64,000 bases of DNA from assembly GCA_019352195.1 (NCBI GenBank), contig JACAFG010000001.1, positions 2,485 through 66,484 of the forward strand, written 5' to 3'. This document shows, piece after piece, positions 1-64,000 of this stretch. The notes beneath the pieces are model-generated. The model was given only the letters and a program-made list of their open reading frames with translations. It was not told where the DNA came from and did not search any database. Every line of letters begins with the position of its first letter. The stretch's first letter is position 1. A program made the translations under genes and the position numbers. Source of the DNA: Candidatus Saccharimonadota bacterium. Lineage in GTDB: Bacteria > Patescibacteriota > Saccharimonadia > UBA4664.

Positions 1-86
1 TAAATCAGCGACCGCATGGGTTGAGAATAATTTACGACCAATCAATGAAAGCTCTCGATAACATTAAGGACAATCTCATTGGATAA

Positions 87-545
87 AACCGATCTTATCT
101 ACGTCGCCTCAAGCCCACCGATCCTGATCTAGCCCACATTGCGGCCGAGCTCAACGAAGCCGACTCCGAGGTCTCTATCAAAGCCTTTAGCGAGCAATCG
201 CTACGGGATTTCCTGAGCGATCCTAGTCGTTTCTATCTTATCGGTACTATCAATCGTCACATTGCTGGCGCTATCCACGGTTACGTTTTTCCGCACCCCA
301 CCGGCGTAAAATATATGTGGATCGATGAGGTTGATACCATCGCCCAATTTCGTCGCCAAGGCGTGGCTACCGCCATGCTCAAAGAAGTCTTTGAAATTGC
401 CAAAGAGCATGGCTGCGACGAAGCCTGGCTGGGTACCGAAAATGACAATCCTGGCGCCATGGCGCTCTACGAAGGACTCAATCCAACCGAGCATACCAAT
501 GGTCCGACGTACGCGTGGAAAATACCTTGGGGAAGGAAAGAATAG
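87..545 (+). pseudogene. GNAT family N-acetyltransferase with a disrupted 5' end. The body is in frame 0 after a TAA at 84-86. No ATG/GTG/TTG lies in frame before 315. A TTG at 79 in frame 1 gives MDKTD..., so a +/-1 frameshift near 95-105 is suspected.
   Basis: The translation has the GNAT motif A (RRQGVATAML) and the full fold from LRRLKPTDPDL. The only canonical in-frame start is an internal ATG at 315. Confidence 0.5.
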
Positions 546-617
546 GCGCATTGGCAATAGGTCGGTTAACGAGCCGCTAAACGCGTAGTAAAGTCCGAAC
601 CTTATCAAGGAGATCCC

Positions 618-815
618 ATGAAGACACTTATGGATACCGCCAAGCTGACCATTGTGATCGTCGTATTTCTCATCATAGCCATTCCAGCTCTCTCAATGGC
701 AACTGGTATTTGGCACACCATTGCCGTGATTGTCTTTGGCTTAGTCTGCCTTGGGATTATAATTACTCTATCCAGAATCGGGCGTAACGCTCAGAAAGGA
801 CCCCATGAACGCTAA
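618..815 (+). CDS. small hypothetical membrane protein (two predicted TM helices)
   Basis: An AAGGAG RBS sits 6 nt upstream of the ATG. The 65 aa product is hydrophobic. Confidence 0.5.
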   Translation: MKTLMDTAKLTIVIVVFLIIAIPALSMATGIWHTIAVIVFGLVCLGIIITLSRIGRNAQKGPHER

Positions 816-1275
816 CGAACAGGCCGAACTTAAGCAATTCCTTAATTTTGTGGCCACCAACGGCTATGGCAACGAAGCGACTAAGAAGCACCGCCAATCC
901 GACGGCTCCGATACCATTGAGCTTGCCGACGGCGACTGGAAGTTCCACGACAACTACTTCACCAGCTCCGACGGGCGCAGCTTTTTTGGCCGTGAAGTTG
1001 TCTTTAAGGCGGGGAAGCCCTATTGGTACATGGGCTACGCTGGATTTACTATCGCCGACGCCGAGCCGAGCGAAGTCGACAAGATTATTGGGACAGCCAT
1101 GCTTTCACCCGACGAAGATACGCCTATTCGCGGCCCGCTTGAACTCACTTTGGGTGACTGGCAGTATGCGTTTACGCCTGGCGACAGCCTCGACGAGTTT
1201 TACGCCGCCGAATGGATTAAACATAATGGTACCAACGTCTATTTAGCGCATTTGCATGGCGGGCTCATCGCTTAG
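805..1275 (+). CDS. hypothetical protein
   Basis: A 156 aa ORF followed by a clear rho-independent terminator. No recognisable domain. Confidence 0.55.
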   Translation: MNANEQAELKQFLNFVATNGYGNEATKKHRQSDGSDTIELADGDWKFHDNYFTSSDGRSFFGREVVFKAGKPYWYMGYAGFTIADAEPSEVDKIIGTAMLSPDEDTPIRGPLELTLGDWQYAFTPGDSLDEFYAAEWIKHNGTNVYLAHLHGGLIA

Positions 1276-1295
1276 TAAGTTTCAGTCTTATTGCA

Positions 1296-1330
1296 CAAAA
1301 CCGACCTAAAATTGAGGTCGGTTTTGAGTT
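1296..1330 (+). terminator. rho-independent terminator (aaaaccgacc...ggtcggtttt, then a T-run)
   Basis: Perfect inverted repeat followed by TTTTGAGTTTTGG. Confidence 0.6.
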
Positions 1331-1428
1331 TTGGCTATGCAAATGATGTTCTCGAACTAGGGTGCCCAGGCCCCCATCAGCAGTGATAAATCGATAACGT
1401 TGACGACGACGCTATCAAAGGCTACATA

Positions 1429-1683
1429 TTGGGTCGCAAACTCGTCGACAACACCGCACTTATCGATGATCTCGGCGTCGGCCGCTATTTCCAACGTCAG
1501 GGAATTGGCACGCAGCTAGTTAACTTTGTTATTGATTGGGCACGCAGCGACGGTTTGAGTGCTCTCAAAGTCATCACTCAAGCTAACAACTTCGCCGCTG
1601 CGGCCACATACCGCGCCGCTGGCTTCGAAGAAACGGCTGGAGAATATCTATATTTTGAGAAGAAACTTTTAGATGGCGACTAA
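1429..1683 (+). pseudogene. GNAT acetyltransferase C-terminal remnant; the N-terminal half is absent
   Basis: An RQGIGTQL motif-A-like segment. In-frame TGA/TAA stops at 1384-1389 lie directly upstream. Only a TTG start is available, giving 84 aa. Confidence 0.5.
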
Positions 1684-2232
1684 CCCCACGGCCGCACAAA
1701 TTATTGCGGCTATCAGATTGGCAACACTGCCGGCAGGCACGATAACTAAAATTGTTGCCATCGATGGCGGCGGCGGTGCCGGCAAAAGCACGCTCGCGCG
1801 CCACTTGGCGAGCGCCATGGGCAACGCCTACATTATCCATATGGACGATTTTATTCACGGGCGAGCCCCAATCCCAACTGGTGGCATCGGCTACGAGACG
1901 AGGTGTGCGAACCTATGTTGGCTGGTAAGGCCGCTCATTACCAGCGCTACGATGGTGCCACGGCGCAGCTAGCGGAATGGATTACGGTACCCGCCGCCAG
2001 CACCGTAATTATCGAAGGTTTTGGAGCTCTACGCCCCCAGTTTCGCCAGTACGTTTACTACGGTATTTGGGTAAATACGCCACCTAAAGTTCGTCTAACT
2101 CGCGGCTTGGCTCGTGGACATGAAGACGCCGCTCAGTGGCGACTGTGGCAGCAATCGGACCAAGAATATCTCAATCTTAACCGCCCCGATATGGCCGCCA
2201 GCCTCATAATTGATGGCACCACTACCTACTAA
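1673..2232 (+). pseudogene. P-loop NTP kinase (uridine-kinase-like AAA ATPase), frameshifted near 1855-1865
   Basis: A Walker A (AIDGGGGAGKST) and MDDF lie in frame 2. The NPNWWHRLRDEV...RYDG continuation lies in frame 1. The two ORFs overlap 1903-1972. Confidence 0.55.
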
Positions 2233-2269
2233 CTGGCGCTCGTGGTACTAGAGTGCTAGAATAATACCG

Positions 2270-3379
2270 ATGGCAACCAACCGCGATTACTACGAAATTT
2301 TAGGCGTTTCCAAATCGGCCACCCCTGATGAAATTAAGCGTGCTTATCGTAAATTGGCAATGGAGCATCATCCCGACAAACACGGTGGTGACGATGCCAA
2401 ATTTAAAGAAATCGGTGAGGCGTACGAAACCCTCAAAGACGACCAGAAACGTGCTGGCTACGACCAATTCGGTCAAGCGGGAGCTAGCGGCAATCCGTTT
2501 GGCGGTGGGGCCGGTGGACAGCAATATACTGGTGGGTTTGGGGGCGCCGAAGGCTTTGATTTTTCGGACATATTAAACCAATTTATGGGTGGCTCCGGGA
2601 CGGGCGCTCAGCAACGGCGTCCAACGCGCGGCCGTGATCTCGAAGTAAGTGTAAGCATCGACTTTTTGGAAGCTATCTTCGGCGTCCAGCGCGATATTAC
2701 GCTCACTCTAGATGAGCCTTGTGAGCATTGTCATGGTAACGGCGCCGAGCCAGGCAAAGGCACCAAGCAGTGTCCAACCTGTAAAGGCGCGGGCCAGGTT
2801 ACCCGCGTGCAACAGACTATTTTAGGTGGTATTCGCCAAGCTGTTATTTGTCCAACATGTGATGGTGCCGGTCAAATCCCCGTGGAGGTTTGTACGGTGT
2901 GTAAAGGCGCTGGCGTTATGCGTCGCCAAAAAACGACGAGTATCAAAATCCCTGCTGGCATCGATGACGGCATGGCAGTTCGTATTACCGGGGCGGGAGC
3001 AGCCATTAAAAACGGCAAAGCCCGAGGTGATTTGTACGTGCGCGTGCGTGTAAAAAGCGATAAGCGTTTTAATCGTGTCGATCAAACTATTTCCAGCGAA
3101 GCCGCGGTTACCATGGCGGCAGCCGCTTTGGGCACCGAAATCGACGTCGCCACCGTCGATGGCAACGTGACGGTAAAAATTCCCGCGGGCACGCAATCGG
3201 GCAAGATTTTCAAGCTCTCTGGCCGCGGGGTCCCAGGTGTTGGGGGTCGCTCGCGCGGGGATCATTTGGTTACCGTTACGGTAGAGATTCCGACCAAATT
3301 GTCCGCTCGCCAAAAAGAATTGCTCGAAGCATTTGCCGCCGAGCAGGATTCGCACAAGAAAGGCTTTTTCAAGCGATGA
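2270..3379 (+). CDS. dnaJ: molecular chaperone DnaJ
   Basis: J-domain with HPD (AMEHHPDK), a G/F-rich region, four CxxCxGxG zinc repeats, and a C-terminal domain. Confidence 0.95.
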   Translation: MATNRDYYEILGVSKSATPDEIKRAYRKLAMEHHPDKHGGDDAKFKEIGEAYETLKDDQKRAGYDQFGQAGASGNPFGGGAGGQQYTGGFGGAEGFDFSDILNQFMGGSGTGAQQRRPTRGRDLEVSVSIDFLEAIFGVQRDITLTLDEPCEHCHGNGAEPGKGTKQCPTCKGAGQVTRVQQTILGGIRQAVICPTCDGAGQIPVEVCTVCKGAGVMRRQKTTSIKIPAGIDDGMAVRITGAGAAIKNGKARGDLYVRVRVKSDKRFNRVDQTISSEAAVTMAAAALGTEIDVATVDGNVTVKIPAGTQSGKIFKLSGRGVPGVGGRSRGDHLVTVTVEIPTKLSARQKELLEAFAAEQDSHKKGFFKR

Positions 3380-3585
3380 TAGTCTATCAACGGCCCAACC
3401 TAATTGTAATTATCGCGCTCGTTTTTTCACTTGCCGCCATCTTTGTTCCCGTTGCTGCTACCGGCGCGGTAATTGCGTGGAGTGCATGGGGCTATGATGA
3501 AATTCGCTATGGTGATGGTCCCTTGCGCCGCTTTTTTGGCTGCATCGCCATTGTTGGTGTCGCTATATGGCTGATCTGGCAGTAA
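3376..3585 (+). CDS. small hypothetical membrane protein
   Basis: ATGA overlap with the dnaJ stop. The 69 aa product is hydrophobic. Confidence 0.4.
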   Translation: MIVYQRPNLIVIIALVFSLAAIFVPVAATGAVIAWSAWGYDEIRYGDGPLRRFFGCIAIVGVAIWLIWQ

Positions 3586-4193
3586 AAACCGTAGTTTTTG
3601 ACTTTTTCGGCGTAATTTGCCCGAATTTAGCCGCTTTAACCGGGGCCGAATTTAGCCTCCGTCATGGCATAAGCCCGGTTGAGTTCTCACGTTTTGGTCA
3701 CACTCATCGCGAGGCTTTGGACGCGGGCCAAATGTCGCAGCTTCAATTTGCGACCTTGCTGCAAAAACAATGGCACGTGAACATAGAACCAGCCGCGTTA
3801 TGTGACGAGCTCGACGCACTCGATGGTCACTATTATGCCTTTGATCATCGCTTGCACGACCTTATCAAAGTAATTAAGCCGCAGGCCGCGGTTGCCGTCA
3901 TGAGTAACGTTTCGCGCGACGAAGGCGCCTATTTACGCAGCCTCGGTGCATACGATGCCTTCGACTCCGTGTTTTTATCGGGCGATGCACGTCTCACGAA
4001 GTCGGACCCAGCTTGGTTTAACCAGGTTGCCGATAGCTTAGTCTGCCTGCCCGGCGAAGTAATGCTCATCGACGATTGTATGGGCAACGTCACCAGCGCT
4101 CGCGCTGCCGGCTGGAGCAGTTCATACTGGTATCAGACGCCGGTGCTCCTCGCGGCGTATCTAGCACAACTTGGGTTTAACACGGAGAAATGA
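3567..4193 (+). CDS. HAD-superfamily hydrolase-like protein (atypical motif I, DFFGV)
   Basis: VVFDFFGVI at the N-terminus and LIDDCMGNVTSARAAGW at the C-terminus resemble HAD motifs I and IV. The second Asp of DxD is missing. Confidence 0.5.
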   Translation: MADLAVKTVVFDFFGVICPNLAALTGAEFSLRHGISPVEFSRFGHTHREALDAGQMSQLQFATLLQKQWHVNIEPAALCDELDALDGHYYAFDHRLHDLIKVIKPQAAVAVMSNVSRDEGAYLRSLGAYDAFDSVFLSGDARLTKSDPAWFNQVADSLVCLPGEVMLIDDCMGNVTSARAAGWSSSYWYQTPVLLAAYLAQLGFNTEK

Positions 4194-4819
4194 TGAAAAT
4201 CTTGATACTAGGCGCCGCTGGCCGTACGGGCCGCGAACTGGTTACCCAGGCAATGGCTGGTGGTAACGAAGTGACGGCCTTCGCCCGAGCCACGGAACAT
4301 TTGCCAACGCTTGAGGGCCTGCGTGTAATTGTGGGTGATGCTGAAAATCCCGACCAAGTTGCCGCAGCCGCTCAAGGCAATGATGCTGTCGTAAGCGCGC
4401 TAGGCCACACCTCCACAATGAGATCGGCAGCGCAAACCGTTGCGATCCAGACGCTCATAAAAACCTTGCCGGCCGGTACCAAAGTTATTAGCCTGACGGG
4501 CTTTGGCGTCCCGGATGCCAAGGACCCGGCCATTCCTTTGCTAGGCAAAATAATGAACGGGGTCATCAAACTCGTGCCAGGCGATATGTTTAATGACGGC
4601 CGTCGGCATGTGGAATTACTACGCGCGAGCAAATTGGCTTATACCGTTGTGAGGGCGCCCCGCCTTACCACAGCCGCGGGCACTGGCCACTATGAGCTCG
4701 GGTATTTTAGTCTCAGCGCCACCGATGCCATTGCCCGTGCCGACGTCGCGGCGGCCATGCTGGGCTGCCTGTCGAATAACACCTGGGATCGTCAAACGCC
4801 CATGATCCGCGCTCAATAA
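4190..4819 (+). CDS. NAD(P)-binding oxidoreductase (NmrA/atypical SDR-like)
   Basis: A Rossmann N-terminus (MKILILGAAGRTGRELV). ATGA overlap with the upstream gene. Confidence 0.7.
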   Translation: MMKILILGAAGRTGRELVTQAMAGGNEVTAFARATEHLPTLEGLRVIVGDAENPDQVAAAAQGNDAVVSALGHTSTMRSAAQTVAIQTLIKTLPAGTKVISLTGFGVPDAKDPAIPLLGKIMNGVIKLVPGDMFNDGRRHVELLRASKLAYTVVRAPRLTTAAGTGHYELGYFSLSATDAIARADVAAAMLGCLSNNTWDRQTPMIRAQ

Positions 4820-6143
4820 ACGAAGGGCCCCCGGCGCCACATGTTGCGCCGATACGGGTGAAAGCCCCCATCAGGAACAGGCGATGAGTGACCGTATCAA
4901 CCAACACAGGTCGTACACCGTTGTTTCCGCCGTCGACGTTGCTTTGGTTGCCACTGAGGCGGAAATTCATGTAGCCGAGGATCGTCCCCTTGGTCGAAAA
5001 ACTGGTCGTCTGGTTGGCGTAGGGGCAGCCAATGTTGTTGCCATGGCCACGGTGATTACCGCTGATGTAGACGTTGCCAACCACCGCGACACCTTGAGTG
5101 TCACCTTCGGTTTTGCGCGCCCAGTTGAAATGGCCAGTGGCCGGAACCACTTGAGCAACTCCGTTGGTCGTGCCGCCGCCCCCCCAGCCGAGGACCAGCA
5201 GGGGCGCGCCCGGGGAATGCAGGTCCCAATCAAGCGACAGGGCTTCTTGTCCGTCCCAAGTAGCCTCGGGCCCCACGCCCGAATCGGGCTTGAGCACGGG
5301 CTTGAAGGCCGGATAGGCTGCGCCCGTGGTGAGCGGGTAGAGTTGCGCCAAACCGTGTTGCTTGAGCGAGCCTACCTGTTCGAACAATCCGCCCACAAAC
5401 AACGAGTTGAGGTGCGGACTAAGAATCATGGTCATCACTGGGCCGCCCGAACCGGTCTGGTTCCAGAGCAGGGCCCCGGAACCAACCTTGACCGCGCTGA
5501 TGTGGCTGCTAGCACCACCGCAAAACACCGTGGTTGGGTTTACGCCGATGGCACGGACCTGACTGCTCGAACCTTGATTCCAGCTCGTCAGTTTGCCCAA
5601 GGGAAAACCAAGCGCCGCGATGTAATGGGGACTCGCGCCGGCAAAGGTAGTGAAATCACCGGCAATGTATACGACGCCCGGACCACTCTTGATGCTCCAC
5701 ACGTACGAATTGATCCCGGTTCCGGCGTAGACCAACGCGCCGGTCGCCTCGTTGACGATGGCGAAATTGGTGGCCGGATGGCTTACGCCGTTGGCACCAA
5801 TCACGTTGCGGAAGTTGCCGCCAAAGGCCGCGTAGCGCGTGGTGCCAGCGGCAAAGATTCCTAAGAGCCCGTCACCGTCGGTGGCGGGGAACGCAATGGG
5901 TACCCCGCTGAAAGCTGTAGTGCCTGCCGGCGGCTTGGCCGCCACCGGGTACGGGCATGGCGGAATAGCTGCGACCTGAATGGTGGTAGCGCTGTTGGCC
6001 GACTCGGGAATGGGCTGTTGGGACAGGGGCACATCGTGGGCGCCACTTGGTGGGGTTGGAGTGGCGCCGGCTGAGGTGATGGTCGAAACCACCAGTGTCA
6101 GCCCGAGAGCCGCCACAAAGGCAGCTCGCAAGAAGTTGGACAT
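4713..6143 (-). CDS. secreted Gly-rich repeat (beta-propeller-like) protein, high GC
   Basis: A signal peptide (MSNFLRAAFVAALGLTLVVSTITSAGA) and repeated G-rich beta-strand motifs. GC is clearly above its neighbours. The 3' end overlaps the convergent gene by about 107 nt. Confidence 0.6.
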   Translation of the reverse strand: MSNFLRAAFVAALGLTLVVSTITSAGATPTPPSGAHDVPLSQQPIPESANSATTIQVAAIPPCPYPVAAKPPAGTTAFSGVPIAFPATDGDGLLGIFAAGTTRYAAFGGNFRNVIGANGVSHPATNFAIVNEATGALVYAGTGINSYVWSIKSGPGVVYIAGDFTTFAGASPHYIAALGFPLGKLTSWNQGSSSQVRAIGVNPTTVFCGGASSHISAVKVGSGALLWNQTGSGGPVMTMILSPHLNSLFVGGLFEQVGSLKQHGLAQLYPLTTGAAYPAFKPVLKPDSGVGPEATWDGQEALSLDWDLHSPGAPLLVLGWGGGGTTNGVAQVVPATGHFNWARKTEGDTQGVAVVGNVYISGNHRGHGNNIGCPYANQTTSFSTKGTILGYMNFRLSGNQSNVDGGNNGVRPVLVDTVTHRLFLMGAFTRIGATCGAGGPSFIERGSWAFDDPRCYSTGSPAWPPRRRHGQWHRWR

Positions 6144-6230
6144 GATGCTCCTTGGGAGTAGAGATGTTCACAAACTAGTCCAGATAGACGATAAAATATA
6201 ATACCATAATTAATACAAAACTACAACATT

Positions 6231-7034
6231 TTAATCAAGCTTAACCAACTTCAGCTTGACGGGTTCGCCAAATAGCGTGGCGGCTAAAGTTGTTGCCGCT
6301 GGGGTGATATCGGTCACTAAAAATTCTCTGATCGCATCGCGCCCAAGTTTAGTCTCAATCTCTGGGTGGCGATCCAAATAATCACTCAGTTTAGGTGGCA
6401 AAATTACGTTAGGTGCAATAATAGTTACGCTTGAACCCATCAGGCGCATGATTGGCTCGAGCAGAACCGGATAATGGGTACATCCAAGCACTAAGGTGTC
6501 GATTTTGGCCTCAATAAGCGGCTGCAAGTAATCGCGTAAAATAGGCTCGGCGTAACGGACACCACCATTTTCGATGAGGGGTACTAACAGTGGCGCAGGG
6601 CTTTGCGTTACCGCGGCAGCAGAACTTAGTTTGGTGATTTCGGTGACATATGTACCTGTGGCCACCGTCCCGACCGTCGCTAAGACGCCCACGCGCCCCT
6701 TATTTAGCTCTTTCACCGCTTCGGCCGTTGGCACCATCACACCTAAGACGTTGCGGTCCGGATAATGCCCAGGCAGCCAGGTTTGTTGCACCCGGCGCAA
6801 CGCTTCGGCCGAGGCGGTATTGCAGGCAATAATTACGAGCGCGCAGTCGGCCTCGCCCAACAAGTAACCTAAGGCTTCGCAGGTAAATTGATATACCAGC
6901 TCCATGGACCGGTTACCGTAGGGCACGCGCGCAGTATCCCCCAGATATACGTAGTCGTAATCTGGCAGCTTGGTCATAACGCTATGCGTAATGATTAGTC
7001 CACCAAGCCCAGAGTCGAAAATGCCAATCTTCAT
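6231..7034 (-). CDS. murI: glutamate racemase
   Basis: MKIGIFDSGLGGL at the N-terminus and the conserved CNTAS region. The start is taken at the internal ATG 7034. The longer ORF to 7085 lacks support. Confidence 0.9.
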   Translation of the reverse strand: MKIGIFDSGLGGLIITHSVMTKLPDYDYVYLGDTARVPYGNRSMELVYQFTCEALGYLLGEADCALVIIACNTASAEALRRVQQTWLPGHYPDRNVLGVMVPTAEAVKELNKGRVGVLATVGTVATGTYVTEITKLSSAAAVTQSPAPLLVPLIENGGVRYAEPILRDYLQPLIEAKIDTLVLGCTHYPVLLEPIMRLMGSSVTIIAPNVILPPKLSDYLDRHPEIETKLGRDAIREFLVTDITPAATTLAATLFGEPVKLKLVKLD

Positions 7035-7101
7035 AAGGGCATTATAGCAACCACACGCCAAAAGCTTGTCAGTGGTATAATCCACTCAAACCATAAGCCT
7101 T

Positions 7102-7581
7102 ATGCATTTGCCAGCCATTAGCCCCAATATTCTCATTATTCTCGCCATCGCCGGCGGCATGGTTTACGGTGCGGCGGGCGGAAAACACCGGCTGAGGATG
7201 TTTATCTTAAGCATTTACGTTGGCATTGTTATTGCCACACAGTTTGCGGCTATTGTGGTTGCGGCTACCCACCAACCAACCGATTTGGTAACGCTTGGGC
7301 TATTTTTCCTACCGATATTATTATTTGGCTTTAGCGGCAAAAGCGGTGGCAAACACGATCATCAGGGCGAATTACTCGCTAATTTGGTGGTCGGCCTCGC
7401 CGCCGGCGCCTTGCTGGCCGCCTCCGCACTCAAGCTCCTACCACCGAGCGAGGCCAATTCGCTTACCGACGGTGCGCTAGTAGCGTCGCTGTTATTGCAG
7501 TACCAATTATGGCTCGTAGCCTTATTGCCAATTGTGGCATTTGTGTTAGGACTTATGAAAAGTAAAGACAAACACCACTAG
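7102..7581 (+). CDS. hypothetical membrane protein
   Basis: A 159 aa multi-TM hydrophobic ORF. Confidence 0.5.
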   Translation: MHLPAISPNILIILAIAGGMVYGAAGGKHRLRMFILSIYVGIVIATQFAAIVVAATHQPTDLVTLGLFFLPILLFGFSGKSGGKHDHQGELLANLVVGLAAGALLAASALKLLPPSEANSLTDGALVASLLLQYQLWLVALLPIVAFVLGLMKSKDKHH

Positions 7582-7762
7582 TTTCTTGCCTCAACACGGT
7601 CATATCGAGTACAATAGGGCGGTTCCACTTCACAAGTGATAGCGTTCTTGGCATTCTAATATCTCACCTGTGTTTGTCTCACCATCAAACTGGTCAAATG
7701 TTAACCTGCCGCGGCCACCATCTCGAATCTCACTTGGCTTATTATCACAAGCCTTTATTTAT

Positions 7763-7839
7763 GGGCCTGTAGCTCAGTTGGTTAGAGCAGGGGACTTTTA
7801 ATCCTCGTGTCCTGGGTTCGAATCCCAGCAGGCCCACCA
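7763..7839 (+). tRNA. tRNA-Lys (anticodon TTT), CCA encoded
   Basis: Manual cloverleaf: acceptor GGGCCTG/CAGGCCC, anticodon loop CTTTTAA, T-arm CTGGG-TTCGAAT-CCCAG. Confidence 0.9.
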
Positions 7840-7847
7840 AAGCAAAG

Positions 7848-7875
7848 CCCTCACATTCGTGGGGGTTTTGCTTTG
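7848..7875. terminator. hairpin plus T-run after tRNA-Lys. It can also serve the convergent minus-strand gene.
   Basis: ccctcac-attc-gtggggg followed by ttttgctttgg. Confidence 0.5.
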
Positions 7876-7907
7876 GTACGATTTCCTAATTCAACCCCCG
7901 GCTTTTA

Positions 7908-9077
7908 CTATTGAAGGTTGTCGGCCGCCGCAATACTAACATTACTACCGGCGCTACAATTGGTGGCGCCACCAGGTGCCACACCGCTGGCGCAGCCTAA
8001 GTAGGGTGAGAGACCAAGTATCTGCTCGGTTGTCCGAAGGATACCAATATTGTTGGTAGCAGTGGTTACAACGGTCCCGGGTTTGATTGATGGGGCAATG
8101 ACAACACTTGGAATATTGCTGGCAGTCCCGCTATTGGCTGATCCCTCATCCCACATAATGAAAATAGCCGTATCACCAGATGCATAGTTGGGACCGGCCG
8201 TAATTAACGGTACGTAGGTTTTGAGCCAGTTGTCGCCCTCGGCCACCGTTCCGTCATGCATGTCGTTGTCGAGATTGGGGGTGATAAACGTAAAATTGGC
8301 GAGACTACCAGAAGCTATATCGGCAGTGAACGTGTTCGATGGGGTACCACTACACCCGAGACCAACCGTGGTGCTGCAGGTGATAGCCGGGATGCCAACA
8401 TCATTAATGGCGCAGTCGGCTGCAATCGGATTGTAGAATGCGGCAGGATTGTGTTTATAAGCGTAGCGGCCCGAACTTGCCAGACTACAGTTGGAGGGCA
8501 TGCTTTCGATATAGCTCTTCCAGCTCATGCTAGAGTTTTTTGCGAGCTGAAAAATACTCTCGCTATCAAGCGACGCAGCAGCATGATCGCCATCTGTCCG
8601 GAGGCAACCCGTACCGCTGCCGGTAGCGGTGTCGATGCCGGTATTGCAGTTGCTGCCTGAGGTAGCAACTGCGTATTGGGGCTCCGAAGGCAGCGCTACG
8701 GTGGTTGCGTTATCGATAACATTGGTGGCCTTGGAACACTGTGATGCGATCTGGTTTACAAATGGCGCATTGGCGGACTGGTCGACGGCACCATTGTCTT
8801 TATTCTCGTTCCAAATCCAAATCACGTGCTTGTAGTGAGCTGGAGGGGTAGCACCGGTACACGGGCCAGTAAAACGAACCGCTGACTGGCCACTGGCAGT
8901 AGTGCTAGAGATAAGGGAGGCTGGGCTCGTTCTAGCGCCACTCTCAGCTTCAAACGCTGTGGCTACTCCAGATGCATGACTAAATAGTTTGAACCCAACT
9001 CCCACAGCCACGAGTAACAACGCAAAAAGGAGGTAGTACGCTTTGCTTGTCTTGGCGACAGGGCGAACTAACGGCAT
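7908..9077 (-). CDS. secreted phosphoesterase family protein (phospholipase C / acid phosphatase AcpA-like)
   Basis: An N-terminal TM/signal segment, an HVIWIWNEN region, and a C-terminal NLDNDMHDG motif typical of PF04185-type phosphoesterases. Confidence 0.5.
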   Translation of the reverse strand: MPLVRPVAKTSKAYYLLFALLLVAVGVGFKLFSHASGVATAFEAESGARTSPASLISSTTASGQSAVRFTGPCTGATPPAHYKHVIWIWNENKDNGAVDQSANAPFVNQIASQCSKATNVIDNATTVALPSEPQYAVATSGSNCNTGIDTATGSGTGCLRTDGDHAAASLDSESIFQLAKNSSMSWKSYIESMPSNCSLASSGRYAYKHNPAAFYNPIAADCAINDVGIPAITCSTTVGLGCSGTPSNTFTADIASGSLANFTFITPNLDNDMHDGTVAEGDNWLKTYVPLITAGPNYASGDTAIFIMWDEGSANSGTASNIPSVVIAPSIKPGTVVTTATNNIGILRTTEQILGLSPYLGCASGVAPGGATNCSAGSNVSIAAADNLQ

Positions 9078-9167
9078 ATGCTCTTCGTTTCATCCATGCT
9101 AAAAACTATTATATACCGAACTGCCGCGCGCTTCATTTAGCCATCAATCCGTGCGATACTACCCCCA

Positions 9168-9352
9168 TGAGTTTTATCAAAGATTTTGGTGATATTCTCA
9201 AGCTTGTGAAAGCTGGTGAGAATAGCTACAGTGCGGCTATGCAATACATTGAACGTAAAAAAGCCCAGCTTAAGCTTATTATCACGATTACCGTTATTTG
9301 GGCGTTAGTTATGCTGGGCTTGGTCATCTACATCGCGTTTAAAGTAAGTTAA
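9168..9352 (+). CDS. small hypothetical membrane protein (start uncertain; ORF extends to 9047)
   Basis: The 61 aa C-terminal part is strongly hydrophobic. Confidence 0.3.
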
Positions 9353-9358
9353 TCCCGC

Positions 9359-9964
9359 GTGGCGCTTATTAACCCGGGCTTTAAAGCTCCCGCCAACCGT
9401 GACGGCCATTTACCGCCGGGTCAATCGGTGGTGCATACGTGGCCGGTCTTAACTTATGGCCCCACTCCCATGATCGACGCGGGCGAGTGGACACTCACCA
9501 TCGACGGCGAAGTTAACACGCCGGTCACACTGAGCTGGGACGAATTTGATAAGCTGCCCAAAAGCTCGCTCGATACCGATATTCACTGTGTCACTCGTTG
9601 GAGCAAACTCGGCATGGGCTGGGATGGTGCTAGCCTCGACGAGCTCATCAAGCGAGCCGGTGGCCTTTCTCAAGACGCCAATTTTCTTATTGCCAGTTCT
9701 TACGGTGATTACACAACCAATTTGCCGGTTGCCGATATTATTGACGGCAAAGCTCTTGTGGCAACCCACGCTGATGACGAGCCACTAGCGGCCGAGCACG
9801 GCGGCCCGGCCAGGTTATTTGTACCGCATTTATATTTCTGGAAAAGTGCCAAGTGGATTACCCGGCTCACCTTCACTGACGCCGATGAACCCGGTTTTTG
9901 GGAAGTAAACGGCTATCACAATTACGGCGATCCGTGGCGCGAACAACGATACCGCAATGACTAG
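9359..9964 (+). CDS. molybdopterin-dependent oxidoreductase, sulfite-oxidase fold (YedY/MsrP-like catalytic domain), no signal peptide
   Basis: IHCVTRWS and other SUOX-family Moco-domain motifs. GTG start. Confidence 0.75.
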   Translation: MALINPGFKAPANRDGHLPPGQSVVHTWPVLTYGPTPMIDAGEWTLTIDGEVNTPVTLSWDEFDKLPKSSLDTDIHCVTRWSKLGMGWDGASLDELIKRAGGLSQDANFLIASSYGDYTTNLPVADIIDGKALVATHADDEPLAAEHGGPARLFVPHLYFWKSAKWITRLTFTDADEPGFWEVNGYHNYGDPWREQRYRND

Positions 9965-10700
9965 TTCGCCCAACGATTGGCGCGTAGCAACCGTTAGCCA
10001 AATTCACGTAGAGACCACGGGTTTGCGCACCTTCACCTTCACCTTCGACGAGCCAGTTCGTCACTTGGCCGGCCAGCACTACGAAATTCGCCTCACCAGC
10101 GACGACGGCTACCAAGCCGGACGGCTGTATTCGGCTGCTTCGATCGCCGATGGTATCGGCCGCACGCTCCAGCTGACGATTGCCATAATGCCGTATGGCG
10201 AAATCTCCCCGTATTTGTTTCGCTACGTTAAAGCTGGAACGAAATTGGAATTACGGGTACCATTTGGTGGCCATTTTGTCTGGACGCCTGATATTGCTGA
10301 TCCCGTGCTGCTTATTGGCGGCGGAACGGGCATTGTGCCGCTGCGAGCGATGCGATTGGCTCACCTGGCCGCGAGGACGGGCGTGCCGATGCAAATGCTC
10401 TATAGCGTCCGCAGCGCTTACGATATGGCCTATAAATCTGAATTTCTCCCCGATGGCCTTCATTCGCCAGCCGATGTCGCCATCACGTTTACCGGCGCAG
10501 CGCCCAAAGGCTGGACCGGCTTTGCCCGTCGGATCGATATGGGTATGCTGGCCGAACTCTTGGCGCGGCTCGGAGGCAATCCGCTAGTGTATGTTTGCGG
10601 ACCCACGCCCATGGTCGAGTCTGTCGGCACAATCTTGGTAGCCATGGGGATTGAATCAGCTCGCATTAAAACCGAGCGCTTTGGCCCCTCCCGTGGCTAA
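9957..10700 (+). CDS. FAD/NAD(P)-binding oxidoreductase (ferredoxin-NADP reductase family)
   Basis: RLYSAAS (RxYS FAD motif), LLIGGGTGIVP (NAD binding), and a C-terminal YVCGP. An 8 nt overlap with the upstream Moco gene. Confidence 0.8.
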   Translation: MTSSPNDWRVATVSQIHVETTGLRTFTFTFDEPVRHLAGQHYEIRLTSDDGYQAGRLYSAASIADGIGRTLQLTIAIMPYGEISPYLFRYVKAGTKLELRVPFGGHFVWTPDIADPVLLIGGGTGIVPLRAMRLAHLAARTGVPMQMLYSVRSAYDMAYKSEFLPDGLHSPADVAITFTGAAPKGWTGFARRIDMGMLAELLARLGGNPLVYVCGPTPMVESVGTILVAMGIESARIKTERFGPSRG

Positions 10701-10826
10701 ATTCCATACGGGTTGCCAGTTTTGCTTTACCGCCAGCCGGTATAACGCCAGCCCTTGCCAACATTGCCAGTAAGCGCTACTGTTTCAAGTTAAGATTCTC
10801 CTACGAATAGCACCTGGAAGGAAATC

Positions 10827-11555
10827 ATGGACGCTCGGCCCGGCGTGTTTTTCCGCCTGTACTTTCGTCACCACACAGCGTGCCGCGTTGCCCTCGTAGC
10901 CACCGTTGTCTTCGCAATCCTTTTCGGCCTCATCTGGCCCTTCTGGATCGGCATCGATGACGTACCTAGCTATATGATTACGCTGGTCATGCTTGGTATC
11001 TGCATCGCACTGGTACTGGTGGTGTGGATTTTCATCACCGAGCAAGAGTGGCGCCACAATCCCGAAGAACGTCCTCCCGACGTATCACCCGAAATGATCG
11101 CCTCAGCCTACCTTGACTGGCGCATCTTCAAACACCGGTGGCAACCGGCGGTGGTGCTGACGCTCGTATCAGCCACGTTTACCGCTGCCCTCGGATTGGT
11201 CTTCGGTAGCGCCGAAAGTCAGGCCAGCAAGACCTATGCGTACATGGTGGTTTGGTACCTCAACTGGGGCCTTGCCGTTAGCTTCCTCATCCTCATACCC
11301 TTGGGTACCGTGGTGCTCGTCGAAGGTCTGCCCCGTCTGGCACGTTCCCTCGGTAGCATGCAGTCAGATTACCGCCGGGCCACAGCAGTGGTACTGCCCA
11401 ACAAGCCCACATACCCCAGTCTCGAGGCGTACGCCAAGGACAACGAGCGCCGTTGTGCCGTTCCTGTCAACCACCCCGACTGGGCCGTTCAGCTCAACGA
11501 AGATGAGCGGACCATGTTCGACGACATCAAGAACAGACTCAACAAACCCGCCTAG
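10827..11555 (+). CDS. hypothetical membrane protein
   Basis: A 242 aa ORF with four or more TM segments and a GGAAGGAAATC RBS. Confidence 0.55.
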   Translation: MDARPGVFFRLYFRHHTACRVALVATVVFAILFGLIWPFWIGIDDVPSYMITLVMLGICIALVLVVWIFITEQEWRHNPEERPPDVSPEMIASAYLDWRIFKHRWQPAVVLTLVSATFTAALGLVFGSAESQASKTYAYMVVWYLNWGLAVSFLILIPLGTVVLVEGLPRLARSLGSMQSDYRRATAVVLPNKPTYPSLEAYAKDNERRCAVPVNHPDWAVQLNEDERTMFDDIKNRLNKPA

Positions 11556-11566
11556 CTCACGCGCCC

Positions 11567-11612
11567 GCCGGCGCCTCGGACCCACCATCCGAGGCGCCGG
11601 TTTGCCGTTTTG
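11567..11612 (+). terminator. rho-independent terminator
   Basis: ccggcgcctcgg...ccgaggcgccgg followed by tttgccgtttt. Confidence 0.65.
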
Positions 11613-11677
11613 GTATAATAGCTTCAGATAGGGTGCCTAGGCGCTCGCCTCATTAGCTTAAACCAAGGAAAACATCA

Positions 11678-12424
11678 ATGTCCGGACACTCTAAATGGGC
11701 CTCCATCAAACATCAAAAAGGCATTAAAGATGCTCGCCGCGGCGCCAGTTTTACCAAGTTTGCCGCCCTGATTTCAGTCGCGGCCCGCGGCGGTGCGGAT
11801 CCCTCCACCAACTTTAAGCTCCGCCTGGCAGTCGACCTAGCTCGCAAATCGGCAGTACCCAATGCCAATATCGAACGCGCCATCAAGCGCGGCTCGGGCG
11901 GCGAAGGCAGTGCCAACTTTGAAGAAGTCATGTACGAAGGCTACGGCCCCGGCGGGACGGCTATCATGGTTGAAACCGCCACTGACAACCGCAATCGCAC
12001 CGGCGCCGAAGTCCGGGCAGCTTTCACCAAACACGGTGGTAACCTTGGCACCAGCGGCTCGGTGGCGTATCAGTTTACCCAGCGCGGCGCTATTGTAGTC
12101 CCGGCCAAAGATCTGGACCAGGCCACGATGGACGCAATCGAAGCCGGTGCCGAGGACGTTGAAGAAGGCGAGGGGCAACTGCTAGTTTATACCAAACCAA
12201 CCGACCTCGATCTGGTTCGTAAGGCACTCGCCGAAGTTGGTTATGAAGCCCAAAAAGCCGAGTTATCCTGGGAGCCCAACACCACGGTTGAAGTGGTCGA
12301 TGAAGCCACCGCGCGCAAAATTATGAAGCTTATGGATGCTATGGAAGAGCTCGACGATGTAACCGGCACATATTCAAACTTTGATATCGCGCCCGAGCTT
12401 ATGGATATTCTCGAGGCCTCATAA
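11678..12424 (+). CDS. yebC: YebC/PmpR family DNA-binding transcriptional regulator
   Basis: MSGHSKWASIKHQKG at the N-terminus. Confidence 0.9.
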   Translation: MSGHSKWASIKHQKGIKDARRGASFTKFAALISVAARGGADPSTNFKLRLAVDLARKSAVPNANIERAIKRGSGGEGSANFEEVMYEGYGPGGTAIMVETATDNRNRTGAEVRAAFTKHGGNLGTSGSVAYQFTQRGAIVVPAKDLDQATMDAIEAGAEDVEEGEGQLLVYTKPTDLDLVRKALAEVGYEAQKAELSWEPNTTVEVVDEATARKIMKLMDAMEELDDVTGTYSNFDIAPELMDILEAS

Positions 12425-12428
12425 CTTT

Positions 12429-12914
12429 ATGAGAATTATTGGCATCGACCCTGGAACCGCTACCACTGGGTTTGGGGTTATTGAAGCTGTCGGCGGCAAT
12501 TACAAATTCATTGATGCCGGGGTAATTACCACCAAACCCGATATCTCGATGCCCGAACGCTTGTCACAAATTTATACCGATCTCACGCAGCTCGTGAACG
12601 AAGTCAAGCCGGAAGCGGCGGCCATTGAGCTGCTGTTTTTTGGTAACAACGTTACCACCGCCATTACCGTGGGTCAGGCTCGCGGGGTGGCGCTGCTCGT
12701 CCTGCATAATTATGGCCTACCTATTGCCGAATATAACCCCATGCAAATAAAAGTAGCAATCACGGGCTACGGTGCCGCCAAAAAGCCCCAAATTCAGGAA
12801 ATGGTAAAAATGCTCCTCAAGTTGCCACAAATTCCTAAACCCGACGACGCGGCCGATGCTCTCGCCATCGCCATCACGCATGCCAATAGCTTTGGCCGCA
12901 ACAACGAGCACTAA
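12429..12914 (+). CDS. ruvC: crossover junction endodeoxyribonuclease RuvC
   Basis: MRIIGIDPGTATTGFGV at the N-terminus. The start is taken at ATG 12429. Confidence 0.9.
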   Translation: MRIIGIDPGTATTGFGVIEAVGGNYKFIDAGVITTKPDISMPERLSQIYTDLTQLVNEVKPEAAAIELLFFGNNVTTAITVGQARGVALLVLHNYGLPIAEYNPMQIKVAITGYGAAKKPQIQEMVKMLLKLPQIPKPDDAADALAIAITHANSFGRNNEH

Positions 12915-13873
12915 AACGTGCGCTTGTGCTCCATCATCCAACGGCTGAGCAAAAAGCAAATATTAGATTCTGCGCCGCTGTGGGTAGAAATCCGATCTGG
13001 CGCGTCAATACCATCAAAGCACATGAGAGTTTCGGGATCGTAAAGCTTGAGCTGAGTAATATTGTCACCTTCAAACCAGTCCATCCATTCGCGTGCTCCC
13101 GCTAACCACTTGGGCTTGCCGGTGGCAATGTGGGCGGCCATCATAGCCCATACCATGTAGGCCGCATCAATGGGCTGCTGTGAGTAGACTGGCGGCTTAT
13201 CACTGTGGGCAGAAAACCACCCGGAGTTGCCAACGGGTCCCAAAAAGTGGTTAAGACGGCAGGCTTTATCAACGAAGGTTAGCGTATCGAGACCAAGTTT
13301 AATAGCCTCAGCGTCGTCGCACTCAGTGCCGTAACGAATCAGTGCGTAGGGGATAATACCATTACCGTAGGTGAGGTATTCTTCGGGCCATGGCCAGTGA
13401 TGCGTCGTTTTTGCGAAGCGCGCTTTAAGGTCGGCTGCCAGTTCGGCCGCGCTGTCATGGCTCACATAGAGCGCTCCCAGTAGGGCGTAGGCGGTGCCGC
13501 GGATAAACTTGGGCCGACCCAATATTGTTAGCGCTTTAGCATACAAAACCTTGGCTTCATCGGCCCGAAAATGGCGGTGACACGCCTGCCCCATAGCCCA
13601 GACGATTTGTCCAATGGCGTCATCGGAGGCCGGAGCACCCCAAAAATCAAACGTATCGGTGGCAAAACCAAAAATCTCGTCGCCCTGAATCGATTTGGCA
13701 ATATAGTCGAACAATACCGAGGCCTGCTCATCGCGTCCGAGCACCAGACACAAAATGAGTCCGCGTGCCGCGTCGTCTAAAGCATAGCCTTCTTCAACAA
13801 GCGGCTTCTTACCGTCAGAGTGTTCCCAAATTCCGAAATCATCAAACAGTGAGTCGAAAAACGGCGTCTTCAT
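12911..13873 (-). CDS. hypothetical protein in the glycan locus (possibly an alpha/alpha-toroid glycosidase-like fold)
   Basis: A 320 aa ORF with no canonical motif. Context is the adjacent GT4 and GH130 genes. Confidence 0.5.
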   Translation of the reverse strand: MKTPFFDSLFDDFGIWEHSDGKKPLVEEGYALDDAARGLILCLVLGRDEQASVLFDYIAKSIQGDEIFGFATDTFDFWGAPASDDAIGQIVWAMGQACHRHFRADEAKVLYAKALTILGRPKFIRGTAYALLGALYVSHDSAAELAADLKARFAKTTHHWPWPEEYLTYGNGIIPYALIRYGTECDDAEAIKLGLDTLTFVDKACRLNHFLGPVGNSGWFSAHSDKPPVYSQQPIDAAYMVWAMMAAHIATGKPKWLAGAREWMDWFEGDNITQLKLYDPETLMCFDGIDAPDRISTHSGAESNICFLLSRWMMEHKRTF

Positions 13874-13879
13874 CGTGCG

Positions 13880-15091
13880 TTATTGCACCACTCGAGCAAC
13901 TGAATGAATGAGATCCGAATATGATCGGCCGACAATCGGCCAACTCATGGATGCTCCATAGGCTTGGGCACGTTTGCGCATGGCGGCATAGCGCACCGGG
14001 TCACCCAAAATTGATAGTACCGCAGCACTAAACGCATTATCGTCATTAAATGGCACGAGTAAGCCGCGGTCGTCGCTCAAGACTTCTTGGGCATAGCGAT
14101 ACGGGGTCGATATACTCACAAGACCCGCCCCCATAGCGTAGGCAAGCGTACCTGAAGCGGCTTGCTCGGGGTCGCCGTGGAGCGTGAGATAGAGGTCCGA
14201 TGCTCGCAAGTATTTCACCAGTTCTTCAACCGGCAAATATTTGTTCACAAACACCAAGCTATCCGCCACTCCCAGCTCGCGCGCCAGTTCCATGAGACTC
14301 TCGCGATAGGTTTCACCCGAGTAGGCCAAAATGTCGGGGTGGGTTTGGCCGACCACGTAAAGCTTGAGTTTGGGGTATTCCTTAAGAATTCGAGGCAGGG
14401 CATTAATGGCGATATCAATGCCTTTGTTGCCGCCAATGAGCCCCGTAATCATCATAATGGGCTCATCCGCTGGCAGCCCGAGCTCGGCCTTGCTCGACTT
14501 AGCATCCACCGGTGTAACGCTAGGGACCCCGTGCGGAATTACCCTAATCTTTTCAGCGTCGATACCGTATTTATCTACGAGTACTTCCTTAGCGCCATTG
14601 GTCATGGTGACCATGGCCGCAGCTTTGTCGGCCAGCTTCCAGACAATTTCACGTCGCTCGTCATCGGGATCGGGCAGTACCGTATGGAGCGTTACAATTA
14701 CCGGCACATCGGCCGCATTAATTAAGCGAAAAATATTATCGCCGAGCGGCTGATGAATGGCTTTGCCATCACGCTCAAAGTTGGTTAAGTTGCCACCGAA
14801 CAGACCAAATTCGTGCTGCACTACCAAGGCATTTAACTGCATACCGGCCAGTTTTTTACCGGCAGCGGTGAAGGATTCGGGATTACTGTTATTGGTTGTG
14901 GTTACAACATAGGGGCCGTAAGTGAGTTCATCGGCATCGCTTTCAGCTGCCGAAATACTAATGCGAATGGTCGGATCGGCTAGCTCAATGCCGCCAATTA
15001 GGTCGCGGCTAAAAGTAGCAATGCCGCATCGTTTGGGTACATACGAGCTCACCCAACCGACATGGAGCGGAAGCTGTTTCGTCTTAGGCAT
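13880..15091 (-). CDS. glycosyltransferase family 4 (GT-B, group 1)
   Basis: A C-terminal GT1/GT4 signature (ASDLYLTLHGDPEQAASGTLAYAMGAGLVSISTP). Confidence 0.8.
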   Translation of the reverse strand: MPKTKQLPLHVGWVSSYVPKRCGIATFSRDLIGGIELADPTIRISISAAESDADELTYGPYVVTTTNNSNPESFTAAGKKLAGMQLNALVVQHEFGLFGGNLTNFERDGKAIHQPLGDNIFRLINAADVPVIVTLHTVLPDPDDERREIVWKLADKAAAMVTMTNGAKEVLVDKYGIDAEKIRVIPHGVPSVTPVDAKSSKAELGLPADEPIMMITGLIGGNKGIDIAINALPRILKEYPKLKLYVVGQTHPDILAYSGETYRESLMELARELGVADSLVFVNKYLPVEELVKYLRASDLYLTLHGDPEQAASGTLAYAMGAGLVSISTPYRYAQEVLSDDRGLLVPFNDDNAFSAAVLSILGDPVRYAAMRKRAQAYGASMSWPIVGRSYSDLIHSVARVVQ

Positions 15092-15190
15092 GTTTTACCT
15101 CATTAAAATACGATCTCGTTGTGAGGCCACGAAACCATATAGTACACTTATTATAGTTGCAACATCACATAATGAGAAATAAATACCCTT

Positions 15191-16156
15191 GTGACGGCAA
15201 AAACGCACCACACCCGGCCCCTATTTGTCCGTCTGTCCGCTGAGCCTATGCTCGTGCCCCGACCCGATCTCGTCTGGGAGGCGGGGGGGGTATTTGCACC
15301 TGCTGTTGTTAAGCGTCACGACGGCTACCACATGCTCTACCGCGCCTTCGGTCGCGACCGGATTTCGCGCCTTGGCTATGCCACCAGCCCAGACGGCCTC
15401 GAGTGGCGCCGCCACACCAAGCCGCGTGTAATTGGTGAAGGACCGTCGGAGCAATATGGTCTCGAAGATCCGCGCTCGGTTGTTATCGATGGTGTTCAGC
15501 TCACCACCTACACCGCCGCTTCGGGGCATCAGGAGGCCGACGGCTGGCATTGGCTAACCCGCATTAACATTTTAAGCACCCGTGATAACAAAACCTTTGT
15601 GCGGCTAAATCCCAAAATGCCGAACATAAACAACAAAGACGCCGTGCTGTTTCCGCGCCAAATCAACGGCAAATACTTTATGCTTCACCGACCCGAGCCC
15701 GATATTTGGATATCGAGCTCACTGGATCTTAAACGTTGGATTGACCATCGCCGCATCCTTACACCGGTACCGGGATCGTGGCAGGATTTGCGTATTGGCG
15801 CCGGGTCGCCGCCCATCGAAACCGAGCACGGCTGGCTCGTGTTCACTCATGGCGTCGCGGCCGACCTGACCTATTGTATGTCGGCTGTTATGCTCGACCT
15901 TGCCGACCCCAGCATAGTGACGTATCGTTTGCCGTATCCCTTGCTGGTTCCGGGTCTCGGTTACGAACTGCGTGGCATTGTGCCTAAGGTTGTGTTTGGG
16001 ACGGCCGTCACCGATGAAGGTAAAACCTATCGCCTGTACTATGGTGGCGCCGATTACGATATTGCGGCCGCCGAAATCAATAAGGCCGACCTTATCCATG
16101 CCCTCATGGACTATCCCGCTATCACCGCCCCACCCGGCAAAGCCCTGCCCGCTTAA
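15191..16156 (+). CDS. GH130 family glycoside hydrolase/phosphorylase (DUF377 beta-propeller)
   Basis: VFAPAVVKRHDGYHMLYRAFG and a following propeller. GTG start at 15191; alternative ATG at 15248. Confidence 0.7.
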   Translation: MTAKTHHTRPLFVRLSAEPMLVPRPDLVWEAGGVFAPAVVKRHDGYHMLYRAFGRDRISRLGYATSPDGLEWRRHTKPRVIGEGPSEQYGLEDPRSVVIDGVQLTTYTAASGHQEADGWHWLTRINILSTRDNKTFVRLNPKMPNINNKDAVLFPRQINGKYFMLHRPEPDIWISSSLDLKRWIDHRRILTPVPGSWQDLRIGAGSPPIETEHGWLVFTHGVAADLTYCMSAVMLDLADPSIVTYRLPYPLLVPGLGYELRGIVPKVVFGTAVTDEGKTYRLYYGGADYDIAAAEINKADLIHALMDYPAITAPPGKALPA

Positions 16157-16189
16157 CTACAGCGTCCGTAATTTGGTACCATATAACCT

Positions 16190-16951
16190 ATGACTATTTC
16201 CGAACAATCATGCCAGATTTTGGCCGCCGCCCAGCTAACCGGTCGGCTGAGCCATAATTCCCGTACCATTAATGAACAGGCGATCCGTGAGCTGATGGCC
16301 GAGAACCCCTATTGGTCGCTGGCTTCAACCGTGGTCGAAGGCCTTAACATTGACGAAGACGACGTGCTGGCGGTGGTCGTAAAGTCGTTTGGTATCACGA
16401 TGGAAGAGTTTATGGCCGATGAGGCCTCCACGATTAGCCCCGAGCGAACCGCCGCTCAGCTGGTCCATGGCCTTTCCGAACTGTTGGCAGCCGCCAAAAC
16501 GGGAGCGACAGTTGCACTTGCCACGGGGCATCCCGGCTCACTCGCCGAAGTCTATCGCTGGATTGGTGAGCTCGTGGTGGCGGCCGGCGGCTCATTATGG
16601 CTTATCCAACCACGCACACCCGCGACTCATGGTCACTTTTTGGACCAAGTTGGCGGTGTCATCATGCTCAGTGATGAGGGATCGCTCATGCATACCCACG
16701 AACAAGAGGGTTTGGGTACGCTGCTTAGCACCAATAAGCCCGACTGGCTCTTGGCCGACCACGGTTTCGCCGCCGCCGGTATCGATGTTGGTATTCCTAC
16801 CGTGGCAATCTACGATACCGACGATCCGGCCATCCCGCTGGCTGCCAGCGTGACGAAGGATATTATTGCCATTCCGATGAACGACAACCAAACAAACTCT
16901 CTAACCGCCGCCGCCGTGCGCGCTTTCTGGACGAGTTTGAATCATGGTTGA
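16190..16951 (+). CDS. hypothetical protein
   Basis: A 253 aa ORF. No motif recognised. Confidence 0.5.
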   Translation: MTISEQSCQILAAAQLTGRLSHNSRTINEQAIRELMAENPYWSLASTVVEGLNIDEDDVLAVVVKSFGITMEEFMADEASTISPERTAAQLVHGLSELLAAAKTGATVALATGHPGSLAEVYRWIGELVVAAGGSLWLIQPRTPATHGHFLDQVGGVIMLSDEGSLMHTHEQEGLGTLLSTNKPDWLLADHGFAAAGIDVGIPTVAIYDTDDPAIPLAASVTKDIIAIPMNDNQTNSLTAAAVRAFWTSLNHG

Positions 16952-17921
16952 GAGCCCTTTTACCGCCGATGATCTCTTAACACTGGAAGCCGACCTCATT
17001 GCCGCTTTGGCGTCTCAAGGCTTTGATGTCGAGTCGATCAAGCTTATTGGACTCAAAGGCAGCGGCTCAAATTCCACCGTTTTCTCGGTGCTCATTAACG
17101 ATGTCTATCACGTGCTCAAGGTCTACCGCGAAGCAGGGGCGTACAAACGCGAAATCCATAACCTGCGCGCCCAAATTTCGCTCGACCGCATGTTTTTTGT
17201 TTGGCCGGCCGAACTTCACCGCTATCGCTACAACATTGTCGTCATTGAGGTTCCCGAAGGCCAAGAAATGCACTCCTCGGATCTTGGTCCAGCTGCTGCC
17301 AAGCAGTTTGCTAGCTGTATGCTGGGCCTCCATTCTATCCGTTACCGCGAAAAGGGGAGCACGCGCGCGCTGGAAGTCCGTTTGCGCGGTCAGATGGGCG
17401 CCATTCTGGCCCACGCCGCCGATTATGAAAGCATCGACGGCGACGAAATCGAGGCCGTCATTGAGCGCGCTATTCGTTACCTGCGCCGCCATGCCAAAAG
17501 CTTTCGTACCTCTCGCTCGAGGGTGCACGGCGACCCCTGGTGGGGCAATGTTATTGTCGCCAACGAAGGGTTTTATTTGGTCGATTGGGAAGGCGTAAAG
17601 CGCGACGACTACTGTGAAGATCTCGCTAAATTCCGCGTCTTGGTCGATTACGAGCGCGATTCTGAGCCCGCCTCATTTTGGGATACTGAGCCCAATTATG
17701 ATGCCGTCGACCACTTTATGGACGACGTCCTCGCCCGTTACGAAGATCATTTCGACGCCGAAACCAACATTCGTGGCCGATACGGTTTTTATTGTCTCTA
17801 CTTTGCCTGCATTGTCTTTGGCGACTATTACTACGACGTAAAACATGGTTCTGTCGAAGCAAAAAACATTCTGCGTAGCGGCATCGATTTGTTTTTGCGC
17901 TACAGTATTAAGGGCGCCTAA
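16944..17921 (+). CDS. APH/choline-kinase-fold phosphotransferase (possible sugar 1-kinase)
   Basis: HGDPWWGNVIV (HGDxxxxN catalytic loop) and LVDWE (DxE metal site). Confidence 0.65.
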   Translation: MVESPFTADDLLTLEADLIAALASQGFDVESIKLIGLKGSGSNSTVFSVLINDVYHVLKVYREAGAYKREIHNLRAQISLDRMFFVWPAELHRYRYNIVVIEVPEGQEMHSSDLGPAAAKQFASCMLGLHSIRYREKGSTRALEVRLRGQMGAILAHAADYESIDGDEIEAVIERAIRYLRRHAKSFRTSRSRVHGDPWWGNVIVANEGFYLVDWEGVKRDDYCEDLAKFRVLVDYERDSEPASFWDTEPNYDAVDHFMDDVLARYEDHFDAETNIRGRYGFYCLYFACIVFGDYYYDVKHGSVEAKNILRSGIDLFLRYSIKGA

Positions 17922-17970
17922 TGCTTTAACTGTTCGTTTGCATAGCCGTATCCGCTATACTACGTAAAGT

Positions 17971-18834
17971 ATGAAACCTTACCGCGTCGCCGTTTTTATC
18001 GTAATCATCATTGTTCTGGCCGTCGCCGGATGGGCGATTGGCCGCTATCATGGAAAAACCCAAGTTGCCACCACCGCGCCCGCCGGTACCTACGTTGCTT
18101 TGGGCGACTCGGTTGCGGCTGGCCTCGGTCTTAAGACCTACGCCGATGCCTCGGCCTGCGACCGTACCACTGAAGCGTATCCCAATGTGGTCGCGTCGAA
18201 GCTAGGCTATAGCCTCACGAGCTACGCCTGCAGCGGTGCCTCTACGAGCGCGGGACTGATTGGTTCGCAGACCGTTAATGAACTTTCCTTAGCCTCCCAA
18301 CAGAGCCAATTATTTGCTCTTGCCCAGCCAAAACTTGTGAGTGCTACCATCGGCGTCAACGATACGGGCTGGACCGCCGTACTCACCAAATGTTACACCG
18401 GCACGTGCGGGACGCCTGCCGATACTGATGCCATCTCGGCCGCGCTTACCTCAATGAGTATTAACCTCAACGCTTTCCTGTCGGCAGTTAAAGTCCACTA
18501 CGGCGCCACCCCTCCACTCGTGGTCCTTACGGGTTATCACCAGATTTTCCCGGCCGTAGTACCAGCGGACTGCACCACTCTGGCTACCCTCGACCCAGCC
18601 GAAGTAACGTGGGCTCGCCAGCAGCAATCACGTCTCAACACGGCTATTCAGACCGTTGCCTCCGGCTACAGCTTCGCTAAGTTTGCCCCGGTCGACTTCA
18701 CCGGCCACGAATTGTGCACGTCCGACCCGTGGGTACAAGATTTACAGTCGGCCGCACCGTTTCATCCCAACGAGCAAGGCCAGCCCGCCTTTGCCGCTGC
18801 GGTTGAGGCGGCCGCACAAGCCTCCGGAAAATAG
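17971..18834 (+). CDS. SGNH/GDSL hydrolase, membrane-anchored or secreted
   Basis: An N-terminal TM segment, then ALGDSVAAG (GDS motif). Confidence 0.7.
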   Translation: MKPYRVAVFIVIIIVLAVAGWAIGRYHGKTQVATTAPAGTYVALGDSVAAGLGLKTYADASACDRTTEAYPNVVASKLGYSLTSYACSGASTSAGLIGSQTVNELSLASQQSQLFALAQPKLVSATIGVNDTGWTAVLTKCYTGTCGTPADTDAISAALTSMSINLNAFLSAVKVHYGATPPLVVLTGYHQIFPAVVPADCTTLATLDPAEVTWARQQQSRLNTAIQTVASGYSFAKFAPVDFTGHELCTSDPWVQDLQSAAPFHPNEQGQPAFAAAVEAAAQASGK

Positions 18835-18879
18835 TTAGTCTCTAAACTTTTAAGCTTGAGTAAGGTATAGTTAGTAGGA

Positions 18880-19581
18880 ATGATCTCACTTAGCGCAATC
18901 AGCAAAGTTTATGGCAAAAAGGACACAGCTTTTACGGCTTTGTCCGACATTAGCTTTGAAGTACCTGCTGGTAGCACGCTAGCCGTTATCGGTAAGAGCG
19001 GTTCGGGTAAATCTACCCTCATGCACATTATGTCGGGCCTCGACCGACCCACCTCGGGCACCATCAAAATTGATGACGTCGAATTATTTAATATGAAACC
19101 CAAAGCCATGGACGCCTTTCGCGCTGGCACCATGAGCTTTATTTTTCAGGCCTTCTTCGTTGAGGCTAACCAGTCGTGCTACCAAAACGTCATGTTACCG
19201 CTCGAAATTGGCCAAGTGCCGCGTCGTAAACGCAAAAGTTTGGTGATGAACGCCCTCAAGGCCGTCGAACTCGATGACAAAGCGGGTGTTTTAGCCGGCA
19301 ATTTGTCCGGCGGTCAAAAGCAGCGGCTGGCGATTGCGCGCGCCATTGTGAACCAACCCAAAATTCTGTTTGCCGATGAGCCCACCGGTAACCTTGATTC
19401 CACCACTGGTGAAAAAATTATGCAGCTGCTGTTTAATCTCAACAAAGATCTTGGTTGTACCTTGGTGCTCGTAACCCACGACCACGAGTTGGCGGCGCGT
19501 TGCCAGCATCAGATAACCATCAAGGATGGCCACATCGAGTCGATCGTAGATCGTCGCGCCGCCCGAAAGGCTCAAGCATAA
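18880..19581 (+). CDS. ABC transporter ATP-binding protein (MacB/LolD-type)
   Basis: Walker A (GKSGSGKST), LSGGQKQR, and Walker B (ILFADEPTGNLD). Confidence 0.9.
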   Translation: MISLSAISKVYGKKDTAFTALSDISFEVPAGSTLAVIGKSGSGKSTLMHIMSGLDRPTSGTIKIDDVELFNMKPKAMDAFRAGTMSFIFQAFFVEANQSCYQNVMLPLEIGQVPRRKRKSLVMNALKAVELDDKAGVLAGNLSGGQKQRLAIARAIVNQPKILFADEPTGNLDSTTGEKIMQLLFNLNKDLGCTLVLVTHDHELAARCQHQITIKDGHIESIVDRRAARKAQA

Positions 19582-20942
19582 TGTATACTACCGATCTCAT
19601 CCGCCGCTCGGGCCGCAGCCTCGCAAGCGCCAAAACTCGTACACTGTTAACGGCTATCGCCATCGCTGTCGGTACGTTTGCGCTCACACTAACGCTCGGC
19701 GCCAGCAACGGTGTTCAAAGCTATGTTAAAAAGATCATCGCTAATAACTTCGACCCCGCTGAACTTATCGTTACGGCCGATTCTGGCCTTATCAACAAAA
19801 CCGACACCACTAAGCCACAAGAATATGACAGCAGCTTTGGCAGCCTCACCACGGCCGCCGGCGCCACCGTTCAGGTTAAGAAACTCACTGACGCTGACTT
19901 GCTGCGCCTGAGTCAGCTTCCCGGTGTGCAGCGCGTCCGTCCAGCTGTCAGCGTAGCCCTGCAATACGTCACGCGACCCGGCATGCGTAAATACGTTGGC
20001 ACACTCACCGCCTACAGCTCGTCGCAAAAGCCCGACCTAGCCGCTGGCACCTTGGGCGATGATGTGCCCGCCGGCTCGATAATTTTGCCCGACGGCTTCC
20101 TGAGCTCACTTGGCTTTAGCTCGGCCCAAGCCGCCATTGGGCAAACGGTCACGATTGCCGTGCAGCCCGCCTTCGACCAAACCAGCTTGCAGTCGGCATT
20201 TGCCTCGGGTGGTACCGCGGCTTTATCGCAACTGGCGACGCCAGCAACTACCCTCCAGACGTACAAAATCGCGGCCGTTTCCAAAACCTCCACGTTTAGT
20301 CAGCCCGGAACATCACTTTATTTGTATGCCAGTCTCGCCGAGACCCAAAAGCTTAGCGATCTCACGACTAAGGGAACCTCCAGCTACCGTCGCTATCTCA
20401 CCGCCTTCGTAAAAGCAGCCGACGGTACCAACCCTAAAAAACTCGACGCTGTTCAGACCGAAGTTAAGGCACTTGGTTATGGTGCCCAAAGTGTCGCCGA
20501 CACTGAAGCCTTCCTCACGCAAATCATCACCATTTTGCAAGGAATTGTAGTGGCCTTTGGCATCATCGCTGTGGTGGCGTCCTTGTTTGGCATCATCAAC
20601 ACGATGTATATATCGGTACTCCAGCGCACCCGTGAGATTGGCCTCATGAAAGCTCTCGGTATGCGCAAACGCGACATTAACAGCTTGTTCCGTATGGAAG
20701 CTGCACTCATCGGCTTCTTGGGCGGTATCTTGGGCGCCGGCGCTGCCGTGCTGCTGGGACTCGTCTTAAACCCGTGGATTTCTAACAAACTCGGCCTCGG
20801 TGGCGACCCGCTGCTCATCTTTAACTATCTGCAAATCGCCCTCCTCGTAGCCGCGCTCATGATTGTCGCCACGCTGGCTGGTTTACTGCCTGCGCGCAAG
20901 GCGTCGCGTCTTAATCCTATCGACGCCTTGCGGACCGAATAA
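19581..20942 (+). CDS. ABC transporter permease, FtsX-like with a large extracytoplasmic domain
   Basis: TAATG overlap with the ATPase. A C-terminal FtsX-type four-TM block. The start is taken at the internal ATG of the longer ORF. Confidence 0.8.
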   Translation: MYTTDLIRRSGRSLASAKTRTLLTAIAIAVGTFALTLTLGASNGVQSYVKKIIANNFDPAELIVTADSGLINKTDTTKPQEYDSSFGSLTTAAGATVQVKKLTDADLLRLSQLPGVQRVRPAVSVALQYVTRPGMRKYVGTLTAYSSSQKPDLAAGTLGDDVPAGSIILPDGFLSSLGFSSAQAAIGQTVTIAVQPAFDQTSLQSAFASGGTAALSQLATPATTLQTYKIAAVSKTSTFSQPGTSLYLYASLAETQKLSDLTTKGTSSYRRYLTAFVKAADGTNPKKLDAVQTEVKALGYGAQSVADTEAFLTQIITILQGIVVAFGIIAVVASLFGIINTMYISVLQRTREIGLMKALGMRKRDINSLFRMEAALIGFLGGILGAGAAVLLGLVLNPWISNKLGLGGDPLLIFNYLQIALLVAALMIVATLAGLLPARKASRLNPIDALRTE

Positions 20943-20970
20943 CATCACGGGTATCTGATACACTAGCTCT

Positions 20971-21531
20971 ATGATTGGAACCCTCCGCGGCCTCATCGCC
21001 GAAAAACTCAGCGACACGCTCATTCTCGAAGTTGGTGGTGTCGGCTACGAGCTGCTCACCACCGTCGATGACTGGGGCGCGGCCCAAGTTGGCGCCGAAA
21101 CCAAATACTACGTGTACGAACAGGTGAAAGAAGATGCCTACAACCTGTTTGGCTTCTCCGAGCTATCATCCAAACTCCTTTTTGCCCAACTCCTCACCGT
21201 TCAGGGTGTTGGCCCCAAAGGCGCTATGAGCATTCTCTCGGCAGCGGGGGAGAATCGCCTGCGCCAGGCCATTGCTAGCGGCGACCCAGCGCTACTAAAA
21301 GGCATCTCGGGCGTTGGCCCCAAAACCGCTCAGCGCGTCATTCTTGACCTTCGTGGCAAGGTTGAAGAAGGCACCGCAGGATTAGCGCCGCTCGGCGACT
21401 CCACCTATCAGGCGCTGGTAGCGCTCGGCTACACGCCGGCTCAGGCATCAGCGGCCGTCGCCGCCATCCCCGACGACATTAAGGGCGACGCCGACCGGGT
21501 GAAGGCTGCCCTCAAAGGCATTGGCCGGTAA
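20971..21531 (+). CDS. ruvA: Holliday junction DNA helicase RuvA
   Basis: MIGTLRG...GVGYEL at the N-terminus and a helix-hairpin-helix (GVGPK) motif. Confidence 0.9.
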   Translation: MIGTLRGLIAEKLSDTLILEVGGVGYELLTTVDDWGAAQVGAETKYYVYEQVKEDAYNLFGFSELSSKLLFAQLLTVQGVGPKGAMSILSAAGENRLRQAIASGDPALLKGISGVGPKTAQRVILDLRGKVEEGTAGLAPLGDSTYQALVALGYTPAQASAAVAAIPDDIKGDADRVKAALKGIGR

Positions 21532-21605
21532 CTTCGAACGCTGTTATGCCAAACGCGTAAGGCAATTTTCGTTCGCCTCGCGTTCGCCCTTATATCTGGT
21601 ACAAT

Positions 21606-22631
21606 GTGGTTATGATTGAGCGGATCGTAAATCCCGAACCCGCCAGCGAGCCGGATATTGTAGAGGAGCAAACCCTCGAAACCCTGCGCCCGCGCAGTTT
21701 TGATACCTATACCGGCCAAGAGCTGCTGAAGCAAAACCTCAAGCTGGCCATTGAGGCCGCCAAACACCGCGAAGAGCCAGTGGATCACGTACTGTTGTAC
21801 GGGCCGCCCGGCCTTGGCAAAACCACGATGGCAGGCGTTATTGCCGCCGAAGTGGGCGCCAACATCCGCATTACCTCAGGACCTGCCATTGAGCGCGCAG
21901 GTGATTTAGCCAGTCTCCTCACCAACCTCGGCGATGGCGATATTTTGTTTATCGACGAAATTCACCGCCTGCCCAAAACGGTTGAAGAAGTGCTTTACCC
22001 GGCCATGGAAGATTTTGTACTCGACGTAATGCTCGGAAAAGGGCCGTCGGCCAAAAGCATTCGCCTCGACCTGCCCAAATTCACGATCATCGGCGCTACC
22101 ACGCGCGCTGGTGCTTTGGGGGCTCCGCTACGCGACCGTTTTGGCCACGTGCACCGCCTTGAGTTTTATACACCTGACGAAATGATTACTATTATTGAAC
22201 GTTCGGCTGGTATTTTGGACATTGCGATCGACCGCGATGCCGCTACCGAAATTGCTACTCGCTCACGCCTAACCCCGCGCATTGCCAATCGTATGCTCAA
22301 GCGCGTGCGGGATTATGCCACTGTTAAACAAGTCGACGGTATCACCCGCAAAGAGGCTCGCGAAGCGCTTCATTTGCTCGAAGTCGACGAGCTTGGTCTG
22401 GACTCGTCCGACCGCCGGCTTCTTACCATGATTATTGAGCATTACAACGGCGGCCCGGTCGGCCTTACAACTATGGCGGCAGCGTTGGCCGAAGAGACCT
22501 CCACGATTGAAGACGTCTACGAGCCGTTTCTGATGCAAATTGGCATGCTCGAGCGTACTTCGCGGGGGCGCCGCGCCACCAGCAAGGCCTATGCTCACCT
22601 GGGTCTGACCCCTCCAGAAATTAAGTCCTAA
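21606..22631 (+). CDS. ruvB: Holliday junction DNA helicase RuvB
   Basis: [12 protein letters not shown] Walker A and DEIHRL. GTG at 21606 or ATG at 21612. Confidence 0.9.
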
Positions 22632-22642
22632 CAAACAAGCAG

Positions 22643-22670
22643 CCCGCACAAGCGGGTTGCTTGTGCGGGC
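22643..22670. terminator. GC-rich hairpin between convergent genes
   Basis: gcccgcacaagc-gggtt-gcttgtgcgggc. Confidence 0.5.
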
Positions 22671-22686
22671 CAAAGGGGTCCGCGGT

Positions 22687-23328
22687 CTACGAGTGCACGC
22701 CGGGCAGACTCGATTTCAGGTTGACGTGATAGCCGGCACCCAGTAGCCCGCGCCAGACGTTGGCGACTTCGTTCGGGTCCTTGCCATAGAGATCGACGTT
22801 CTCGACGGGGTGAGCACTGTCGCGTCCCGCCAGCATCAAAACGAGGTAGAGTGGTTGATTGCTGGCATCGAGGTGGACCGTCGTGATGGGATCCTCGAAC
22901 AAGCCAACCACTTCACTGGCAAAGTCAGCCCACTTGTTCATGCGAGCTTGGCGAGCGGCGTCTGACGAAGACTGATCCACTGCCACGAGTACCTGAGTAG
23001 CTGGTGCTTCCTCGTTGGCGACTAATTGGTCGTCAACCACCACCTGCTTTTCGGCCGAGGGTGCGGCGGAAACCGCCTTGGCAGGTAGATCATCCGACAC
23101 GTCAGACGTAGCGTCTGCCGGCGGAGCAGCCTTGTAGGCTGACGTGGGCGGCTTCTTCGGCTTGGTTTTGCTACTCGACGGCCGGTCGGTCCGGCTACTC
23201 GCCCGAGCTGCCAGCGAGTCGGTCAGGTGGCCCGGCAGTGGTACCAACGCGAGCGGCCTCGCGTTGGCCGGAGGCAGCGGTGAGCCAGGCTTGGGGACAA
23301 CAAAACCGTCTTTGACGGCGGCACTCAT
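22687..23328 (-). CDS. hypothetical protein with a Pro/Ala/Ser-rich disordered N-terminal half; high GC
   Basis: A 213 aa ORF with GC above the flanks. No recognised domain. Confidence 0.45.
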   Translation of the reverse strand: MSAAVKDGFVVPKPGSPLPPANARPLALVPLPGHLTDSLAARASSRTDRPSSSKTKPKKPPTSAYKAAPPADATSDVSDDLPAKAVSAAPSAEKQVVVDDQLVANEEAPATQVLVAVDQSSSDAARQARMNKWADFASEVVGLFEDPITTVHLDASNQPLYLVLMLAGRDSAHPVENVDLYGKDPNEVANVWRGLLGAGYHVNLKSSLPGVHS

Positions 23329-23502
23329 TTCAAATCCAAATGCAGATGCAGATGCGACAGGAGCCGCGTTGAGATATTACACATCAGGGTACTCCTTAAC
23401 TCAGAAACTCCTCGAAAAATCGGTGAATACTGCGTTTGGTAGAAATAATATAGCACAAATACGCCCAACAAGCAAACAAAATGTCAATTATGTCAAACTA
23501 GA

Positions 23503-23528
23503 ATAAGAGCTCGGATGAGCTCTTATTC
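23503..23528 (-). terminator. hairpin downstream of the 23547..23912 gene
   Basis: aagagctc-ggat-gagctctt followed by attc. Confidence 0.45.
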
Positions 23529-23546
23529 GTGAGGCTAGCGAAAGGA

Positions 23547-23912
23547 CTAAACGGCTGGTGCTACGGGAGGTGTATTGCTAGGCACACCGGCGCATGGACC
23601 TTGATAGATTGCTGGTCCAAATCCGAGGATGAGCGAACCAATGTAAGGGAAAATAATGAGCCCAAACACGCCAAAGACGGCACTTTTGCCAAACGATTTC
23701 GCGAGATCCAAGGCCAAAATAATAAAGAGCACGAGGTTAACAAAGGGGATAAACAGCAGAATCAACAGCGACCATGCAGGTCGTCCTACGATTTCGAGCA
23801 AAATGTAGGTGTTGTAGATAGGGATGATGGCAGCCCAACCCGGATTACCAGCCTTCGTGAAGATTTTCCACAAGCCGACGATTGCAATAATGCCAACGAT
23901 GAAGAAGGCCAA
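23547..23912 (-). CDS. conserved small membrane protein (DUF-type: KAGxPGWAAIIPIYN...)
   Basis: A 121 aa, three-TM product with a family-like N-terminal pattern. Confidence 0.5.
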   Translation of the reverse strand: MAFFIVGIIAIVGLWKIFTKAGNPGWAAIIPIYNTYILLEIVGRPAWSLLILLFIPFVNLVLFIILALDLAKSFGKSAVFGVFGLIIFPYIGSLILGFGPAIYQGPCAGVPSNTPPVAPAV

Positions 23913-24054
23913 CCATATGGCGAGTACAACGCCGCTGTTGACGCTAGTTGTTGAGGTAGTAGCGGTTTACACGACCGAGAGTAGCGCCGACATTTGAAGC
24001 CTCATAAATGCTGGTGTTTACCTTAGAATAATCTGAATTTATGGCCAAGTAAAG

Positions 24055-24348
24055 CTAATTATTGCCAAATGGGTCGCTCTTACCCAGGGTGGTGGGAGCA
24101 ACCGTATCTGGAACAGCCGTCAGGGATTTTAGGCTATCAAGCGTAGCTTTATCAAAACTAATTCCGATAGCGGTGTCTGGTACATCAACCGGCTGAACAT
24201 TGAGTGCGGCATTAACCACGTAGGCCGTATAACCAAACGCGCCAATGAGAGCAAGGCCCACAATGAGCGGTTGCAAACGCCGTAGCCATTTCGTCACCAA
24301 TTTAGGATCGATTTTGGCCAAGCTCTTGAGATCGAGGTTCATATTCAT
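24055..24348 (-). CDS. small TM protein at the tail of the pilus operon
   Basis: A 97 aa product with a single TM. The start overlaps the upstream gene's stop. Confidence 0.45.
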   Translation of the reverse strand: MNMNLDLKSLAKIDPKLVTKWLRRLQPLIVGLALIGAFGYTAYVVNAALNVQPVDVPDTAIGISFDKATLDSLKSLTAVPDTVAPTTLGKSDPFGNN

Positions 24349-24350
24349 GG

Positions 24351-24905
24351 TTATGGCTTCACGTAAGCATTTAATGTTATCGAATAATCGATTGCCTTAG
24401 TTTTATCTGGACGGCTAACAGTCAGGCTAGTAACGCTCGTAAAACGGTTGAGCGTCTCAATCTTACTCAAAAATGACTGCAGCTGCTGGAAACTGCCGGC
24501 GACATCAAAACTCACCGGCAGAGCCAATACGGCACCCAACTGGGTGGTTTGGGACGTGCCGCTTGGGAGTCCCCCAGAGCTCGGGAAGGTGGCGCTACCT
24601 AAAACGAGCCCGCATGACGCCGCAATGCTTTGCAACTGCACTAACAGTGCCGTTTGATCCTTGGTGTGCGGCAGCGCCGTATCCATGAGCGGCAGTTCTG
24701 GCACAACCTCTTTGGCATACTGAACTTTTAGTCGGGTGAGGCCATCAATTTGATCCTGATCCGCCACTTGTTGTCCTAGCGAGGTAGCAAGGGTTAGCTT
24801 GGCCGTGCCGAGGCGGTGCAATGCGTAGACATAGCCGTAACCACTAGCAGCCAGCGTAACAGCGGTGACGCCTAAAATGCCAAAAAAGAATTGCTTTGGC
24901 GTCAC
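24351..24905 (-). CDS. pilO: type IV pilus assembly protein PilO-like
   Basis: One TM plus a periplasmic domain. ATGA-coupled to the PilN gene. Confidence 0.6.
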   Translation of the reverse strand: MTPKQFFFGILGVTAVTLAASGYGYVYALHRLGTAKLTLATSLGQQVADQDQIDGLTRLKVQYAKEVVPELPLMDTALPHTKDQTALLVQLQSIAASCGLVLGSATFPSSGGLPSGTSQTTQLGAVLALPVSFDVAGSFQQLQSFLSKIETLNRFTSVTSLTVSRPDKTKAIDYSITLNAYVKP

Positions 24906-25441
24906 TTGGCTTCTCCCGGGTTGAAGCCCAAGACGACGTTTGCCTGATATCCGGTGCTCGTAGAAGTAATGGATTGCAAATCAGCACCCGATATACGCGG
25001 AGAGGTAACAATAGCATCGTGGAAGGCCAAAATTTCGTTGTACGTCGAGCCGTTAATACTCACAACCACGGGCTTACTCGAATCGCCCGTAAGAGCAATA
25101 CCGGTAAGAGAAATACCTTTGGGAAGCACGGCGGCCAGATCGTAAAGCAGCTGCGAAAAACGCGTTTGACCGCCTTCAATCGTTTTAATGGCGTTGACGC
25201 GCGCCGCCGCGTTGGCTGCCGTCAGCTTGTCATTGCTAAAGCCGGCAATCGTTTGCTGCTTGCTTGTGAGGTCAGTTGTCACCGATACCACCTGGCGGTC
25301 GAGATACATAATGGCCGTCGCAAAAATGGCTGCGATAATTACTACTACTACCACTACCAGCTGCAAGTACCGCAGGGCAGATCGGTTGTATTTGGCGTAG
25401 CGCAACTGCTCCTTGGCAGTTGGCGGCATCAGGTTAATCAT
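24902..25441 (-). CDS. pilN: type IV pilus assembly protein PilN
   Basis: MINLMP N-terminus (PilN MINLLP signature) and a single TM. Confidence 0.7.
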   Translation of the reverse strand: MINLMPPTAKEQLRYAKYNRSALRYLQLVVVVVVIIAAIFATAIMYLDRQVVSVTTDLTSKQQTIAGFSNDKLTAANAAARVNAIKTIEGGQTRFSQLLYDLAAVLPKGISLTGIALTGDSSKPVVVSINGSTYNEILAFHDAIVTSPRISGADLQSITSTSTGYQANVVLGFNPGEAK

Positions 25442-26490
25442 ATCTTACCCTCAAGACGTGCAAGTCCCAGTGCGGTGGTATACATTGGCGCCTCAATCTT
25501 TGAGACGTCCTGAATATGGATCAACTCGAGGCCTGCCCATGGATCCGATACGGTTACCGGCAACTCGAGTTCACGCGCCAAGTATTCCACGAGACCTGGC
25601 ATGCTAGCGCTACCTCCGGTGAGAATAATGTTTTCAACTGCGCGCTTATCATGACCGCGGTCCTGATAAAACTTGATGACGCGCCGAATTTCGGCGGTAA
25701 TGCTCGAGAGGGGCTTGCGCAGCGCGGCCTCAATTTTGGGTAATAAGTTTGACTCGCCCAAGCCAAAACGGGCTTTTATTTCGTTAGCTTGTTCGCGGGT
25801 TATACCCAGGACGCTCACGAGCTCCAGGGTGAGGTTATCGCCTCCCAGAGCGACAGTGTCGGTGAGGCGAATAACTTTGTCCCAAATGGTTAAATCAATT
25901 GAGCCGGCGCCAATATCGACCACTAAGGTAACGTGCTCAAGAGTTTGCGCTGCTAATACGGCTCGGGTAACGGCCGCAAGGCTTGATTCGATAAAAATTA
26001 CTTCTAGATTCATCAGTTCAAACAGTTTGAGATAACTATCAACAATCGCGCGGGGTGCTGCTACCATGAGCACTTGTGAGGTTTCGCCAACCGTATCAAT
26101 AATTTCATAATCCACGTACAGGTCGGGGAGGGGAACGGGTACATATTGCTCTGCCTCAAGGCGAACTGCGGCCCCCAAGTCAGCTACGGCCATTTGCGGC
26201 AGTTCCAGCACTCGCGTGAAGACTTTTGCTACTGGTAACGATGCTGCCACGCGAGTAGCAGTGATTTTGCCAAAACTCATTTGTTTCATGAGCGGTGCCA
26301 GTGCATCGGCAATTTCCTGCGGATCAACGATAATTCCTTCCACGATAGCCTCGCCCGGGAAGTTGGCATAGCCGTAACCAACCACCTGCATGGATTTACC
26401 ATTTGGACGCAGCTGGATCATCTTGGCGGTTCGTGTGCCCAAGTCAAAGCCAAAGATCGGCTGGTTGTGATAAATCAGCGGAACTTTCAC
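25438..26490 (-). CDS. pilM: type IV pilus assembly protein PilM (actin-like ATPase fold)
   Basis: FGFDLGTRTAKMIQL N-terminus and length 350 aa. Coupled to pilN. Confidence 0.8.
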   Translation of the reverse strand: MKVPLIYHNQPIFGFDLGTRTAKMIQLRPNGKSMQVVGYGYANFPGEAIVEGIIVDPQEIADALAPLMKQMSFGKITATRVAASLPVAKVFTRVLELPQMAVADLGAAVRLEAEQYVPVPLPDLYVDYEIIDTVGETSQVLMVAAPRAIVDSYLKLFELMNLEVIFIESSLAAVTRAVLAAQTLEHVTLVVDIGAGSIDLTIWDKVIRLTDTVALGGDNLTLELVSVLGITREQANEIKARFGLGESNLLPKIEAALRKPLSSITAEIRRVIKFYQDRGHDKRAVENIILTGGSASMPGLVEYLARELELPVTVSDPWAGLELIHIQDVSKIEAPMYTTALGLARLEGKI

Positions 26491-26590
26491 GCGTACCTCT
26501 CACCTAGGATTAGCATAACCATTTCCATAATTGTATCATCATTCGCAGTCTTTAGGCACACGACTTGCGCACTCCTTTGCCAAGAATATG

Positions 26591-27982
26591 CTACGGACTA
26601 AACAGCTGTTCCCGCCACGTCAACACAGAGTAATTACCTGTCGTCGGAAAGCCAGGTGGCGGCGCGTAAATGAGGTGTGAATCAAAGTTGTAAGCAGTTG
26701 TGGGAAAGCCGGAACAAAACGATCCACAGCCAGGGACCTTAAATCCGTAATCATTGGCGTTTTGACCCAGTGACCCATAGAGCGTAAAGCTCGACTTAAG
26801 GCCGCCGTTGGCCGTGTCATAGCCTACCGACCCATATTGCGCCAGCATGCCCGCGTCAACCTCCATTACATTAGGTACATATCGCGGGATAAACACATCT
26901 TGCTGCGCCACGAGGCCAATAGCCGCACTGCCGTCCTTAGCGGCGTAGGTCAGGTTACCGATGATATTGATACTGCGGCGCGTCGCGGGCGAATCGGGCA
27001 ACTTGGCCGCCACAATCGTAATACGGCCAGGCCAGCTGGTACCGCTTAGCCATACTTCTTCGGTTGAGAACAAAATACCATTGGTAGGTGCAGCCTGGTT
27101 ACGAATAAAGGTTTTGGTAATACCCGATGAGCTCTGGTTAGTAACTTTATAGACATCGATCGTGCCGTCGGAGCGTAGATTGAGATAGAATCCAATTCCG
27201 CGCGAGTTGTTCAAATACACGCCGCTGCTGGTCTGCGCCTGCGTCTGCAGCGAGGCCAAATTGGCGGTAACCGCGGTGAAGTCGATGGAAGGAACGGGGA
27301 ACTGCCACTGGCTCTTGGGACCTCCGGCGCCCCACACGTCTGGCTTCGAGGTGCCAGTTGAGCCGGCAATATACGATGTCTTAGCGCCCATAACCGGTCC
27401 GTTATTTACGCCATCAAACTGGACGCCAATATTGGAGAAGACCGGACCGGTGGTGGTAGCGGTCGGCGAAAAATTGAGCTCCGAGTTGGATAAGAAGATG
27501 TAGTTAGAAAACGATGGCTGGCCGAGCTGAGCCAAAATCGTGCGTCCGCCGGTTAGATTTGGCACCTGACCCACCGAACGTACCGTAGTAACCGTGGAGC
27601 CGTTAACTGGCGGGGTAATGTAGAGGGTGTAAGTACCCTGTAGGACATTGTTATTGTCGTAATACGAGTGGACATACGGGCCATAGGGGCTAGTGGGCGG
27701 CGTAGGCGTGTGGCCATCGGTATAGTCACTAGGGTTATGCGACAGGTGCCACAGGTAGTAATTGATGCCAGCCTCGGCGACGTCTAAGGCGCGGTCCTGA
27801 CGAACGTTAAACTGCGTGAAGCGCTCGTTATTGAGCAGCACCTGAGCCGCCGAAGCTCCCAGCGCCGATAAGATTACCGCTGCCACCAACACCGTCAGTA
27901 AAATGTAGCCGCCGTCACGCACGCCGCTCTTGGTAATTCGGCTGAAAGTCCTCGCAAGTTGTAATCGTCGTAGGTTCATCAT
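26591..27982 (-). CDS. large pilus-associated protein with a PilX_N-like N-terminus
   Basis: GGYILLTVLVAAVILSALGASAAQVLLNNERF matches the PilX N-terminal pattern. 463 aa. Confidence 0.55.
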   Translation of the reverse strand: MMNLRRLQLARTFSRITKSGVRDGGYILLTVLVAAVILSALGASAAQVLLNNERFTQFNVRQDRALDVAEAGINYYLWHLSHNPSDYTDGHTPTPPTSPYGPYVHSYYDNNNVLQGTYTLYITPPVNGSTVTTVRSVGQVPNLTGGRTILAQLGQPSFSNYIFLSNSELNFSPTATTTGPVFSNIGVQFDGVNNGPVMGAKTSYIAGSTGTSKPDVWGAGGPKSQWQFPVPSIDFTAVTANLASLQTQAQTSSGVYLNNSRGIGFYLNLRSDGTIDVYKVTNQSSSGITKTFIRNQAAPTNGILFSTEEVWLSGTSWPGRITIVAAKLPDSPATRRSINIIGNLTYAAKDGSAAIGLVAQQDVFIPRYVPNVMEVDAGMLAQYGSVGYDTANGGLKSSFTLYGSLGQNANDYGFKVPGCGSFCSGFPTTAYNFDSHLIYAPPPGFPTTGNYSVLTWREQLFSP

Positions 27983-28590
27983 AAGTTCGTCTTTAAATTA
28001 CGCAGCGTTACCTTTGTCGAAATTGATATCGGCACCGGTACCTGTTTGGCATTGGGGTTGGCGGCCACGTACAAGCCAACTTCTTTAACCTGCGACGGCA
28101 AAAAGCTGCCGGTTAGCAAGTTATCGGCGTCATCGTAGTAAGTAAACAGTGACGCAGTTCCCATCGCGAGGTCGATACGGGTGGTATAAAACTTTTCGTT
28201 GGCGGGCAAATAGGTATAACTTGGGGCAGTGCCAGTAGGCGGCGTCACGCCAATATTGAGGTTCGTTCCGTTAACAAAGTAGCGCACTTTATCGATAACC
28301 GTGTCTTGAGGTGAAAAATACGCGTAGACAATCAGAGTATCGGGGCTGGCCGTATCCAAACTGGTAGCACCGCGCACAACTTTGGTCACTCGGTCCGATA
28401 ACGTTTGCAATTCGAGGGCGGTATCAGACTGAGCTTGAATAAAGTTGTAACTACTGAGTCCTTTGATGAGAAATGTGCTGAGCGGCAGCGCAATGAGGCC
28501 CGTGATCACAATCACGATCAGGAGCTCAAGCAGCGAGTAACCAGACTCACTCACAACGTGCCGGTTGGTGGCCCATCTAAGGAGTGACAC
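27979..28590 (-). CDS. prepilin-type N-terminal cleavage/methylation domain protein (minor pilin)
   Basis: G|YSLLELLIVIVITGL. The proposed GTG start at 28590 has a GGAGGG RBS inside the upstream gene's 3' end. The ORF extends to 28698. Confidence 0.6.
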   Translation of the reverse strand: MSLLRWATNRHVVSESGYSLLELLIVIVITGLIALPLSTFLIKGLSSYNFIQAQSDTALELQTLSDRVTKVVRGATSLDTASPDTLIVYAYFSPQDTVIDKVRYFVNGTNLNIGVTPPTGTAPSYTYLPANEKFYTTRIDLAMGTASLFTYYDDADNLLTGSFLPSQVKEVGLYVAANPNAKQVPVPISISTKVTLRNLKTNL

Positions 28591-29935
28591 TAAACCCTCC
28601 TGTCTGCGTGACGGTATTGCCATTGCTGGTGACCACCACATCCCAGCTCCCGGTGGGTGCGCCGGTAAAGTTAAACGTTCCAGACAACGATGTGTCACCG
28701 CCTCCGCTCGTAATGCCGGTAGCGTTAATATCGGGTTGTCCAGCTGATTTAAGCGTAATCGTGCTACTTGAAGACAGGTGCGTGCCCGTAATTGTCATAA
28801 CCATGGCGTTGTTGCCGGTCGACGATGCGTTGGGACTCACATTAGTGATGGTGGGGTAGTTGGAGTTGGTCGTAACTACCAGGTTTACCGCACTCGTCGT
28901 ACCTGGCGCCAATATAAGCGGCGCGTACGGCTGAGCCGACACCAGGTAGTATCCAGATGCTACCGCAAATGAGTAACTGTCCCATTCCAGACCCGTTAGA
29001 TTGATATTGCCAGTGCCATCGGTGGTATTGGCTATTGAGTATTTACTCACCGAGGGGTTTTGGTAAATTGTTTTCGCTCCACTCGTGGTAACTTTGAGCG
29101 CGCTCACCGGGTTACCGTTGGTATCTTCCACGTGCAGGCTTAAGTTTGACGTGTGGTCAATCGACAGCGTAATCGCCGTTACCTGCTGAACAAGCACATT
29201 CGGATTTACGATAGTGGCGGTTTGGGGACCTGCTGGGTCAGCGGTACTCCCAGAGGTTGAGTAGCCCGGCAGCGACGCGGTCACCACGTATCTATTGCTA
29301 GAATCCAGCGGCAAGTCGGGCACAGTGACAAAACCAAGATTGTCGGTGGTAGTAGCAATATTAACGTCCGGGTTAGGGTTAGGGTTGAATATTGTCACGT
29401 TGGCCTGCGGGACGGGGTTACCATTGGAATCGATCACCTTAATGGACAACACTCCCGTGTTGCTTGATGTTTCCGACGCCTTGGCTGCCAGATCAGTAGT
29501 TAGTTGCGCCACCAACTGCCCGCTCGTTTTGAGATACACGCTGATTTCGGCGCGTTTGTAGTCTCCGGGGTTTTTATCAACCGGCTTACCCGGAATAGTT
29601 CCGGCCGCGTTCCCGTCATAGGGGTCATCTACGTACTTAATGCTGGTGTTCACGGTAAAGGTATATCCGCCGCGAACCAGAATCTGGTTGTCGGGCAGAA
29701 TTCCCGGCGGGTAAATTTCGCCGAACTGGGTAGCTAGACTTTGGTAAGGCAAATCGCGCAGGTTTTCTATTTGTTCCTGGGCCAAGGCCAGACCAATCGC
29801 GCGGGCTTTACCGACCGTTACCACGTGCAAGTTATCGATAAACAGCTGAGAAATAGCCGTTACCATAATCGTCATCACCACCAAGCCCACTATGGTCTCG
29901 ATGAGCGTAAAACCGGCCTCACCTCGTCGCGTCAT
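28577..29935 (-). CDS. large prepilin-type protein (minor pilin/adhesin-like, 452 aa)
   Basis: MTRRGEAGFTLIETIVGLVVM classic class III signal plus a long Thr/Ser/Asn-rich beta-rich C-terminal domain. Confidence 0.8.
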   Translation of the reverse strand: MTRRGEAGFTLIETIVGLVVMTIMVTAISQLFIDNLHVVTVGKARAIGLALAQEQIENLRDLPYQSLATQFGEIYPPGILPDNQILVRGGYTFTVNTSIKYVDDPYDGNAAGTIPGKPVDKNPGDYKRAEISVYLKTSGQLVAQLTTDLAAKASETSSNTGVLSIKVIDSNGNPVPQANVTIFNPNPNPDVNIATTTDNLGFVTVPDLPLDSSNRYVVTASLPGYSTSGSTADPAGPQTATIVNPNVLVQQVTAITLSIDHTSNLSLHVEDTNGNPVSALKVTTSGAKTIYQNPSVSKYSIANTTDGTGNINLTGLEWDSYSFAVASGYYLVSAQPYAPLILAPGTTSAVNLVVTTNSNYPTITNVSPNASSTGNNAMVMTITGTHLSSSSTITLKSAGQPDINATGITSGGGDTSLSGTFNFTGAPTGSWDVVVTSNGNTVTQTGGFSVTP

Positions 29936-29962
29936 GTCCGCATTATAACGCTTAAGCTCACC

Positions 29963-29990
29963 AAAAACGACCCCGAAGGGTCGTTTTTGG
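29963..29990. terminator. bidirectional hairpin between pilA and the minor-pilin genes
   Basis: aaaaacgacccc-gaa-ggggtcgttttt. Confidence 0.6.
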
Positions 29991-30011
29991 TCCGGTCAGG
30001 ATAACGACTTA

Positions 30012-30443
30012 TTAGTTGTTGTTAACCAGTTGGAAAGTGCGGGTCGTGCAAGGAGCTACCGGTGCGATGGTTGCAGTACCATTGTCGCCACCGTTCTCGA
30101 GGCAAGCCGTGAGGTCGTAGGTCGTGTTTGAAGCAGCCGGAGTGTACACGTACACGTAGGGCGACGTGTTCTTCGGGTCGGTAGGAACTGCCTTCATGAT
30201 TGGCGTTGTACCGGTGGTCAACGTGTTCATGTCAACTGGGTAAATGTTGTTGGAAACAAAGTACTCTTCCATTCCTTTTTGGATAGCGCGCAGGTCAGTC
30301 TTGCGCTGAGTGTCACGAGCTTTCTTTGGCGCGGACGTGATGTTTGGGATAATCAGCAGGGCCAGGATGCCGATAATCACGATGACGATGAGGAGCTCGA
30401 GCAGGGTAAATCCGCCTTGCTTCCTCAAAATTTTCTTAAGCAC
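30012..30443 (-). CDS. pilA: type IV major pilin (PilA-like)
   Basis: MLKKILRKQGGFTLLELLIVIVIIGILA prepilin signal. 143 aa. Confidence 0.85.
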   Translation of the reverse strand: MLKKILRKQGGFTLLELLIVIVIIGILALLIIPNITSAPKKARDTQRKTDLRAIQKGMEEYFVSNNIYPVDMNTLTTGTTPIMKAVPTDPKNTSPYVYVYTPAASNTTYDLTACLENGGDNGTATIAPVAPCTTRTFQLVNNN

Positions 30444-30624
30444 GAGTGCTCACCTCCTTACTAATTTGTGGACCAATAAAGCGTGGGCTCTATTTAAGCC
30501 AACTATAAAGCGCTTACGCTTGCGTGTCAATCATGTCTTGGCTAAGGCCATAAACGCAAACCGGCCCGGATGCCGCTCATAGAGCGACATCCGGGCCATG
30601 TGGTTGGTCGGGGCGGAAGGAATT

Positions 30625-31527
30625 TCAGCCGATGGTCTTCGGCTTGATTCCGACTGTCTCGAGCAGCAGATCGCCGCCCGGTTTCCCGAGGCAAAGCCCC
30701 AGGAGGATGTACTTGCCGTTCTCGCAGTTGGCCAGGATGTGCCTGGCCAATGCCACCGAAGGCAGGCTGGACGGTGAAGCCGAAGCAGCGGTGGGAACGA
30801 TCTTGCCGTCGTTGCCGGGAGCCCGCGGGGTGTTGCGCTTCAGAAAGGTGGCGGCGTGGGCGGCGCGGCTCGCTTCGTCGGCGTTGGCTTCTTCGCTCTC
30901 GACGACCCGCACGATCTTGTAGGACCTGCGAATCGAGAGCTGCTCGACGACCCGCCGAATGATCCAGGTGAGGACCAGCCCCGCTCCTATCGCCGCGATG
31001 GGCGTTAGGAGCATGCGGTGGTTGGCGAGCCAGCCGGCGGGAAGTGGGCAGTAGGTGTAGAACCCCCACCCGGCCGCCGCAGCCAACACGACGAACAGCG
31101 TCGGCCACACGAACAGTGCCCGGATGTCGTCACGCTGGTTGGCGCGGATGACGTAGTCGGGCTTGGCCTTCACCAAGATACCGGCCTCGTCGGTGTGGTC
31201 CTCGTCCATCCCCGCGTACTTGCGGTAGTGGATGTCCGAGAGCTTGTACACGATGGTAGCCGCCAGAGCGCCCGAGATGATGGGTATGACGTACGTGTAC
31301 GGCGAGCCAGTCCTGGTGAAGCCGACCACGATATCGCCGATGAGGGCGAAGAGGCCGAGTGCTGCCACGGCGAAGACCTCCGGTCGGAGGTCGTGTGTCA
31401 GCATGCGGTGGCCGGACACCTCCACTCGGTAGCCGACTTTTCCGAACCACACCAGAAACGCCGCCACGATGATGATAGCGATCATCGCGCCTGCGAACGC
31501 TCCAACGGAGCTGAAAATGGTTACCAT
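30625..31527 (-). CDS. high-GC hypothetical membrane protein inserted between pilC and pilA
   Basis: Six or more TM helices and a GGAAGG RBS. GC is far above its neighbours, with dense antisense ORFs typical of high-GC DNA. No PilD motifs. Confidence 0.5.
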   Translation of the reverse strand: MVTIFSSVGAFAGAMIAIIIVAAFLVWFGKVGYRVEVSGHRMLTHDLRPEVFAVAALGLFALIGDIVVGFTRTGSPYTYVIPIISGALAATIVYKLSDIHYRKYAGMDEDHTDEAGILVKAKPDYVIRANQRDDIRALFVWPTLFVVLAAAAGWGFYTYCPLPAGWLANHRMLLTPIAAIGAGLVLTWIIRRVVEQLSIRRSYKIVRVVESEEANADEASRAAHAATFLKRNTPRAPGNDGKIVPTAASASPSSLPSVALARHILANCENGKYILLGLCLGKPGGDLLLETVGIKPKTIG

Positions 31528-31704
31528 GATGTGAAATTCCTTCCAGATTGTGCGAGCATGTGCGAGGCAAACGCCCCGCACATGCGTGGCTATTTGCCGA
31601 TTGATCATACTAACTCATTTTATGGTTTTTGTCAAGGTTATGGTTTCCAAATGTAAGCGTTTTACCAAGCGCTTTAATAACCATAGCAACGTCGATGCTA
31701 AAGC

Positions 31705-32922
31705 TTAAGTTCCGCTTTCCAGAGCCGTAATTGGGCCAAATACCGAAATAACAATAAAACCAACCATGCCGCCAAGCACGATAATAAGAATCGGTTCAAT
31801 AATCGAGGTGATACCAGCTACGACAGTATCAACTTCTTTTTCGTAAAAATCAGCGAGTTTTAGCAAAATTTCATCCATCTGGCCGGTCTCTTCACCGACG
31901 GCAATCATCTGACCCACGATGGCCGGAAAGTTTTTTGAAGCTCTGATAGGTTCGCTCATAGGGCGCCCGTTTTTTACCTTGGTGGCCACATCGGCCAGTT
32001 CATCGCGGTACACCGAGTTACCCAAAGCGCTTTTGGTTGAGTTAATGGCATCGAGCACACTAATGCCGGAGGCCATAAGCGAACCGAACGTCCTGGCAAA
32101 TCGCGCTACGTTCACCTTTACGATAATTGGTCCCATTATCGGCACCTTCAGCATAATCCGGTCGACCACCCGTTTACCCGCTTCAGTTCGGTACCAACGG
32201 ATAAACAGCACGATGCCTCCGACGATCCCACCAATAATAAGCCAGTAGTAGGTGGTGAGCGTCTTAGAGATGGTCAGCATCAGCACCGTGTACCACGGCA
32301 AGGCAATACCGCCGTCTTTGAAGATGCTGGCAAGTTTTGGCACAATTACCGTCATGAGGAAAAAGAACGCCCCAAAGGTTGCCACAGTAATAACTCCCGG
32401 ATAAATCATGGCCGAGCGGATCTTGCCTACCACTTCGGCGTCTTTTTCCTGCTGGGTCGCCAGTCGCTCGAGGACATTGTCCAAAATACCGCCGCTTTCA
32501 CCGGCTCGCACCATGTTGACGTAAATATTGTTAAAGACCTCGGGGTGCAGCGCCATCGCGTTGGCCAGCGTTGCGCCGCCTTCAACCTGTTTCGAGATGT
32601 CGGCAATGGCCGCCCGTAGCCGCTTCGACTCGGACTGCTGTGACAAAATAGCGAGCGACTGCACAATGGGCACGCCGGCATTAATCATGGTGGCAAACTG
32701 GCGGCTAAAGATAACTTTATCCTGAAGTTTTACCTTGGGGGTGATGAATTTATCGAGCAGACTCGTTTTATCACCCGCACTCGAGTGGTCTTCTTTCACC
32801 AAAATGGGGGACAAGCCTTTTTCGATTAAACTCGCTGTAGCTGCGGCACGATCGATGGCTACCATCGTACCTTTTTGAATTAGACCGCCTTTATTGCGGG
32901 CACTGTAGGTAAAACTAGCCAT
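31705..32922 (-). CDS. pilC: type IV pilus inner-membrane platform protein PilC (GspF family)
   Basis: A 405 aa product with duplicated GspF domains and three TM segments. Confidence 0.85.
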   Translation of the reverse strand: MASFTYSARNKGGLIQKGTMVAIDRAAATASLIEKGLSPILVKEDHSSAGDKTSLLDKFITPKVKLQDKVIFSRQFATMINAGVPIVQSLAILSQQSESKRLRAAIADISKQVEGGATLANAMALHPEVFNNIYVNMVRAGESGGILDNVLERLATQQEKDAEVVGKIRSAMIYPGVITVATFGAFFFLMTVIVPKLASIFKDGGIALPWYTVLMLTISKTLTTYYWLIIGGIVGGIVLFIRWYRTEAGKRVVDRIMLKVPIMGPIIVKVNVARFARTFGSLMASGISVLDAINSTKSALGNSVYRDELADVATKVKNGRPMSEPIRASKNFPAIVGQMIAVGEETGQMDEILLKLADFYEKEVDTVVAGITSIIEPILIIVLGGMVGFIVISVFGPITALESGT

Positions 32923-34919
32923 TATTCTCTCGTCACGCGTAAGACTTCTTCGATGGTAGTCTGTCCCATGAGAGCCTTCACAAAGCCGTCTTGCTGCATG
33001 GTAAGCATACCGTCGCGCACGGCTTGTAGCTGAATATCATCCGATGTTGCGTGGCTAGTGATCATGCGCGAAATAGCCTGGGTTACTTCAAGGACTTCGT
33101 AGATACCCATGCGGCCGAGATATCCGGCGCCACCGCAATTATCGCAACCTCCACCTGGTCGGTAGAGCAAAAACTGCCCGGATTTTAGCTGCGATGGATC
33201 AACCGCTGGGGCGGCCTCGGGGGCGGTTGATGCCACGGCCGTAGATGCACCAGCCGTTTTGGGCGCGCCCGCTTCGGCTGCAGAACGGTTGATAATGTTA
33301 GGATCAGCCGCAATTTTGTCTAAAATACCGTTAGTAACTTGAATGTCGTGGACCGGCTGAATTACGCGGCCCTTTTTGTGCTCGGTGGGTTCTATAGCAG
33401 CCATTTTTGGCGGTGGAGCTTCGGCTGTTTGAGCTGCCACCGCAACTTCACCCTTCATTTCGTGGAAGTGCTTGAGCGACGCCTCCAGCTGGAAATCACG
33501 CTTGATGTTAGCCATCTCGGCGGTTTCTGGAACATACGGGATGCGACAGACGTTGCATAATCGCCGCACCAAACGTTGACCAATAACGGTGTTTACCGTT
33601 GAGGCAATCAAGAACGGCTCAATACCCATATCCAATAGACGCGGCAAACACGTGGCCGCGTTGTTGGTGTGAAGTGTACTTAGTACCACGTGACCAGTAA
33701 GAGCAGCCTGCACCGCAAGGTCGGCCGTCTCACCGTCTCGTACCTCACCAACCATGATGATGTTGGGGTCTTGCCTTAGCAGTGCGCGCAGTCCAGCCGC
33801 AAAGGTCATGCCGGCTTTAGGGTTAGTTTGAGTTTGGTTAACCCCAGAAATGCGGTATTCCACCGGGTCTTCAATGGTAGAAATATTGACGGCCGGTGTA
33901 TTGAGTAAGCTCAGCACCGAGTACAGCGTAGTACTCTTACCCGATCCGGTAGGTCCCGTCACCAGGGTCATGCCGTGGGGTTTGTGGAGGTTGCGGCCAA
34001 TTACTTCGAGGCTGCGGCCCTCAAAGCCCAATTCTTCGAGCGTTTGAGCGCGCGTCGACTCGTCCAAAATACGCATTACCACCTTTTCGCCGTCCATAAT
34101 TGGCAAGGTTGAAACACGCAGCGCCACTTGCTTTGAGCCCAAAGTAAACTTAAACCGGCCGTCCTGGGGAATGCGGTGCTCGTCGATTTTGAGGTTGGCC
34201 AAAATCTTGATACGTGAGATTACGGCCAGCAAAATAGGCTTTGGCAGCGTCATCGTTTCGCGCAAAATACCGTCGATGCGGTAGCGCACCTGGACGATGT
34301 TTTCGCGCGGCTCGAGGTGAATATCAGACGCCCGGCTCTTGACCGCATATTCTAAAATAACGTTAACCGTTTTAGCAATCGGTGCATCTTCAGCTAAATC
34401 TTTGGCCGAGATCTTCTCAGTTTGTTCTTCGGCATCGGCACTGGAGTCTTTAATGGCTTTGGTGATTTCGCTCGAAATTTCACCTTTGTATTGGTCGAGC
34501 GCGCCCGCAATATCGGCAGCTGTCGCCATATAAATGCGCAGTTTGCCGCCAATTTGCTTGGTAATAAAGTCGGCCGCCTGAAAGTCTTCGGGGTCTGCCA
34601 TGGCCAGCTGCAGCTGATCTTCGGTAGTGCCAAACAATACTGCCTGATACTTGCGCGCGATGCGCTCCGGAATTTTTAGTAAGATCTCACGGGGAATTTT
34701 TACATCACCTAACTCTACAAATGGTACTTCGAGGCTGGCGGCGTAGAGCTGCGTGAGGTCTTTTTCGCTCATTAGTTTATGTTTTAGCACATTGCCGAGC
34801 AAGCTATCGTTGGATCCTTCAACAGGCATAACTTCACTAAGAGCCGCCTCCTTAACTTTTCCGGAGGCAATTAGCAGCTTCTTTAAATCGGGATCAGCAA
34901 TGCGCATAGTTATGACCAT
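32922..34919 (-). CDS. pilB: type IV pilus assembly ATPase PilB (GspE family) with an insertion in the C-terminal zinc-binding region
   Basis: GPTGSGKSTT Walker A, Asp box, His box, and CNVC...CDNCGG. The start is ambiguous (TTG 34952 / ATG 34919 / ATG 34907). Confidence 0.9.
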   Translation of the reverse strand: MVITMRIADPDLKKLLIASGKVKEAALSEVMPVEGSNDSLLGNVLKHKLMSEKDLTQLYAASLEVPFVELGDVKIPREILLKIPERIARKYQAVLFGTTEDQLQLAMADPEDFQAADFITKQIGGKLRIYMATAADIAGALDQYKGEISSEITKAIKDSSADAEEQTEKISAKDLAEDAPIAKTVNVILEYAVKSRASDIHLEPRENIVQVRYRIDGILRETMTLPKPILLAVISRIKILANLKIDEHRIPQDGRFKFTLGSKQVALRVSTLPIMDGEKVVMRILDESTRAQTLEELGFEGRSLEVIGRNLHKPHGMTLVTGPTGSGKSTTLYSVLSLLNTPAVNISTIEDPVEYRISGVNQTQTNPKAGMTFAAGLRALLRQDPNIIMVGEVRDGETADLAVQAALTGHVVLSTLHTNNAATCLPRLLDMGIEPFLIASTVNTVIGQRLVRRLCNVCRIPYVPETAEMANIKRDFQLEASLKHFHEMKGEVAVAAQTAEAPPPKMAAIEPTEHKKGRVIQPVHDIQVTNGILDKIAADPNIINRSAAEAGAPKTAGASTAVASTAPEAAPAVDPSQLKSGQFLLYRPGGGCDNCGGAGYLGRMGIYEVLEVTQAISRMITSHATSDDIQLQAVRDGMLTMQQDGFVKALMGQTTIEEVLRVTRE

Positions 34920-35180
34920 ATTAGCATAAGAACTAACAAGCGATATAACCAACTTTTCATTGACAAATGCCGTTTTTAAAGCGTAACAACTTTACCCATC
35001 GCTACAGCTCTACCCGGTGAATTCAAATGATGGCCGCGCCCGCAAAAGCCGCCAGCACCACCCAAGCCGCCGACTCAAATCAACCGCGGCGGCGGCATCT
35101 GTGCGTCGAGGGAGGGGGTTATGGTTGCTCTTGCTCCTTGGTGGTCTTACCATTGGCTCATATTAGTTATGAGTTTTGCC

Positions 35181-35645
35181 ATGACCTTATCGATTTCTAC
35201 CAGCGAGCCCGCCTCTACTTTGGCTGCCGCCGCGAAATTAGCCTCCCACCTCCAGGGCGGGGAGGTAATAGAGCTGCGTAGCGACTTGGGCGGCGGAAAG
35301 ACCACCTTTGTTAAGGGGCTTGCCGCGGCCCTCGGCTATACCGGTAGCGTCACCAGCCCCACGTTTACCCTCAGCCAAATTTATCAGTTACCAGGTGGAC
35401 GTGAGCTGCACCACTATGATTTGTATCGCCTCACCGAAGCCGGTGTGGTTGGCAGCGAGCTAAGTGAAGACATTGGCCAGCCTGACATTATTACCGTGAT
35501 CGAATGGGCGGGAATTGCCGAAACCGCCTTACCTGCCGATCGCGTAGTTATCGACTTAATTGTGACCGGCGAAAATGATCGTGAGCTCAATTTTTCGGCT
35601 ACTGGTCCCCAGGCGGCCCAACTAATCGAGGATATCAAGCAATGA
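35181..35645 (+). CDS. tsaE: tRNA t6A biosynthesis protein TsaE (YjeE P-loop ATPase)
   Basis: LRSDLGGGKTTFVKG Walker A. The start is taken at the internal ATG. Confidence 0.8.
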   Translation: MTLSISTSEPASTLAAAAKLASHLQGGEVIELRSDLGGGKTTFVKGLAAALGYTGSVTSPTFTLSQIYQLPGGRELHHYDLYRLTEAGVVGSELSEDIGQPDIITVIEWAGIAETALPADRVVIDLIVTGENDRELNFSATGPQAAQLIEDIKQ

Positions 35646-36034
35646 TTCTAGCTATTGAAGCCGCCTCACCAACTACCAAATTGTGGCTTGAGAAAGATCC
35701 GAAAGCCACCCACCCAACCGTAGTTTGGGACAGCGGACGCACACTCGCCGATGGTTTACTTGGTCAAATCGACAACTTGCTAAAGCAGTCCCAGATGCAA
35801 TTATCAGACCTAACCGGCATCGTGGTCTTTTCTGGCCCCGGCTCGTTTACCTCATTGCGCGTTGGTCATAGCGTTGCCAATGCTTTGGCTGATAGTCTCA
35901 AAATTCCTGTAGTCGGCCAGCAAGGTGATGGCTGGCTGGCAGACGGACTCGCTCGTCTCGCCGGGGGTTCCAATGATCAAATCGTGCTGCCGTTCTATGG
36001 CGCCGAAGCCAATATTAGTAAACCCAAAGCTTGA
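35642..36034 (+). CDS. tsaB: tRNA t6A biosynthesis protein TsaB, short single-domain form
   Basis: ILAIEAAS...GPGSFTSLRVG. ATGA-coupled to tsaE. Confidence 0.8.
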   Translation: MILAIEAASPTTKLWLEKDPKATHPTVVWDSGRTLADGLLGQIDNLLKQSQMQLSDLTGIVVFSGPGSFTSLRVGHSVANALADSLKIPVVGQQGDGWLADGLARLAGGSNDQIVLPFYGAEANISKPKA

Positions 36035-36153
36035 CCGGCCTGCCAGATAAAGCCATAGTTACAACGTAATTTGACATGCCGCCTCCGTAACGGCTCTATC
36101 CTGGCACGCCGTGCCCTCAAGGATGCCCGCGGCCTCAACAGAAAGGGACCCCA

Positions 36154-37032
36154 ATGTCCCGTCGTCCGCCCAACCTGCTCAGCCTACCCGGCTCTAGGGT
36201 GATGAAATTCATACAGGTGCTGTCCGATGCCGATTTGCGCGCCGAAGAAGCCCTCGAGATGATCGCTAACCCAGAACTCGCGAGCCACTGGGTTTGGAAG
36301 CTGCGCGCCGGCAAGCTGGCCGAATACGCCGAGCCTTTCCACGGAATCTTCACTCAGCCTGAAGTTCAGGTAGAAAATCTGCGTCGCTGGAACGAACACC
36401 TGAGGCTGAATTTCTCAGACAACCGCATTAAGGCCATGCGCGACAGCATTCCTGCCAATCGTGACAACGGTCCAAACATGGGGCTCACCCTGTGCTGGAC
36501 TAAGCAAAGCTTCGAGCTAACCATCGCCGGCAAAATCACTGTCCTCCAAGGCCATTTTGGGACCAGCCTAACATCTCGAGTTGGCGAGCGAATGCTACAC
36601 CGCCTCGATCGTAAGATCGAGTCCGGGTGGGTTGAAGGCGAAGACCGCCTGTGGTGGGAATTTATCGACCTCGGGCGCACCCGTGGTTATGGTGTTCGCG
36701 AAGCTGGGTCACGCATGGCGGGCTTCTCGGTGCTCGACGCCATCTGCCAGTCACCGGCTTATTTTCAGCACACCACTCAACCACGCCCAGGGCTCGTCAT
36801 CGGCAACCTCAGAGAGTGGTCCCAGCGCGGTTATCCCAACGCGTGGCGTTATCTCGCTCTCACGCCCGTACTCGGTATTGAGGGCGGGGCGGTCCTAACG
36901 TATAGTGACGGCTTTGCCCAGCCGGATTACACGGTACCGTTGTCCGTGCGGGCCGATTTCGGCGAGTCCGAAGCCCGGTTAGTGACGGCTCGAAGTCCAG
37001 TTACCGATCACCGCCCACAAAGCGCCTTCTGA
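36154..37032 (+). CDS. high-GC hypothetical protein (orphan)
   Basis: A 292 aa ORF with GC elevated relative to its flanks. No domain recognised. Confidence 0.5.
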   Translation: MSRRPPNLLSLPGSRVMKFIQVLSDADLRAEEALEMIANPELASHWVWKLRAGKLAEYAEPFHGIFTQPEVQVENLRRWNEHLRLNFSDNRIKAMRDSIPANRDNGPNMGLTLCWTKQSFELTIAGKITVLQGHFGTSLTSRVGERMLHRLDRKIESGWVEGEDRLWWEFIDLGRTRGYGVREAGSRMAGFSVLDAICQSPAYFQHTTQPRPGLVIGNLREWSQRGYPNAWRYLALTPVLGIEGGAVLTYSDGFAQPDYTVPLSVRADFGESEARLVTARSPVTDHRPQSAF

Positions 37033-37234
37033 TTCACGCGCGGTCTATCATCGCCTTAGTAATTGGCGATGATGGTCCGCGCCGTTTTGTTATGAGCGCA
37101 GCCACAATCGCGGTCAAAGCTTGACGTTAACAGGTAAAGCTCGTTTAATTAAGGCGTACTGTTATACCCGATAAACTTTAGCCACTACTTCTGATACCTT
37201 GCCGCTCTTTTCCGTGGCTTGCCGAAAGGCCCCA

Positions 37235-38758
37235 ATGTTTCCCATGATCTTACCCTGGCTCATAGCCGCCCTTGTGGGTGGTGGCGCCGGATACTCGTAT
37301 AACTATTTTGTCGGCAAACGACGAACCGAAACCGCCTCGGCCAAAGCCAAGGAGGTTTTAGATGATGCTCGCGCTAAGGCCAAAGAAACCGTTCTGGAAG
37401 CCAAGAGTGAAGCTATCAAAATTGCCGAGTCGGCCAGGCGAGATGAAAATGAGCGCCGCGCGCAGGTAGGCGCCACCGAGCGTCAGTTACTTGCTCGACA
37501 AACGAGCCTTGATCAAAAACTCGAAGAGCTTGATCGCCGCGGCGAGCGCTTGCGTCAATCCGAAACCGAACTCGATAGCCTCAAAGATGAGCTTCGCGGT
37601 ATTCGCACCAAACAGCAGGATAACCTCGAAAAAATTGCCAAATTATCCCGCGATGAAGCTCGCGAAAAACTCCTTCAAATGACCGAACGTGACATGCGCG
37701 CCGATCTTACCAAGCTAGCGGCTAAGCTGCAGGCCGATACTAAAACTGACGCCGAAGACAACGCACGCCTCATACTGATGACTGCCATGGAGCGTATTGC
37801 ATCGGACCAAACTACCGAGCGCACCATTACCACTGTCCCGCTACCAAGCGACGAGCTCAAAGGCCGTGTTATTGGCAAAGAAGGCCGCAACATCCAAGCG
37901 CTCGAACGAGCCACCGGCGTCGACGTGATTATTGATGAAACCCCCGGCGCCATCGTATTGTCGAGCTTCGACCCGATCCGCCGCCAAGTAGCCCGAGTTG
38001 CCCTCGAAAAACTGTTATCCGACGGCCGTATTCACCCAGCCCGTATCGAAGAGGTAGTGGCTAAAGCTCAGTCTGAGATCAACAAGCAAATGCGCGAGGC
38101 TGGTGAAAAAGCGCTCAAAGAAACCGGTGTTGTCGGCGTGCCAATCGAACTCGTCGATTTGCTCGGCGGGCTCAAATTCCGTACCAGCTACTCGCAAAAC
38201 GTACTAAAGCACTCGGTTGAAATGACGCATTTGGCCGGTATGATTGCCAAGGAAATTGGCGCCGACGTGCGGATTGCTAAAACCGCCGCGCTGCTCCACG
38301 ACGTCGGTAAAGCCGTCACGCACGAAGTCGAAGGGGGACACCACCACATTGGCGCCGACCTCGCGCGCCAGTACGGCATGGAAGAGGCCATCAGTCACGC
38401 CATCCAGGCTCACCATGACGATGTCGAAGCTACTACACCCGAAGCCCTCGTAGTGCGTGTAGTTGACGCCTTAAGCGCCGGCCGCCCTGGCGCCAGAGGT
38501 GACACGTTAGAGAACTACTCCAAGCGTATGACCGAACTCGAAAACCTGGCCAACAGTTTCCCTGGCATCTCGAAAAGCTACGCCATCTCCGCTGGCCGCG
38601 AGCTGCGCATTATCGTCGAACCGGAAAACATCGACGATTTATCTGCTATCAAACTCGCGCGCGATATTGCTACCAAAGTAGAAGCCACACTTAAATATCC
38701 GGGCGTCATCAAAGTAAACGTAATCCGCGAAACCCGCGCCATTGAATATGCCAAGTAG
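37235..38758 (+). CDS. rny: ribonuclease Y
   Basis: An N-terminal TM, a coiled coil, a KH domain (GKEGRNIQALE), and an HD domain (LLHDVGKA). Confidence 0.9.
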   Translation: MFPMILPWLIAALVGGGAGYSYNYFVGKRRTETASAKAKEVLDDARAKAKETVLEAKSEAIKIAESARRDENERRAQVGATERQLLARQTSLDQKLEELDRRGERLRQSETELDSLKDELRGIRTKQQDNLEKIAKLSRDEAREKLLQMTERDMRADLTKLAAKLQADTKTDAEDNARLILMTAMERIASDQTTERTITTVPLPSDELKGRVIGKEGRNIQALERATGVDVIIDETPGAIVLSSFDPIRRQVARVALEKLLSDGRIHPARIEEVVAKAQSEINKQMREAGEKALKETGVVGVPIELVDLLGGLKFRTSYSQNVLKHSVEMTHLAGMIAKEIGADVRIAKTAALLHDVGKAVTHEVEGGHHHIGADLARQYGMEEAISHAIQAHHDDVEATTPEALVVRVVDALSAGRPGARGDTLENYSKRMTELENLANSFPGISKSYAISAGRELRIIVEPENIDDLSAIKLARDIATKVEATLKYPGVIKVNVIRETRAIEYAK

Positions 38759-38779
38759 CGCCCGAGATATGGACAAATA

Positions 38780-39378
38780 ATGCTCGATTCACGCTTCCTC
38801 TACCTTGCTGCCGTCATCGAGTTAATCGGTGTCGCCGCCTACGCCTTTGATACCTTTAAAGGCAACACCAAACCAAACCGTGTAACGTGGCTATTATGGA
38901 CCGTAGTGCCGTTTATCGCGTTTTTTGCTCAAATAAGCGAAGGGGCAGGACTTGCAACTATCTTAACGCTCGCGGTCGGACTGGGGCCGTTATTGGTACT
39001 GTTAGCCTCATTTTTAAACAAACAGTCATATTGGCAAGTAACCAAATTTGACCTTATTTGCGGGGTAATATCAGTACTTGCACTCATATTGTGGTACATC
39101 ACCGGCAAAGGAAATGTCGCCATTATTTTCAGCATGTTAGCCGATTTTATGGCAGCCGTCCCCACGCTCGTAAAGGCCTGGAAATATCCGAAACCGAAAG
39201 CGCCAACGCCTTTTTCGCGGGTATTATTGCGGCCGCTCTCACGCTCCTGGCACTGCCAGCATATAATTTTGCCACTGTCGGCTTCCCGCTGTACTTACTG
39301 CTCAACGGCATGCTGCTGTTTGTGGTTATCCAATTTCCAGGTTTGCGGCCTAAGACATTAATTGGTCGTTCGGTGTAA
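38780..39378 (+). pseudogene. membrane protein with an apparent -1 frameshift at ~39185 (CCGAAACCGAAA repeat)
   Basis: The 38780 frame becomes KPKAPTPFSR... junk. The 39058..39378 frame continues with the TM-rich ETESANAFFAGIIAAALTLLAL... Confidence 0.45.
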
Positions 39379-39416
39379 GACGCGCTATCCTGTAACTAAC
39401 TTATGAAACAATACCA

Positions 39417-40211
39417 ATGAAAATTTTATATCTCGGCGACATCATGGGTAAGCCCGGTCGCAACGTTGTTACCAAATTATTGCCAGCACTTATTACTGAG
39501 CGCGGCATCGACTTTGTGGTAGCTCAAGGTGAAAACTTGTCCCATGGCAAAGGCCTCGAAATCAATCATGTCGAAGCCATGATGGCTGCTGGCATCAACG
39601 CCTTTACCGCTGGCAACTGGACCAGCCACCGCCCCGGCATCATCCCGTGGCTCGAAGATCCGGCCAAACCCTTGGTGCGCTGTGCCAATTACCCTGAAGG
39701 CACGCCTGGCCGCGGCTACAAAATTGTGGATACTCCAATGGGCAAAATCCTCATTGCAAGCCTGCTTGGTCAAGTCGTTGGTTATATTGATCACCCGGTC
39801 GATAATCCGCTTCATGTTATCGACAAAATTCTTGAAGAAACTAAACACGAAAATTTGATCGCCCGGGTGGTCAATTTTCATGGCGATTTCTCGAGTGAAA
39901 AACTTGTCATAGGTCGCTACCTCGACGGCCGCGCGACGCTCGTAGTGGGTGATCATTGGCATGTTCCAACCGCCGACGCCAAATTGCTCCCAGGTGGAAC
40001 CGCACACATCACCGACGTTGGTATGGTGGGATCGTACGATTCGTGTCTGGGCGTGCAAACTGACGTCATAATTAAACGCTGGCTAACCGACGAGCGTAGC
40101 CGTAATGAACTTGAGGAAAGCGGCCAAATGTGGCTTTGTGGCGTGCTAATTGACGTAAATACAGCATCTGGCCAAGCGACTACGGTAGAACAGATCATAA
40201 AATTTGTGTAA
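39417..40211 (+). CDS. ymdB: YmdB-family metallophosphoesterase (2',3'-cyclic-nucleotide phosphodiesterase)
   Basis: MKILYLGDIMGKPGR N-terminus. It lies immediately downstream of rny, as in Bacillus. Confidence 0.85.
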   Translation: MKILYLGDIMGKPGRNVVTKLLPALITERGIDFVVAQGENLSHGKGLEINHVEAMMAAGINAFTAGNWTSHRPGIIPWLEDPAKPLVRCANYPEGTPGRGYKIVDTPMGKILIASLLGQVVGYIDHPVDNPLHVIDKILEETKHENLIARVVNFHGDFSSEKLVIGRYLDGRATLVVGDHWHVPTADAKLLPGGTAHITDVGMVGSYDSCLGVQTDVIIKRWLTDERSRNELEESGQMWLCGVLIDVNTASGQATTVEQIIKFV

Positions 40212-40279
40212 AACCAGTCTTTACCCCCTGCCAAGCCACGACTACCATAGGACAAGTAACGCGAGGAGAAATTCAGATT

Positions 40280-40552
40280 ATGACCAAGCAGCAACTCATT
40301 GAAACGTTGGCAGCCGAGACGAATACTACAAAACGCCACGTTGAGCAGATGCTTTCAAGTTTTGTAAACGTTGTTGAGCGCACGGTTGCCAAAGGCGAAA
40401 AAGTTTCGATCACCGGATTCGGTACTTTTGATCTCGGGAAACGTGCCGCTCGCCGTGGCGTGAACCCGCAAACTGGCGCCGAAATCCACATTCCCGAAAT
40501 GGCCATGCCGCGCTTTCGCGCCGGTAAGCGGCTCAAAGAAACCTTGCGCTAG
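40280..40552 (+). CDS. hup: HU family DNA-binding protein
   Basis: A 90 aa product with GFGTFDL...RNPQTG arm motifs and a GAGGAG RBS. Confidence 0.9.
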   Translation: MTKQQLIETLAAETNTTKRHVEQMLSSFVNVVERTVAKGEKVSITGFGTFDLGKRAARRGVNPQTGAEIHIPEMAMPRFRAGKRLKETLR

Positions 40553-40572
40553 CCCAGAGCTCTCTGCGCAGA

Positions 40573-40613
40573 AAGTCCCCGCCAACAGGAATTCCTGAAG
40601 GCGGGGACTTTTG
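40573..40613 (+). terminator. rho-independent terminator after hup
   Basis: aagtccccgcc...ggcggggactttt. Confidence 0.65.
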
Positions 40614-40620
40614 ATAGCGG

Positions 40621-41393
40621 TCAGGCGAACAAGCGGTGACTGATCAGTTCGGCCATCGTCCGCATTCGATCTTGTCGCGGAGTGTCAAACACCGGCACGC
40701 GTTCCGCGCTGCCGGCCGGAATGTGGTCGAGCGTGATGACGAGACGCGGCACGGCACGTAGTGGTCGTACAACTCCCAGTTGGCAAACACACCGCCGAAA
40801 AGCTTGCCGTTTTGGCCACTGAGCTTGCCAATTGCACCTGAGACCGTCAAATGCAGCCACAAATCGCCACCTTGCGGGTACGACATGCTACGCACCGCTG
40901 ATGCGAACGGCGGAGCCTCCGCCATCTCGTCAGCCAGATCGGCATCCGCCATTCGTGCGGGCAGCATCGTTTGGTCCAAAGCCTCGACGATGTGGGTACA
41001 ATTGAGTGAAAACTTGCTGCGAGATACCGGTAGATTCCACCTGGCCGATAGGTAATCGAGTCCGCGTGTTACTCCCAGGCTTTTGGACAGTTTTGTTTCA
41101 ACCGCAGTCGCTAGGTAGCCGCCCTGCGTCTGAGGCAGCTGCACGGTGAGAAAATAGCCTTCGCGTAGACGACGCACGGCGATTTGGTAGTGGCCGTCAT
41201 CGCCTTGGCCATACCACTCGTACTGACCTGCTGCCCACAGCGTGTCGAGAAGGCGAGTAAACTGCCTGTCCGGCCCGGATAGTTCGTGCTCGCCCGCCAG
41301 CGTCAGCATTGCAAGCTTGACGCTGTCGAGACTTTCTAAGGCGATGTCACGGCCCACCTCAGCAAATTGCAGTACAGCGGTAGTCATAGCCAC
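40621..41393 (-). pseudogene. high-GC hypothetical protein, probably frameshifted near 40750 (GTGCCGTGCCG repeat)
   Basis: The 249 aa ORF ends in Cys/Arg-rich junk. The overlapping 79 aa ORF in another frame carries a protein-like tail. Confidence 0.4.
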
Positions 41394-41500
41394 TCCTCTC
41401 TAGGTACACTGCAGTTACGCTGTAGCGCGATTCATCGGTTTGACGGATACTATGCTCTAGATTTAATGGCGTCTCCTGTCAACAAGCGCGGTAGGTAAAA

Positions 41501-41953
41501 CTAGCGAGCGATCCAATCTTTTTCCACCAAATAGTTATCTTGGTTGGGGTGCATTTCGCTTGGTAAGTTACGAAACCAACCGCTCTCGGACGCTTCGGAG
41601 GCGGCGTGCACCTCTCCCTCATAATTTGTAACTACAAAGACAACCCCAACCGGCGAATCCGGCATAGTCAGATAATGACTAGGGTATTCTATATAGCCTT
41701 GATTCGAAGCTGCTTGGACGACAATTCCGAGTTCTTTTTTTGCTATGCGGCGTACCGCACTTTGAAGTGGCTCCCCAAATCGGACGGTACCACCGGGGAC
41801 ATGCCACTAGTCGGCGCAGGGTTCGACATCATGCCTCGTTAGATAAAGCGCGCCCTCGTGATTCTGGATAATAATCTCGACGGTTAGGCGAGGTACTTTG
41901 CTGTAGAGAGCCAAAAATTCGTCGCGCGTAAAGGGGTGATCGGCTTGCTGCAT
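41501..41953 (-). pseudogene. NUDIX hydrolase interrupted by an in-frame TAG (codon 49, at 41807-41809)
   Basis: Manual translation gives MQQADHP...LTRHDVEPCAD*WHVPGGTVRFGEPLQSAVRRIAKKELGI, with a Nudix box (Gx5Ex7REUxEExGU) downstream of the stop. Not in the ORF track because each half is under 60 aa. Confidence 0.6.
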
Positions 41954-41998
41954 GATAAATTGCTCATGAATTCATTGGTTCACCATGAAGGTATCAAA

Positions 41999-42075
41999 TG
42001 GTGCCCCGGGCAGGACTCGAACCTGCGACCATTGGCTTAGAAGTCCACTGCTCTATCCAACTGAGCTACCGGGGC
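41999..42075 (-). tRNA. tRNA-Arg (anticodon TCT), CCA encoded
   Basis: Reverse complement: GCCCCGG TA GCTC AGTTGGATA GAGC A GTGGA CTTCTAA GCCAA TGGTC GCAGG TTCGAGT CCTGC CCGGGGC A CCA. Confidence 0.85.
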
Positions 42076-42176
42076 GTGCTGTTAGTTTACGGTTATGTGA
42101 CGTTAAAGTCTAAAACATCCAATGGACCGGATGCGAGAGCGTCCGGTCCATCAGTCAAGCTAGCGATCGGCCAGTT

Positions 42177-43619
42177 CTAGTGAGCCGCCGGCAGTGGCGC
42201 CTCAATTATCTGGCCCTTGGGCTGCTTAATGAGCACAGCCGCTACCACGGAAGCTGTAAGAGCAAAGCCAATACCAACGTGGAAGGCACTGTGATAGCCG
42301 TGAACCAAAGCGGCGGGTACTGCGGCTGCAGCTTGGCTAGCATGGTCAGAGAGGTATGACTTAGTGCTAGAGGAAGCTACCCCGGCCAAAATAGCGAGTC
42401 CGATGGCGCCACCGATTTGCTGAGAAGTGTTGAGAAGACCGGACGCTAATCCCGATTCCTGTTTCGACACACCGGATGTAGCAGCGATGGTAATCGTCAC
42501 AAATGACATTCCCAAACCTACCGCCATAATCCCAAGTCCAGGTAAGACGTCAACTATGTAGCTGCCATGAACTGGAGTCTTACCCAGCAGATAGAGGCCT
42601 GTCGCCATTAAGAGCGGGGCGCCAACCATAAATGGCTTGTAGCCGTATTTCATCACCAAGTTAGAAGCAATCGTGGCGGTAATGCCAATAATAATGGTTA
42701 CCGGCAAAAAGCTGAGGCCAGACTGGACCGGAGAGTAGCCCAAGATTTGTTGCACATACAGCGATAAGAAGAAGAACATTGCAAACAAACTGGCCGTAAT
42801 AGGCAGCTGGGTAAGATTGGCCCCCGTAACGTTTCGAATTTTGAAGATCGTTAGCGGCATGAGCGGGAATTTAGCTCTGGATTCATTCCAAATAAACCCG
42901 GCGAGCAGTGCTACGGCGCCACCCAAGTAGGCGAGGGTTTGGCCATTGGTCCAGCCCCAAGTAGGCGCTTTGGTGAGGCCATACACCAGTACGATTAAGC
43001 CACTGGTAACAAGCAATGCGCCGGGCAAGTCCAGATCATTGTGTTCGGCCTCAGATTCGTGCAGCGGTAACCAGCGTAAACCGGCGATGACTACGGCAAT
43101 ACCCACGGGAACATTGACAAAGAAATCCCAGCGCCAGCCCAGGTATTGTGTCAGAATACCGCCGAGTAACACGCCTGCTGCGGCGCCACCGGCAGCTACT
43201 GCCGACCATACGCCCAACGCTCGGTTACGGTCTTTACCTTCACTAAAGGTGATGAGCACAATTGATAGCGCAGCCGGGGACATAAAGGCGGCGGAAAGTC
43301 CTTGGAGGCCTCTGAGTACGATCATTACGGTCTCAGTTTGCGCGACGGCCACTCCCAGGGACGCCACGGTAAAACCAGTTATACCTAGCAAAAAAACGCG
43401 TCGGCGTCCGTACAAGTCGGCCGCGCGCCCACCCAACAGCAAGAAGCCGCCAAACGCCAAGGTGTAGGCGGTAACTATCCATTGCAAGTTAGCAACGTTA
43501 AAGTGCAGTGCCTTTTCAATTGATGGTAACGCCACGTTTACAATGGAAGTGTCGAGCACGACCATAAACTGCGCGATGGCTAGCATGGCCAAGATAAACC
43601 AGCGATTAGTTTTTTTCAC
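42177..43619 (-). CDS. MFS transporter, DHA2-like 14-TM drug:H+ antiporter family
   Basis: A 14-TM product with MVVLDTSIVNVALP at the N-terminus. A GTG start at 43619 with a GGAG RBS is preferred over TTG 43631. Confidence 0.8.
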   Translation of the reverse strand: MKKTNRWFILAMLAIAQFMVVLDTSIVNVALPSIEKALHFNVANLQWIVTAYTLAFGGFLLLGGRAADLYGRRRVFLLGITGFTVASLGVAVAQTETVMIVLRGLQGLSAAFMSPAALSIVLITFSEGKDRNRALGVWSAVAAGGAAAGVLLGGILTQYLGWRWDFFVNVPVGIAVVIAGLRWLPLHESEAEHNDLDLPGALLVTSGLIVLVYGLTKAPTWGWTNGQTLAYLGGAVALLAGFIWNESRAKFPLMPLTIFKIRNVTGANLTQLPITASLFAMFFFLSLYVQQILGYSPVQSGLSFLPVTIIIGITATIASNLVMKYGYKPFMVGAPLLMATGLYLLGKTPVHGSYIVDVLPGLGIMAVGLGMSFVTITIAATSGVSKQESGLASGLLNTSQQIGGAIGLAILAGVASSSTKSYLSDHASQAAAAVPAALVHGYHSAFHVGIGFALTASVVAAVLIKQPKGQIIEAPLPAAH

Positions 43620-43709
43620 GGTCGGCTCCAATCACTTTAAATTCTCATTCATTTTACTTATCAATAGTTGATATGGTCAAGTATTGACATAATGAAGTAT
43701 AATCACCGC

Positions 43710-44144
43710 ATGGAACGAAATAATACCACCACGAGTACCTACAGCCTTCTGATTCAGCTTATGATGCAGTCTAAACATCAGCTGCACGCGGTCGCTGAAG
43801 CACTTGGGCTCAGCGCCATGCAGGCCCAGACCCTCATGATGCTCGGTGAAGACGCCATGACAATGAGCGCCATTGGGCGTAGCTTGGCTTGCGACGCATC
43901 CAATGTCACAGGCATCGTTGATCGCCTCGATGCTGCCGGAATGATTAACCGACAACTTAACCAGTCCGACCGCCGCGTTAAGTTGGTCGATCTTAGCGAT
44001 CGAGGCAGCGAAACCCGCGGCAAAATAATATCCGGCATCGTCGAGGCCGAAATAGCACGCATTGGGCCTGCTCTCACCAATGAAGAAGTTGAAACGCTTA
44101 ATGGCCTCCTGCAAAAGCTTATTGATCGTTCGGCCGAACGCTAA
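43710..44144 (+). CDS. MarR family transcriptional regulator
   Basis: A winged-HTH (MSAIGRSLACDASNVTGIVDRLDAAGMINRQLNQSDRRV). Divergent from the MFS gene. Confidence 0.8.
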   Translation: MERNNTTTSTYSLLIQLMMQSKHQLHAVAEALGLSAMQAQTLMMLGEDAMTMSAIGRSLACDASNVTGIVDRLDAAGMINRQLNQSDRRVKLVDLSDRGSETRGKIISGIVEAEIARIGPALTNEEVETLNGLLQKLIDRSAER

Positions 44145-44161
44145 AACCACTAATTCTATCT

Positions 44162-44190
44162 AAAAAACCTCACGAATCGTGAGGTTTTTT
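44162..44190 (+). terminator. rho-independent terminator after marR
   Basis: aaaaaacctcacg-aat-cgtgaggtttttt. Confidence 0.75.
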
Positions 44191-44223
44191 AGATAGAACA
44201 AAAACGCTTTCGATGATAATTTC

Positions 44224-44298
44224 TGGTGCGGGTAGAAGGAATCGAACCTTCATCCTCTGCTTGGAAGGCAGATATATTAGCCGTTATACGATACCCGC
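44224..44298 (-). tRNA. tRNA-Gly (anticodon TCC), CCA encoded
   Basis: Reverse complement: GCGGGTA TC GTAT AACGGCTA ATAT A TCTGC CTTCCAA GCAGA GGAT GAAGG TTCGATT CCTTC TACCCGC A CCA. Confidence 0.8.
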
Positions 44299-45111
44299 AA
44301 ATAGTTTCAAACGAAGACCACATCAGTTTACCAGAACAAAAACCACTATAGCAAAGCCTGTCATAAAGAAATGGACTCCGAGCCGTAAGGCTAAGAGTCC
44401 GGATGGTCAGTGGAGCCTCAGGCAGCTCGGGACTACCTGAGGCGACACCTATCGTCGCAGATCGCGCGATTACTCACGCGGATGGCCGGCGATGGCCCAT
44501 GATATCCGCCGCACGCGGACATCATACTGTCGATCAGCCCTTCAGCGGGCATTTATTTGGGCAACCTACCCGAGCAATAGCTCCCAGCAACCCGGGGAGC
44601 ACCAGATTTACACAATAGGACCGGATTAAGCTCCAAGGCCCACATGAGATACCTGGCTGGTAAGGGGGCCTGCCACGGCCCAGCATGTTTGTTGCCAGCG
44701 GTTGGCGTTCCGCAGGCTCATCTGGTCATTGGGGGTGCCCGAAGGCAAACGGACGCAGTGCCAGTCCTGGTCCCAAGGTGGTCAAATCCTTGCCTATTAT
44801 AACTTGGCATCGCGACCAACGATGTTGCCGCCACGTGGACACTTGTGCGGTAAGCGCCTCTCGTCTGTGGCCACGACGAGATGTCATCGAGCAGGTGGAA
44901 CCCCTGAAGTAGGGCTTCCACCGGTGCGCTCGACTACCAAATTCGCTCCTTGCGAAGCGATTAATGAGTTTTAATAAACCCACACATCGCGTCACAAGTA
45001 AAAATATAATAGACCTAATAATTAGTATTGTCAATACTAAAGCTATTCAAAGCGGTTGGGGCAAAATGCCACCCTACCCGTCATCTCCAACATGACTTAG
45101 TTTGGAATCAA

Positions 45112-45128
45112 GGATCGAGCCCAAATTA
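45112..45128. repeat. left copy of a 17-nt direct repeat, GGATCGAGCCCAAATTA (candidate att core)
   Basis: Matches 50085..50101 at 16 of 17 positions. On the minus strand it resembles a tRNA T-arm (TTTGGGCTCGATCC). Confidence 0.4.
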
Positions 45129-45339
45129 CCATACCGTCACTAAACTTGCCGGCTTCTCGTAAGTATAATTTCTGGTCGCAGTACACATACTGCTTACGAA
45201 CCTATACTGGAAGCATTATACAACCTGCTGCTGAATTACAAGCTACTGAGGTCAAAACTTACCAACTTGAACCAACTTGTTGCCGATTTAATTAAATCCG
45301 AGCGTGCTACCACGACACAATTCTTGTTATAATATAAGT

Positions 45340-45522
45340 ATGAGCGACACAGAAGACAACCAACCCCAAGACCAGACCCCTGCCGAGCCTGTTTCTTTGC
45401 CGCCTCAAGCGTCGCCACAGGATACTTCTAACTGGGATGACCGGCCATTTACAACGCCAAGCGATAGGATTGTGATAGAGACTTTTCAGGGTGACGAAAG
45501 TGGCAAAACAGTCGCTGAGTAG
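45340..45522 (+). CDS. small acidic hypothetical protein (island)
   Basis: A 60 aa product with a TATAAT box 6 nt upstream of the ATG. AT-rich codon usage. Confidence 0.3.
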   Translation: MSDTEDNQPQDQTPAEPVSLPPQASPQDTSNWDDRPFTTPSDRIVIETFQGDESGKTVAE

Positions 45523-45654
45523 CTATACCAATGAAGCTATGAGCCTGTCTTAAATACACGACGCAAAATTATTAAAAATTAACAGAGGTAGATACCGTAT
45601 CCATACCCTATGCATACGGTATACAAATCCTTTATAAGCCATTCACAAACCATT

Positions 45655-46068
45655 ATGAGTAAAACGCTAGACGATAAGCAGCAATTTATAGAACTACGAG
45701 CAAAAGGTTATAGCTTTAGCTGTATTGCTGACGAACTGGGTATAAGCAAACCTACCCTTATAGGCTGGTCGCAAGAAGAAGATACCAACAAAGACATACA
45801 CAACCTGCAAACGCTGTATATGGATGAGCTACAAGAGAAATACGCTATGACCAAACGCCACAGAATAGCGGTATTTGGCGAGGTTTTAAACCGTGCTAAA
45901 GACGAATTATCCAACCGAGACCTATCAACGCTACCGACAGATAAGCTAATAAACTTAGTTATTAAGCTGAGCGATACCCTAAAGCAAGACGAAACCGAAT
46001 TAGAACTACACGGCGAAGTGGAGCTACCAATGCTTAGAATTGGCGAGCTGCAAAAGTGGAATATTTAG
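45655..46068 (+). CDS. HTH-domain protein (island regulator; terminase-small-subunit-like or resolvase-HTH-like)
   Basis: LRAKGYSFSCIADELGISKPTLIGW helix-turn-helix. Confidence 0.5.
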   Translation: MSKTLDDKQQFIELRAKGYSFSCIADELGISKPTLIGWSQEEDTNKDIHNLQTLYMDELQEKYAMTKRHRIAVFGEVLNRAKDELSNRDLSTLPTDKLINLVIKLSDTLKQDETELELHGEVELPMLRIGELQKWNI

Positions 46069-46157
46069 CAGACCAAAACTTGTCCAAAAATTGACCACTT
46101 ACCTCTTTTTAATACCCCTGTAACCCTGTATAATAAAGGTATTAAGTGTGAGGTTGT

Positions 46158-46340
46158 ATGGAACAAGTAAAATCACCAGAATATCTAACTATCAGGCAAG
46201 CCTGCGAGCTATTACAAGTACACCCAAACACACTCCGCAGCTGGGACAAAAAAGGCGTATTAAAGGCTCACCGCATAGGTGTGCGTGGCATACGCCGCTA
46301 TAAGCGTGAAGACCTAATAAAGTTTATGGAGAAAAAGTAA
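46158..46340 (+). CDS. excisionase-like / MerR-superfamily HTH DNA-binding protein (Xis/AlpA-like)
   Basis: A 60 aa product: LTIRQACELLQVHPNTLRSWDKKGVLKAHRIGVRGIRRY. A GAGG RBS. Confidence 0.6.
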   Translation: MEQVKSPEYLTIRQACELLQVHPNTLRSWDKKGVLKAHRIGVRGIRRYKREDLIKFMEKK

Positions 46341-47194
46341 TGGGCGTTGATTTTGTACGGTTTAAGGCAACAGATAATGTTGAATTACAGGGCTGGTTAA
46401 ATAACGAAAGTGGTAACACGGCAGTTGTTCATATTCACGGTATGTCAGGTAATGGTTATGAAAATTACTTCTTAGATGACTTGCGGCAGATGTACGCCAA
46501 GCAGAGCGTATCCCTGTTTACGATTGATACACGAGGACGAGGCATAATTAGCGACTTTAGGCAGGGCGAAGGTTGGAAGCACGCAGGTAGCTGCTTTGAG
46601 CTGTTTGACGAAAGCATACACGACATACAAGGGGCGATAGACTATCTAAAGTCACTTGGAAAAACAAGTTTTATACTACAAGGTCACTCTTTGGGCTGCA
46701 CAAAGGTGGTTAATTATGTAATTACACAAAACCCAACAGATGTTGAAAAAGTAATCTTACTAGCCCCAACTGATATGACTGGCTGGGCAAATACAGAGCC
46801 TAAGCACCAAGATTATCTACTAAAAGCTAAGCAGCTAATCGCAGCTGGTAAGGGCGAAGAATTAGTTGACGCACAATGCTGGCTAGATAAGACCCCAATA
46901 TCGGCTCAAACTTACCCCACAATATGCGAAAAAGGCAGTTCGGCTGATATTTATGGTATCCGTGAAGGTGATACTTTATTAAGTAAAGTTGAACTACCTA
47001 TGCTAATACCCTATGGCAGTGCCGATATTGGCATTACGCAGATTGACGGCTCAATTGATAAGTGGATTGAGCGTGTAAACAAAATCAAGAACAATAACAC
47101 CCAAATATCGGTAATAGAAGGGGCAGCACACGGTTATAGCGGTTTTGAAGGGCAATTAGCGGAAATAATAGAAAGATTTATGGAGCAAAAATGA
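46340..47194 (+). CDS. alpha/beta-fold hydrolase (cargo)
   Basis: GHSLG nucleophile elbow. 284 aa. Confidence 0.7.
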   Translation: MGVDFVRFKATDNVELQGWLNNESGNTAVVHIHGMSGNGYENYFLDDLRQMYAKQSVSLFTIDTRGRGIISDFRQGEGWKHAGSCFELFDESIHDIQGAIDYLKSLGKTSFILQGHSLGCTKVVNYVITQNPTDVEKVILLAPTDMTGWANTEPKHQDYLLKAKQLIAAGKGEELVDAQCWLDKTPISAQTYPTICEKGSSADIYGIREGDTLLSKVELPMLIPYGSADIGITQIDGSIDKWIERVNKIKNNNTQISVIEGAAHGYSGFEGQLAEIIERFMEQK

Positions 47195-47919
47195 AGATAG
47201 CACTAGTAACAGGCTCAACCAAGGGTATTGGTCTAGCGACCGCACACAGACTATATGATGAAGGTACAACAGTAATCCTAAATGCTGTGAGCAATAGTGA
47301 CGAGGTAATACTGGACGAGTTTAGCGACAAATCTAGGGTAGCTTTTTATGCTGCTGATATATCAGACAAGCAAGCACTTATAAGCCTCAGGGATTTTATT
47401 AAAGAAAAATTTGGTAGACTAGATTATTTGGTAGCAAATGCTGGTGTCTTGCCACTACCTGCTGGAATAAATGATATTACAGACGAAAACATTAACCAGA
47501 CGATAGACATAAACCTGAAAGGTACTTTTAATACTGTCAAAATACTCGGTGAACTTGTTCAGGCAACTTCAAAAACTGGCTCAATCGTAACCATAACTTC
47601 CGTTGACGGTATTATTGGTGAACCTTACGGCGTAATCTATTCGGCAACCAAAGCTGGTATTATTTCACTAACTAAGTCTTTTGCACGAAACTACAAAGAA
47701 CCACTGGTGCGTGTTAATGGTATTGCACCAGGCTTAATTGACACTCCGCTTTCGGCAAGTACAGGTGAAGACCCAAGCTGGACGACAGATTTATCAGTAA
47801 TAAGGCGTATGGGTAGTGCGGAAGAAGTTGCAGCAGCAGTTCATTTCCTACTCTCGGAAGACGCAGCCTTTATTACTGGTCAGATTTTGGCAGTAGACGG
47901 TGGATTTACACTAAAATGA
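47191..47919 (+). CDS. SDR family oxidoreductase (cargo)
   Basis: TGSTKGIG cofactor-binding motif, NAG, and a YSATK catalytic tetrad. Confidence 0.85.
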   Translation: MKIALVTGSTKGIGLATAHRLYDEGTTVILNAVSNSDEVILDEFSDKSRVAFYAADISDKQALISLRDFIKEKFGRLDYLVANAGVLPLPAGINDITDENINQTIDINLKGTFNTVKILGELVQATSKTGSIVTITSVDGIIGEPYGVIYSATKAGIISLTKSFARNYKEPLVRVNGIAPGLIDTPLSASTGEDPSWTTDLSVIRRMGSAEEVAAAVHFLLSEDAAFITGQILAVDGGFTLK

Positions 47920-47930
47920 GAAACTGATAA

Positions 47931-49862
47931 ATGGCTAAATCTAAAAAGCCAACAAATACTGTACGCAAGAAGCGTGCAAAAGTATTACTGCCGAAGGATA
48001 AGCAGCTTGAAGCCGAGCAACAGTTAGCTAAGCGTAAAGAAGCCAACCCAGATGCTTACAACCTACCTGCCAGCAAACGCAGCATACAAGACCTAACAAC
48101 TTACTTTGAAGCAGTTGAAGAAGGTACAAATGTTATATTGCCCAAAGAAAAACGCCGTTATGTCATTTACCTGCGTAAGTCTACCGATGATGAGGCTAAA
48201 CAGGTACGGTCGCTAGAAGACCAGCGGTCAGAGTGCCTAGAATTGGCTCACAGGCTGCAAATAACTATTAAAGAAGAAGATATTTTAGAAGAAAGTGCCT
48301 CTGCCAAAATATCAGGTAACCGACCTATCTTTGACGATATGCTAATGGGCTTTAGAACTGGCAAGTATCACGGTCTAATATCTTGGTCGCCAGACCGCAT
48401 ATCACGCAATATGAAGGAAGCTGGCGAGGTCATAGAGATGATTGACCACGAACTGATACAGGATTTACAGTTCAAAACTTACCAGTTTGAAAACAACCCC
48501 AACGGCAAAATGCTATTAGGCATATTATTTGCCACCTCTAAGCAGTATTCTGACAAATTATCGGTAGATGTTAAGCGTGGTACTGGCGGCAATATTAAAG
48601 AAGGTAAATATAATGGCGTAGTCAAAAAGGGCTACTTTGTAGACGCTAGCACTGGCTATTTCATACCTGACGGCTATAACTGGGACTTACTGCGTGAGGC
48701 AGCTAATATGAGGCTGTATGGGGGCAAAAACAACATTGAAATAGCCCAGTTCCTTAATGATAGCCGCCTAAGTATCCGCCGAGACCAAGACGAGCCGTTT
48801 AGCGTGGTCAAGGTAGATAAACAGATGGTTGGCGACATATTTGCTGACCCCTTTTACTTTGGGCTATATCACTATGGCAAGCACCTAGCTGACCTTACTG
48901 AGCTAACTGGTTTCTTGCCGCTAATAACGCCTGACGAATACATAACACTTAACCAAGTAATGGCAACCAACTTTGGCGAAAAATCTGCTCACAAAAGCGT
49001 TCAAAACAAGCGACTAGACTATGGGCTGCTGCGAGGCAAGGTTATTTGCGACTACTGCGATGAGCAAATGCAATTCCAGCACCAACAAGTTAAGCGAGGT
49101 AAAAATGCAGGCAGCTGGGTAATTAGCTTCTATTGCCGTAACCAAAACTGCTTTAGATTTGACAAAGATAAACAGGCAGAAGCTGGCGACTTCCCTAGTA
49201 AGAGCGTTAGAGCCAAGTACATTATGGCTGCCATTGAGTGGGAGCTACGCCACTGTACCAAAAAGAGCAAAAAAGCCTACCAAATGCATATTGATAAGCT
49301 CAGGGCGAAGCTGGCACAAGATACAGCGATTGCTAAGCGTAAACTGGCAGAAGCCGAGAATGACCTACGCACAAACGAAAAGCAGTATGCACGATACCAA
49401 CAGTTTCAGGTTGACCACCCTGACGATTATATAAAGCACCACAAAGGTAAGCTGGAACACTACCAACAACTTGTAAATGTAGCTAGCCACAATATAAAAC
49501 AGGCTAAGGCTGAGCTGGTACGGTTAAGTGTTGGATTGCCAACCGAGCAAGAGTTTTACGAACTTGTTAATTCGTATCTGTTAACACTACTAAAGACTAC
49601 TGATTTAATGGAACAAGACGCCGTATGTAATGAACTAGTGTTGAACCTACGAGTTAGGAACAACGCCGTCCCTGTTATAAAGCTAAATCCGCCATACAAT
49701 TTGCTGGCGGATTTAGCTGAAATATCTACTGGTCGGGGTGAAAGGACTCGAACCTTCGACCTCATGCTCCCAAAGCACGCGCGCTACCAACTGCGCCACA
49801 CCCCGATAAGTTGTCTTGAACCTGGTAATTATAGGCTAGGGAAGCGTCGAGGGTCAATTTAA
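47931..49862 (+). CDS. large serine recombinase (resolvase domain + recombinase domain + zinc ribbon + coiled coil)
   Basis: YLRKSTDDE...SLEDQ catalytic serine region, CDYCDEQ...CRNQNC zinc ribbon, 643 aa. The 3' 133 nt run antisense across tRNA-Pro. Confidence 0.85.
   Translation: MAKSKKPTNTVRKKRAKVLLPKDKQLEAEQQLAKRKEANPDAYNLPASKRSIQDLTTYFEAVEEGTNVILPKEKRRYVIYLRKSTDDEAKQVRSLEDQRSECLELAHRLQITIKEEDILEESASAKISGNRPIFDDMLMGFRTGKYHGLISWSPDRISRNMKEAGEVIEMIDHELIQDLQFKTYQFENNPNGKMLLGILFATSKQYSDKLSVDVKRGTGGNIKEGKYNGVVKKGYFVDASTGYFIPDGYNWDLLREAANMRLYGGKNNIEIAQFLNDSRLSIRRDQDEPFSVVKVDKQMVGDIFADPFYFGLYHYGKHLADLTELTGFLPLITPDEYITLNQVMATNFGEKSAHKSVQNKRLDYGLLRGKVICDYCDEQMQFQHQQVKRGKNAGSWVISFYCRNQNCFRFDKDKQAEAGDFPSKSVRAKYIMAAIEWELRHCTKKSKKAYQMHIDKLRAKLAQDTAIAKRKLAEAENDLRTNEKQYARYQQFQVDHPDDYIKHHKGKLEHYQQLVNVASHNIKQAKAELVRLSVGLPTEQEFYELVNSYLLTLLKTTDLMEQDAVCNELVLNLRVRNNAVPVIKLNPPYNLLADLAEISTGRGERTRTFDLMLPKHARYQLRHTPISCLEPGNYRLGKRRGSI
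49730..49805 (-). tRNA. tRNA-Pro (anticodon TGG), CCA encoded
   Basis: Reverse complement: CGGGGTG TG GCGC AGTTGGTA GCGC G CGTGC TTTGGGA GCATG AGGTC GAAGG TTCGAGT CCTTT CACCCCG A CCA. Confidence 0.8.
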
Positions 49863-49939
49863 CGCTAGAACACTAGCCGAAAACGCCAAAATAGGGTAGA
49901 GTTTTAAGGTCAAATCAGCTCCACATTCAAATCATACAT

Positions 49940-50017
49940 GGCGGGTATAGCTCAGTTGGTTAGAGCGGCGGTTTGTGGTACCGTAGGTCGAGGGTTCAAG
50001 TCCCTCTACTCGCCCCA
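49940..50017 (+). tRNA. tRNA-His (anticodon GTG) with the extra 5' G(-1), CCA encoded
   Basis: G-1 + GCGGGTA TA GCTC AGTTGGTTA GAGC G GCGGT TTGTGGT ACCGT AGGTC GAGGG TTCAAGT CCCTC TACTCGC C CCA. G-1 pairs with C73, as expected for His. Confidence 0.85.
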
Positions 50018-50084
50018 GTTTTCATTCTTTGATAGCGGCTTCATATAGTCGTTATTTTGCTATTTAGTGAGTAATTCGTAATGG

Positions 50085-50101
50085 GGATCGAACCCAAATT
50101 A
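50085..50101. repeat. right copy of the 17-nt direct repeat, GGATCGAACCCAAATTA, inside a tRNA-like remnant
   Basis: The minus-strand context TTGACTTGTTTTGTCAA (anticodon-arm-like hairpin) then TTTGGGTTCGATCCCCATTACGA, with no matching 5' acceptor strand. Confidence 0.4.
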
Positions 50102-50266
50102 AGTATTGACAAAACAAGTCAATTAGCGTTTTAATAATACTCATACCTTCACATGTGCGAACTTCCGCTGCGTAATGAGAGTCAGTCTTTCATTTCGCGG
50201 CAGTAGTTCGCGGATTTTCCGGGGTGGTGATAGCTTCGGAAAATACCTACATATATCACACTGGAG

Positions 50267-51211
50267 GTGACCGTCATGGACGGTTACACGTACCGAGTAC
50301 CGAAGTACGAGATCTACCCGGTGTACAACCACCGAGAAGACGGTTCGGCGTACCCCGAACCGTCTTCCGAGACCGATTACGAAGTCTTTTCCGACTTCGT
50401 CGTTCCGAACGGGATGTGGGTACTCGAACGCCCGACCTTCGGCTGCACCTGGATCGTGGGGACGACCTACCAGCAGGTCTCATCCGAGCCCATCGATCTT
50501 CGGAGCTTGGCGTATCGTCGTACGCTCTGCATCTCGGACACACCGTTCGGCTTCGTCAAATCGGAAGAAGCTACGAGCGTGTGGGGTTCTTCCAAGCGGG
50601 TACCGACCGGTCCCTGCCTGCTGAAGTATGCCCGGCAGATTCACAAGGGTGAACTCGGCCAGGGGATTCAGATCCCCAAACTGAAGTTCGCTCGTGAATC
50701 GGCCGCGGCGGCCCGCAAGAACACCGAGTTCGAGCGTGGTCGCGACCAGAAGCGAAATCCCTTCCGCTGGGCCCGTCTCAGCGATGTCGTGGAGGCCGCT
50801 GGCCTCCCGGCCAACGTCCTGCTGCAGCGCTACTGGGCCTTCAATGGCTCAAGTATTGACTGGAGTCAGGACTACCGTACTCACCGCACCGGAGAATTTC
50901 TCCACGTGCGGATCGGCGAGACTGCCGAAGAGATCACTGCTCAGCCGTACCGCCCCACCTACCTCGACAAGACAGAGGCGGGCAACCAGATCCGTATGGA
51001 GTCAGAAGTTCACACCACCTGGATCAGGGCTGGCTTCGCCAACACCTTGCTCCGCCTGGTGGCGCTGAACTACCAGCCCGACCCCCTGTCCATCGCCTGC
51101 ACTATCAGGCCCGACCCCGACAAGGCCCCAGCCTTATCGGGGTCTTGTCATATCTGGATGATTGAACGGAATTTGATATCATTGCCCAGGCTCCGAATTA
51201 GATCTAAGTAG
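50267..51211 (+). CDS. high-GC hypothetical protein (orphan, 314 aa)
   Basis: A strong GGAGGTG RBS, a terminator downstream, and GC well above its AT-rich flanks. Confidence 0.55.
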   Translation: MTVMDGYTYRVPKYEIYPVYNHREDGSAYPEPSSETDYEVFSDFVVPNGMWVLERPTFGCTWIVGTTYQQVSSEPIDLRSLAYRRTLCISDTPFGFVKSEEATSVWGSSKRVPTGPCLLKYARQIHKGELGQGIQIPKLKFARESAAAARKNTEFERGRDQKRNPFRWARLSDVVEAAGLPANVLLQRYWAFNGSSIDWSQDYRTHRTGEFLHVRIGETAEEITAQPYRPTYLDKTEAGNQIRMESEVHTTWIRAGFANTLLRLVALNYQPDPLSIACTIRPDPDKAPALSGSCHIWMIERNLISLPRLRIRSK

Positions 51212-51265
51212 CTCGTTCGAAACTTGAGCCCTAGCTCGCCCCAGGAATTATACTAGTGACGGCAA

Positions 51266-51300
51266 TGCTGCCGTCATTTTATTTGGTAAGGTTATATGCA
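51266..51300 (+). terminator. rho-independent terminator
   Basis: gtgacggca-atg-ctgccgtcat followed by tttatttgg. Confidence 0.6.
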
Positions 51301-51326
51301 ATTTACGAACATAATTAAATACAATT

Positions 51327-51701
51327 ATGTTCATCGCTAAAGTCAAATCCCACAATTATATTAATGGCTATTGGTTCTCGGCAATTGAGTTCAGCCTGGC
51401 GAGTTTCGTGGTAGCCCCTTTTAGCTATTACTATTTGGCCCATAATCGCATTATTTTTGGAATATTGAGTATCGGCCTCATAATGAACTTTCTTGTCATT
51501 GTTGGCTTTGCGGTTGAGAGCATCATCCAAGGCGAAAGAGGTCTTGGCATGGCTTTCTATCGTGATAGGCGTGTACGTGAAAAAATCGCTAGCCAATACC
51601 CTTATCTGGGACGAGATACGATTATGTTGTGCGTTGGATTTCTGATTCCATTTTACCTAGCTACCGCAATCTACATCGAGACAGCTCACAGAAATCGTTA
51701 A
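51327..51701 (+). CDS. AT-rich hypothetical membrane protein
   Basis: A 124 aa product with four TM segments. Confidence 0.45.
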   Translation: MFIAKVKSHNYINGYWFSAIEFSLASFVVAPFSYYYLAHNRIIFGILSIGLIMNFLVIVGFAVESIIQGERGLGMAFYRDRRVREKIASQYPYLGRDTIMLCVGFLIPFYLATAIYIETAHRNR

Positions 51702-52358
51702 CATTTAGCTACTTACGCTAGTGCCGCTTACAGTGTGCAGGACAACGAATATCGTCGAGCCAAGGTATGCCCTATGCCCAGCCATGGGACGGCTTTGACC
51801 CTGCTTTGTCGCACCAACCGCCTGAACGACATAAAGTCTAGGAAATCAGCTATCACCAGGGCAGATTACTTCAGGCAGTATTGGAGAGTAAAATGGCAGA
51901 TGCAAACCTCTCCAGCGGAAAGGCCTGCTCTTTGCGAGTGGAACTCAGTCTAGATGGCATATTTACAGAAATATCACCTCATCTTCTACGCCTCCTAACA
52001 CTATTTGGCGGACGTTGCCGGCATTATCCCTCTTGCCCTGTAGAGCCTCGCTCGTCATCTCTATTATGATCCGAGGCCGCTTGTAGCCCAGCACGTTCAG
52101 TCGTTGATTGCTCATGCCGCCGATCACGGCTCCCCGCCTGATCACGCTCTCCATGCGATGACGCTCGCCGCTGTGGTTATTACTTTTAGAAGAAAATTGC
52201 CTTGGTCATGTTGGTGCTAACCGTTATCGTTGGCGTCGCCCGCGTACTCGCCAAAGTTCACCCGCCATTAGATATGGGAGCAGGCCAGATAATTGGTTCC
52301 GCCGCTGCGTATGTTCTGGCGCAGTGGCTCTATCGTCGCAATATCGGTAACCAGGACC

Positions 52359-52577
52359 CTATTTTAGTCGTTTTCGACCCCAAGCAATCCGGTTCCAAAC
52401 TCGTTCGTGCGCAAAATAGAGTACCGTACTCGCCAGGTTCGTAAAAACAGTTAGGGCTATGGTAGCACCAATACGTTTAGTGATGAGATAAATTACCACC
52501 AAGTCGGAGATGATGACTAGGATGCGAAAGGTGATGGATTTGGTGATGGATCGCTGCTGGGTATCTACAAGCTTCAT
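52359..52577 (-). CDS. DUF2061-family small membrane protein
   Basis: SITFRILVIISDLVVIY...YFAHERVWNRIAWG matches the DUF2061 pattern. Confidence 0.6.
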   Translation of the reverse strand: MKLVDTQQRSITKSITFRILVIISDLVVIYLITKRIGATIALTVFTNLASTVLYFAHERVWNRIAWGRKRLK

Positions 52578-52867
52578 GGTTGTATCATAGCAAACCCATT
52601 CTTAGTTGCGCCGCACGAAATGTGCGCGTTAAACAACGCGGGTATGATTAGTTTGCGACCGCTCAATAATCGTTCTCTACAGCCGACTATCCGGCAGCAA
52701 TACACTTACAATTTTACGGCTCAATAGAGGCGTTATTTGATTATTCGAGATTAAAAACCAGCTGGGTAACGAACAAAAAAGCGAAGCGCCCCGCGGTATG
52801 CGAGGCGCGACACCCGTGCGGGTGTTACTTGGCCCTTGCGGGCGGTAGAGCTGTGATGAGACTGCGG

Positions 52868-53182
52868 TCAGTAGCCCCGCGCCTTCAGTCGCGCCTTCAT
52901 GACCAGGTTGAGGATGAAGAACACAACGACAAGCGCGATGATGGAGGTCCACCAGGGCAAACCCGTGGCCGCGACAGCACCACCGACGATCATACCGACC
53001 GGGATGTAGATGAGGGAGCCTTTGAAGAACTTCTCCACGAAGCCACCACTTCCGCCGAAGGACACCATGCTATTCGCGACACCACCCAAGGCGGTGATGG
53101 CTGCGATGATGATGGCAGCGGTGATAGCGCCTGCGACAACTCCAGCAAGGATGTTGCCGCCGATGTTGGCGGTGAAATGCAT
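52868..53182 (-). CDS. GlsB/YeaQ/YmgE family stress-response membrane protein
   Basis: A Gly-rich three-TM 104 aa product (IGGNILAGVVAGAITAAIII...). GC-rich. Confidence 0.6.
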   Translation of the reverse strand: MHFTANIGGNILAGVVAGAITAAIIIAAITALGGVANSMVSFGGSGGFVEKFFKGSLIYIPVGMIVGGAVAATGLPWWTSIIALVVVFFILNLVMKARLKARGY

Positions 53183-53465
53183 CGGTCACTCCTTCGAGTA
53201 TGCGGGATCGAACATCAGTTATTGATTATAAAACAAAAGACATATATAGTCAACTTAATTCACGCGTGGCTTAAGCATTCTGAGGCAATACTGACTGAAA
53301 CCTAATATCATTCACCATCACATTTCGTGTTGTGTCGCATTCAGCTCGAAGCTTGAAGCCTTGGCCGCCCCAGCATTGATCATCAAATTACGTCTTCATA
53401 CAGCTGTTATTCGATTTTCCGCCCGCAAAGTTTCTCGTACTTTTAGCTGCTGGTATACTTACCTC

Positions 53466-53858
53466 ATGTCATATCAAGTTCCGCCCACCACTTCGGTAAA
53501 TGATGATGAGTTTATTCCTAACAAGAACGTCATCCCGTTTGCACCTGAACTTGTGCAGTTCATCCTTGATGAGCGCAAATTAACGACCTATCGCTTCGGT
53601 AAGAAATACGATTACCATCAAGTAGGTGACTTAGTGGAGATCCAAAACTCAACCACGAAAGAGATTGTTGGGCAGGCACGGATATTGGCTAAGCGCTCAA
53701 CGACTTTTGAAGGTGTACCTGTAAACACGGGGACCCATGAGTCATACCGTGATAAGGAGCATCAGCGTCAGGTATTATCTGGCTATTACGCTTACATTGG
53801 GCGTGAAATTGCAGATGATGATCCGTTTCTAATCTTTGATTTTGCGTTGATCAAATAA
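53466..53858 (+). CDS. ASCH (PUA-like) domain protein
   Basis: ILDERKLTTYRFGKKYDYHQVGDLVEI resembles the ASCH core. A TATACT -10 box sits 7 nt upstream of the ATG. AT-rich. Confidence 0.5.
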   Translation: MSYQVPPTTSVNDDEFIPNKNVIPFAPELVQFILDERKLTTYRFGKKYDYHQVGDLVEIQNSTTKEIVGQARILAKRSTTFEGVPVNTGTHESYRDKEHQRQVLSGYYAYIGREIADDDPFLIFDFALIK

Positions 53859-54142
53859 TACTTTTTACGCGGGTAATGTCCTAACCTGAATGTCATTTGC
53901 CATGCTTAGACTTGGCGAAATGTAGCTAGTTCAAAACTTTAAGGCTCGCTCGCCCAAGTGTACTAATTCTTAAAGACCCAGTAGGGTCTGTTTGTTAAAA
54001 AGCTTCAACGATTGTACAAGGGGTAGTCAGTATCTATGTCGTTGAGCTTTTCTAACAATTTCATTGTCGTGTTCCAACTGCGAATTGTCATAGATTTATA
54101 AAGTGGTGACGCCATGATCCTACTGAGTCGGCTTTTCGTCCG

Positions 54143-54580
54143 TTAGGCGCTCAGGCGTTGTGAATAGACTACACCGTCTCCTGCCCACACCATGTCTACG
54201 CCTTCGCGCGGATTAAAGATTGTTATGGACTCAGCCTCATCAATATTCATCAGGAAGATTACGTCGCTGTGATATTTATCTGGCTGTTCGCCAAAACCTT
54301 GGGGCTTATGATCAATTACGCCCTGAAGCTGTTCACGGCTAAGCACCAAAACTTTAATGAGATCACTGTCTAACCGGAAGCTTTGAATTAGTGCGCCTTC
54401 AATTTGGACTTTAATGTCTGCTTCGTTCTTACTCGACTGTAAAATCACATTCCCGCTGGCAATGTACGTCGAGATATGAACGAAGCCCAGTTGTTCAAGA
54501 CAAGTTACTAGGTTCGCCATCGGTACAATGTTTTTACCACCGACGTTGATGCCGCGCAGCAGGATTACATAAGTATGCAT
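54143..54580 (-). CDS. DUF1697 domain protein
   Basis: MHTYVILLRGINVGGKNIVPMANL...TYIASGNVIL matches the DUF1697 N-terminal signature. Confidence 0.65.
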   Translation of the reverse strand: MHTYVILLRGINVGGKNIVPMANLVTCLEQLGFVHISTYIASGNVILQSSKNEADIKVQIEGALIQSFRLDSDLIKVLVLSREQLQGVIDHKPQGFGEQPDKYHSDVIFLMNIDEAESITIFNPREGVDMVWAGDGVVYSQRLSA

Positions 54581-54846
54581 GCCGAAATTTTACTTTATTT
54601 AAGAAGAGGTTTGCCCGAGCACTTCCCGAAATTCACTTCGGTTTTTCATCACGGGAATATCTGCGTAGGCAGTATCTCGACACTTAAAGGGTAAATGGCT
54701 CCAATAATCATAACTAAATCGTCCTAGCCGAGGTCCAAGAGTTTATTGTTTCGCCACATTCCAAATTATAGACTTACATTACTTATAGTGTTATAGTAAC
54801 AAAGCTTCAAATTGGAGTGTATAGCCGCGAGCCTTGGAGGTTCAGC

Positions 54847-55278
54847 ATGAGTGAAAATATCGCTGACGGCAATATTGACTGCAACAATTCCGATACCCAA
54901 CCGCAAAACGTTGCCGAGGAAGTTACACCTCCCCCGACCTGGCGAGTTAGTCGCGATGTTGTGGTGTCTGTCGTTGGCCCCATTGCACTCGTCGGCGGCC
55001 GCGCCATCAACAACTTCGTCGGCTTGATCATCGGGGAGTGCCCCGACTCGGCACGATTGGTGGGCCTGGAGCCTGACAGTCTCGCTGCCCGCAAGCGGAC
55101 GGCCGCCGACTGGCTAGTTGAATGTTTTCCTGAGCTGGCTGCCGTCAAGCATCTGGGCCCCAATACCAACACCGAACGACAGCTCGCCATGCTCGATCTG
55201 GCGTACTTCTACGAGGTCACTCAGCGCCCCAATGCCGGCAGCTGGCTACCCGAAATGTTTGCGGCCTCCTCGGTTTGA
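54847..55278 (+). CDS. high-GC hypothetical protein
   Basis: A 143 aa product starting at MSENIAD. GC-rich. Confidence 0.4.
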   Translation: MSENIADGNIDCNNSDTQPQNVAEEVTPPPTWRVSRDVVVSVVGPIALVGGRAINNFVGLIIGECPDSARLVGLEPDSLAARKRTAADWLVECFPELAAVKHLGPNTNTERQLAMLDLAYFYEVTQRPNAGSWLPEMFAASSV

Positions 55279-55365
55279 TGCCGTACCTATCGCCCGCTGA
55301 CTGCAGAATGCCTACCGGCCTGTGGTCGGCGGGTATTCTGCAGTTTGGTGCTATCATGAGCCAAT

Positions 55366-56241
55366 ATGATCACTCAAGTTTTGGATTTATTGCGCTGTCC
55401 CGTTTGTGGGCAGCGTTTTGCGAGCGCCATAACGGCAAACCCGCAAGCGACGTCAATTGCTTGTGTCAGCCAGCACCACTTTGATATCGCCAAGCAAGGT
55501 TTTGTAACGTTGCTGCGTAGCCAGCGTAACTCGGAGCAAATAGGTGATACCGCCGATATGGTAGAGCGGCGAATTGCGTGGCTCGAAGCCGGCTACTACG
55601 ACGCCATTGCAGCAGCCGTTTCCAAACCAATTCTCAATTTACTGCGCACGGATACCTCCGGGCTCACAGTTGGAGATCTTGGCGCGGGACCAGGTTATTA
55701 CGCTGGTTTTTTGGCTCGGGAGGCAAAGTCTAACGGCGTCCCCATACGTATAATTGCGCTCGACAACTCACTTTATGCGGCTAGACGCGCCGCCAAAGTA
55801 GATCCTAATGTTGCATCTGTGCGCGGCGACACATGGGACGAGTTACCTTTTGCAGACGCAGCATTAGACGTGGTGATAGTAATTTTTGCGCCCATGAATC
55901 TCACTGAAATCGCTCGCGTGCTCAAACCCGGGGGCACCTTAATTGTTGTCACCCCGGAGGCCGATCATTTGGCCACATTGCGTGCGGCTGTCCCGATGCT
56001 TAACATTCCTGAAGCCAAATCAGAGCGTCTCGCAGAGGCTGCCCTGGGCCATTTCTCGCTTGATAACAAGCAAACGATCACGACCCAAACAGAAATATCA
56101 CCTAATAGTGCCGCTAACGTCATTCTTATGGGACCATCGGCGCTGCATCTGACCGAAGTTACGCTCCTAGAGGTTTTGTCGCAGCGGCCAACCTGTACGC
56201 TCGATATAGCCGTCACGATAAATGAATTTAAAAAACTATAG
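55366..56241 (+). CDS. RlmA-family 23S rRNA (guanine-N1)-methyltransferase (class I SAM MTase with an N-terminal zinc finger)
   Basis: LRCPVCGQ...C..HHFDIAKQGFVTLL Zn-finger region and a DLGAGPGYY SAM motif. Confidence 0.7.
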   Translation: MITQVLDLLRCPVCGQRFASAITANPQATSIACVSQHHFDIAKQGFVTLLRSQRNSEQIGDTADMVERRIAWLEAGYYDAIAAAVSKPILNLLRTDTSGLTVGDLGAGPGYYAGFLAREAKSNGVPIRIIALDNSLYAARRAAKVDPNVASVRGDTWDELPFADAALDVVIVIFAPMNLTEIARVLKPGGTLIVVTPEADHLATLRAAVPMLNIPEAKSERLAEAALGHFSLDNKQTITTQTEISPNSAANVILMGPSALHLTEVTLLEVLSQRPTCTLDIAVTINEFKKL

Positions 56242-56420
56242 TTTCAAGTCGCATTGCTCGGGGCGCCTTTATAATCTGACGAGTAATCATTCGTGTCCAT
56301 CTTGCAGCTAAGCACACGACTAAGGCGGCACGTACGTCGCTCAGTGGAGTCGACAAACTAGCAGTTATTATGCCGAAACGCATACATTAACGTATTAGAG
56401 TTTGTGCGCTCCAAGAAAGT

Positions 56421-57107
56421 CTAGAAGCTGCGGCCACGACCACCGTTGCGCCGAACCACTTCGTAACGATTTTTCGACATGTACCAGCCAAACCAAATCA
56501 GCCAAATCGTTTGCGGATACGCCACTACCCGCTCCATGCCCCCAATTCCCAAACCTAGATATATTCCAAGCACGTACAGGGTCAAAGCCACCAGCGGTAC
56601 GATGCCCGACGTGATCGTAAACAGCCGGGCTCCGCGCGGCAGCACGAGCGCAAACCCAAGCACTGCTACACCCAAATTGCCGAGCAAAAAGGGGAGTGCA
56701 GCACCAAATTGATGGAGGCCAGTATTAACGTTCTCTGGTGATAGTCCTACGATCAAAGTACCAACGCCCGCCACTGCTAAAGCCCCAAAGCCAAAGCCGG
56801 TGGCGTGAGTTGCCTTAAATTCGTGATACAACAGCACCGCCCCAAGTGCCATCGTAATTCCCAGTGCGATGAATGAGCTGTTCATGAGCGAGTGCAGCGG
56901 TGAGCACACCATTCGACCGGCCTGTAAGCCGCAACTGGTGGCGCCCAAATCACTGATGGTGTTAGCAGTCAAACTAAACGGCACAGTTACCGCGCGCGCC
57001 ACGATAATTTGATTCACAAAGTATTGGACGCTCAAAATCCACAGCAGAGGACCAAGCCATGGGTACTTGTCGGTAAAAATTCGAACACGCCTAAGCTGCA
57101 TAATCAC
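56421..57107 (-). CDS. DUF998-like multi-TM membrane protein
   Basis: A six-TM product with an NTISDLGA motif. Confidence 0.5.
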   Translation of the reverse strand: MIMQLRRVRIFTDKYPWLGPLLWILSVQYFVNQIIVARAVTVPFSLTANTISDLGATSCGLQAGRMVCSPLHSLMNSSFIALGITMALGAVLLYHEFKATHATGFGFGALAVAGVGTLIVGLSPENVNTGLHQFGAALPFLLGNLGVAVLGFALVLPRGARLFTITSGIVPLVALTLYVLGIYLGLGIGGMERVVAYPQTIWLIWFGWYMSKNRYEVVRRNGGRGRSF

Positions 57108-57289
57108 AGCTTAGGCTAGTTGGCGCCAAGTTAAAATATAATCTACGTTTATTGACAAAGTACAAGCATTATTTTAAAATGAACATTATACCTGCTCTAG
57201 CAAGTTGAAAGATGTCTTACCTAGCATAGGAGGCAGTAATGAGCATCTAGCGCTTCAAGTACTACGATGGACAGCGCGATCCCGACCGC

Positions 57290-57781
57290 ATGAGCACCGA
57301 AGGCTCGTTCGTCGACGCGCTGCGGCGGCTACTCACTTTCGATGTGGCCCAAACCGCCAGTTGGGTCGATGGCACCACGCGCGTCCAACTCACGACGAGG
57401 ACGTCCTGGATCGATCGTAGCTACGAAGTGGTTTTCTACCACGGCAGTCACGACGAGGTCAGGATCATCGCGGGTCTCGTTCGGGCCTTGAATCAGTTGC
57501 AGTCGCAAAGTCCCTACGATTTCTGGCAGTGGCTCGTCACCCCTACGGGCGAACCCCTGCAGGTCCTTCCTCGCCGTAAGCTCGACACTATCGCTGACGC
57601 AGTGGCCAGTGCCCATACCGGTCGGCTCATCGCCGTGCTCCAGGTGCTCGGTCTGAACTTCGAGACGGTGCTGGCATACACCGGCTTCGCCGATTTCGAG
57701 GAGTTCCTCACCATCGCCGTGCTCGCCCATGAGCTGGGCGAGCCATTCGAAGACACGCGCGGTCAGCTCGTGTCGGCCTGA
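57290..57781 (+). CDS. high-GC hypothetical protein (163 aa)
   Basis: GC-rich, with a terminator downstream. No domain recognised. Confidence 0.45.
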   Translation: MSTEGSFVDALRRLLTFDVAQTASWVDGTTRVQLTTRTSWIDRSYEVVFYHGSHDEVRIIAGLVRALNQLQSQSPYDFWQWLVTPTGEPLQVLPRRKLDTIADAVASAHTGRLIAVLQVLGLNFETVLAYTGFADFEEFLTIAVLAHELGEPFEDTRGQLVSA

Positions 57782-57801
57782 CCTCACCGCCCACCAACCG
57801 C

Positions 57802-57842
57802 AAAACGCCCACCAGGCTTGCAGTTAGTGGGCGTTTTGCTTT
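57802..57842. terminator. bidirectional rho-independent terminator
   Basis: aaaacgcccac...gtgggcgttttgctttt. Confidence 0.6.
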
Positions 57843-57944
57843 TACGCGTGAGGCCTTAGCCTTGGCCCATCTGGCCGCTAAGATAGCATAAATGTTAGCC
57901 AGCGTTCCGGATATATAACGAGCGGCGTTTTCGACCCATTCGTA

Positions 57945-58967
57945 TTAGTCGGCGTCCGTCCCGGTTGGCATGAGGCGAAGCCGACGCATAATCACCGGGA
58001 ATGGATACAAAACGACCAGCATGCCAATCGTGATACCAACAATGTTGTAGGCCACCCGCTGCAAGGTGGTTTCAGTGCTGCCGGCTATATTAGTTGCACT
58101 GTAGAGCAGCAAAATTGTGGCTGTATAAAACAGTGGCATCATGCCAAACTTGGTTTTCTTAAAGATGCCGTTAACTACCGCAAAGAATGCGCCGGCCCAA
58201 ACTACGGCGGTGACGCTGTGGAAGAACACCAGCGCAATTGTGGCCAACAGCGCGCCCCCGATAGTGCCGGCAAAGCGTACCCAAGCTCGAAGTTTACTCA
58301 TTTTGGGGTCGTATCGCACGACGTTACCAACGGCACTCGGGGCCCAGCCTAGCTTGGCAAAACCCGCGAGATACGACACTGCTAGCGCGATTCCGGAGCC
58401 GATACCCATGCGGAATCCCTGTTCGGCGTATTCGCCGTTGCCGAGTTCAGTGCTAACAGCGGGCGGAGGAATGGGCGTCCAAAAGGGCAGCAGCGACACG
58501 ATAGCCGACCACGTTAGCACCAGTGCAAACAGTACAAAGTTAGCCGAAGCTTTGGTAGGTGACCCAGTATTGAGCCCAGCCGTATATATCATGACAAATG
58601 TTAGGGCCAGCGGTCCGCCCAGCTTCCAGCCGCTCAAGAAACTGAGGCTAAGGCAGACAATTACGGTAAAGAACACGGCCAGCCATGGATTTGGCGCGAC
58701 CACGCCGCCGACGAGATACAGCCCGAGACCCACTGATAAAATAAGCGCGGCCATAATGAGTCGGCCGCCCGTCCGTTTCGGCAAGAATAACGCCGCGTAA
58801 AAGAAAGCACCTTGTCCGAGCGTCACTACATAATTTGTATGGCCGGTAAAACTGGCGATAAACATGGGGATAAGACACAAAAATGCTCGAACCCCTTCAT
58901 CCCACATGAGCGGCTTAGTCCAACGGAGCAAGTCGAGCGGGGACGAATCTTGGGTGGTGGTAGCCAT
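57945..58967 (-). CDS. FUSC/YccS-like integral membrane protein
   Basis: A 340 aa product with about 10 TM segments. Confidence 0.45.
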   Translation of the reverse strand: MATTTQDSSPLDLLRWTKPLMWDEGVRAFLCLIPMFIASFTGHTNYVVTLGQGAFFYAALFLPKRTGGRLIMAALILSVGLGLYLVGGVVAPNPWLAVFFTVIVCLSLSFLSGWKLGGPLALTFVMIYTAGLNTGSPTKASANFVLFALVLTWSAIVSLLPFWTPIPPPAVSTELGNGEYAEQGFRMGIGSGIALAVSYLAGFAKLGWAPSAVGNVVRYDPKMSKLRAWVRFAGTIGGALLATIALVFFHSVTAVVWAGAFFAVVNGIFKKTKFGMMPLFYTATILLLYSATNIAGSTETTLQRVAYNIVGITIGMLVVLYPFPVIMRRLRLMPTGTDAD

Positions 58968-59210
58968 AGTTTCTCTCTTGTTGGGTCAAGCTTACACTAA
59001 CTGACTGCTGAGGGCCATTTAGCTCAAGCAAGATTGCAAATGGGTATTCGATCAACTCAAAGCTATATTTGAACTGGCGCTGACGAAAGCCTTCATGCTG
59101 ATGATCAAAAAGCTCGTTCATTGTCAAATGAACGAGCATACTTTGGAGTATATATATTTACGACCGCTGGAGGACAAAGCTGTGGCTGTTACTGATAAGC
59201 CCGTGACCGG

Positions 59211-59579
59211 TTGGGTTGGATGGGTCTATTTGCTGGATTCATGATGATGGTGCTCGGATTTTTCCAGGCCTTTGAAGGTTTGGCTGCACTGTTAAACAAC
59301 ACCCTGATTGTAAAGGCTCCAAACAGCTTGTGGGTTTTCAATATTACCACTTGGGGCTGGATTCACTTCCTGCTGGGTCTGGCTCTCATCGCCACCAGCT
59401 TTAGCCTCTTGCGGGGCGGTTTATGGGGTCGAAGCGTTGGTGTAGTTCTAACGGTTATTAGCCTGCTGGCAAATTTTGCCTATATCCCAATTGCTCCCAT
59501 TTGGTCGATTATCATTATGGTTGTCGACGTGCTCATTTTGCACGCGCTCATTACGCACGGCTCCGAAGTCAGAGCCTAG
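59211..59579 (+). CDS. conserved small membrane protein (actinobacterial DUF-type, 4 TM)
   Basis: A 122 aa product with WGWIHFLLGLALI...IPIAPIWSIII. Confidence 0.5.
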   Translation: MGWMGLFAGFMMMVLGFFQAFEGLAALLNNTLIVKAPNSLWVFNITTWGWIHFLLGLALIATSFSLLRGGLWGRSVGVVLTVISLLANFAYIPIAPIWSIIIMVVDVLILHALITHGSEVRA

Positions 59580-59696
59580 TTTATTTACCCGTCCCGCCGG
59601 TGAAAGCCACATTAATGGTGGCAGATCGGCGGGATTTTGCTACATTAGTCAATACAATAAGCATTGACATACATAGAAATTGCTATCATAATATAA

Positions 59697-60641
59697 TTGA
59701 GAATGACCATCAAAACTTCAACCCTAAAGCGCTACATACCGCTTATCCTTGGAATCGCGCTCTTAGTGGGAGCGGCGCTTTATGTGCCTTGGGATAGTGT
59801 TGAGCCATATCTTGCAAAGGTCTCCGCGCTCAATTATAGCTTGCTGATCTTACTGAGCGTGCTGTATTACTTTGGGCGAAGTTTGCGCTACTGGCTGATG
59901 TTGAAGATGCTGCACCAAACGGCGCCATTCAAAATCGTGGTACTGTCTTGCTTGGCCGCCCAACCTATCGCGGTATTGCCTGGCGGCGAACTCTATCGCG
60001 GCGTAATGCTCAAGCGTTATGGAAACGTGAACTTAAGTGACAGTACGGCAAGTGTGTTTGCGCAATCATTGGCCGAAAGCTTTGGTCTTATTGTTATCGC
60101 GCTGATTGGGGCTGGCATTTTACATCGTTATGAACTTGCCACTGCCAGCATCGCCATCGTGCTGTTTGCGATGTGGATTGTTATCAATTTATATTCTGGC
60201 TCGAAAGCTCACCGGGTTACCAACTTGTTGCCGGGAGTCAATTTTCATCCCTCAAGCGTAGCAGCTTATTTGCGACGCAACCGCATTTTGCTATCAGGTA
60301 AAAATTTTGGTATTTTGCTGGCGGCGTCACTTGTTAGTACCGTTGCCGGTATTGCCATGGTTATCACGGTAATATATGGACTCGGACTGCATATCGGCAT
60401 TGCTCAGGCAGCTATGGTGTACGCCCTGCCGGCTGTGCTTGAAGTCGTTTCTTTTTTGCCCGGCGGCTTGGGCGCCAACGAAGGTACATCGGTAGGGTTA
60501 TTATTGCTATTTAATTTTTCCTTGCCTGAGGCCATTGCCGTCACTATTTTGGTTCGTATCTTTACGCTGGGCATTGGCTTTATATTTGGATTTGGGGCCA
60601 TGTTATGGGCCAAAATCGGGAATTTTCGACAATATGACTAA
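59697..60641 (+). CDS. flippase-like (lysylphosphatidylglycerol-synthase TM-region / YbhN family) membrane protein
   Basis: A 314 aa, eight-TM product with the UPF0104-like pattern. Confidence 0.6.
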   Translation: MRMTIKTSTLKRYIPLILGIALLVGAALYVPWDSVEPYLAKVSALNYSLLILLSVLYYFGRSLRYWLMLKMLHQTAPFKIVVLSCLAAQPIAVLPGGELYRGVMLKRYGNVNLSDSTASVFAQSLAESFGLIVIALIGAGILHRYELATASIAIVLFAMWIVINLYSGSKAHRVTNLLPGVNFHPSSVAAYLRRNRILLSGKNFGILLAASLVSTVAGIAMVITVIYGLGLHIGIAQAAMVYALPAVLEVVSFLPGGLGANEGTSVGLLLLFNFSLPEAIAVTILVRIFTLGIGFIFGFGAMLWAKIGNFRQYD

Positions 60642-60643
60642 AA

Positions 60644-61315
60644 TTGGGCTATAGTGGCCGTATTAATGAAAGTTTCCCTATGGCACGTAGTAGTACTCAA
60701 GGTTTGACCGCACGGTTTCGGCTCATGATTGCGGCCTTCGTTGGGCTCGTAGTCGGCGCTATCGTGGCATTTTCGGGTTCGCTCCTTGTAGCATTACTGC
60801 TCGGCTGGGACGCCGCCGCCGCTACCTATTTGGTGTGGAGCTGGCTGCGGGTTGGCGGCTATAACGCTACCCAAACAGCGCATCATGCGGTGCGGGACGA
60901 CCCGACGCTGGGCCTTACCGACATCATTCTTATCGTGGCGAGCATCGCGAGCATCGTGGCCGCCGGACTTGTTGTGACCGGCGCGAGCTCTCAAAGTACG
61001 CTGCCAATTACGGTGGCTCTCGTGAGCTTGGCGGTGTCGTGGCTTTTGGTCCACACGGTATTTATGCTTCGTTACGCTAGGCTTTACTACGGCGATAAGC
61101 CCGGAGGGATCGACTTTAATCAGTCCGATAATCCCAAATACACCGATTTCGCTTACATGGCGTTTACGATCGGGATGACTTATCAAGTATCCGACACCGA
61201 GTTACAGACTTCAGCCATACGCAGTACGGCTCTACGCCAGGCTCTCATTTCGTATCTGTTTGGGGCGGTAATTTTGGCCGGCGTAATTAATTTGGTTGCT
61301 GGTCTCGGGAAGTAA
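60644..61315 (+). CDS. DUF1345 family membrane protein
   Basis: GGIDFNQSDNPKYTDFAYMAFTIGMTYQVSD signature. TTG 60644 or ATG 60680. Confidence 0.65.
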   Translation: MGYSGRINESFPMARSSTQGLTARFRLMIAAFVGLVVGAIVAFSGSLLVALLLGWDAAAATYLVWSWLRVGGYNATQTAHHAVRDDPTLGLTDIILIVASIASIVAAGLVVTGASSQSTLPITVALVSLAVSWLLVHTVFMLRYARLYYGDKPGGIDFNQSDNPKYTDFAYMAFTIGMTYQVSDTELQTSAIRSTALRQALISYLFGAVILAGVINLVAGLGK

Positions 61316-61388
61316 ATTCATCTCATATATAACCATAGCCAGGTCTCAGGCGTGCCACCACTAATTCCGGCTACGAGTATCGCCTTGA

Positions 61389-62123
61389 CTACTCTTGCCG
61401 GCGGATGGTGATCGACCCCAACACCAATGCCGCCGCAGCTACCCCCAGTACGACGCACAGATCTCGCTTCAGCTCACCCGTCCATTGGGAGTGCGTCGTT
61501 ACTTGCTTCATGGCGTCAACGCTATAGGTGAGTGGAAAGACATCAGCCAGTCGCTGCAAGAAAGTTGCCATTTGATCGCGCGCCACAAAGAGCCCGCACA
61601 CCAATACCTGTGGCATCAGAATCGGCATAACGAGCTCTACGGCTTGAAACTCACTGGTAGCAAACGCACTCACCAATAAGCCGAGCGACGTGCCCAGTAT
61701 AGCCGCGGCGACGGCGGCGACGATCAGAGCCAAAGTTCCGCCGAGCACGGTTACGCTCAAAAATCCCAGAGTTACCAAGCTGACCAGCGACGCCTGTACC
61801 AATCCAACGAGCGAAAACGCCAAGGCGTAGCCAAATAAGAAGTCCAGCTTACTAATAGGCATAGTCATGAGACGGTCAAGGGTACCGCTGGTACGTTCCC
61901 GCAGAGTCGCAATCGAAGTAACCAAAAACATCATCAATAAAGGGAAGATACCTAATATCATGGGCGCGACGTTGTTAAACGCCACCGCGTTGTTGTAAAA
62001 CGCGTATTTTAAGATGATGAGTAATACGCACGGCACCACCATAATAAGTGCCACCGTGCGCGGATCGTGACGTAATTGTCGCAGCACACGTACGGCCGTC
62101 GCCAAGGTTCGCCTTGGATTCAT
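61389..62123 (-). CDS. ABC-2 type transporter permease
   Basis: A 244 aa, six-TM product. ATGA-coupled to the ATPase. Confidence 0.8.
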   Translation of the reverse strand: MNPRRTLATAVRVLRQLRHDPRTVALIMVVPCVLLIILKYAFYNNAVAFNNVAPMILGIFPLLMMFLVTSIATLRERTSGTLDRLMTMPISKLDFLFGYALAFSLVGLVQASLVSLVTLGFLSVTVLGGTLALIVAAVAAAILGTSLGLLVSAFATSEFQAVELVMPILMPQVLVCGLFVARDQMATFLQRLADVFPLTYSVDAMKQVTTHSQWTGELKRDLCVVLGVAAAALVLGSITIRRQE

Positions 62124-62845
62124 TTGGCAGCTCCAACTAGCTTAAGGAAGGCCGCCTCAACCCCGGTCGTGCCGGTTTGTTGGCACAGCTGCTGCGGCGT
62201 TCCGTGCGCCAGCAAGCGGCCGTCGCGCAGCAGTACCAAGTCGTGGCAGCGGCTGGCTTCGTCCATTACGTGGCTCGACACGATCAGGGTAGTTCCACTA
62301 GCTGCCAATTGCTCAAACAGCTGCCACAAAGACGCCCGAAGTACGGGGTCAAGACCCACCGTGGGTTCATCTAAGATGAGCAATTTTGGCTTAGCAATGA
62401 GAGCTATTCCCAACGAGACGCGCTGACGCTGGCCGCCCGAAAGCTGTGCGATCAGACGGTCTGCGTGCGGACTCAGTTCGGTGGTAGTCAAGACGCGTTC
62501 TACGGCCGCAGTTATGCGACGGCGGGGAATATTTGCCATAGTCGCAAAGTAGCGGAGGTTTTCCGCGACGGTCAAATCGCTATAGGTCCCAGCGCCTTGC
62601 GTCATATAACCTAGCTGCCGCCTCAATTGGGCGCTCCCCGCGGGATGGTCGAAAATATCGATGCTACCCGACGTGATCCGCTGTCGACCAACGAGAGCGC
62701 GAATCAGCGTGGTCTTACCAGCGCCAGACGGCCCAATGATGCCAATAATTTGTCCACCATCTAATGCTACCGAAATGTCTTCTAGCGCCGTCTGATAATG
62801 ATCAAAGGTTACGCCCACATGGGTTAATAAAATTCCGTTTGCCAT
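62120..62845 (-). CDS. ABC transporter ATP-binding protein
   Basis: GPSGAGKTT, LSGGQRQR, and ILDEPTVGLD. The start is taken at the internal ATG 62845. Confidence 0.85.
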   Translation of the reverse strand: MANGILLTHVGVTFDHYQTALEDISVALDGGQIIGIIGPSGAGKTTLIRALVGRQRITSGSIDIFDHPAGSAQLRRQLGYMTQGAGTYSDLTVAENLRYFATMANIPRRRITAAVERVLTTTELSPHADRLIAQLSGGQRQRVSLGIALIAKPKLLILDEPTVGLDPVLRASLWQLFEQLAASGTTLIVSSHVMDEASRCHDLVLLRDGRLLAHGTPQQLCQQTGTTGVEAAFLKLVGAAK

Positions 62846-62944
62846 AAGCATTATTGTATACCAACTCATGCTTCGTGCGATTTTGTAATTATGCACAATA
62901 CAGGTGCCGCTAGTTTTGGTAAAATCTACAAAAGGAGTATTTCT

Positions 62945-63340
62945 ATGCAAGATCCAGCCGAACTAACAGCCCAAGCGTCAGATCTCCGCGCACAAGCAGA
63001 AGCCGCCCGCGCCGAAGCTGATCGACTTGACAGCGAGGCCCGCGACAAGGACATCGAAATGGTCGCCGCCGAAAACCGCATCGAGCAAGGTCGGTTTGAA
63101 ATCGAGGCGCGTGACCACCGTCGTGCCGCACAAGAACAAAGTGCGCTGGCCGACCGCTTGGCATCCGAGGCGTCCGACCTGGAGTCAAAAGCGACCGATG
63201 AGGCCAATTTACTTTCGGAGCAGGCTAAGGACCGTGACCGCGAAGCCAGCGCTATGGCTGCCACGACCGGTGATGACTTTGAAGCGCAGCGCTTATCGCG
63301 TGAAGCTGATGAACTGAGGCGTCGAGCCTCTGGCGTTTAG
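62945..63340 (+). CDS. highly charged Ala/Arg/Asp/Glu-rich coiled-coil protein
   Basis: An AAAGGAG RBS. Heptad-like charged repeats. 131 aa. Confidence 0.5.
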   Translation: MQDPAELTAQASDLRAQAEAARAEADRLDSEARDKDIEMVAAENRIEQGRFEIEARDHRRAAQEQSALADRLASEASDLESKATDEANLLSEQAKDRDREASAMAATTGDDFEAQRLSREADELRRRASGV

Positions 63341-64000
63341 GATCTCCACGTTGACCAATCGCCCACAAAACCAATTTCGGTCTCCAGCAGCTGACCCGTG
63401 GCGGCCTGTACCTCTTGCTGGACGGCCTCGATGAGCCCTCGTACGTCCGCCGCCGTGGCGCCCCCGAGGTTCACGAGATAGTTAGCATGCTTAGGTGAAA
63501 CCTGAACGTTACCCAAGCTGCGGCCTTTTAGCCCAGCTTGATCAATGAGTCGGCCCGCGCCAACGCCTGGAATATTAATAAACACCGATCCGCACGATGG
63601 AAAGTCGGCCAGCAGCGGCTGCTTGGCTGCCCGCCAGGCAGCACTAGCGGCAATTTGCTGCTCTATCTGCGCTCGTGGTCGCCGAGTCATTTGGAACGTT
63701 GTCGCCAGCAAGATCACTGGGCGATCAAGCATTAGGCTATAATCGTAGGTAAACTCAAACCAAGCGTGATCCACATGGTGCACCTTGCCGGCTTCGTCCA
63801 GCACCACACCCGCCGTTACGCGATCGGCTAAATACTGTGTCTCGCCGGCAACAATTTCGCCTGAAGCGGCCCACTGCGCCGCGTCTACTTCTACAAAGTG
63901 AAAATTTTGTCGCACACCGCCCCCAACGCTCGAAGGCACCACGGTAAAGTATTCCAGATTTCCCAAGTCTAGCTCGGCCGCTGCGGCAATAACTTCACCG
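63337..64000 (-). CDS. murB: UDP-N-acetylenolpyruvoylglucosamine reductase MurB, C-terminal part; gene continues past the window end
   Basis: CGSVFINIP...AGRLIDQAGLKGRSLGNVQVSPKHANYLVNLGGATAADV MurB C-terminal signature. The frame stays open to 64000. Confidence 0.8.
   Translation of the reverse strand, partial: GEVIAAAAELDLGNLEYFTVVPSSVGGGVRQNFHFVEVDAAQWAASGEIVAGETQYLADRVTAGVVLDEAGKVHHVDHAWFEFTYDYSLMLDRPVILLATTFQMTRRPRAQIEQQIAASAAWRAAKQPLLADFPSCGSVFINIPGVGAGRLIDQAGLKGRSLGNVQVSPKHANYLVNLGGATAADVRGLIEAVQQEVQAATGQLLETEIGFVGDWSTWRS

Follow-up and report, generated by a model that had tools for sequence, protein, structure and literature searches.

An orphan membrane-protein gene, probably a lineage-restricted accessory gene, in a variable slot beside the major pilin gene of a Saccharibacteria pilus locus

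In the stretch of DNA analysed here (the window, 64 kb in all), a GC-rich segment carrying the gene orfX lies between the pilus genes pilC and pilA, and its unusual composition raises the question of whether it is foreign DNA, perhaps captured from an actinobacterial host as a sequence-only reading had proposed, or a gene proper to this lineage. The neighbourhood lies entirely on the minus strand, in the order pilB (32922-34952, T2SSE), pilC (31705-32922), orfX, pilA (30012-30443), and then the minor pilins and pilM/N/O. The upstream neighbour of orfX, pilC, encodes the platform protein (Pfam T2SSF, E = 3e-58), and the downstream neighbour, pilA, is the major pilin candidate (Pfam N_methyl and T2SSG). 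The pilA gene has its own promoter (30502-30530, minus strand, 11/12 in the scan), and its leader hairpin is kept in 13 loci.

Sliding-window analysis places the GC peak of the entire 64 kb at 30560-31590. The GC content of 300-bp windows over 30600-31500 is 0.62-0.67, compared to ∼0.50-0.53 in both flanks, bearing out the initial impression of GC far above the surroundings, and the top-GC 900-bp window in the 64 kb starts at 30551 (0.643 versus a mean of 0.523, sd 0.043). The GC content of orfX itself (30625-31527, minus strand, 300 aa) is 0.64, with GC1/2/3 values of 0.61/0.47/0.84; the flanking genes have GC of 0.50-0.53, and GC3 is 0.55-0.66 for pilB, pilC, pilA, and the gene for the 452-aa minor pilin. 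Among 71 non-overlapping ORFs of the window (mean GC3 0.574, sd 0.085), orfX is the highest GC3 outlier at ∼+3 sd, and its two-fold codon families are strongly C/G-ending (Phe 0.82 vs 0.30, Ile 0.88 vs 0.40). By the measure of GC3, orfX is atypical for the recipient genome. The GC-normalised dinucleotide signature of orfX reaches only the 87th-92nd percentile, and its preference for C3 versus G3 equals that of the resident genes; since neither property sets orfX apart from resident DNA, both are uninformative on a donor. The window contains further GC-rich ORFs without a Pfam match, at 4713-6143, 36154-37032, 50267-51211, and 57290-57781.

The dense antisense ORFs described from the letters alone are present, together with off-frame ones: the plus strand has ORFs of 212, 96, 70, and 66 aa, and the minus strand has two further ORFs of 188 and 146 aa. 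Conservation between related loci is nevertheless confined to the 300-aa frame, and in tblastx comparisons only the orfX frame yields collinear HSPs. The protein encoded in this frame is an orphan (NCBI HJC99_00220, MBW4060993.1), identical to P0001. A 327-aa ORF beginning at 31608 was rejected as the true CDS because its start falls within the -10 box of the orfX promoter; the 300-aa start is for this reason taken as the real one, in agreement with the NCBI call and with the N-termini of the homologues. A 96-aa antisense ORF at 30632-30922, which lies behind a second SD-ATG copy, was rejected as a gene because its start codon is missing from loci L082 and L087.

The cassette has its own expression signals, all on the minus strand: a promoter, a 5' hairpin, an RBS (the one signal already named from the letters alone), and a terminator were identified. 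The sigma-70-type promoter (TTGACA-17 nt-TAGTAT, 31607-31635) scores 10/12 in a consensus scan, and the L082 and L087 orthologues are likewise preceded by TTGACA-N17-TAnnAT. An inverted repeat in the 5' UTR (31556-31585) forms a predicted hairpin with a 13-bp stem and a 4-nt loop (MFE -32.5 kcal/mol, z = -4.4 relative to shuffles); in the orthologues a different GC-rich hairpin occupies the same place, between conserved AATCGGC and CAATCTGGAAGGA motifs. The RBS, GGAAGGA, read from the sequence at 31544-31538, lies 10 nt ahead of the ATG at 31527, and CTGGAAGGA of the RBS region is kept in all three loci. Directly past the orfX stop codon is an anti-SD-like TTCCTTCC (30622-30615), inside the 3' arm (30615-30636) of an inverted repeat of 22 nt, the 5' arm lying at 31523-31544 (82% complementary, 13 nt perfect). 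In each of the three loci the stop codon is followed by the motif TCCTTCC, and the calculated energies of the SD/anti-SD duplexes are -20.4, -22.2, and -19.4 kcal/mol, with shuffle p values of 0.003, 0, and 0.1. An intrinsic-terminator-like hairpin (30562-30598, an inverted repeat) consists of 17 pairs followed by GTTTGCGTTT; its stem, GGCCCGG...CCGGGCC, is kept in L082 and L087. When 29900-32000 was scanned against Rfam, the only matches were below threshold and fell on this hairpin. Homology among the three carrier loci extends to the promoter, 5' UTR, post-stop motif, and terminator. Having its own promoter and terminator, orfX is insulated from the pil operon. Part of the pilA promoter (30492-30515) recurs in degenerate form (71%) at 31651-31674 on the minus strand, as a direct repeat with a spacing of 1159 nt, and we infer that the repeat around the cassette arose by duplication of the pilA promoter.

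The protein-level search that had been suggested returned only genes of the same slot. Scanned exhaustively with HMMER (cut-off E <= 1e-3), 1.84 billion protein representatives yielded two homologues alone, P0002 (E = 1.6e-23, 36% identity) and P0003 (E = 6e-14, 31% identity). Both belong to related Saccharibacteria (loci L082-L086 and L087), in which their genes lie between the T2SSF (pilC) and N_methyl pilin genes of pil loci that are otherwise collinear. In the three-sequence alignment the homology extends from end to end and includes a C-terminal NG[KR]xxLxxxxLGxP motif. Each cluster of this family of three is a single sequence among ∼15 billion, and none comes from a cultivated strain. 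Nothing significant was found for the orfX protein in Pfam (E <= 0.01, searched with the 327-aa ORF), NCBIfam, PHROGs, or PADLOC, nor in a sequence-profile search of the PDB, and P0002 and P0003 are likewise unmatched in annotation scans, Pfam among them. A profile search with the three-sequence alignment added no members, and tblastn against phages and plasmids, together with a scan of viral contigs, gave no relative. Three weak matches from a metagenome scan, to the N-terminal TM stretch of an unrelated 806-aa protein in the Bacteroidota-like contigs L088-L090, were discarded as spurious. As regards a diversity-generating retroelement, a relaxed blastn search of the entire window with 30500-31700 gave no repeat longer than 45 nt, and no reverse transcriptase was found in the subset of window ORFs scanned.

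The sequence-only reading counted six or more TM segments in the orfX product, but a Kyte-Doolittle scan and the helices of a low-confidence AF2 model both give five hydrophobic helices. The AF2 model, calculated on the three-sequence alignment, has a pLDDT of 46.8 and a pTM of 0.28, too poor for fold comparison. The product is accordingly described here as a predicted five-helix inner-membrane protein, N-out and C-in, having short predicted external loops of ∼6 and ∼11 residues and a predicted disordered Pro/Ala/Ser linker. The residues conserved among the three sequences lie in two predicted cytoplasmic loops, in which the invariant D46 and D134 of the family fall, and in a small helical C-terminal domain. 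A comparison of the TM1-3 half with the TM4-5 half by hhalign gave a probability of 0.9% for an internal duplication.

In seven of 14 GTDB relatives (L002, L005, L009, and L011-L014) the slot is empty and the pilA promoter directly follows pilC, with ∼20-70 bp from the pilC stop codon to the promoter, so that the pilB-pilC-pilA arrangement is indeed interrupted in the window. Relative to these empty slots, the whole cassette occupies 30531-31704 on the minus strand, bounded by the pilC stop codon and the -35 box of pilA. Four other relatives (L003, L006, L007, and L010) have unrelated cassettes in the slot, each with its own promoters and terminators and with GC3 values of 0.80-0.86 in L006 and L010, and in L004 just a terminator remnant of the L003 type is left. 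The slot ORF of L010, the only unrelated cassette searched for relatives, is itself an ORFan. Searching every ORF of the L002-L010 slot cassettes with the family HMM gave nothing (E > 0.5), and those cassettes are therefore not detectable relatives of orfX. Examination of the same locus in related genomes, the check by which foreign origin was to be judged, thus gives a divided result: the two closest known relatives have orthologues in the same place, but not all relatives do, and the composition of these orthologues is GC-shifted rather than genome-typical.

The dN values for orfX between carriers are 0.75-0.87, against 0.08-0.19 for pilB, pilC, pilA, and pilM, with the minor pilin at 0.22-0.27, and orfX evolves 5-10 times faster than pilC or pilA. 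Identity of the orfX protein from carrier to carrier is 26-31%, whereas that of pilC is 80-89%; relative to the window, pilC identity is 89% for L082-L086 and 80% for L087. For pilA, identity to the window copy is 71-81% in carriers and 71-75% in the non-carriers L006 and L008-L010, so that in this comparison of few genomes carriers do not have a more distinct pilA than non-carriers. The dS values among carriers are saturated (1.1 to infinity). The pN of orfX is 0.48-0.52, below the ∼0.75 expected for an unconstrained sequence, indicating that some constraint remains. With a family of only three members, the conservation statistics are thin. A recent or unique acquisition is not supported by these comparisons: the cassette is common to lineages at dS of at least 1.1 that have homologous promoter, 5' UTR, post-stop motif, and terminator, and sharing at saturated dS together with homologous non-coding flanks argues that the acquisition was not recent.

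GC3 is raised in all three family members, to 0.84 in the window versus a window mean of ∼0.57, to 0.66 versus 0.47-0.60 in L082, and to 0.72 versus 0.63-0.65 in L087. That both homologues are in the same pilC-pilA position and both GC3-enriched, though less strongly, again argues against a recent one-off import. The much higher GC3 of the window copy than of its orthologues is nevertheless unexpected under a single old acquisition followed by steady amelioration, and it is a minor puzzle that a gene-specific GC3 excess persists across lineages whose synonymous divergence is saturated. The lasting excess may stem from slow amelioration, from re-acquisition, or from biased gene conversion.

Four other explanations were weighed against these data. 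An artefact, whether chimeric assembly or GC-rich non-coding DNA with chance ORFs, might be suspected on the grounds that the source genome is a MAG and that high-GC DNA gives long ORFs in several frames; it is extremely improbable given the identical protein on two contigs (NCBI and Logan sources), the homologous cassettes and junctions in independent assemblies (JGI, Logan, ENA), and the frame-specific conservation. Recent capture from a high-GC actinobacterial host, with later co-option into pilus biology, would account for the GC3 of 0.84, the shift to C/G-ending codons, and the empty slot of many relatives, and cultivated Saccharibacteria are naturally competent epibionts of Actinobacteria, which counts in favor of such a route. 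Competence is mentioned in PMC11623550. No actinobacterial or other non-Saccharibacteria homologue was found at E <= 1e-3 among the 1.84e9 representatives, however, and neither the profile search nor phages, plasmids, and viral contigs added any. The sharing of the cassette with two lineages at saturated dS, homologous non-coding flanks included, the GC-normalised dinucleotide signature at only the 87th-92nd percentile, the resident-like C3-versus-G3 preference, and the AT-rich, resident-type expression signals of orfX likewise speak against it. With two Saccharibacteria genes at the same position as the only homologues, the proposed host-derived origin is very unlikely.

Alternatively, orfX might be a hitch-hiking orphan without pilus function, the gap between transcription units serving as a permissive landing pad for weakly constrained genes. 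Its own promoter and terminator, the slot of sister lineages that is empty or holds unrelated ORFan cassettes, the very high dN, and the presence in the window of other GC-rich, Pfam-less ORFs are consistent with this explanation, yet orfX is full-length and intact in three lineages at saturated dS with topology and motifs conserved, and its pN is clearly under the unconstrained level. The regulatory elements are conserved as well, the post-stop anti-SD motif included, and purely neutral DNA would not last thus in reduced genomes of ∼1 Mb, so that a hitch-hiking orphan is considered somewhat unlikely. A further reading makes orfX a defence, exclusion, or toxin-like module acting at the membrane, perhaps by blocking pilus-dependent phage entry, with translation kept low by a hok-type 5'-3' fold-back of the mRNA in which the SD would pair with the anti-SD past the stop codon. 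The inverted repeat brackets the CDS exactly from SD to stop, all three loci have the anti-SD motif along with strong predicted duplexes, and fast evolution and slot turnover resemble an arms race. PADLOC and PHROG searches gave no match, however, and a 300-aa product with a cytoplasmic domain and almost nothing predicted outside the membrane is unlike the small type I toxins. The duplex in L087 is not significant (p = 0.1), and neither a partner gene nor an antisense RNA was identified, making such a module very improbable.

The explanation favored here, at a probability of roughly 0.6, is that orfX is a genuine lineage-restricted accessory membrane-protein gene in a variable slot beside the major pilin gene, belonging to an orphan family limited to a narrow Saccharimonadia clade. 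A separately transcribed cassette made up of promoter, 5' hairpin, SD, CDS, anti-SD-like motif, and terminator would have entered the slot, which runs from the end of pilC to the promoter of pilA, ahead of the split of the three carrier lineages, and would have stayed since. Its product may, on a tentative view, be a non-essential accessory or modulator of the type IV pilus machine that docks from the membrane onto cytoplasmic PilC, PilB, or PilM, a role likened by position, not by sequence, to that of the variable genes adjoining pilA in Pseudomonas; the pilC-pilA position by itself points only weakly to a pilus role. The family-wide rise in GC3 could be an incompletely ameliorated legacy of a high-GC donor now untraceable, or it could be kept up locally, for instance by GC-biased recombination at an often-turned-over slot. 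A broader proposal, rather doubtful at present, is that the pilC-pilA gap of this Saccharimonadia clade is a recombination hot spot repeatedly gaining, swapping, and losing self-contained, GC-rich orphan cassettes, with the nearly invariant pilA promoter/leader and the pilC 3' end providing homology to DNA imported through the pilus/competence machinery, and that the cassettes, the five-TM family among them, tune pilus function, host range, or pilus-dependent phage resistance. Type IV pili are the means by which Saccharibacteria find and hold their bacterial hosts, and a slot beside the major pilin gene would therefore be a sensible place for determinants of host range or phage resistance, making the variable slot of interest as a source of such candidates in uncultivated epibionts. 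The case also carries a caution, in that a striking GC anomaly in an epibiont looks like host DNA, whereas comparison shows an old orphan of one clade with a family-wide GC3 excess.

Among known systems, the pilin islands of Pseudomonas aeruginosa contain variable accessory genes immediately beside the major pilin gene (tfpO/pilO, tfpW, tfpX, tfpY, and tfpZ), many of them encoding membrane proteins, with atypical composition and patchy content. Like these genes, orfX lies in a variable region directly adjoining the major pilin gene, empty or differently filled in relatives. Unlike them, orfX precedes pilA, in the gap after pilC and on the strand of both genes, and has a promoter and a terminator of its own; its product has no sequence similarity to TfpO/W/X/Y/Z in the exhaustive HMMER, Pfam, and NCBIfam searches and no glycosyltransferase or O-antigen-ligase domain. 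Among the few genomes available, no co-variation of orfX with pilin type was seen. In the classical pilBCD operon, pilC is followed by the gene for the prepilin peptidase PilD (Peptidase A24), which the orfX product resembles in being polytopic, of similar size, and placed after pilC. Identity with PilD was rejected: neither PF01478 (Peptidase_A24) nor PF06750 (DiS_P_DiS) matches the protein, P0002 and P0003 included, the GxGD motif, which in such peptidases supplies one of two catalytic aspartates from within a TM helix, occurs in no family member, the invariant D46 and D134 lie in predicted cytoplasmic loops, and five helices are predicted rather than six to eight. The absence of orfX from most relatives would moreover be impossible for this essential peptidase. 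As regards hok-like mRNAs, duplexes pairing 5' and 3' ends over the SD are predicted at -19 to -22 kcal/mol in the three loci and are significant in two. Toxins of the hok kind are shorter than 60 aa, with a single TM segment and a cis-antisense RNA; the orfX product has 300 aa and five predicted TM helices. The T4P-1 and T4P-2 loci of TM7x resemble the locus described here in having pilB, pilC, pilins, and pilM/N/O in Saccharibacteria, but a membrane-protein gene separating pilC from the major pilin gene is not described in the passages of PMC11623550 consulted. Like lineage ORFans of the CPR/Patescibacteria, orfX is unannotated, evolves fast, and has no homologues outside a narrow clade; it differs from other CPR ORFans in its constant position on the chromosome, in the conservation of its regulatory layout, and in a strong gene-specific GC3 excess that its orthologues share.

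The pil genes of the window all lie on the minus strand in the order pilB (T2SSE), pilC (T2SSF), orfX, pilA (N_methyl/T2SSG), three further pilin-like genes, pilM, pilN and pilO, where orfX denotes the GC-rich 300-aa ORF at 31527-30625. This ORF is carried by a complete minus-strand transcription unit, referred to here as the cassette, which comprises a promoter (TTGACA-17-TAGTAT, 31635-31607, score 10/12), a 5' hairpin with a 13-bp stem (31585-31556, -32.5 kcal/mol, z = -4.4), the SD sequence GGAAGGA (31544-31538) located 10 nt upstream of the start and confirming the ribosome-binding site proposed earlier, the coding sequence, TTCCTTCC immediately past the stop codon, and a terminator hairpin of 17 pairs (30598-30562). 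The next element on the same strand is the pilA promoter (TTGACA-17-TATAGT, 30530-30502, score 11/12). A longer, 327-aa ORF was rejected as the gene because its start falls inside the -10 box, and the 300-aa start, which agrees with the NCBI call and with the homologues, is therefore the real one. The coding sequence is enclosed from SD to stop by an inverted repeat of 22 nt, with 13 nt perfect (GGAAGGAATTTCA; arms 31523-31544 and 30615-30636), which may pair the 5' and 3' parts of the mRNA. On the other strand, the downstream arm of the repeat also provides a second SD and ATG ahead of an antisense ORF of 96 aa (30632-30922), whose start codon is not conserved in the homologous loci L082 and L087; the anti-SD TCCTTCC is conserved there.

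The orfX protein is identical to hypothetical protein HJC99_00220 (MBW4060993.1), encoded on a 259-kb contig of the Candidatus Saccharibacteria MAG GCA_017884045.1. Scanned with HMMER without filters, 1.84 billion cluster representatives yielded only two other family members, P0002 (285 aa, 36% identity, E = 1.6e-23) and P0003 (280 aa, 31% identity, E = 6e-14), and each member forms a singleton cluster among ~15 billion sequences. Pfam, NCBIfam, PHROGs and PADLOC gave no significant match, and no members were added by a family profile search, by scans of metagenome and viral contigs, by tblastn against phage and plasmid collections, or by a PDB sequence search. The two homologous genes come from other Saccharibacteria assemblies, on five contigs from JGI and Logan (L082-L086) and a 1.09-Mb contig from ENA (L087); these pil loci are collinear, and the homologue again separates pilC from the pilin gene. 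The three cassettes have in common the promoter, a 5'-UTR frame of AATCGGC followed by a GC-rich hairpin and then CAATCTGGAAGGA, the post-stop TCCTTCC, and the terminator GGCCCGG...CCGGGCC. Collinear tblastx matches between them occur in the orfX frame only; orfX is therefore a real, protein-coding gene, inherited in place.

Protein identity among the three carrier genomes is 80-89% for pilC, 66-81% for pilA and just 26-31% for orfX. Nei-Gojobori estimates put dS between carriers at saturation in every gene (1.1 to infinity); dN is 0.75-0.87 for orfX, compared with 0.22-0.27 for the 452-aa minor pilin and 0.08-0.19 for pilB, pilC, pilA and pilM. Relative to the genes around it, orfX evolves 5-10 times as fast, and its pN of 0.48-0.52 is still under the ~0.75 expected for unconstrained sequence. 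With dS saturated between carriers, the cassette is older than a deep split, and a recent import is ruled out.

The pilC-pilA gap, or slot, was surveyed in 14 GTDB species representatives with pilC 58-74% identical to that of the window, none of which holds a detectable orfX relative. In seven (L002, L005, L009, L011-L014) the pilA promoter lies within tens of bases of the pilC stop, and the sequence-only reading was therefore right that orfX interrupts an ancestral junction. L003, L006, L007 and L010 have different DNA inserted there (0.6-1.2 kb), in each case with a dedicated promoter and terminator, and it encodes small proteins unrelated to orfX, several of them membrane proteins; insert GC3 reaches 0.80-0.86 in L006 and L010 and 0.72 in L003, without elevation in L007, and the L010 ORF has no relatives anywhere searched. 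The L004 slot retains nothing but a terminator remnant of the L003 type, L008 has ~300 bp without a convincing ORF, and L015 shows a pilin-like match almost directly after pilC, without a recognisable pilA leader. Several alternative sequences occupy this slot, which turns over, and orfX is one of them. Another sign of this turnover is the L087 spacer between pilC and the orfX orthologue (9494-10000), which measures 507 bp as compared with 126-177 bp and may contain one more small ORF, oriented the opposite way.

Unlike the slot content, the pilA promoter and leader are almost invariant across the surveyed genomes. Promoter and ~60-nt leader (window 30444-30530; L002-L014, L082, L087) are far more conserved than the surrounding coding sequences, GGAGGTGAGCACTC upstream of pilA being nearly invariant even where pilC identity is just 58-74%. 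A 7-bp hairpin near the 5' end of the leader is kept in 13 loci with some wobble and compensatory changes, and the leader may be regulatory or stabilising. In L008 (CP064960.1, 3962-5971) the pilB match is split into four adjoining tblastn segments, which suggests frameshifts from a pseudogene or sequencing errors.

In 300-bp windows, GC goes from ~0.51 to 0.62-0.67 over 30600-31500 and then to 0.43, and the 900-bp window from 30551 is the maximum of the whole 64 kb (0.643; mean 0.523, sd 0.043), bearing out the strong GC enrichment first noticed, together with several long overlapping ORFs on both strands. The elevation is limited to the span from 5' hairpin to terminator, and the promoter region is AT-rich like the remaining genome (spacer GC 0.435). 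Codon positions of orfX (GC1 0.61, GC2 0.47, GC3 0.84) follow the pattern of a true high-GC gene, and orfX is the top GC3 outlier among 71 non-overlapping window ORFs (mean 0.574, sd 0.085); GC3 ranges from 0.55 to 0.66 in pilB, pilC, pilA and the 452-aa minor pilin. The shift is purely third-position, with two-fold codon families strongly toward C/G endings, a C-versus-G preference the same as in resident genes, and an unremarkable GC-normalised dinucleotide signature (87th-92nd percentile). The orthologues show a milder excess, with GC3 of 0.66 against 0.47-0.60 in neighbours (L082) and 0.72 against 0.63-0.65 (L087). This composition shows something gene-specific without identifying a donor. 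Synonymous sites being saturated between the lineages, an excess in all three copies might stem from gradual amelioration of a very GC-rich ancestral gene, from a subsequent exchange of the window copy for an allele richer in GC, or from GC-biased gene conversion or a similar local bias.

Five hydrophobic helices are predicted in the orfX protein, instead of the six or more first counted, in a layout kept across the family. Conserved motifs follow TM1 (WF..GY), precede TM2 (D.RP), follow TM3 (Y....I.Y..Y) and mark the C-terminus (LSDDEI.RYAR...G...L...YLG.P). By the positive-inside rule, the N-terminus is predicted to be outside, with external loops of ~6 and ~11 residues, and both long loops and the C-terminal domain to be cytoplasmic. 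An AF2 model from the three-sequence alignment (pLDDT 46.8) is too poor for fold comparison. The fixed address beside the major pilin gene and the location of the conserved residues suggest, at a probability of about 0.30-0.35, that the protein is dispensable and serves in the inner membrane as an accessory or modulator of the pilus machine, where it would touch cytoplasmic parts of PilC, PilB or PilM via its conserved loops and C-terminal domain.

The main rival, itself doubtful, is that the gap between the two transcription units is permissive and tolerates orfX as a passenger. A defence- or toxin-like gene under fold-back translational control is possible but improbable; in its favour, predicted SD-to-post-stop pairing recurs in all three loci (-19 to -22 kcal/mol) and is significant against shuffles in two of them. 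A similarly low probability attaches to the actinobacterial host origin once proposed, for which high GC is the only positive evidence, the two homologues among the 1.84 billion representatives being both from Saccharibacteria and in the same slot. An assembly artefact is excluded by independent assemblies and homologous junctions, and its probability is close to negligible.

Elsewhere in the window lies a probable integrated mobile element, a low-GC island (45610-49862, GC 0.41-0.44 against ~0.52) with genes for a large serine recombinase of 643 aa (47931-49862), a short-chain dehydrogenase, an alpha/beta hydrolase and an HTH protein; in contrast to orfX, it has the most deviant dinucleotide signature of the window (48-50 kb). 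ORFs without a Pfam match and with above-average GC or GC3 include those of 476 aa (4713-6143, GC 0.62), 292 aa (36154-37032, GC 0.59; between RNase Y and tsaD, and missing at the syntenic position in L087), 163 aa (57290-57781, GC3 0.77) and, after the island, a GC-rich one of 314 aa (50267-51211, GC3 0.75). This genome may in general carry orphans that are GC-rich and lineage-specific. PilB (32922-34952) contains a low-complexity Ala/Pro-rich insertion of ~100 residues (~480-610) that separates CNVC from CDNC, the two parts of its C-terminal cysteine motif, and its T2SSE match falls in two stretches, the best ending at residue 479.

Of the foreign membrane-protein insertion originally envisaged, the insertion, the atypical composition and the membrane protein are supported, and a recent host-derived actinobacterial acquisition is not. 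The orphan family that orfX represents is new and very small, and the slot it occupies beside the pilin gene is variable. No such gene is mentioned in the available portion of a published account of Saccharibacteria pilus loci (PMC11623550). A prepilin peptidase was considered and rejected, as the protein matches no A24 profile, lacks a GxGD motif, has five helices and is missing from most relatives. In Pseudomonas aeruginosa, the variable accessory-gene region adjoining pilA offers the nearest parallel: it resembles the orfX slot in position and variability but differs in sequence and orientation, orfX having no demonstrable link to pilin type.

What the first reader, a model, noticed from the sequence alone, without database searches (positions are those of the whole stretch)
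44970..50110. Low-GC integrative element with a large serine recombinase, Xis-like HTH, and hydrolase + SDR cargo
GC falls abruptly from about 55% to about 40%. The genes are HTH, Xis-like, alpha/beta hydrolase, SDR, and a 643-aa large serine recombinase. The right end abuts tRNA-Pro and tRNA-His, and tRNA-Gly lies about 0.7 kb to the left. A 17-nt direct repeat (GGATCGARCCCAAATTA, 16/17) at 45112 and 50085 resembles a tRNA T-arm and may mark the att junctions. Against a window-wide background a 17-mer with one mismatch is not rare (roughly six expected). Within about 100 nt of both composition boundaries it is improbable. The cargo enzymes (hydrolase + SDR) may be a small catabolic or detox module.
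Basis: partly seen in the sequence, partly recalled or inferred. Interest (0 to 1): 0.7.

Follow-up and report, generated by a model that had tools for sequence, protein, structure and literature searches.

The report
Integrative element that splits its recombinase
A 4.6-kb mobile DNA element of a Saccharibacteria genome sits at the very 3' end of a proline tRNA gene, and integration swaps the last ~50 amino acids of its large serine recombinase because the recombinase gene straddles the recombination site; a 2021 review describes such self-splitting only for archaeal tyrosine integrases.

Summary
The low-GC block, the five genes and the three tRNAs are real. The proposed junctions are wrong.

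**True boundaries.**
- Ten other copies of the element place the ends at a 6-bp core, TGGTCG, at 45173-45178 (attL) and 49730-49735 (attR).
- That core is positions 71-76 (CGACCA) of tRNA-Pro(UGG).
- The unit is 4,557 bp.
- The 17-nt repeats lie outside it, in host intergenic DNA, and occur in no other copy.

**Split recombinase gene.**
- The recombinase ORF runs antisense into the tRNA.
- Its true last 50 codons sit at the opposite (left) end of the element, in frame across the core.
- This holds in four integrated copies tested by explicit joining; two more carry an intact tail at their left end.
- The tail codons are under purifying selection (pN 0.26, pS 0.74).
- The full-length gene is contiguous in three related elements; two assemble as circles (4.55 and 6.9 kb).

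**Evidence of mobility.**
- Only 7 of 105 evaluable Saccharibacteria-type tRNA-Pro sites are occupied.
- Cargo differs between copies, even where the recombinase DNA is 91% identical.

So this is an integrated small circular element whose attP lies inside its own recombinase gene. What the tail swap does is inferred, not shown. I found no description of this family.

The parts
45173..45178 (.). attL core TGGTCG (left junction)
   Evidence: Homology to L002, L005 and L009 and to L007 and L091 starts exactly here. The same hexamer is at attR and in the attP of the circles.
45180..45332 (+). Displaced 3' end of the recombinase gene: 50 tail codons plus a TAA stop, with no start codon of their own
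   Evidence: In frame with the LSR across the core in the window, L002, L005 and L009. Contiguous with the LSR in P0030, P0037 and P0101, two of which are on contigs that assemble as circles. Mean pN 0.26 versus pS 0.74; the other two frames show no such signal.
45197..45203 (.). CGAACCT motif in the P' arm (candidate zinc-ribbon-domain motif)
   Evidence: Invariant in 9 elements, including synonymous positions. It lies 5 bp further from the core than the same motif in the tRNA arm. This matches the attP/attB rule in PMC3783163.
45325..45333 (+). Extended -10-like box TGTTATAAT overlapping the tail stop codon, 6 nt before the ATG of the next ORF
   Evidence: Read from the sequence. TGnTATAAT is conserved in the four aligned copies. 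Promoter function is inferred; the consensus scan did not list it.
45340..45522 (+). 60-aa ORF with no family match; directly follows the recombinase stop in the circular forms
   Evidence: tblastn hits in 17 of the fetched loci, covering integrated copies and circles. No Pfam or PHROG match.
45610..46068 (+). 152-aa HTH_23 DNA-binding protein (accessory, not universal)
   Evidence: Pfam PF13384. Homologues in L009, L091, L133 and L010.
46127..46134 (+). Extended -10-like box TGTATAAT ahead of the HTH_17-cargo-recombinase operon
   Evidence: Read from the sequence. A GAGG Shine-Dalgarno lies at 46150-46153. Function inferred.
46158..46340 (+). 60-aa excisionase-family HTH protein (candidate directionality factor or regulator)
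   Evidence: PF12728 HTH_17 at 1.3e-13. TIGR01764 'excise' at 39.1 bits, above the 28.8 cutoff. PHROG excisionase hits. Present next to most copies.
46340..47194 (+). Cargo: alpha/beta hydrolase (DUF1749 / Hydrolase_4)
   Evidence: Shared only with L002-L004 (77% aa).
47191..47919 (+). Cargo: short-chain dehydrogenase/reductase
   Evidence: PF13561 at 1.3e-56. No NCBIfam model reaches its curated cutoff. Not found in the other copies of the element.
47931..49862 (+). Large serine recombinase, integrated-form ORF (643 aa). Element-encoded up to 49735; the rest is antisense of tRNA-Pro and its promoter region
   Evidence: Resolvase + Recombinase + Zn_ribbon_recom domains. YLRKST motif with Ser84 and four conserved Cys. 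433 homologues. Joining to 45173 gives a 652-aa protein.
49681..49718 (-). Conserved 14-bp inverted repeat / hairpin inside the recombinase 3' end; on the minus strand it directly follows tRNA-Pro
   Evidence: 100% complementary arms (I20). RNA fold -25 kcal/mol, z = -5.8. Nearly invariant in 15 of 16 copies, with one G-C to A-T double change. Synonymous-site identity rises here. A role as replacement terminator or operator is inferred.
49730..49735 (.). attR core TGGTCG, equal to tRNA-Pro positions 71-76 (CGACCA)
49730..49805 (-). tRNA-Pro(UGG), the host target gene, left intact by the insertion
   Evidence: ARAGORN and Rfam at 67.7 bits. 98 of 105 evaluable homologous sites elsewhere are empty.
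49749..49755 (.). CGAACCT in the tRNA T-arm (B' arm), 5 bp closer to the core than in P'
45112..45128 (+). NOT part of the element; it is host flank
50085..50101 (+). NOT part of the element; it is host DNA downstream of tRNA-His

Best explanation
Window 45173-49735 is the integrated form of a ~4.56-kb circular integrative element from a family widespread in Saccharibacteria.

**How it integrates.**
- Its large serine recombinase (LSR) recombines an attP that lies inside the 3' end of its own gene with an attB made of the last six bases of tRNA-Pro(UGG) (CGACCA, gene-encoded CCA included) plus flanking DNA.
- The crossover falls within the shared hexamer TGGTCG.

**What integration changes.**
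- The tRNA stays whole, but its native terminator is moved away. A conserved hairpin in the element now follows the tRNA.
- The last 50 codons of the recombinase gene move 4.5 kb away, to the other end of the element.
- The integrated copy therefore makes a 643-aa enzyme whose tail is read from the antisense strand of the tRNA. Excision would restore the 652-aa enzyme, whose tail is predicted to be a long helix on a flexible linker.

**Shown versus inferred.**
- Shown by sequence: the junctions, the split in-frame gene, purifying selection on the tail, circular forms with the intact gene, sporadic occupancy and cargo turnover.
- Inferred: the tail swap makes the enzyme state-dependent, with the full-length form for integration and the tail-less form, helped by the excisionase-like HTH protein and/or the conserved 60-aa ORF, for excision or quiescence.

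Hydrolase + SDR is one of many interchangeable cargo sets carried between the HTH gene and the recombinase.
For: **Boundaries**
- DNA homology to L002, L005, L009 and L091 begins at 45162-45173 and ends at 49805-49807, the 5' end of tRNA-Pro.
- The alignment shows a sharp onset at TGGTCGCAG.
- attL, attR and attP share only TGGTCG in 16 copies.

**Split gene**
- Joining gives in-frame 652-655-aa ORFs with a conserved tail and the same stop in 4 independent integrated copies.
- The tail is also intact at the left end of L007 and L091.
- dN/dS is 0.05-0.37; mean pN is 0.26 against pS 0.74.

**Circular forms**
- P0030, P0037 and P0101 carry the tail contiguously.
- The contigs of P0030 and P0037 assemble as circles: exact 127-bp terminal overlaps, and contigs from four samples that are circular permutations of one another. 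GC is 41-42%. No circularity was detected for the P0101 contig (L018).

**LSR-typical att architecture**
- CGAACCT lies 5 bp further out in P' than in B', as described in PMC3783163.
- Synonymous-site conservation rises from ~0.45 to 0.66-0.87 over the attP region.

**Mobility**
- 7 of 105 evaluable tRNA-Pro sites are occupied. Empty sites have ordinary terminators.
- L027 is an empty, partly syntenic site.
- Element GC is 40-47% while host flanks range from 34 to 53%.
- L188 has 91% identical LSR DNA with different cargo and flanks.

**Enzyme**
- Resolvase, Recombinase and Zn-ribbon domains, the catalytic Ser motif and four conserved Cys are present.
- The AF2 model shows NTD, RD, ZD with a coiled coil at 447-533, a small C-terminal domain, a disordered linker at the junction (597-611) and a tail helix at 609-640.
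Against: - No read-level or experimental evidence shows that this particular copy excises.
- No empty site was found in a close relative. The predicted attB junction gave 0 exact hits.
- The circular contigs belong to relatives, not to this element.
- The left half of attB is not conserved among empty sites. That is unusual for a sequence-specific LSR and leaves the exact crossover dinucleotide undetermined.
- The AF2 confidence for the tail is only 46-68, with very few tail-bearing sequences in the alignment.
- Nothing here tests whether the tail affects activity or directionality.
- The last three tail residues (FLL) overlap a promoter-like box, so their conservation is ambiguous.
Confidence: 0.85

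Rival explanations
1. One reading: a ~5-kb island bounded by the 17-nt direct repeats (45112 and 50085) as att junctions, carrying tRNA-Pro and tRNA-His inside it.
For: - The repeat is real.
- It is the only similarity between the two flanks (0/500 shuffles).
- It lies near both GC transitions.
Against: - No other copy of the element has the motif.
- Homology between copies stops at TGGTCG, not at the repeats.
- tRNA-Pro with tRNA-His occurs without any element in L027 and L068.
- Serine recombinases do not generate long direct repeats.
- Eight comparable 16/17 pairs exist in the window.
- Metagenome hits to the motif are all in unrelated contexts.
Confidence: 0.03
2. A fixed, no-longer-mobile genomic island: a domesticated or decaying recombinase next to tRNA-Pro that is vertically inherited in Saccharibacteria.
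For: - The LSR sits next to tRNA-Pro in many genomes, often near ymdB and the RNase Y gene.
- No excision evidence exists for this copy.
Against: - Only 7 of 105 evaluable sites are occupied.
- Circular forms exist.
- All ORFs, and the start-less tail segment, are intact and under purifying selection.
- Element GC is independent of host GC.
- Near-identical LSR DNA occurs with other cargo and flanks.
Confidence: 0.05
3. The integrated copy is a by-product. The element is primarily a small autonomously replicating plasmid, or a satellite of an unknown phage, that occasionally integrates.
For: - Circular contigs of 4.55 and 6.9 kb were recovered from several samples.
- Several element ORFs have no known function and could hide a replication protein.
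Against: - No replication, mobilisation or virion gene was recognised.
- No relative was found in the viral contig collection.
- 57 of the 120 listed homologues end in the tRNA-Pro antisense peptide (GRGER...) and 3 carry the full-length tail. The other 60 end at or near the junction or in other sequences and were not classified.

This rival changes the label, not the recombination mechanism.
Confidence: 0.12
4. The tail swap has no regulatory meaning. attP merely happens to overlap the gene's 3' end, and both enzyme forms behave alike, or the integrated form is simply dead, as with archaeal 'suicidal' integrases.
For: - All catalytic and DNA-binding domains lie upstream of the junction.
- The tail is joined by a disordered linker.
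- No functional data exist.
Against: - The tail is conserved at protein level, with dN/dS of 0.05-0.37 across divergent elements. It therefore does something in the circular state.
- The arrangement is kept in every copy examined.
Confidence: 0.4

Closest known systems
Phage and ICE large serine integrases (phiC31, Bxb1, A118/LI, SPbeta SprA, TnpX of Tn4451)
   Same: - Domain order is resolvase catalytic domain, recombinase domain, then zinc ribbon with an embedded coiled coil.
- att sites are short with a minimal common core and no long direct repeats.
- A half-site motif is shifted 5 bp between attP and attB, as in the LI integrase model (PMC3783163).
- A small accessory protein is a likely directionality factor.
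   Different: - Sequence is very distant: only the catalytic domain matches any solved structure (E = 2e-4).
- The target is the extreme 3' end of a tRNA gene. The Hatfull review (PMC9262239) describes tRNA-overlapping attB sites for tyrosine integrases only.
- attP lies inside the integrase ORF, so integration replaces the C-terminal ~50 aa.
- The element is only 4.5-7 kb, with no phage or conjugation genes.
- The host is a CPR bacterium.
SSV-type 'suicidal' tyrosine integrases of archaeal viruses and plasmids (SSV1, pTN3, pT26-2)
   Same: - The recombination site lies within the integrase's own gene.
- The target is a tRNA gene.
- Integration partitions the gene, and its two parts flank the integrated element (PMC8371274).
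   Different: - Those are tyrosine recombinases. The review states they are found exclusively in Archaea.
- They have long (tens of bp) common cores.
- Their split removes an essential part of the enzyme.
- Here the enzyme is a serine recombinase in Bacteria, the core is 6 bp, and only a C-terminal helix beyond all known domains is exchanged.
Integration-dependent immunity of cluster G/N/P mycobacteriophages (BPs)
   Same: - attP lies inside a coding gene.
- attB overlaps the 3' end of a tRNA.
- Integration changes the C-terminus of the encoded protein and thereby its behaviour (PMC9262239).
   Different: - In BPs the split gene is the repressor, not the integrase.
- The integrase there is a tyrosine recombinase, with a 35-bp core.
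- The removed piece is a degradation tag.
Small integrative mobilisable elements and integrative plasmids
   Same: A small integrase-plus-excisionase module with variable cargo, sporadic distribution and a circular excised form.
   Different: No relaxase, oriT or replication gene was recognised. How the element transfers between cells is unknown.

Membership tests
Large serine recombinase (serine integrase) | N-terminal resolvase-type catalytic domain with the nucleophilic serine | tested here: met
   PF00239 at 1.6e-17. YLRKST motif with Ser84, invariant across 58 homologues.
Large serine recombinase (serine integrase) | Recombinase domain followed by a zinc-ribbon domain with an embedded coiled coil | tested here: met
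   PF07508 at 22.9 bits (cutoff 21.1). PF13408 at 19.7 bits, below its 25.3 cutoff, but four Cys (373, 376, 402, 407) are invariant. AF2 helices 447-495 and 507-533 form the coiled-coil insertion.
Large serine recombinase (serine integrase) | Short att sites with a minimal identical core, and a zinc-ribbon-domain motif 5 bp closer to the centre in attB than in attP | tested here: met
   6-bp core TGGTCG in 16 copies. CGAACCT at core+19 (P') versus core+14 (B'). The rule comes from PMC3783163. The assignment of the motif to the zinc-ribbon domain is inferred.
Large serine recombinase (serine integrase) | Catalyses attP x attB recombination with a 2-bp staggered cut | not testable with these tools
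   Needs a recombination assay. The central dinucleotide (TC or CG by the symmetry of the P arms) is only inferred.
Integrative mobile element (site-specific) | Present in some genomes and absent from the same site in others | tested here: met
   7 occupied and 98 empty tRNA-Pro(UGG) sites. L027 is empty with partial synteny.
Integrative mobile element (site-specific) | An excised circular form carrying attP | tested here: met
   Met for related elements: circles of 4,553 and ~6,904 bp with an intact int gene. Not tested for the window copy itself, because no reads are available.
Prophage | Virion, packaging or lysis genes | tested here: not met
   None in Pfam or PHROGs beyond weak HTH-only hits. 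No relative in viral contigs.
Integrative conjugative or mobilisable element | Relaxase, oriT or a type IV secretion system | tested here: not met
   No such domain in any of the element's ORFs.
SSV-type self-splitting ('suicidal') integrase | attP inside the integrase ORF, so that integration partitions the gene | tested here: met
SSV-type self-splitting ('suicidal') integrase | Tyrosine recombinase fold and chemistry, in archaeal hosts | tested here: not met
   The enzyme is a serine recombinase in Saccharibacteria. It works like this family in one respect but is not a member.

The most novel reading that the evidence does not exclude
This would be the first bacterial, and first serine-recombinase, example of an integrase whose attP lies in its own gene. 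The exchanged C-terminal helix would act as a built-in directionality or state switch. The circular form makes a full-length enzyme tuned for integration. The integrated form makes a tail-less enzyme, ending in a peptide read from tRNA antisense, that is tuned for excision or silence. Because the attB is conserved across Saccharibacteria, the system could also serve as a natural integration vector for CPR bacteria.
Probability: 0.3. Interest if true: 0.85.

Novelty: new variant of a known kind. Interest (0 to 1): 0.72.

Why it matters
[quoted passage not shown] Here a serine integrase in Bacteria does it, and in a milder form that exchanges a C-terminal module rather than destroying the enzyme. 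Whether a serine integrase can carry part of its directionality control in cis becomes directly testable with two natural protein forms and defined att sites.

2. **Mobile elements in Saccharibacteria.** I found no description of mobile elements of this kind in Saccharibacteria/CPR. This family is abundant: 433 homologues scored, and 7 of 105 evaluable tRNA-Pro sites in the species-representative genomes scanned are occupied. It shuttles variable cargo, including hydrolases, oxidoreductases, kinases, methyltransferases and restriction-modification genes.

3. **A possible genetic tool.** A compact integrase with a 6-bp core at a tRNA end conserved across the group is a candidate genetic tool for these hard-to-manipulate bacteria.

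Tried and rejected
- **Predicted empty-site junction.** TATAATTTCTGGTCGGGGTGAAAGG gave 0 exact hits in genome and metagenome collections. No close relative without the element is available.
- **Exact-protein look-up** of the right-flank 314-aa ORF: not on record.
- **Viral contigs** searched with the full-length recombinase: no relative.
- **The 17-mer.**
  - 0 hits at <=2 mismatches in 1.03 Mb of related loci.
  - 49 metagenome hits, all in unrelated contexts.
  - No gapped extension of similarity between the flanks.
  - No tRNA-model hit over either copy.
  - Rejected as an att site; its origin is unexplained.
- **Intron-split tRNA idea.** I considered whether the T-arm-like 17-mers and the adjacent GC-rich blocks are intron-containing tRNA genes, as reported for Patescibacteria (PMC13011429). 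No group I intron or any Rfam family was detected in 44100-45400 or 50000-51500, and the geometry of the left copy does not fit. Rejected.
- **Tail-only protein search.** It returned just 4 short ORF fragments, so it gave no useful count of full-length forms.
- **Literature.** Searches for Saccharibacteria serine-recombinase elements, and for serine integrases with attP inside int, found nothing relevant.
- **Hairpin covariation.** Not pursued, because the hairpin is almost invariant (a single double change), so pair counts would say little.

Full report
**1. Observation**

The window comes from GCA_017884045.1, contig JABBYD010000010.1. Its relatives are Saccharibacteria MAGs.

- GC is 41-46% per kb across 45001-50000. 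The window without the element is at 0.531.
  - HTH_23 protein, 45610-46068
  - HTH_17/MerR-like 60-aa protein, 46158-46340
  - alpha/beta hydrolase (DUF1749), 46340-47194
  - SDR, 47191-47919
  - 643-aa large serine recombinase (LSR), 47931-49862, with Resolvase, Recombinase and Zn-ribbon domains
- tRNA-Gly, tRNA-Pro(UGG) and tRNA-His are where stated.
- The 17-mer occurs at 45112 and 50085.
It reads antisense through the whole tRNA gene (49730-49805) and through a perfect 14-bp hairpin just before it (49681-49718).

**2. True boundaries**

The LSR has hundreds of close homologues (433 scored, lengths 538-666 aa). I fetched the genomic context of several.

- In every integrated copy the LSR 3' end overlaps tRNA-Pro(UGG) on the opposite strand.
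- On the right, DNA similarity between copies runs through the tRNA and collapses at its 5' end. Beyond that only the -10 box of the tRNA promoter is shared.
- On the left, similarity to L002, L005, L009 and L091 begins at window 45162-45173. In the alignment it starts sharply at TGGTCGCAGTACA.
- The same hexamer, TGGTCG, starts the tRNA-Pro 3' end at 49730. Its reverse complement, CGACCA, is tRNA positions 71-76.

So attL is host flank | TGGTCG | element, and attR is element | TGGTCG | tRNA. The unit is 4,557 bp.

The GC transitions at ~44975 and ~50200 are edges of GC-rich host features, not of the element.

**3. The recombinase gene spans attP**

- Joining the LSR ORF at its TGGTCG to the sequence after the left TGGTCG continues the reading frame for 50 more codons, to a TAA at 45330-45332. 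The result is a 652-aa protein.
- The same in-frame join gives 652-655-aa proteins with a conserved tail (...STDTANEPILETLYNLLLNYKLLRSKLTDLNQLVADLIKSERA..QFLL*) in L002, L005 and L009.
- Intact tails are also present at the left ends of L007 and L091.
- The tail segment has no start codon and begins exactly at the junction. It is nevertheless under clear purifying selection: mean pN is 0.26 against pS 0.74, with pairwise dN/dS of 0.05-0.37. The two other frames show no such signal.
- Three database proteins (P0030, P0037, P0101) carry the tail contiguously with the LSR.
- The contigs of two of them assemble as small circles:
  - L010 and L011 are 4,680 bp with an exact 127-bp terminal overlap.
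  - L013 is 7,031 bp with a 127-bp overlap, and L012 is 7,102 bp with a 198-bp overlap.
  - L012-L015 come from four samples and are circular permutations of one ~6.9-kb molecule.
  - All have 41-42% GC.
  - No terminal overlap or permuted partner was detected for the P0101 contig, L018.
- In these full-length forms the sequence is P arm | TGGTCG | tail, which is attP.
- Of the 120 listed homologues, 57 end in the peptide GRGER... that tRNA-Pro antisense encodes. The rest, apart from the 3 full-length forms, end at or near the junction or in other sequences, and I did not classify them.

**4. The att sites behave like LSR sites**

- Only 6 bp are shared by attP and attB.
- The P' arm carries CGAACCT 19 nt after the core (45197-45203). 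The tRNA arm (B') carries the same heptamer, part of the T-arm, 14 nt after the core (49749-49755).
- The motif is invariant in nine elements, even at synonymous positions.
- A motif 5 bp closer to the centre in attB than in attP is exactly what Rutherford et al. described for zinc-ribbon-domain motifs of serine integrases (PMC3783163).
- The P arms contain AGTATCT / AGATACT in inverted orientation. This places the symmetry centre on the TC/CG of TGGTCG. This is my reading; the exact crossover dinucleotide is not determined.
- Synonymous-site identity between copies rises from ~0.45 across the gene to 0.66-0.87 in the last ~45 codons. That is expected if DNA-level signals overlap the coding sequence.

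**5. Consequences for the tRNA**

- The tRNA gene is untouched (67.7 bits).
- In 98 empty sites the tRNA is followed by an ordinary hairpin plus T-run of no conserved sequence. Integration moves that terminator to the far side of the element.
- In the integrated state the tRNA is followed instead by the element's conserved hairpin: -25 kcal/mol, z = -5.8, then UUUAUAAC. It is nearly invariant in 15 of 16 copies, with one G-C to A-T double change.
- I infer that it acts as a replacement terminator, or alternatively as an operator for a dimeric HTH protein.

**6. Mobility**

- A scan of species-representative genomes with the tRNA-Pro(UGG) sequence gave 120 loci, nearly all Saccharibacteria/CPR.
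- Of 105 sites with enough flank, 7 have an LSR next to the tRNA and 98 do not.
- L027 has the same tRNA-Pro/tRNA-His pair, and an MFS transporter (52% aa identity) and MarR next to the tRNA 3' end, with no element.
- Element GC stays at 40-47% while host flanks range from 34% to 53%.
- L188 carries LSR DNA 91% identical to the window's, but with different cargo and different flanks.
- Cargo between the HTH gene and the LSR differs in nearly every copy:
  - hydrolase + SDR (the window)
  - hydrolase + methyltransferase-NUDIX
  - AAA_18 + nucleoside deoxyribosyltransferase + histidine phosphatase
  - Ldh_2 + SDR + APH-type kinase
  - methyltransferase + AAA_14
  - genes of a restriction-modification system upstream of the LSR in L008, where the left end was not mapped

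**7. Enzyme and accessory genes**

- The LSR has the YxRxST catalytic motif (Ser84) and four invariant zinc-ribbon cysteines.
- It is remote from all solved structures; only the catalytic domain matches, at E = 2e-4.
- An AlphaFold2 model of full-length P0030 (mean pLDDT 75.8) shows:
  - the catalytic domain, the recombinase domain, and the zinc ribbon with a coiled coil at 447-533
  - a small C-terminal domain at 539-592
  - a low-confidence linker at 597-611 that contains the junction (G601-R602)
  - one long helix at 609-640, with low to moderate confidence
- The exchanged piece is therefore a separate helical module beyond all canonical domains.
- The 60-aa HTH_17 protein passes the TIGR01764 'excisionase family' cutoff.
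- A 60-aa ORF with no family match (45340-45522) is present in almost all copies. In the circles it directly follows the LSR stop.
- A TGnTATAAT box overlaps that stop, 6 nt before the ORF's ATG.
- Either small protein could be the directionality factor. This is inference.

**8. Mechanism proposed**

- *Shown:* the element exists as a circle with an intact int gene and as an integrated form in which int is split at TGGTCG.
- *Inferred:*
  - The full-length enzyme made from the circle performs attP x attB integration at the tRNA end.
  - After integration the enzyme is made without its tail helix, ending in a peptide read from tRNA antisense, and has different properties.
  - Excision restores the gene.
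- Because the tail is conserved at protein level, it must function in the circular state. I put about 0.3 on a directionality or state switch. The neutral or 'crippled enzyme' alternative stays open at about 0.4.

**9. The 17-mer**

- It is not at the junctions, not in other copies, and not a recurrent motif elsewhere.
- Window-wide, such pairs are not rare: 8 at offsets of 1-20 kb.
- Between these two particular flanks, however, it is the only and a significant similarity.
- On the minus strand it looks like a T-arm, but no tRNA model matches.
- Its origin is unexplained.

**10. Comparison with what is known, and novelty**

- By domains and att logic this is a large serine integrase system.
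- It differs in three ways: it targets the extreme 3' end of a tRNA gene, it places attP inside its own ORF, and it resides on very small elements without phage or conjugation genes in CPR bacteria.
- Self-splitting integrase genes are known for archaeal SSV-type tyrosine integrases, which a 2021 review calls exclusive to Archaea (PMC8371274).
- C-terminal switching by integration is known for the repressor of BPs-type mycobacteriophages, which use tyrosine integrases (PMC9262239).
- I found no paper describing this family.
- I therefore rate it a new variant of a known kind, with interest 0.72.

Noticed in passing
window 44300-44998 (minus strand): A ~650-nt GC-rich stretch with no called gene and no long ORF. 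A sigma70-like promoter (TTGACA-17-TATTAT, 45034-45006, minus strand) points into it. tRNA-Gly and a perfect 22-bp palindromic terminator (44154-44198) follow it. The predicted fold is -300 kcal/mol with z = -6.5 on the minus strand, against z = -2.5 on the plus strand. There is no Rfam match at E <= 1 and no similarity in 1 Mb of other Saccharibacteria loci. It is a candidate unknown large structured RNA co-transcribed with tRNA-Gly.
   Followed up: partly
It is T-arm-like on the minus strand, statistically unusual for these two flanks, and absent everywhere else. Its origin is unexplained.
   Followed up: yes
window 50267-51211: A 314-aa GC-rich (~60%) ORF with no credible Pfam family, overlapped by several ORFs on both strands. 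The exact protein is not on record under my start coordinate, although a 311-aa gene is called there in the source record. Whether it is a real gene was not examined.
   Followed up: no
window 49786-49862; compare L002 9806-9882: In most copies the integrated-form recombinase ORF stops at a TAG inside the tRNA D-loop region (...VPNRAR*). In the window the alignment shows one base fewer at that point (GCGCTA-CCAAC versus GCGCTAGCCAAC). That removes the stop, so the ORF runs 57 nt past the tRNA into its promoter.
   Followed up: partly
proteins P0027, P0028, P0041, P0053, P0070, P0086, P0095, P0111: Some homologous recombinases end in other peptides that look like tRNA antisense (e.g. GRGDRIRTCDL..., GGERGIRTLES..., GWDGGIRTPEC...). 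This suggests that branches of the family have retargeted to other tRNA genes. P0004, P0045 and P0082 carry different long tails that may be alternative full-length forms.
   Followed up: no
L008 1-7500 (ENA ERZ27257310, k141_1772384): Upstream of a related recombinase lie a DNA methylase, an NgoFVII-type restriction enzyme, a Z1-domain protein and Vsr, with KwaA/KwaB (Kiwa) further out. These elements, or their insertion hotspot, can therefore carry anti-phage defence genes. The left end of this copy was not mapped.
   Followed up: no
L002, L005, L008, L188 right flanks; window 37931-40211: In several Saccharibacteria the tRNA-Pro(UGG) target lies next to ymdB and the RNase Y gene. In the window these genes are ~10 kb to the left instead, so the neighbourhood has been rearranged.
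   Followed up: no
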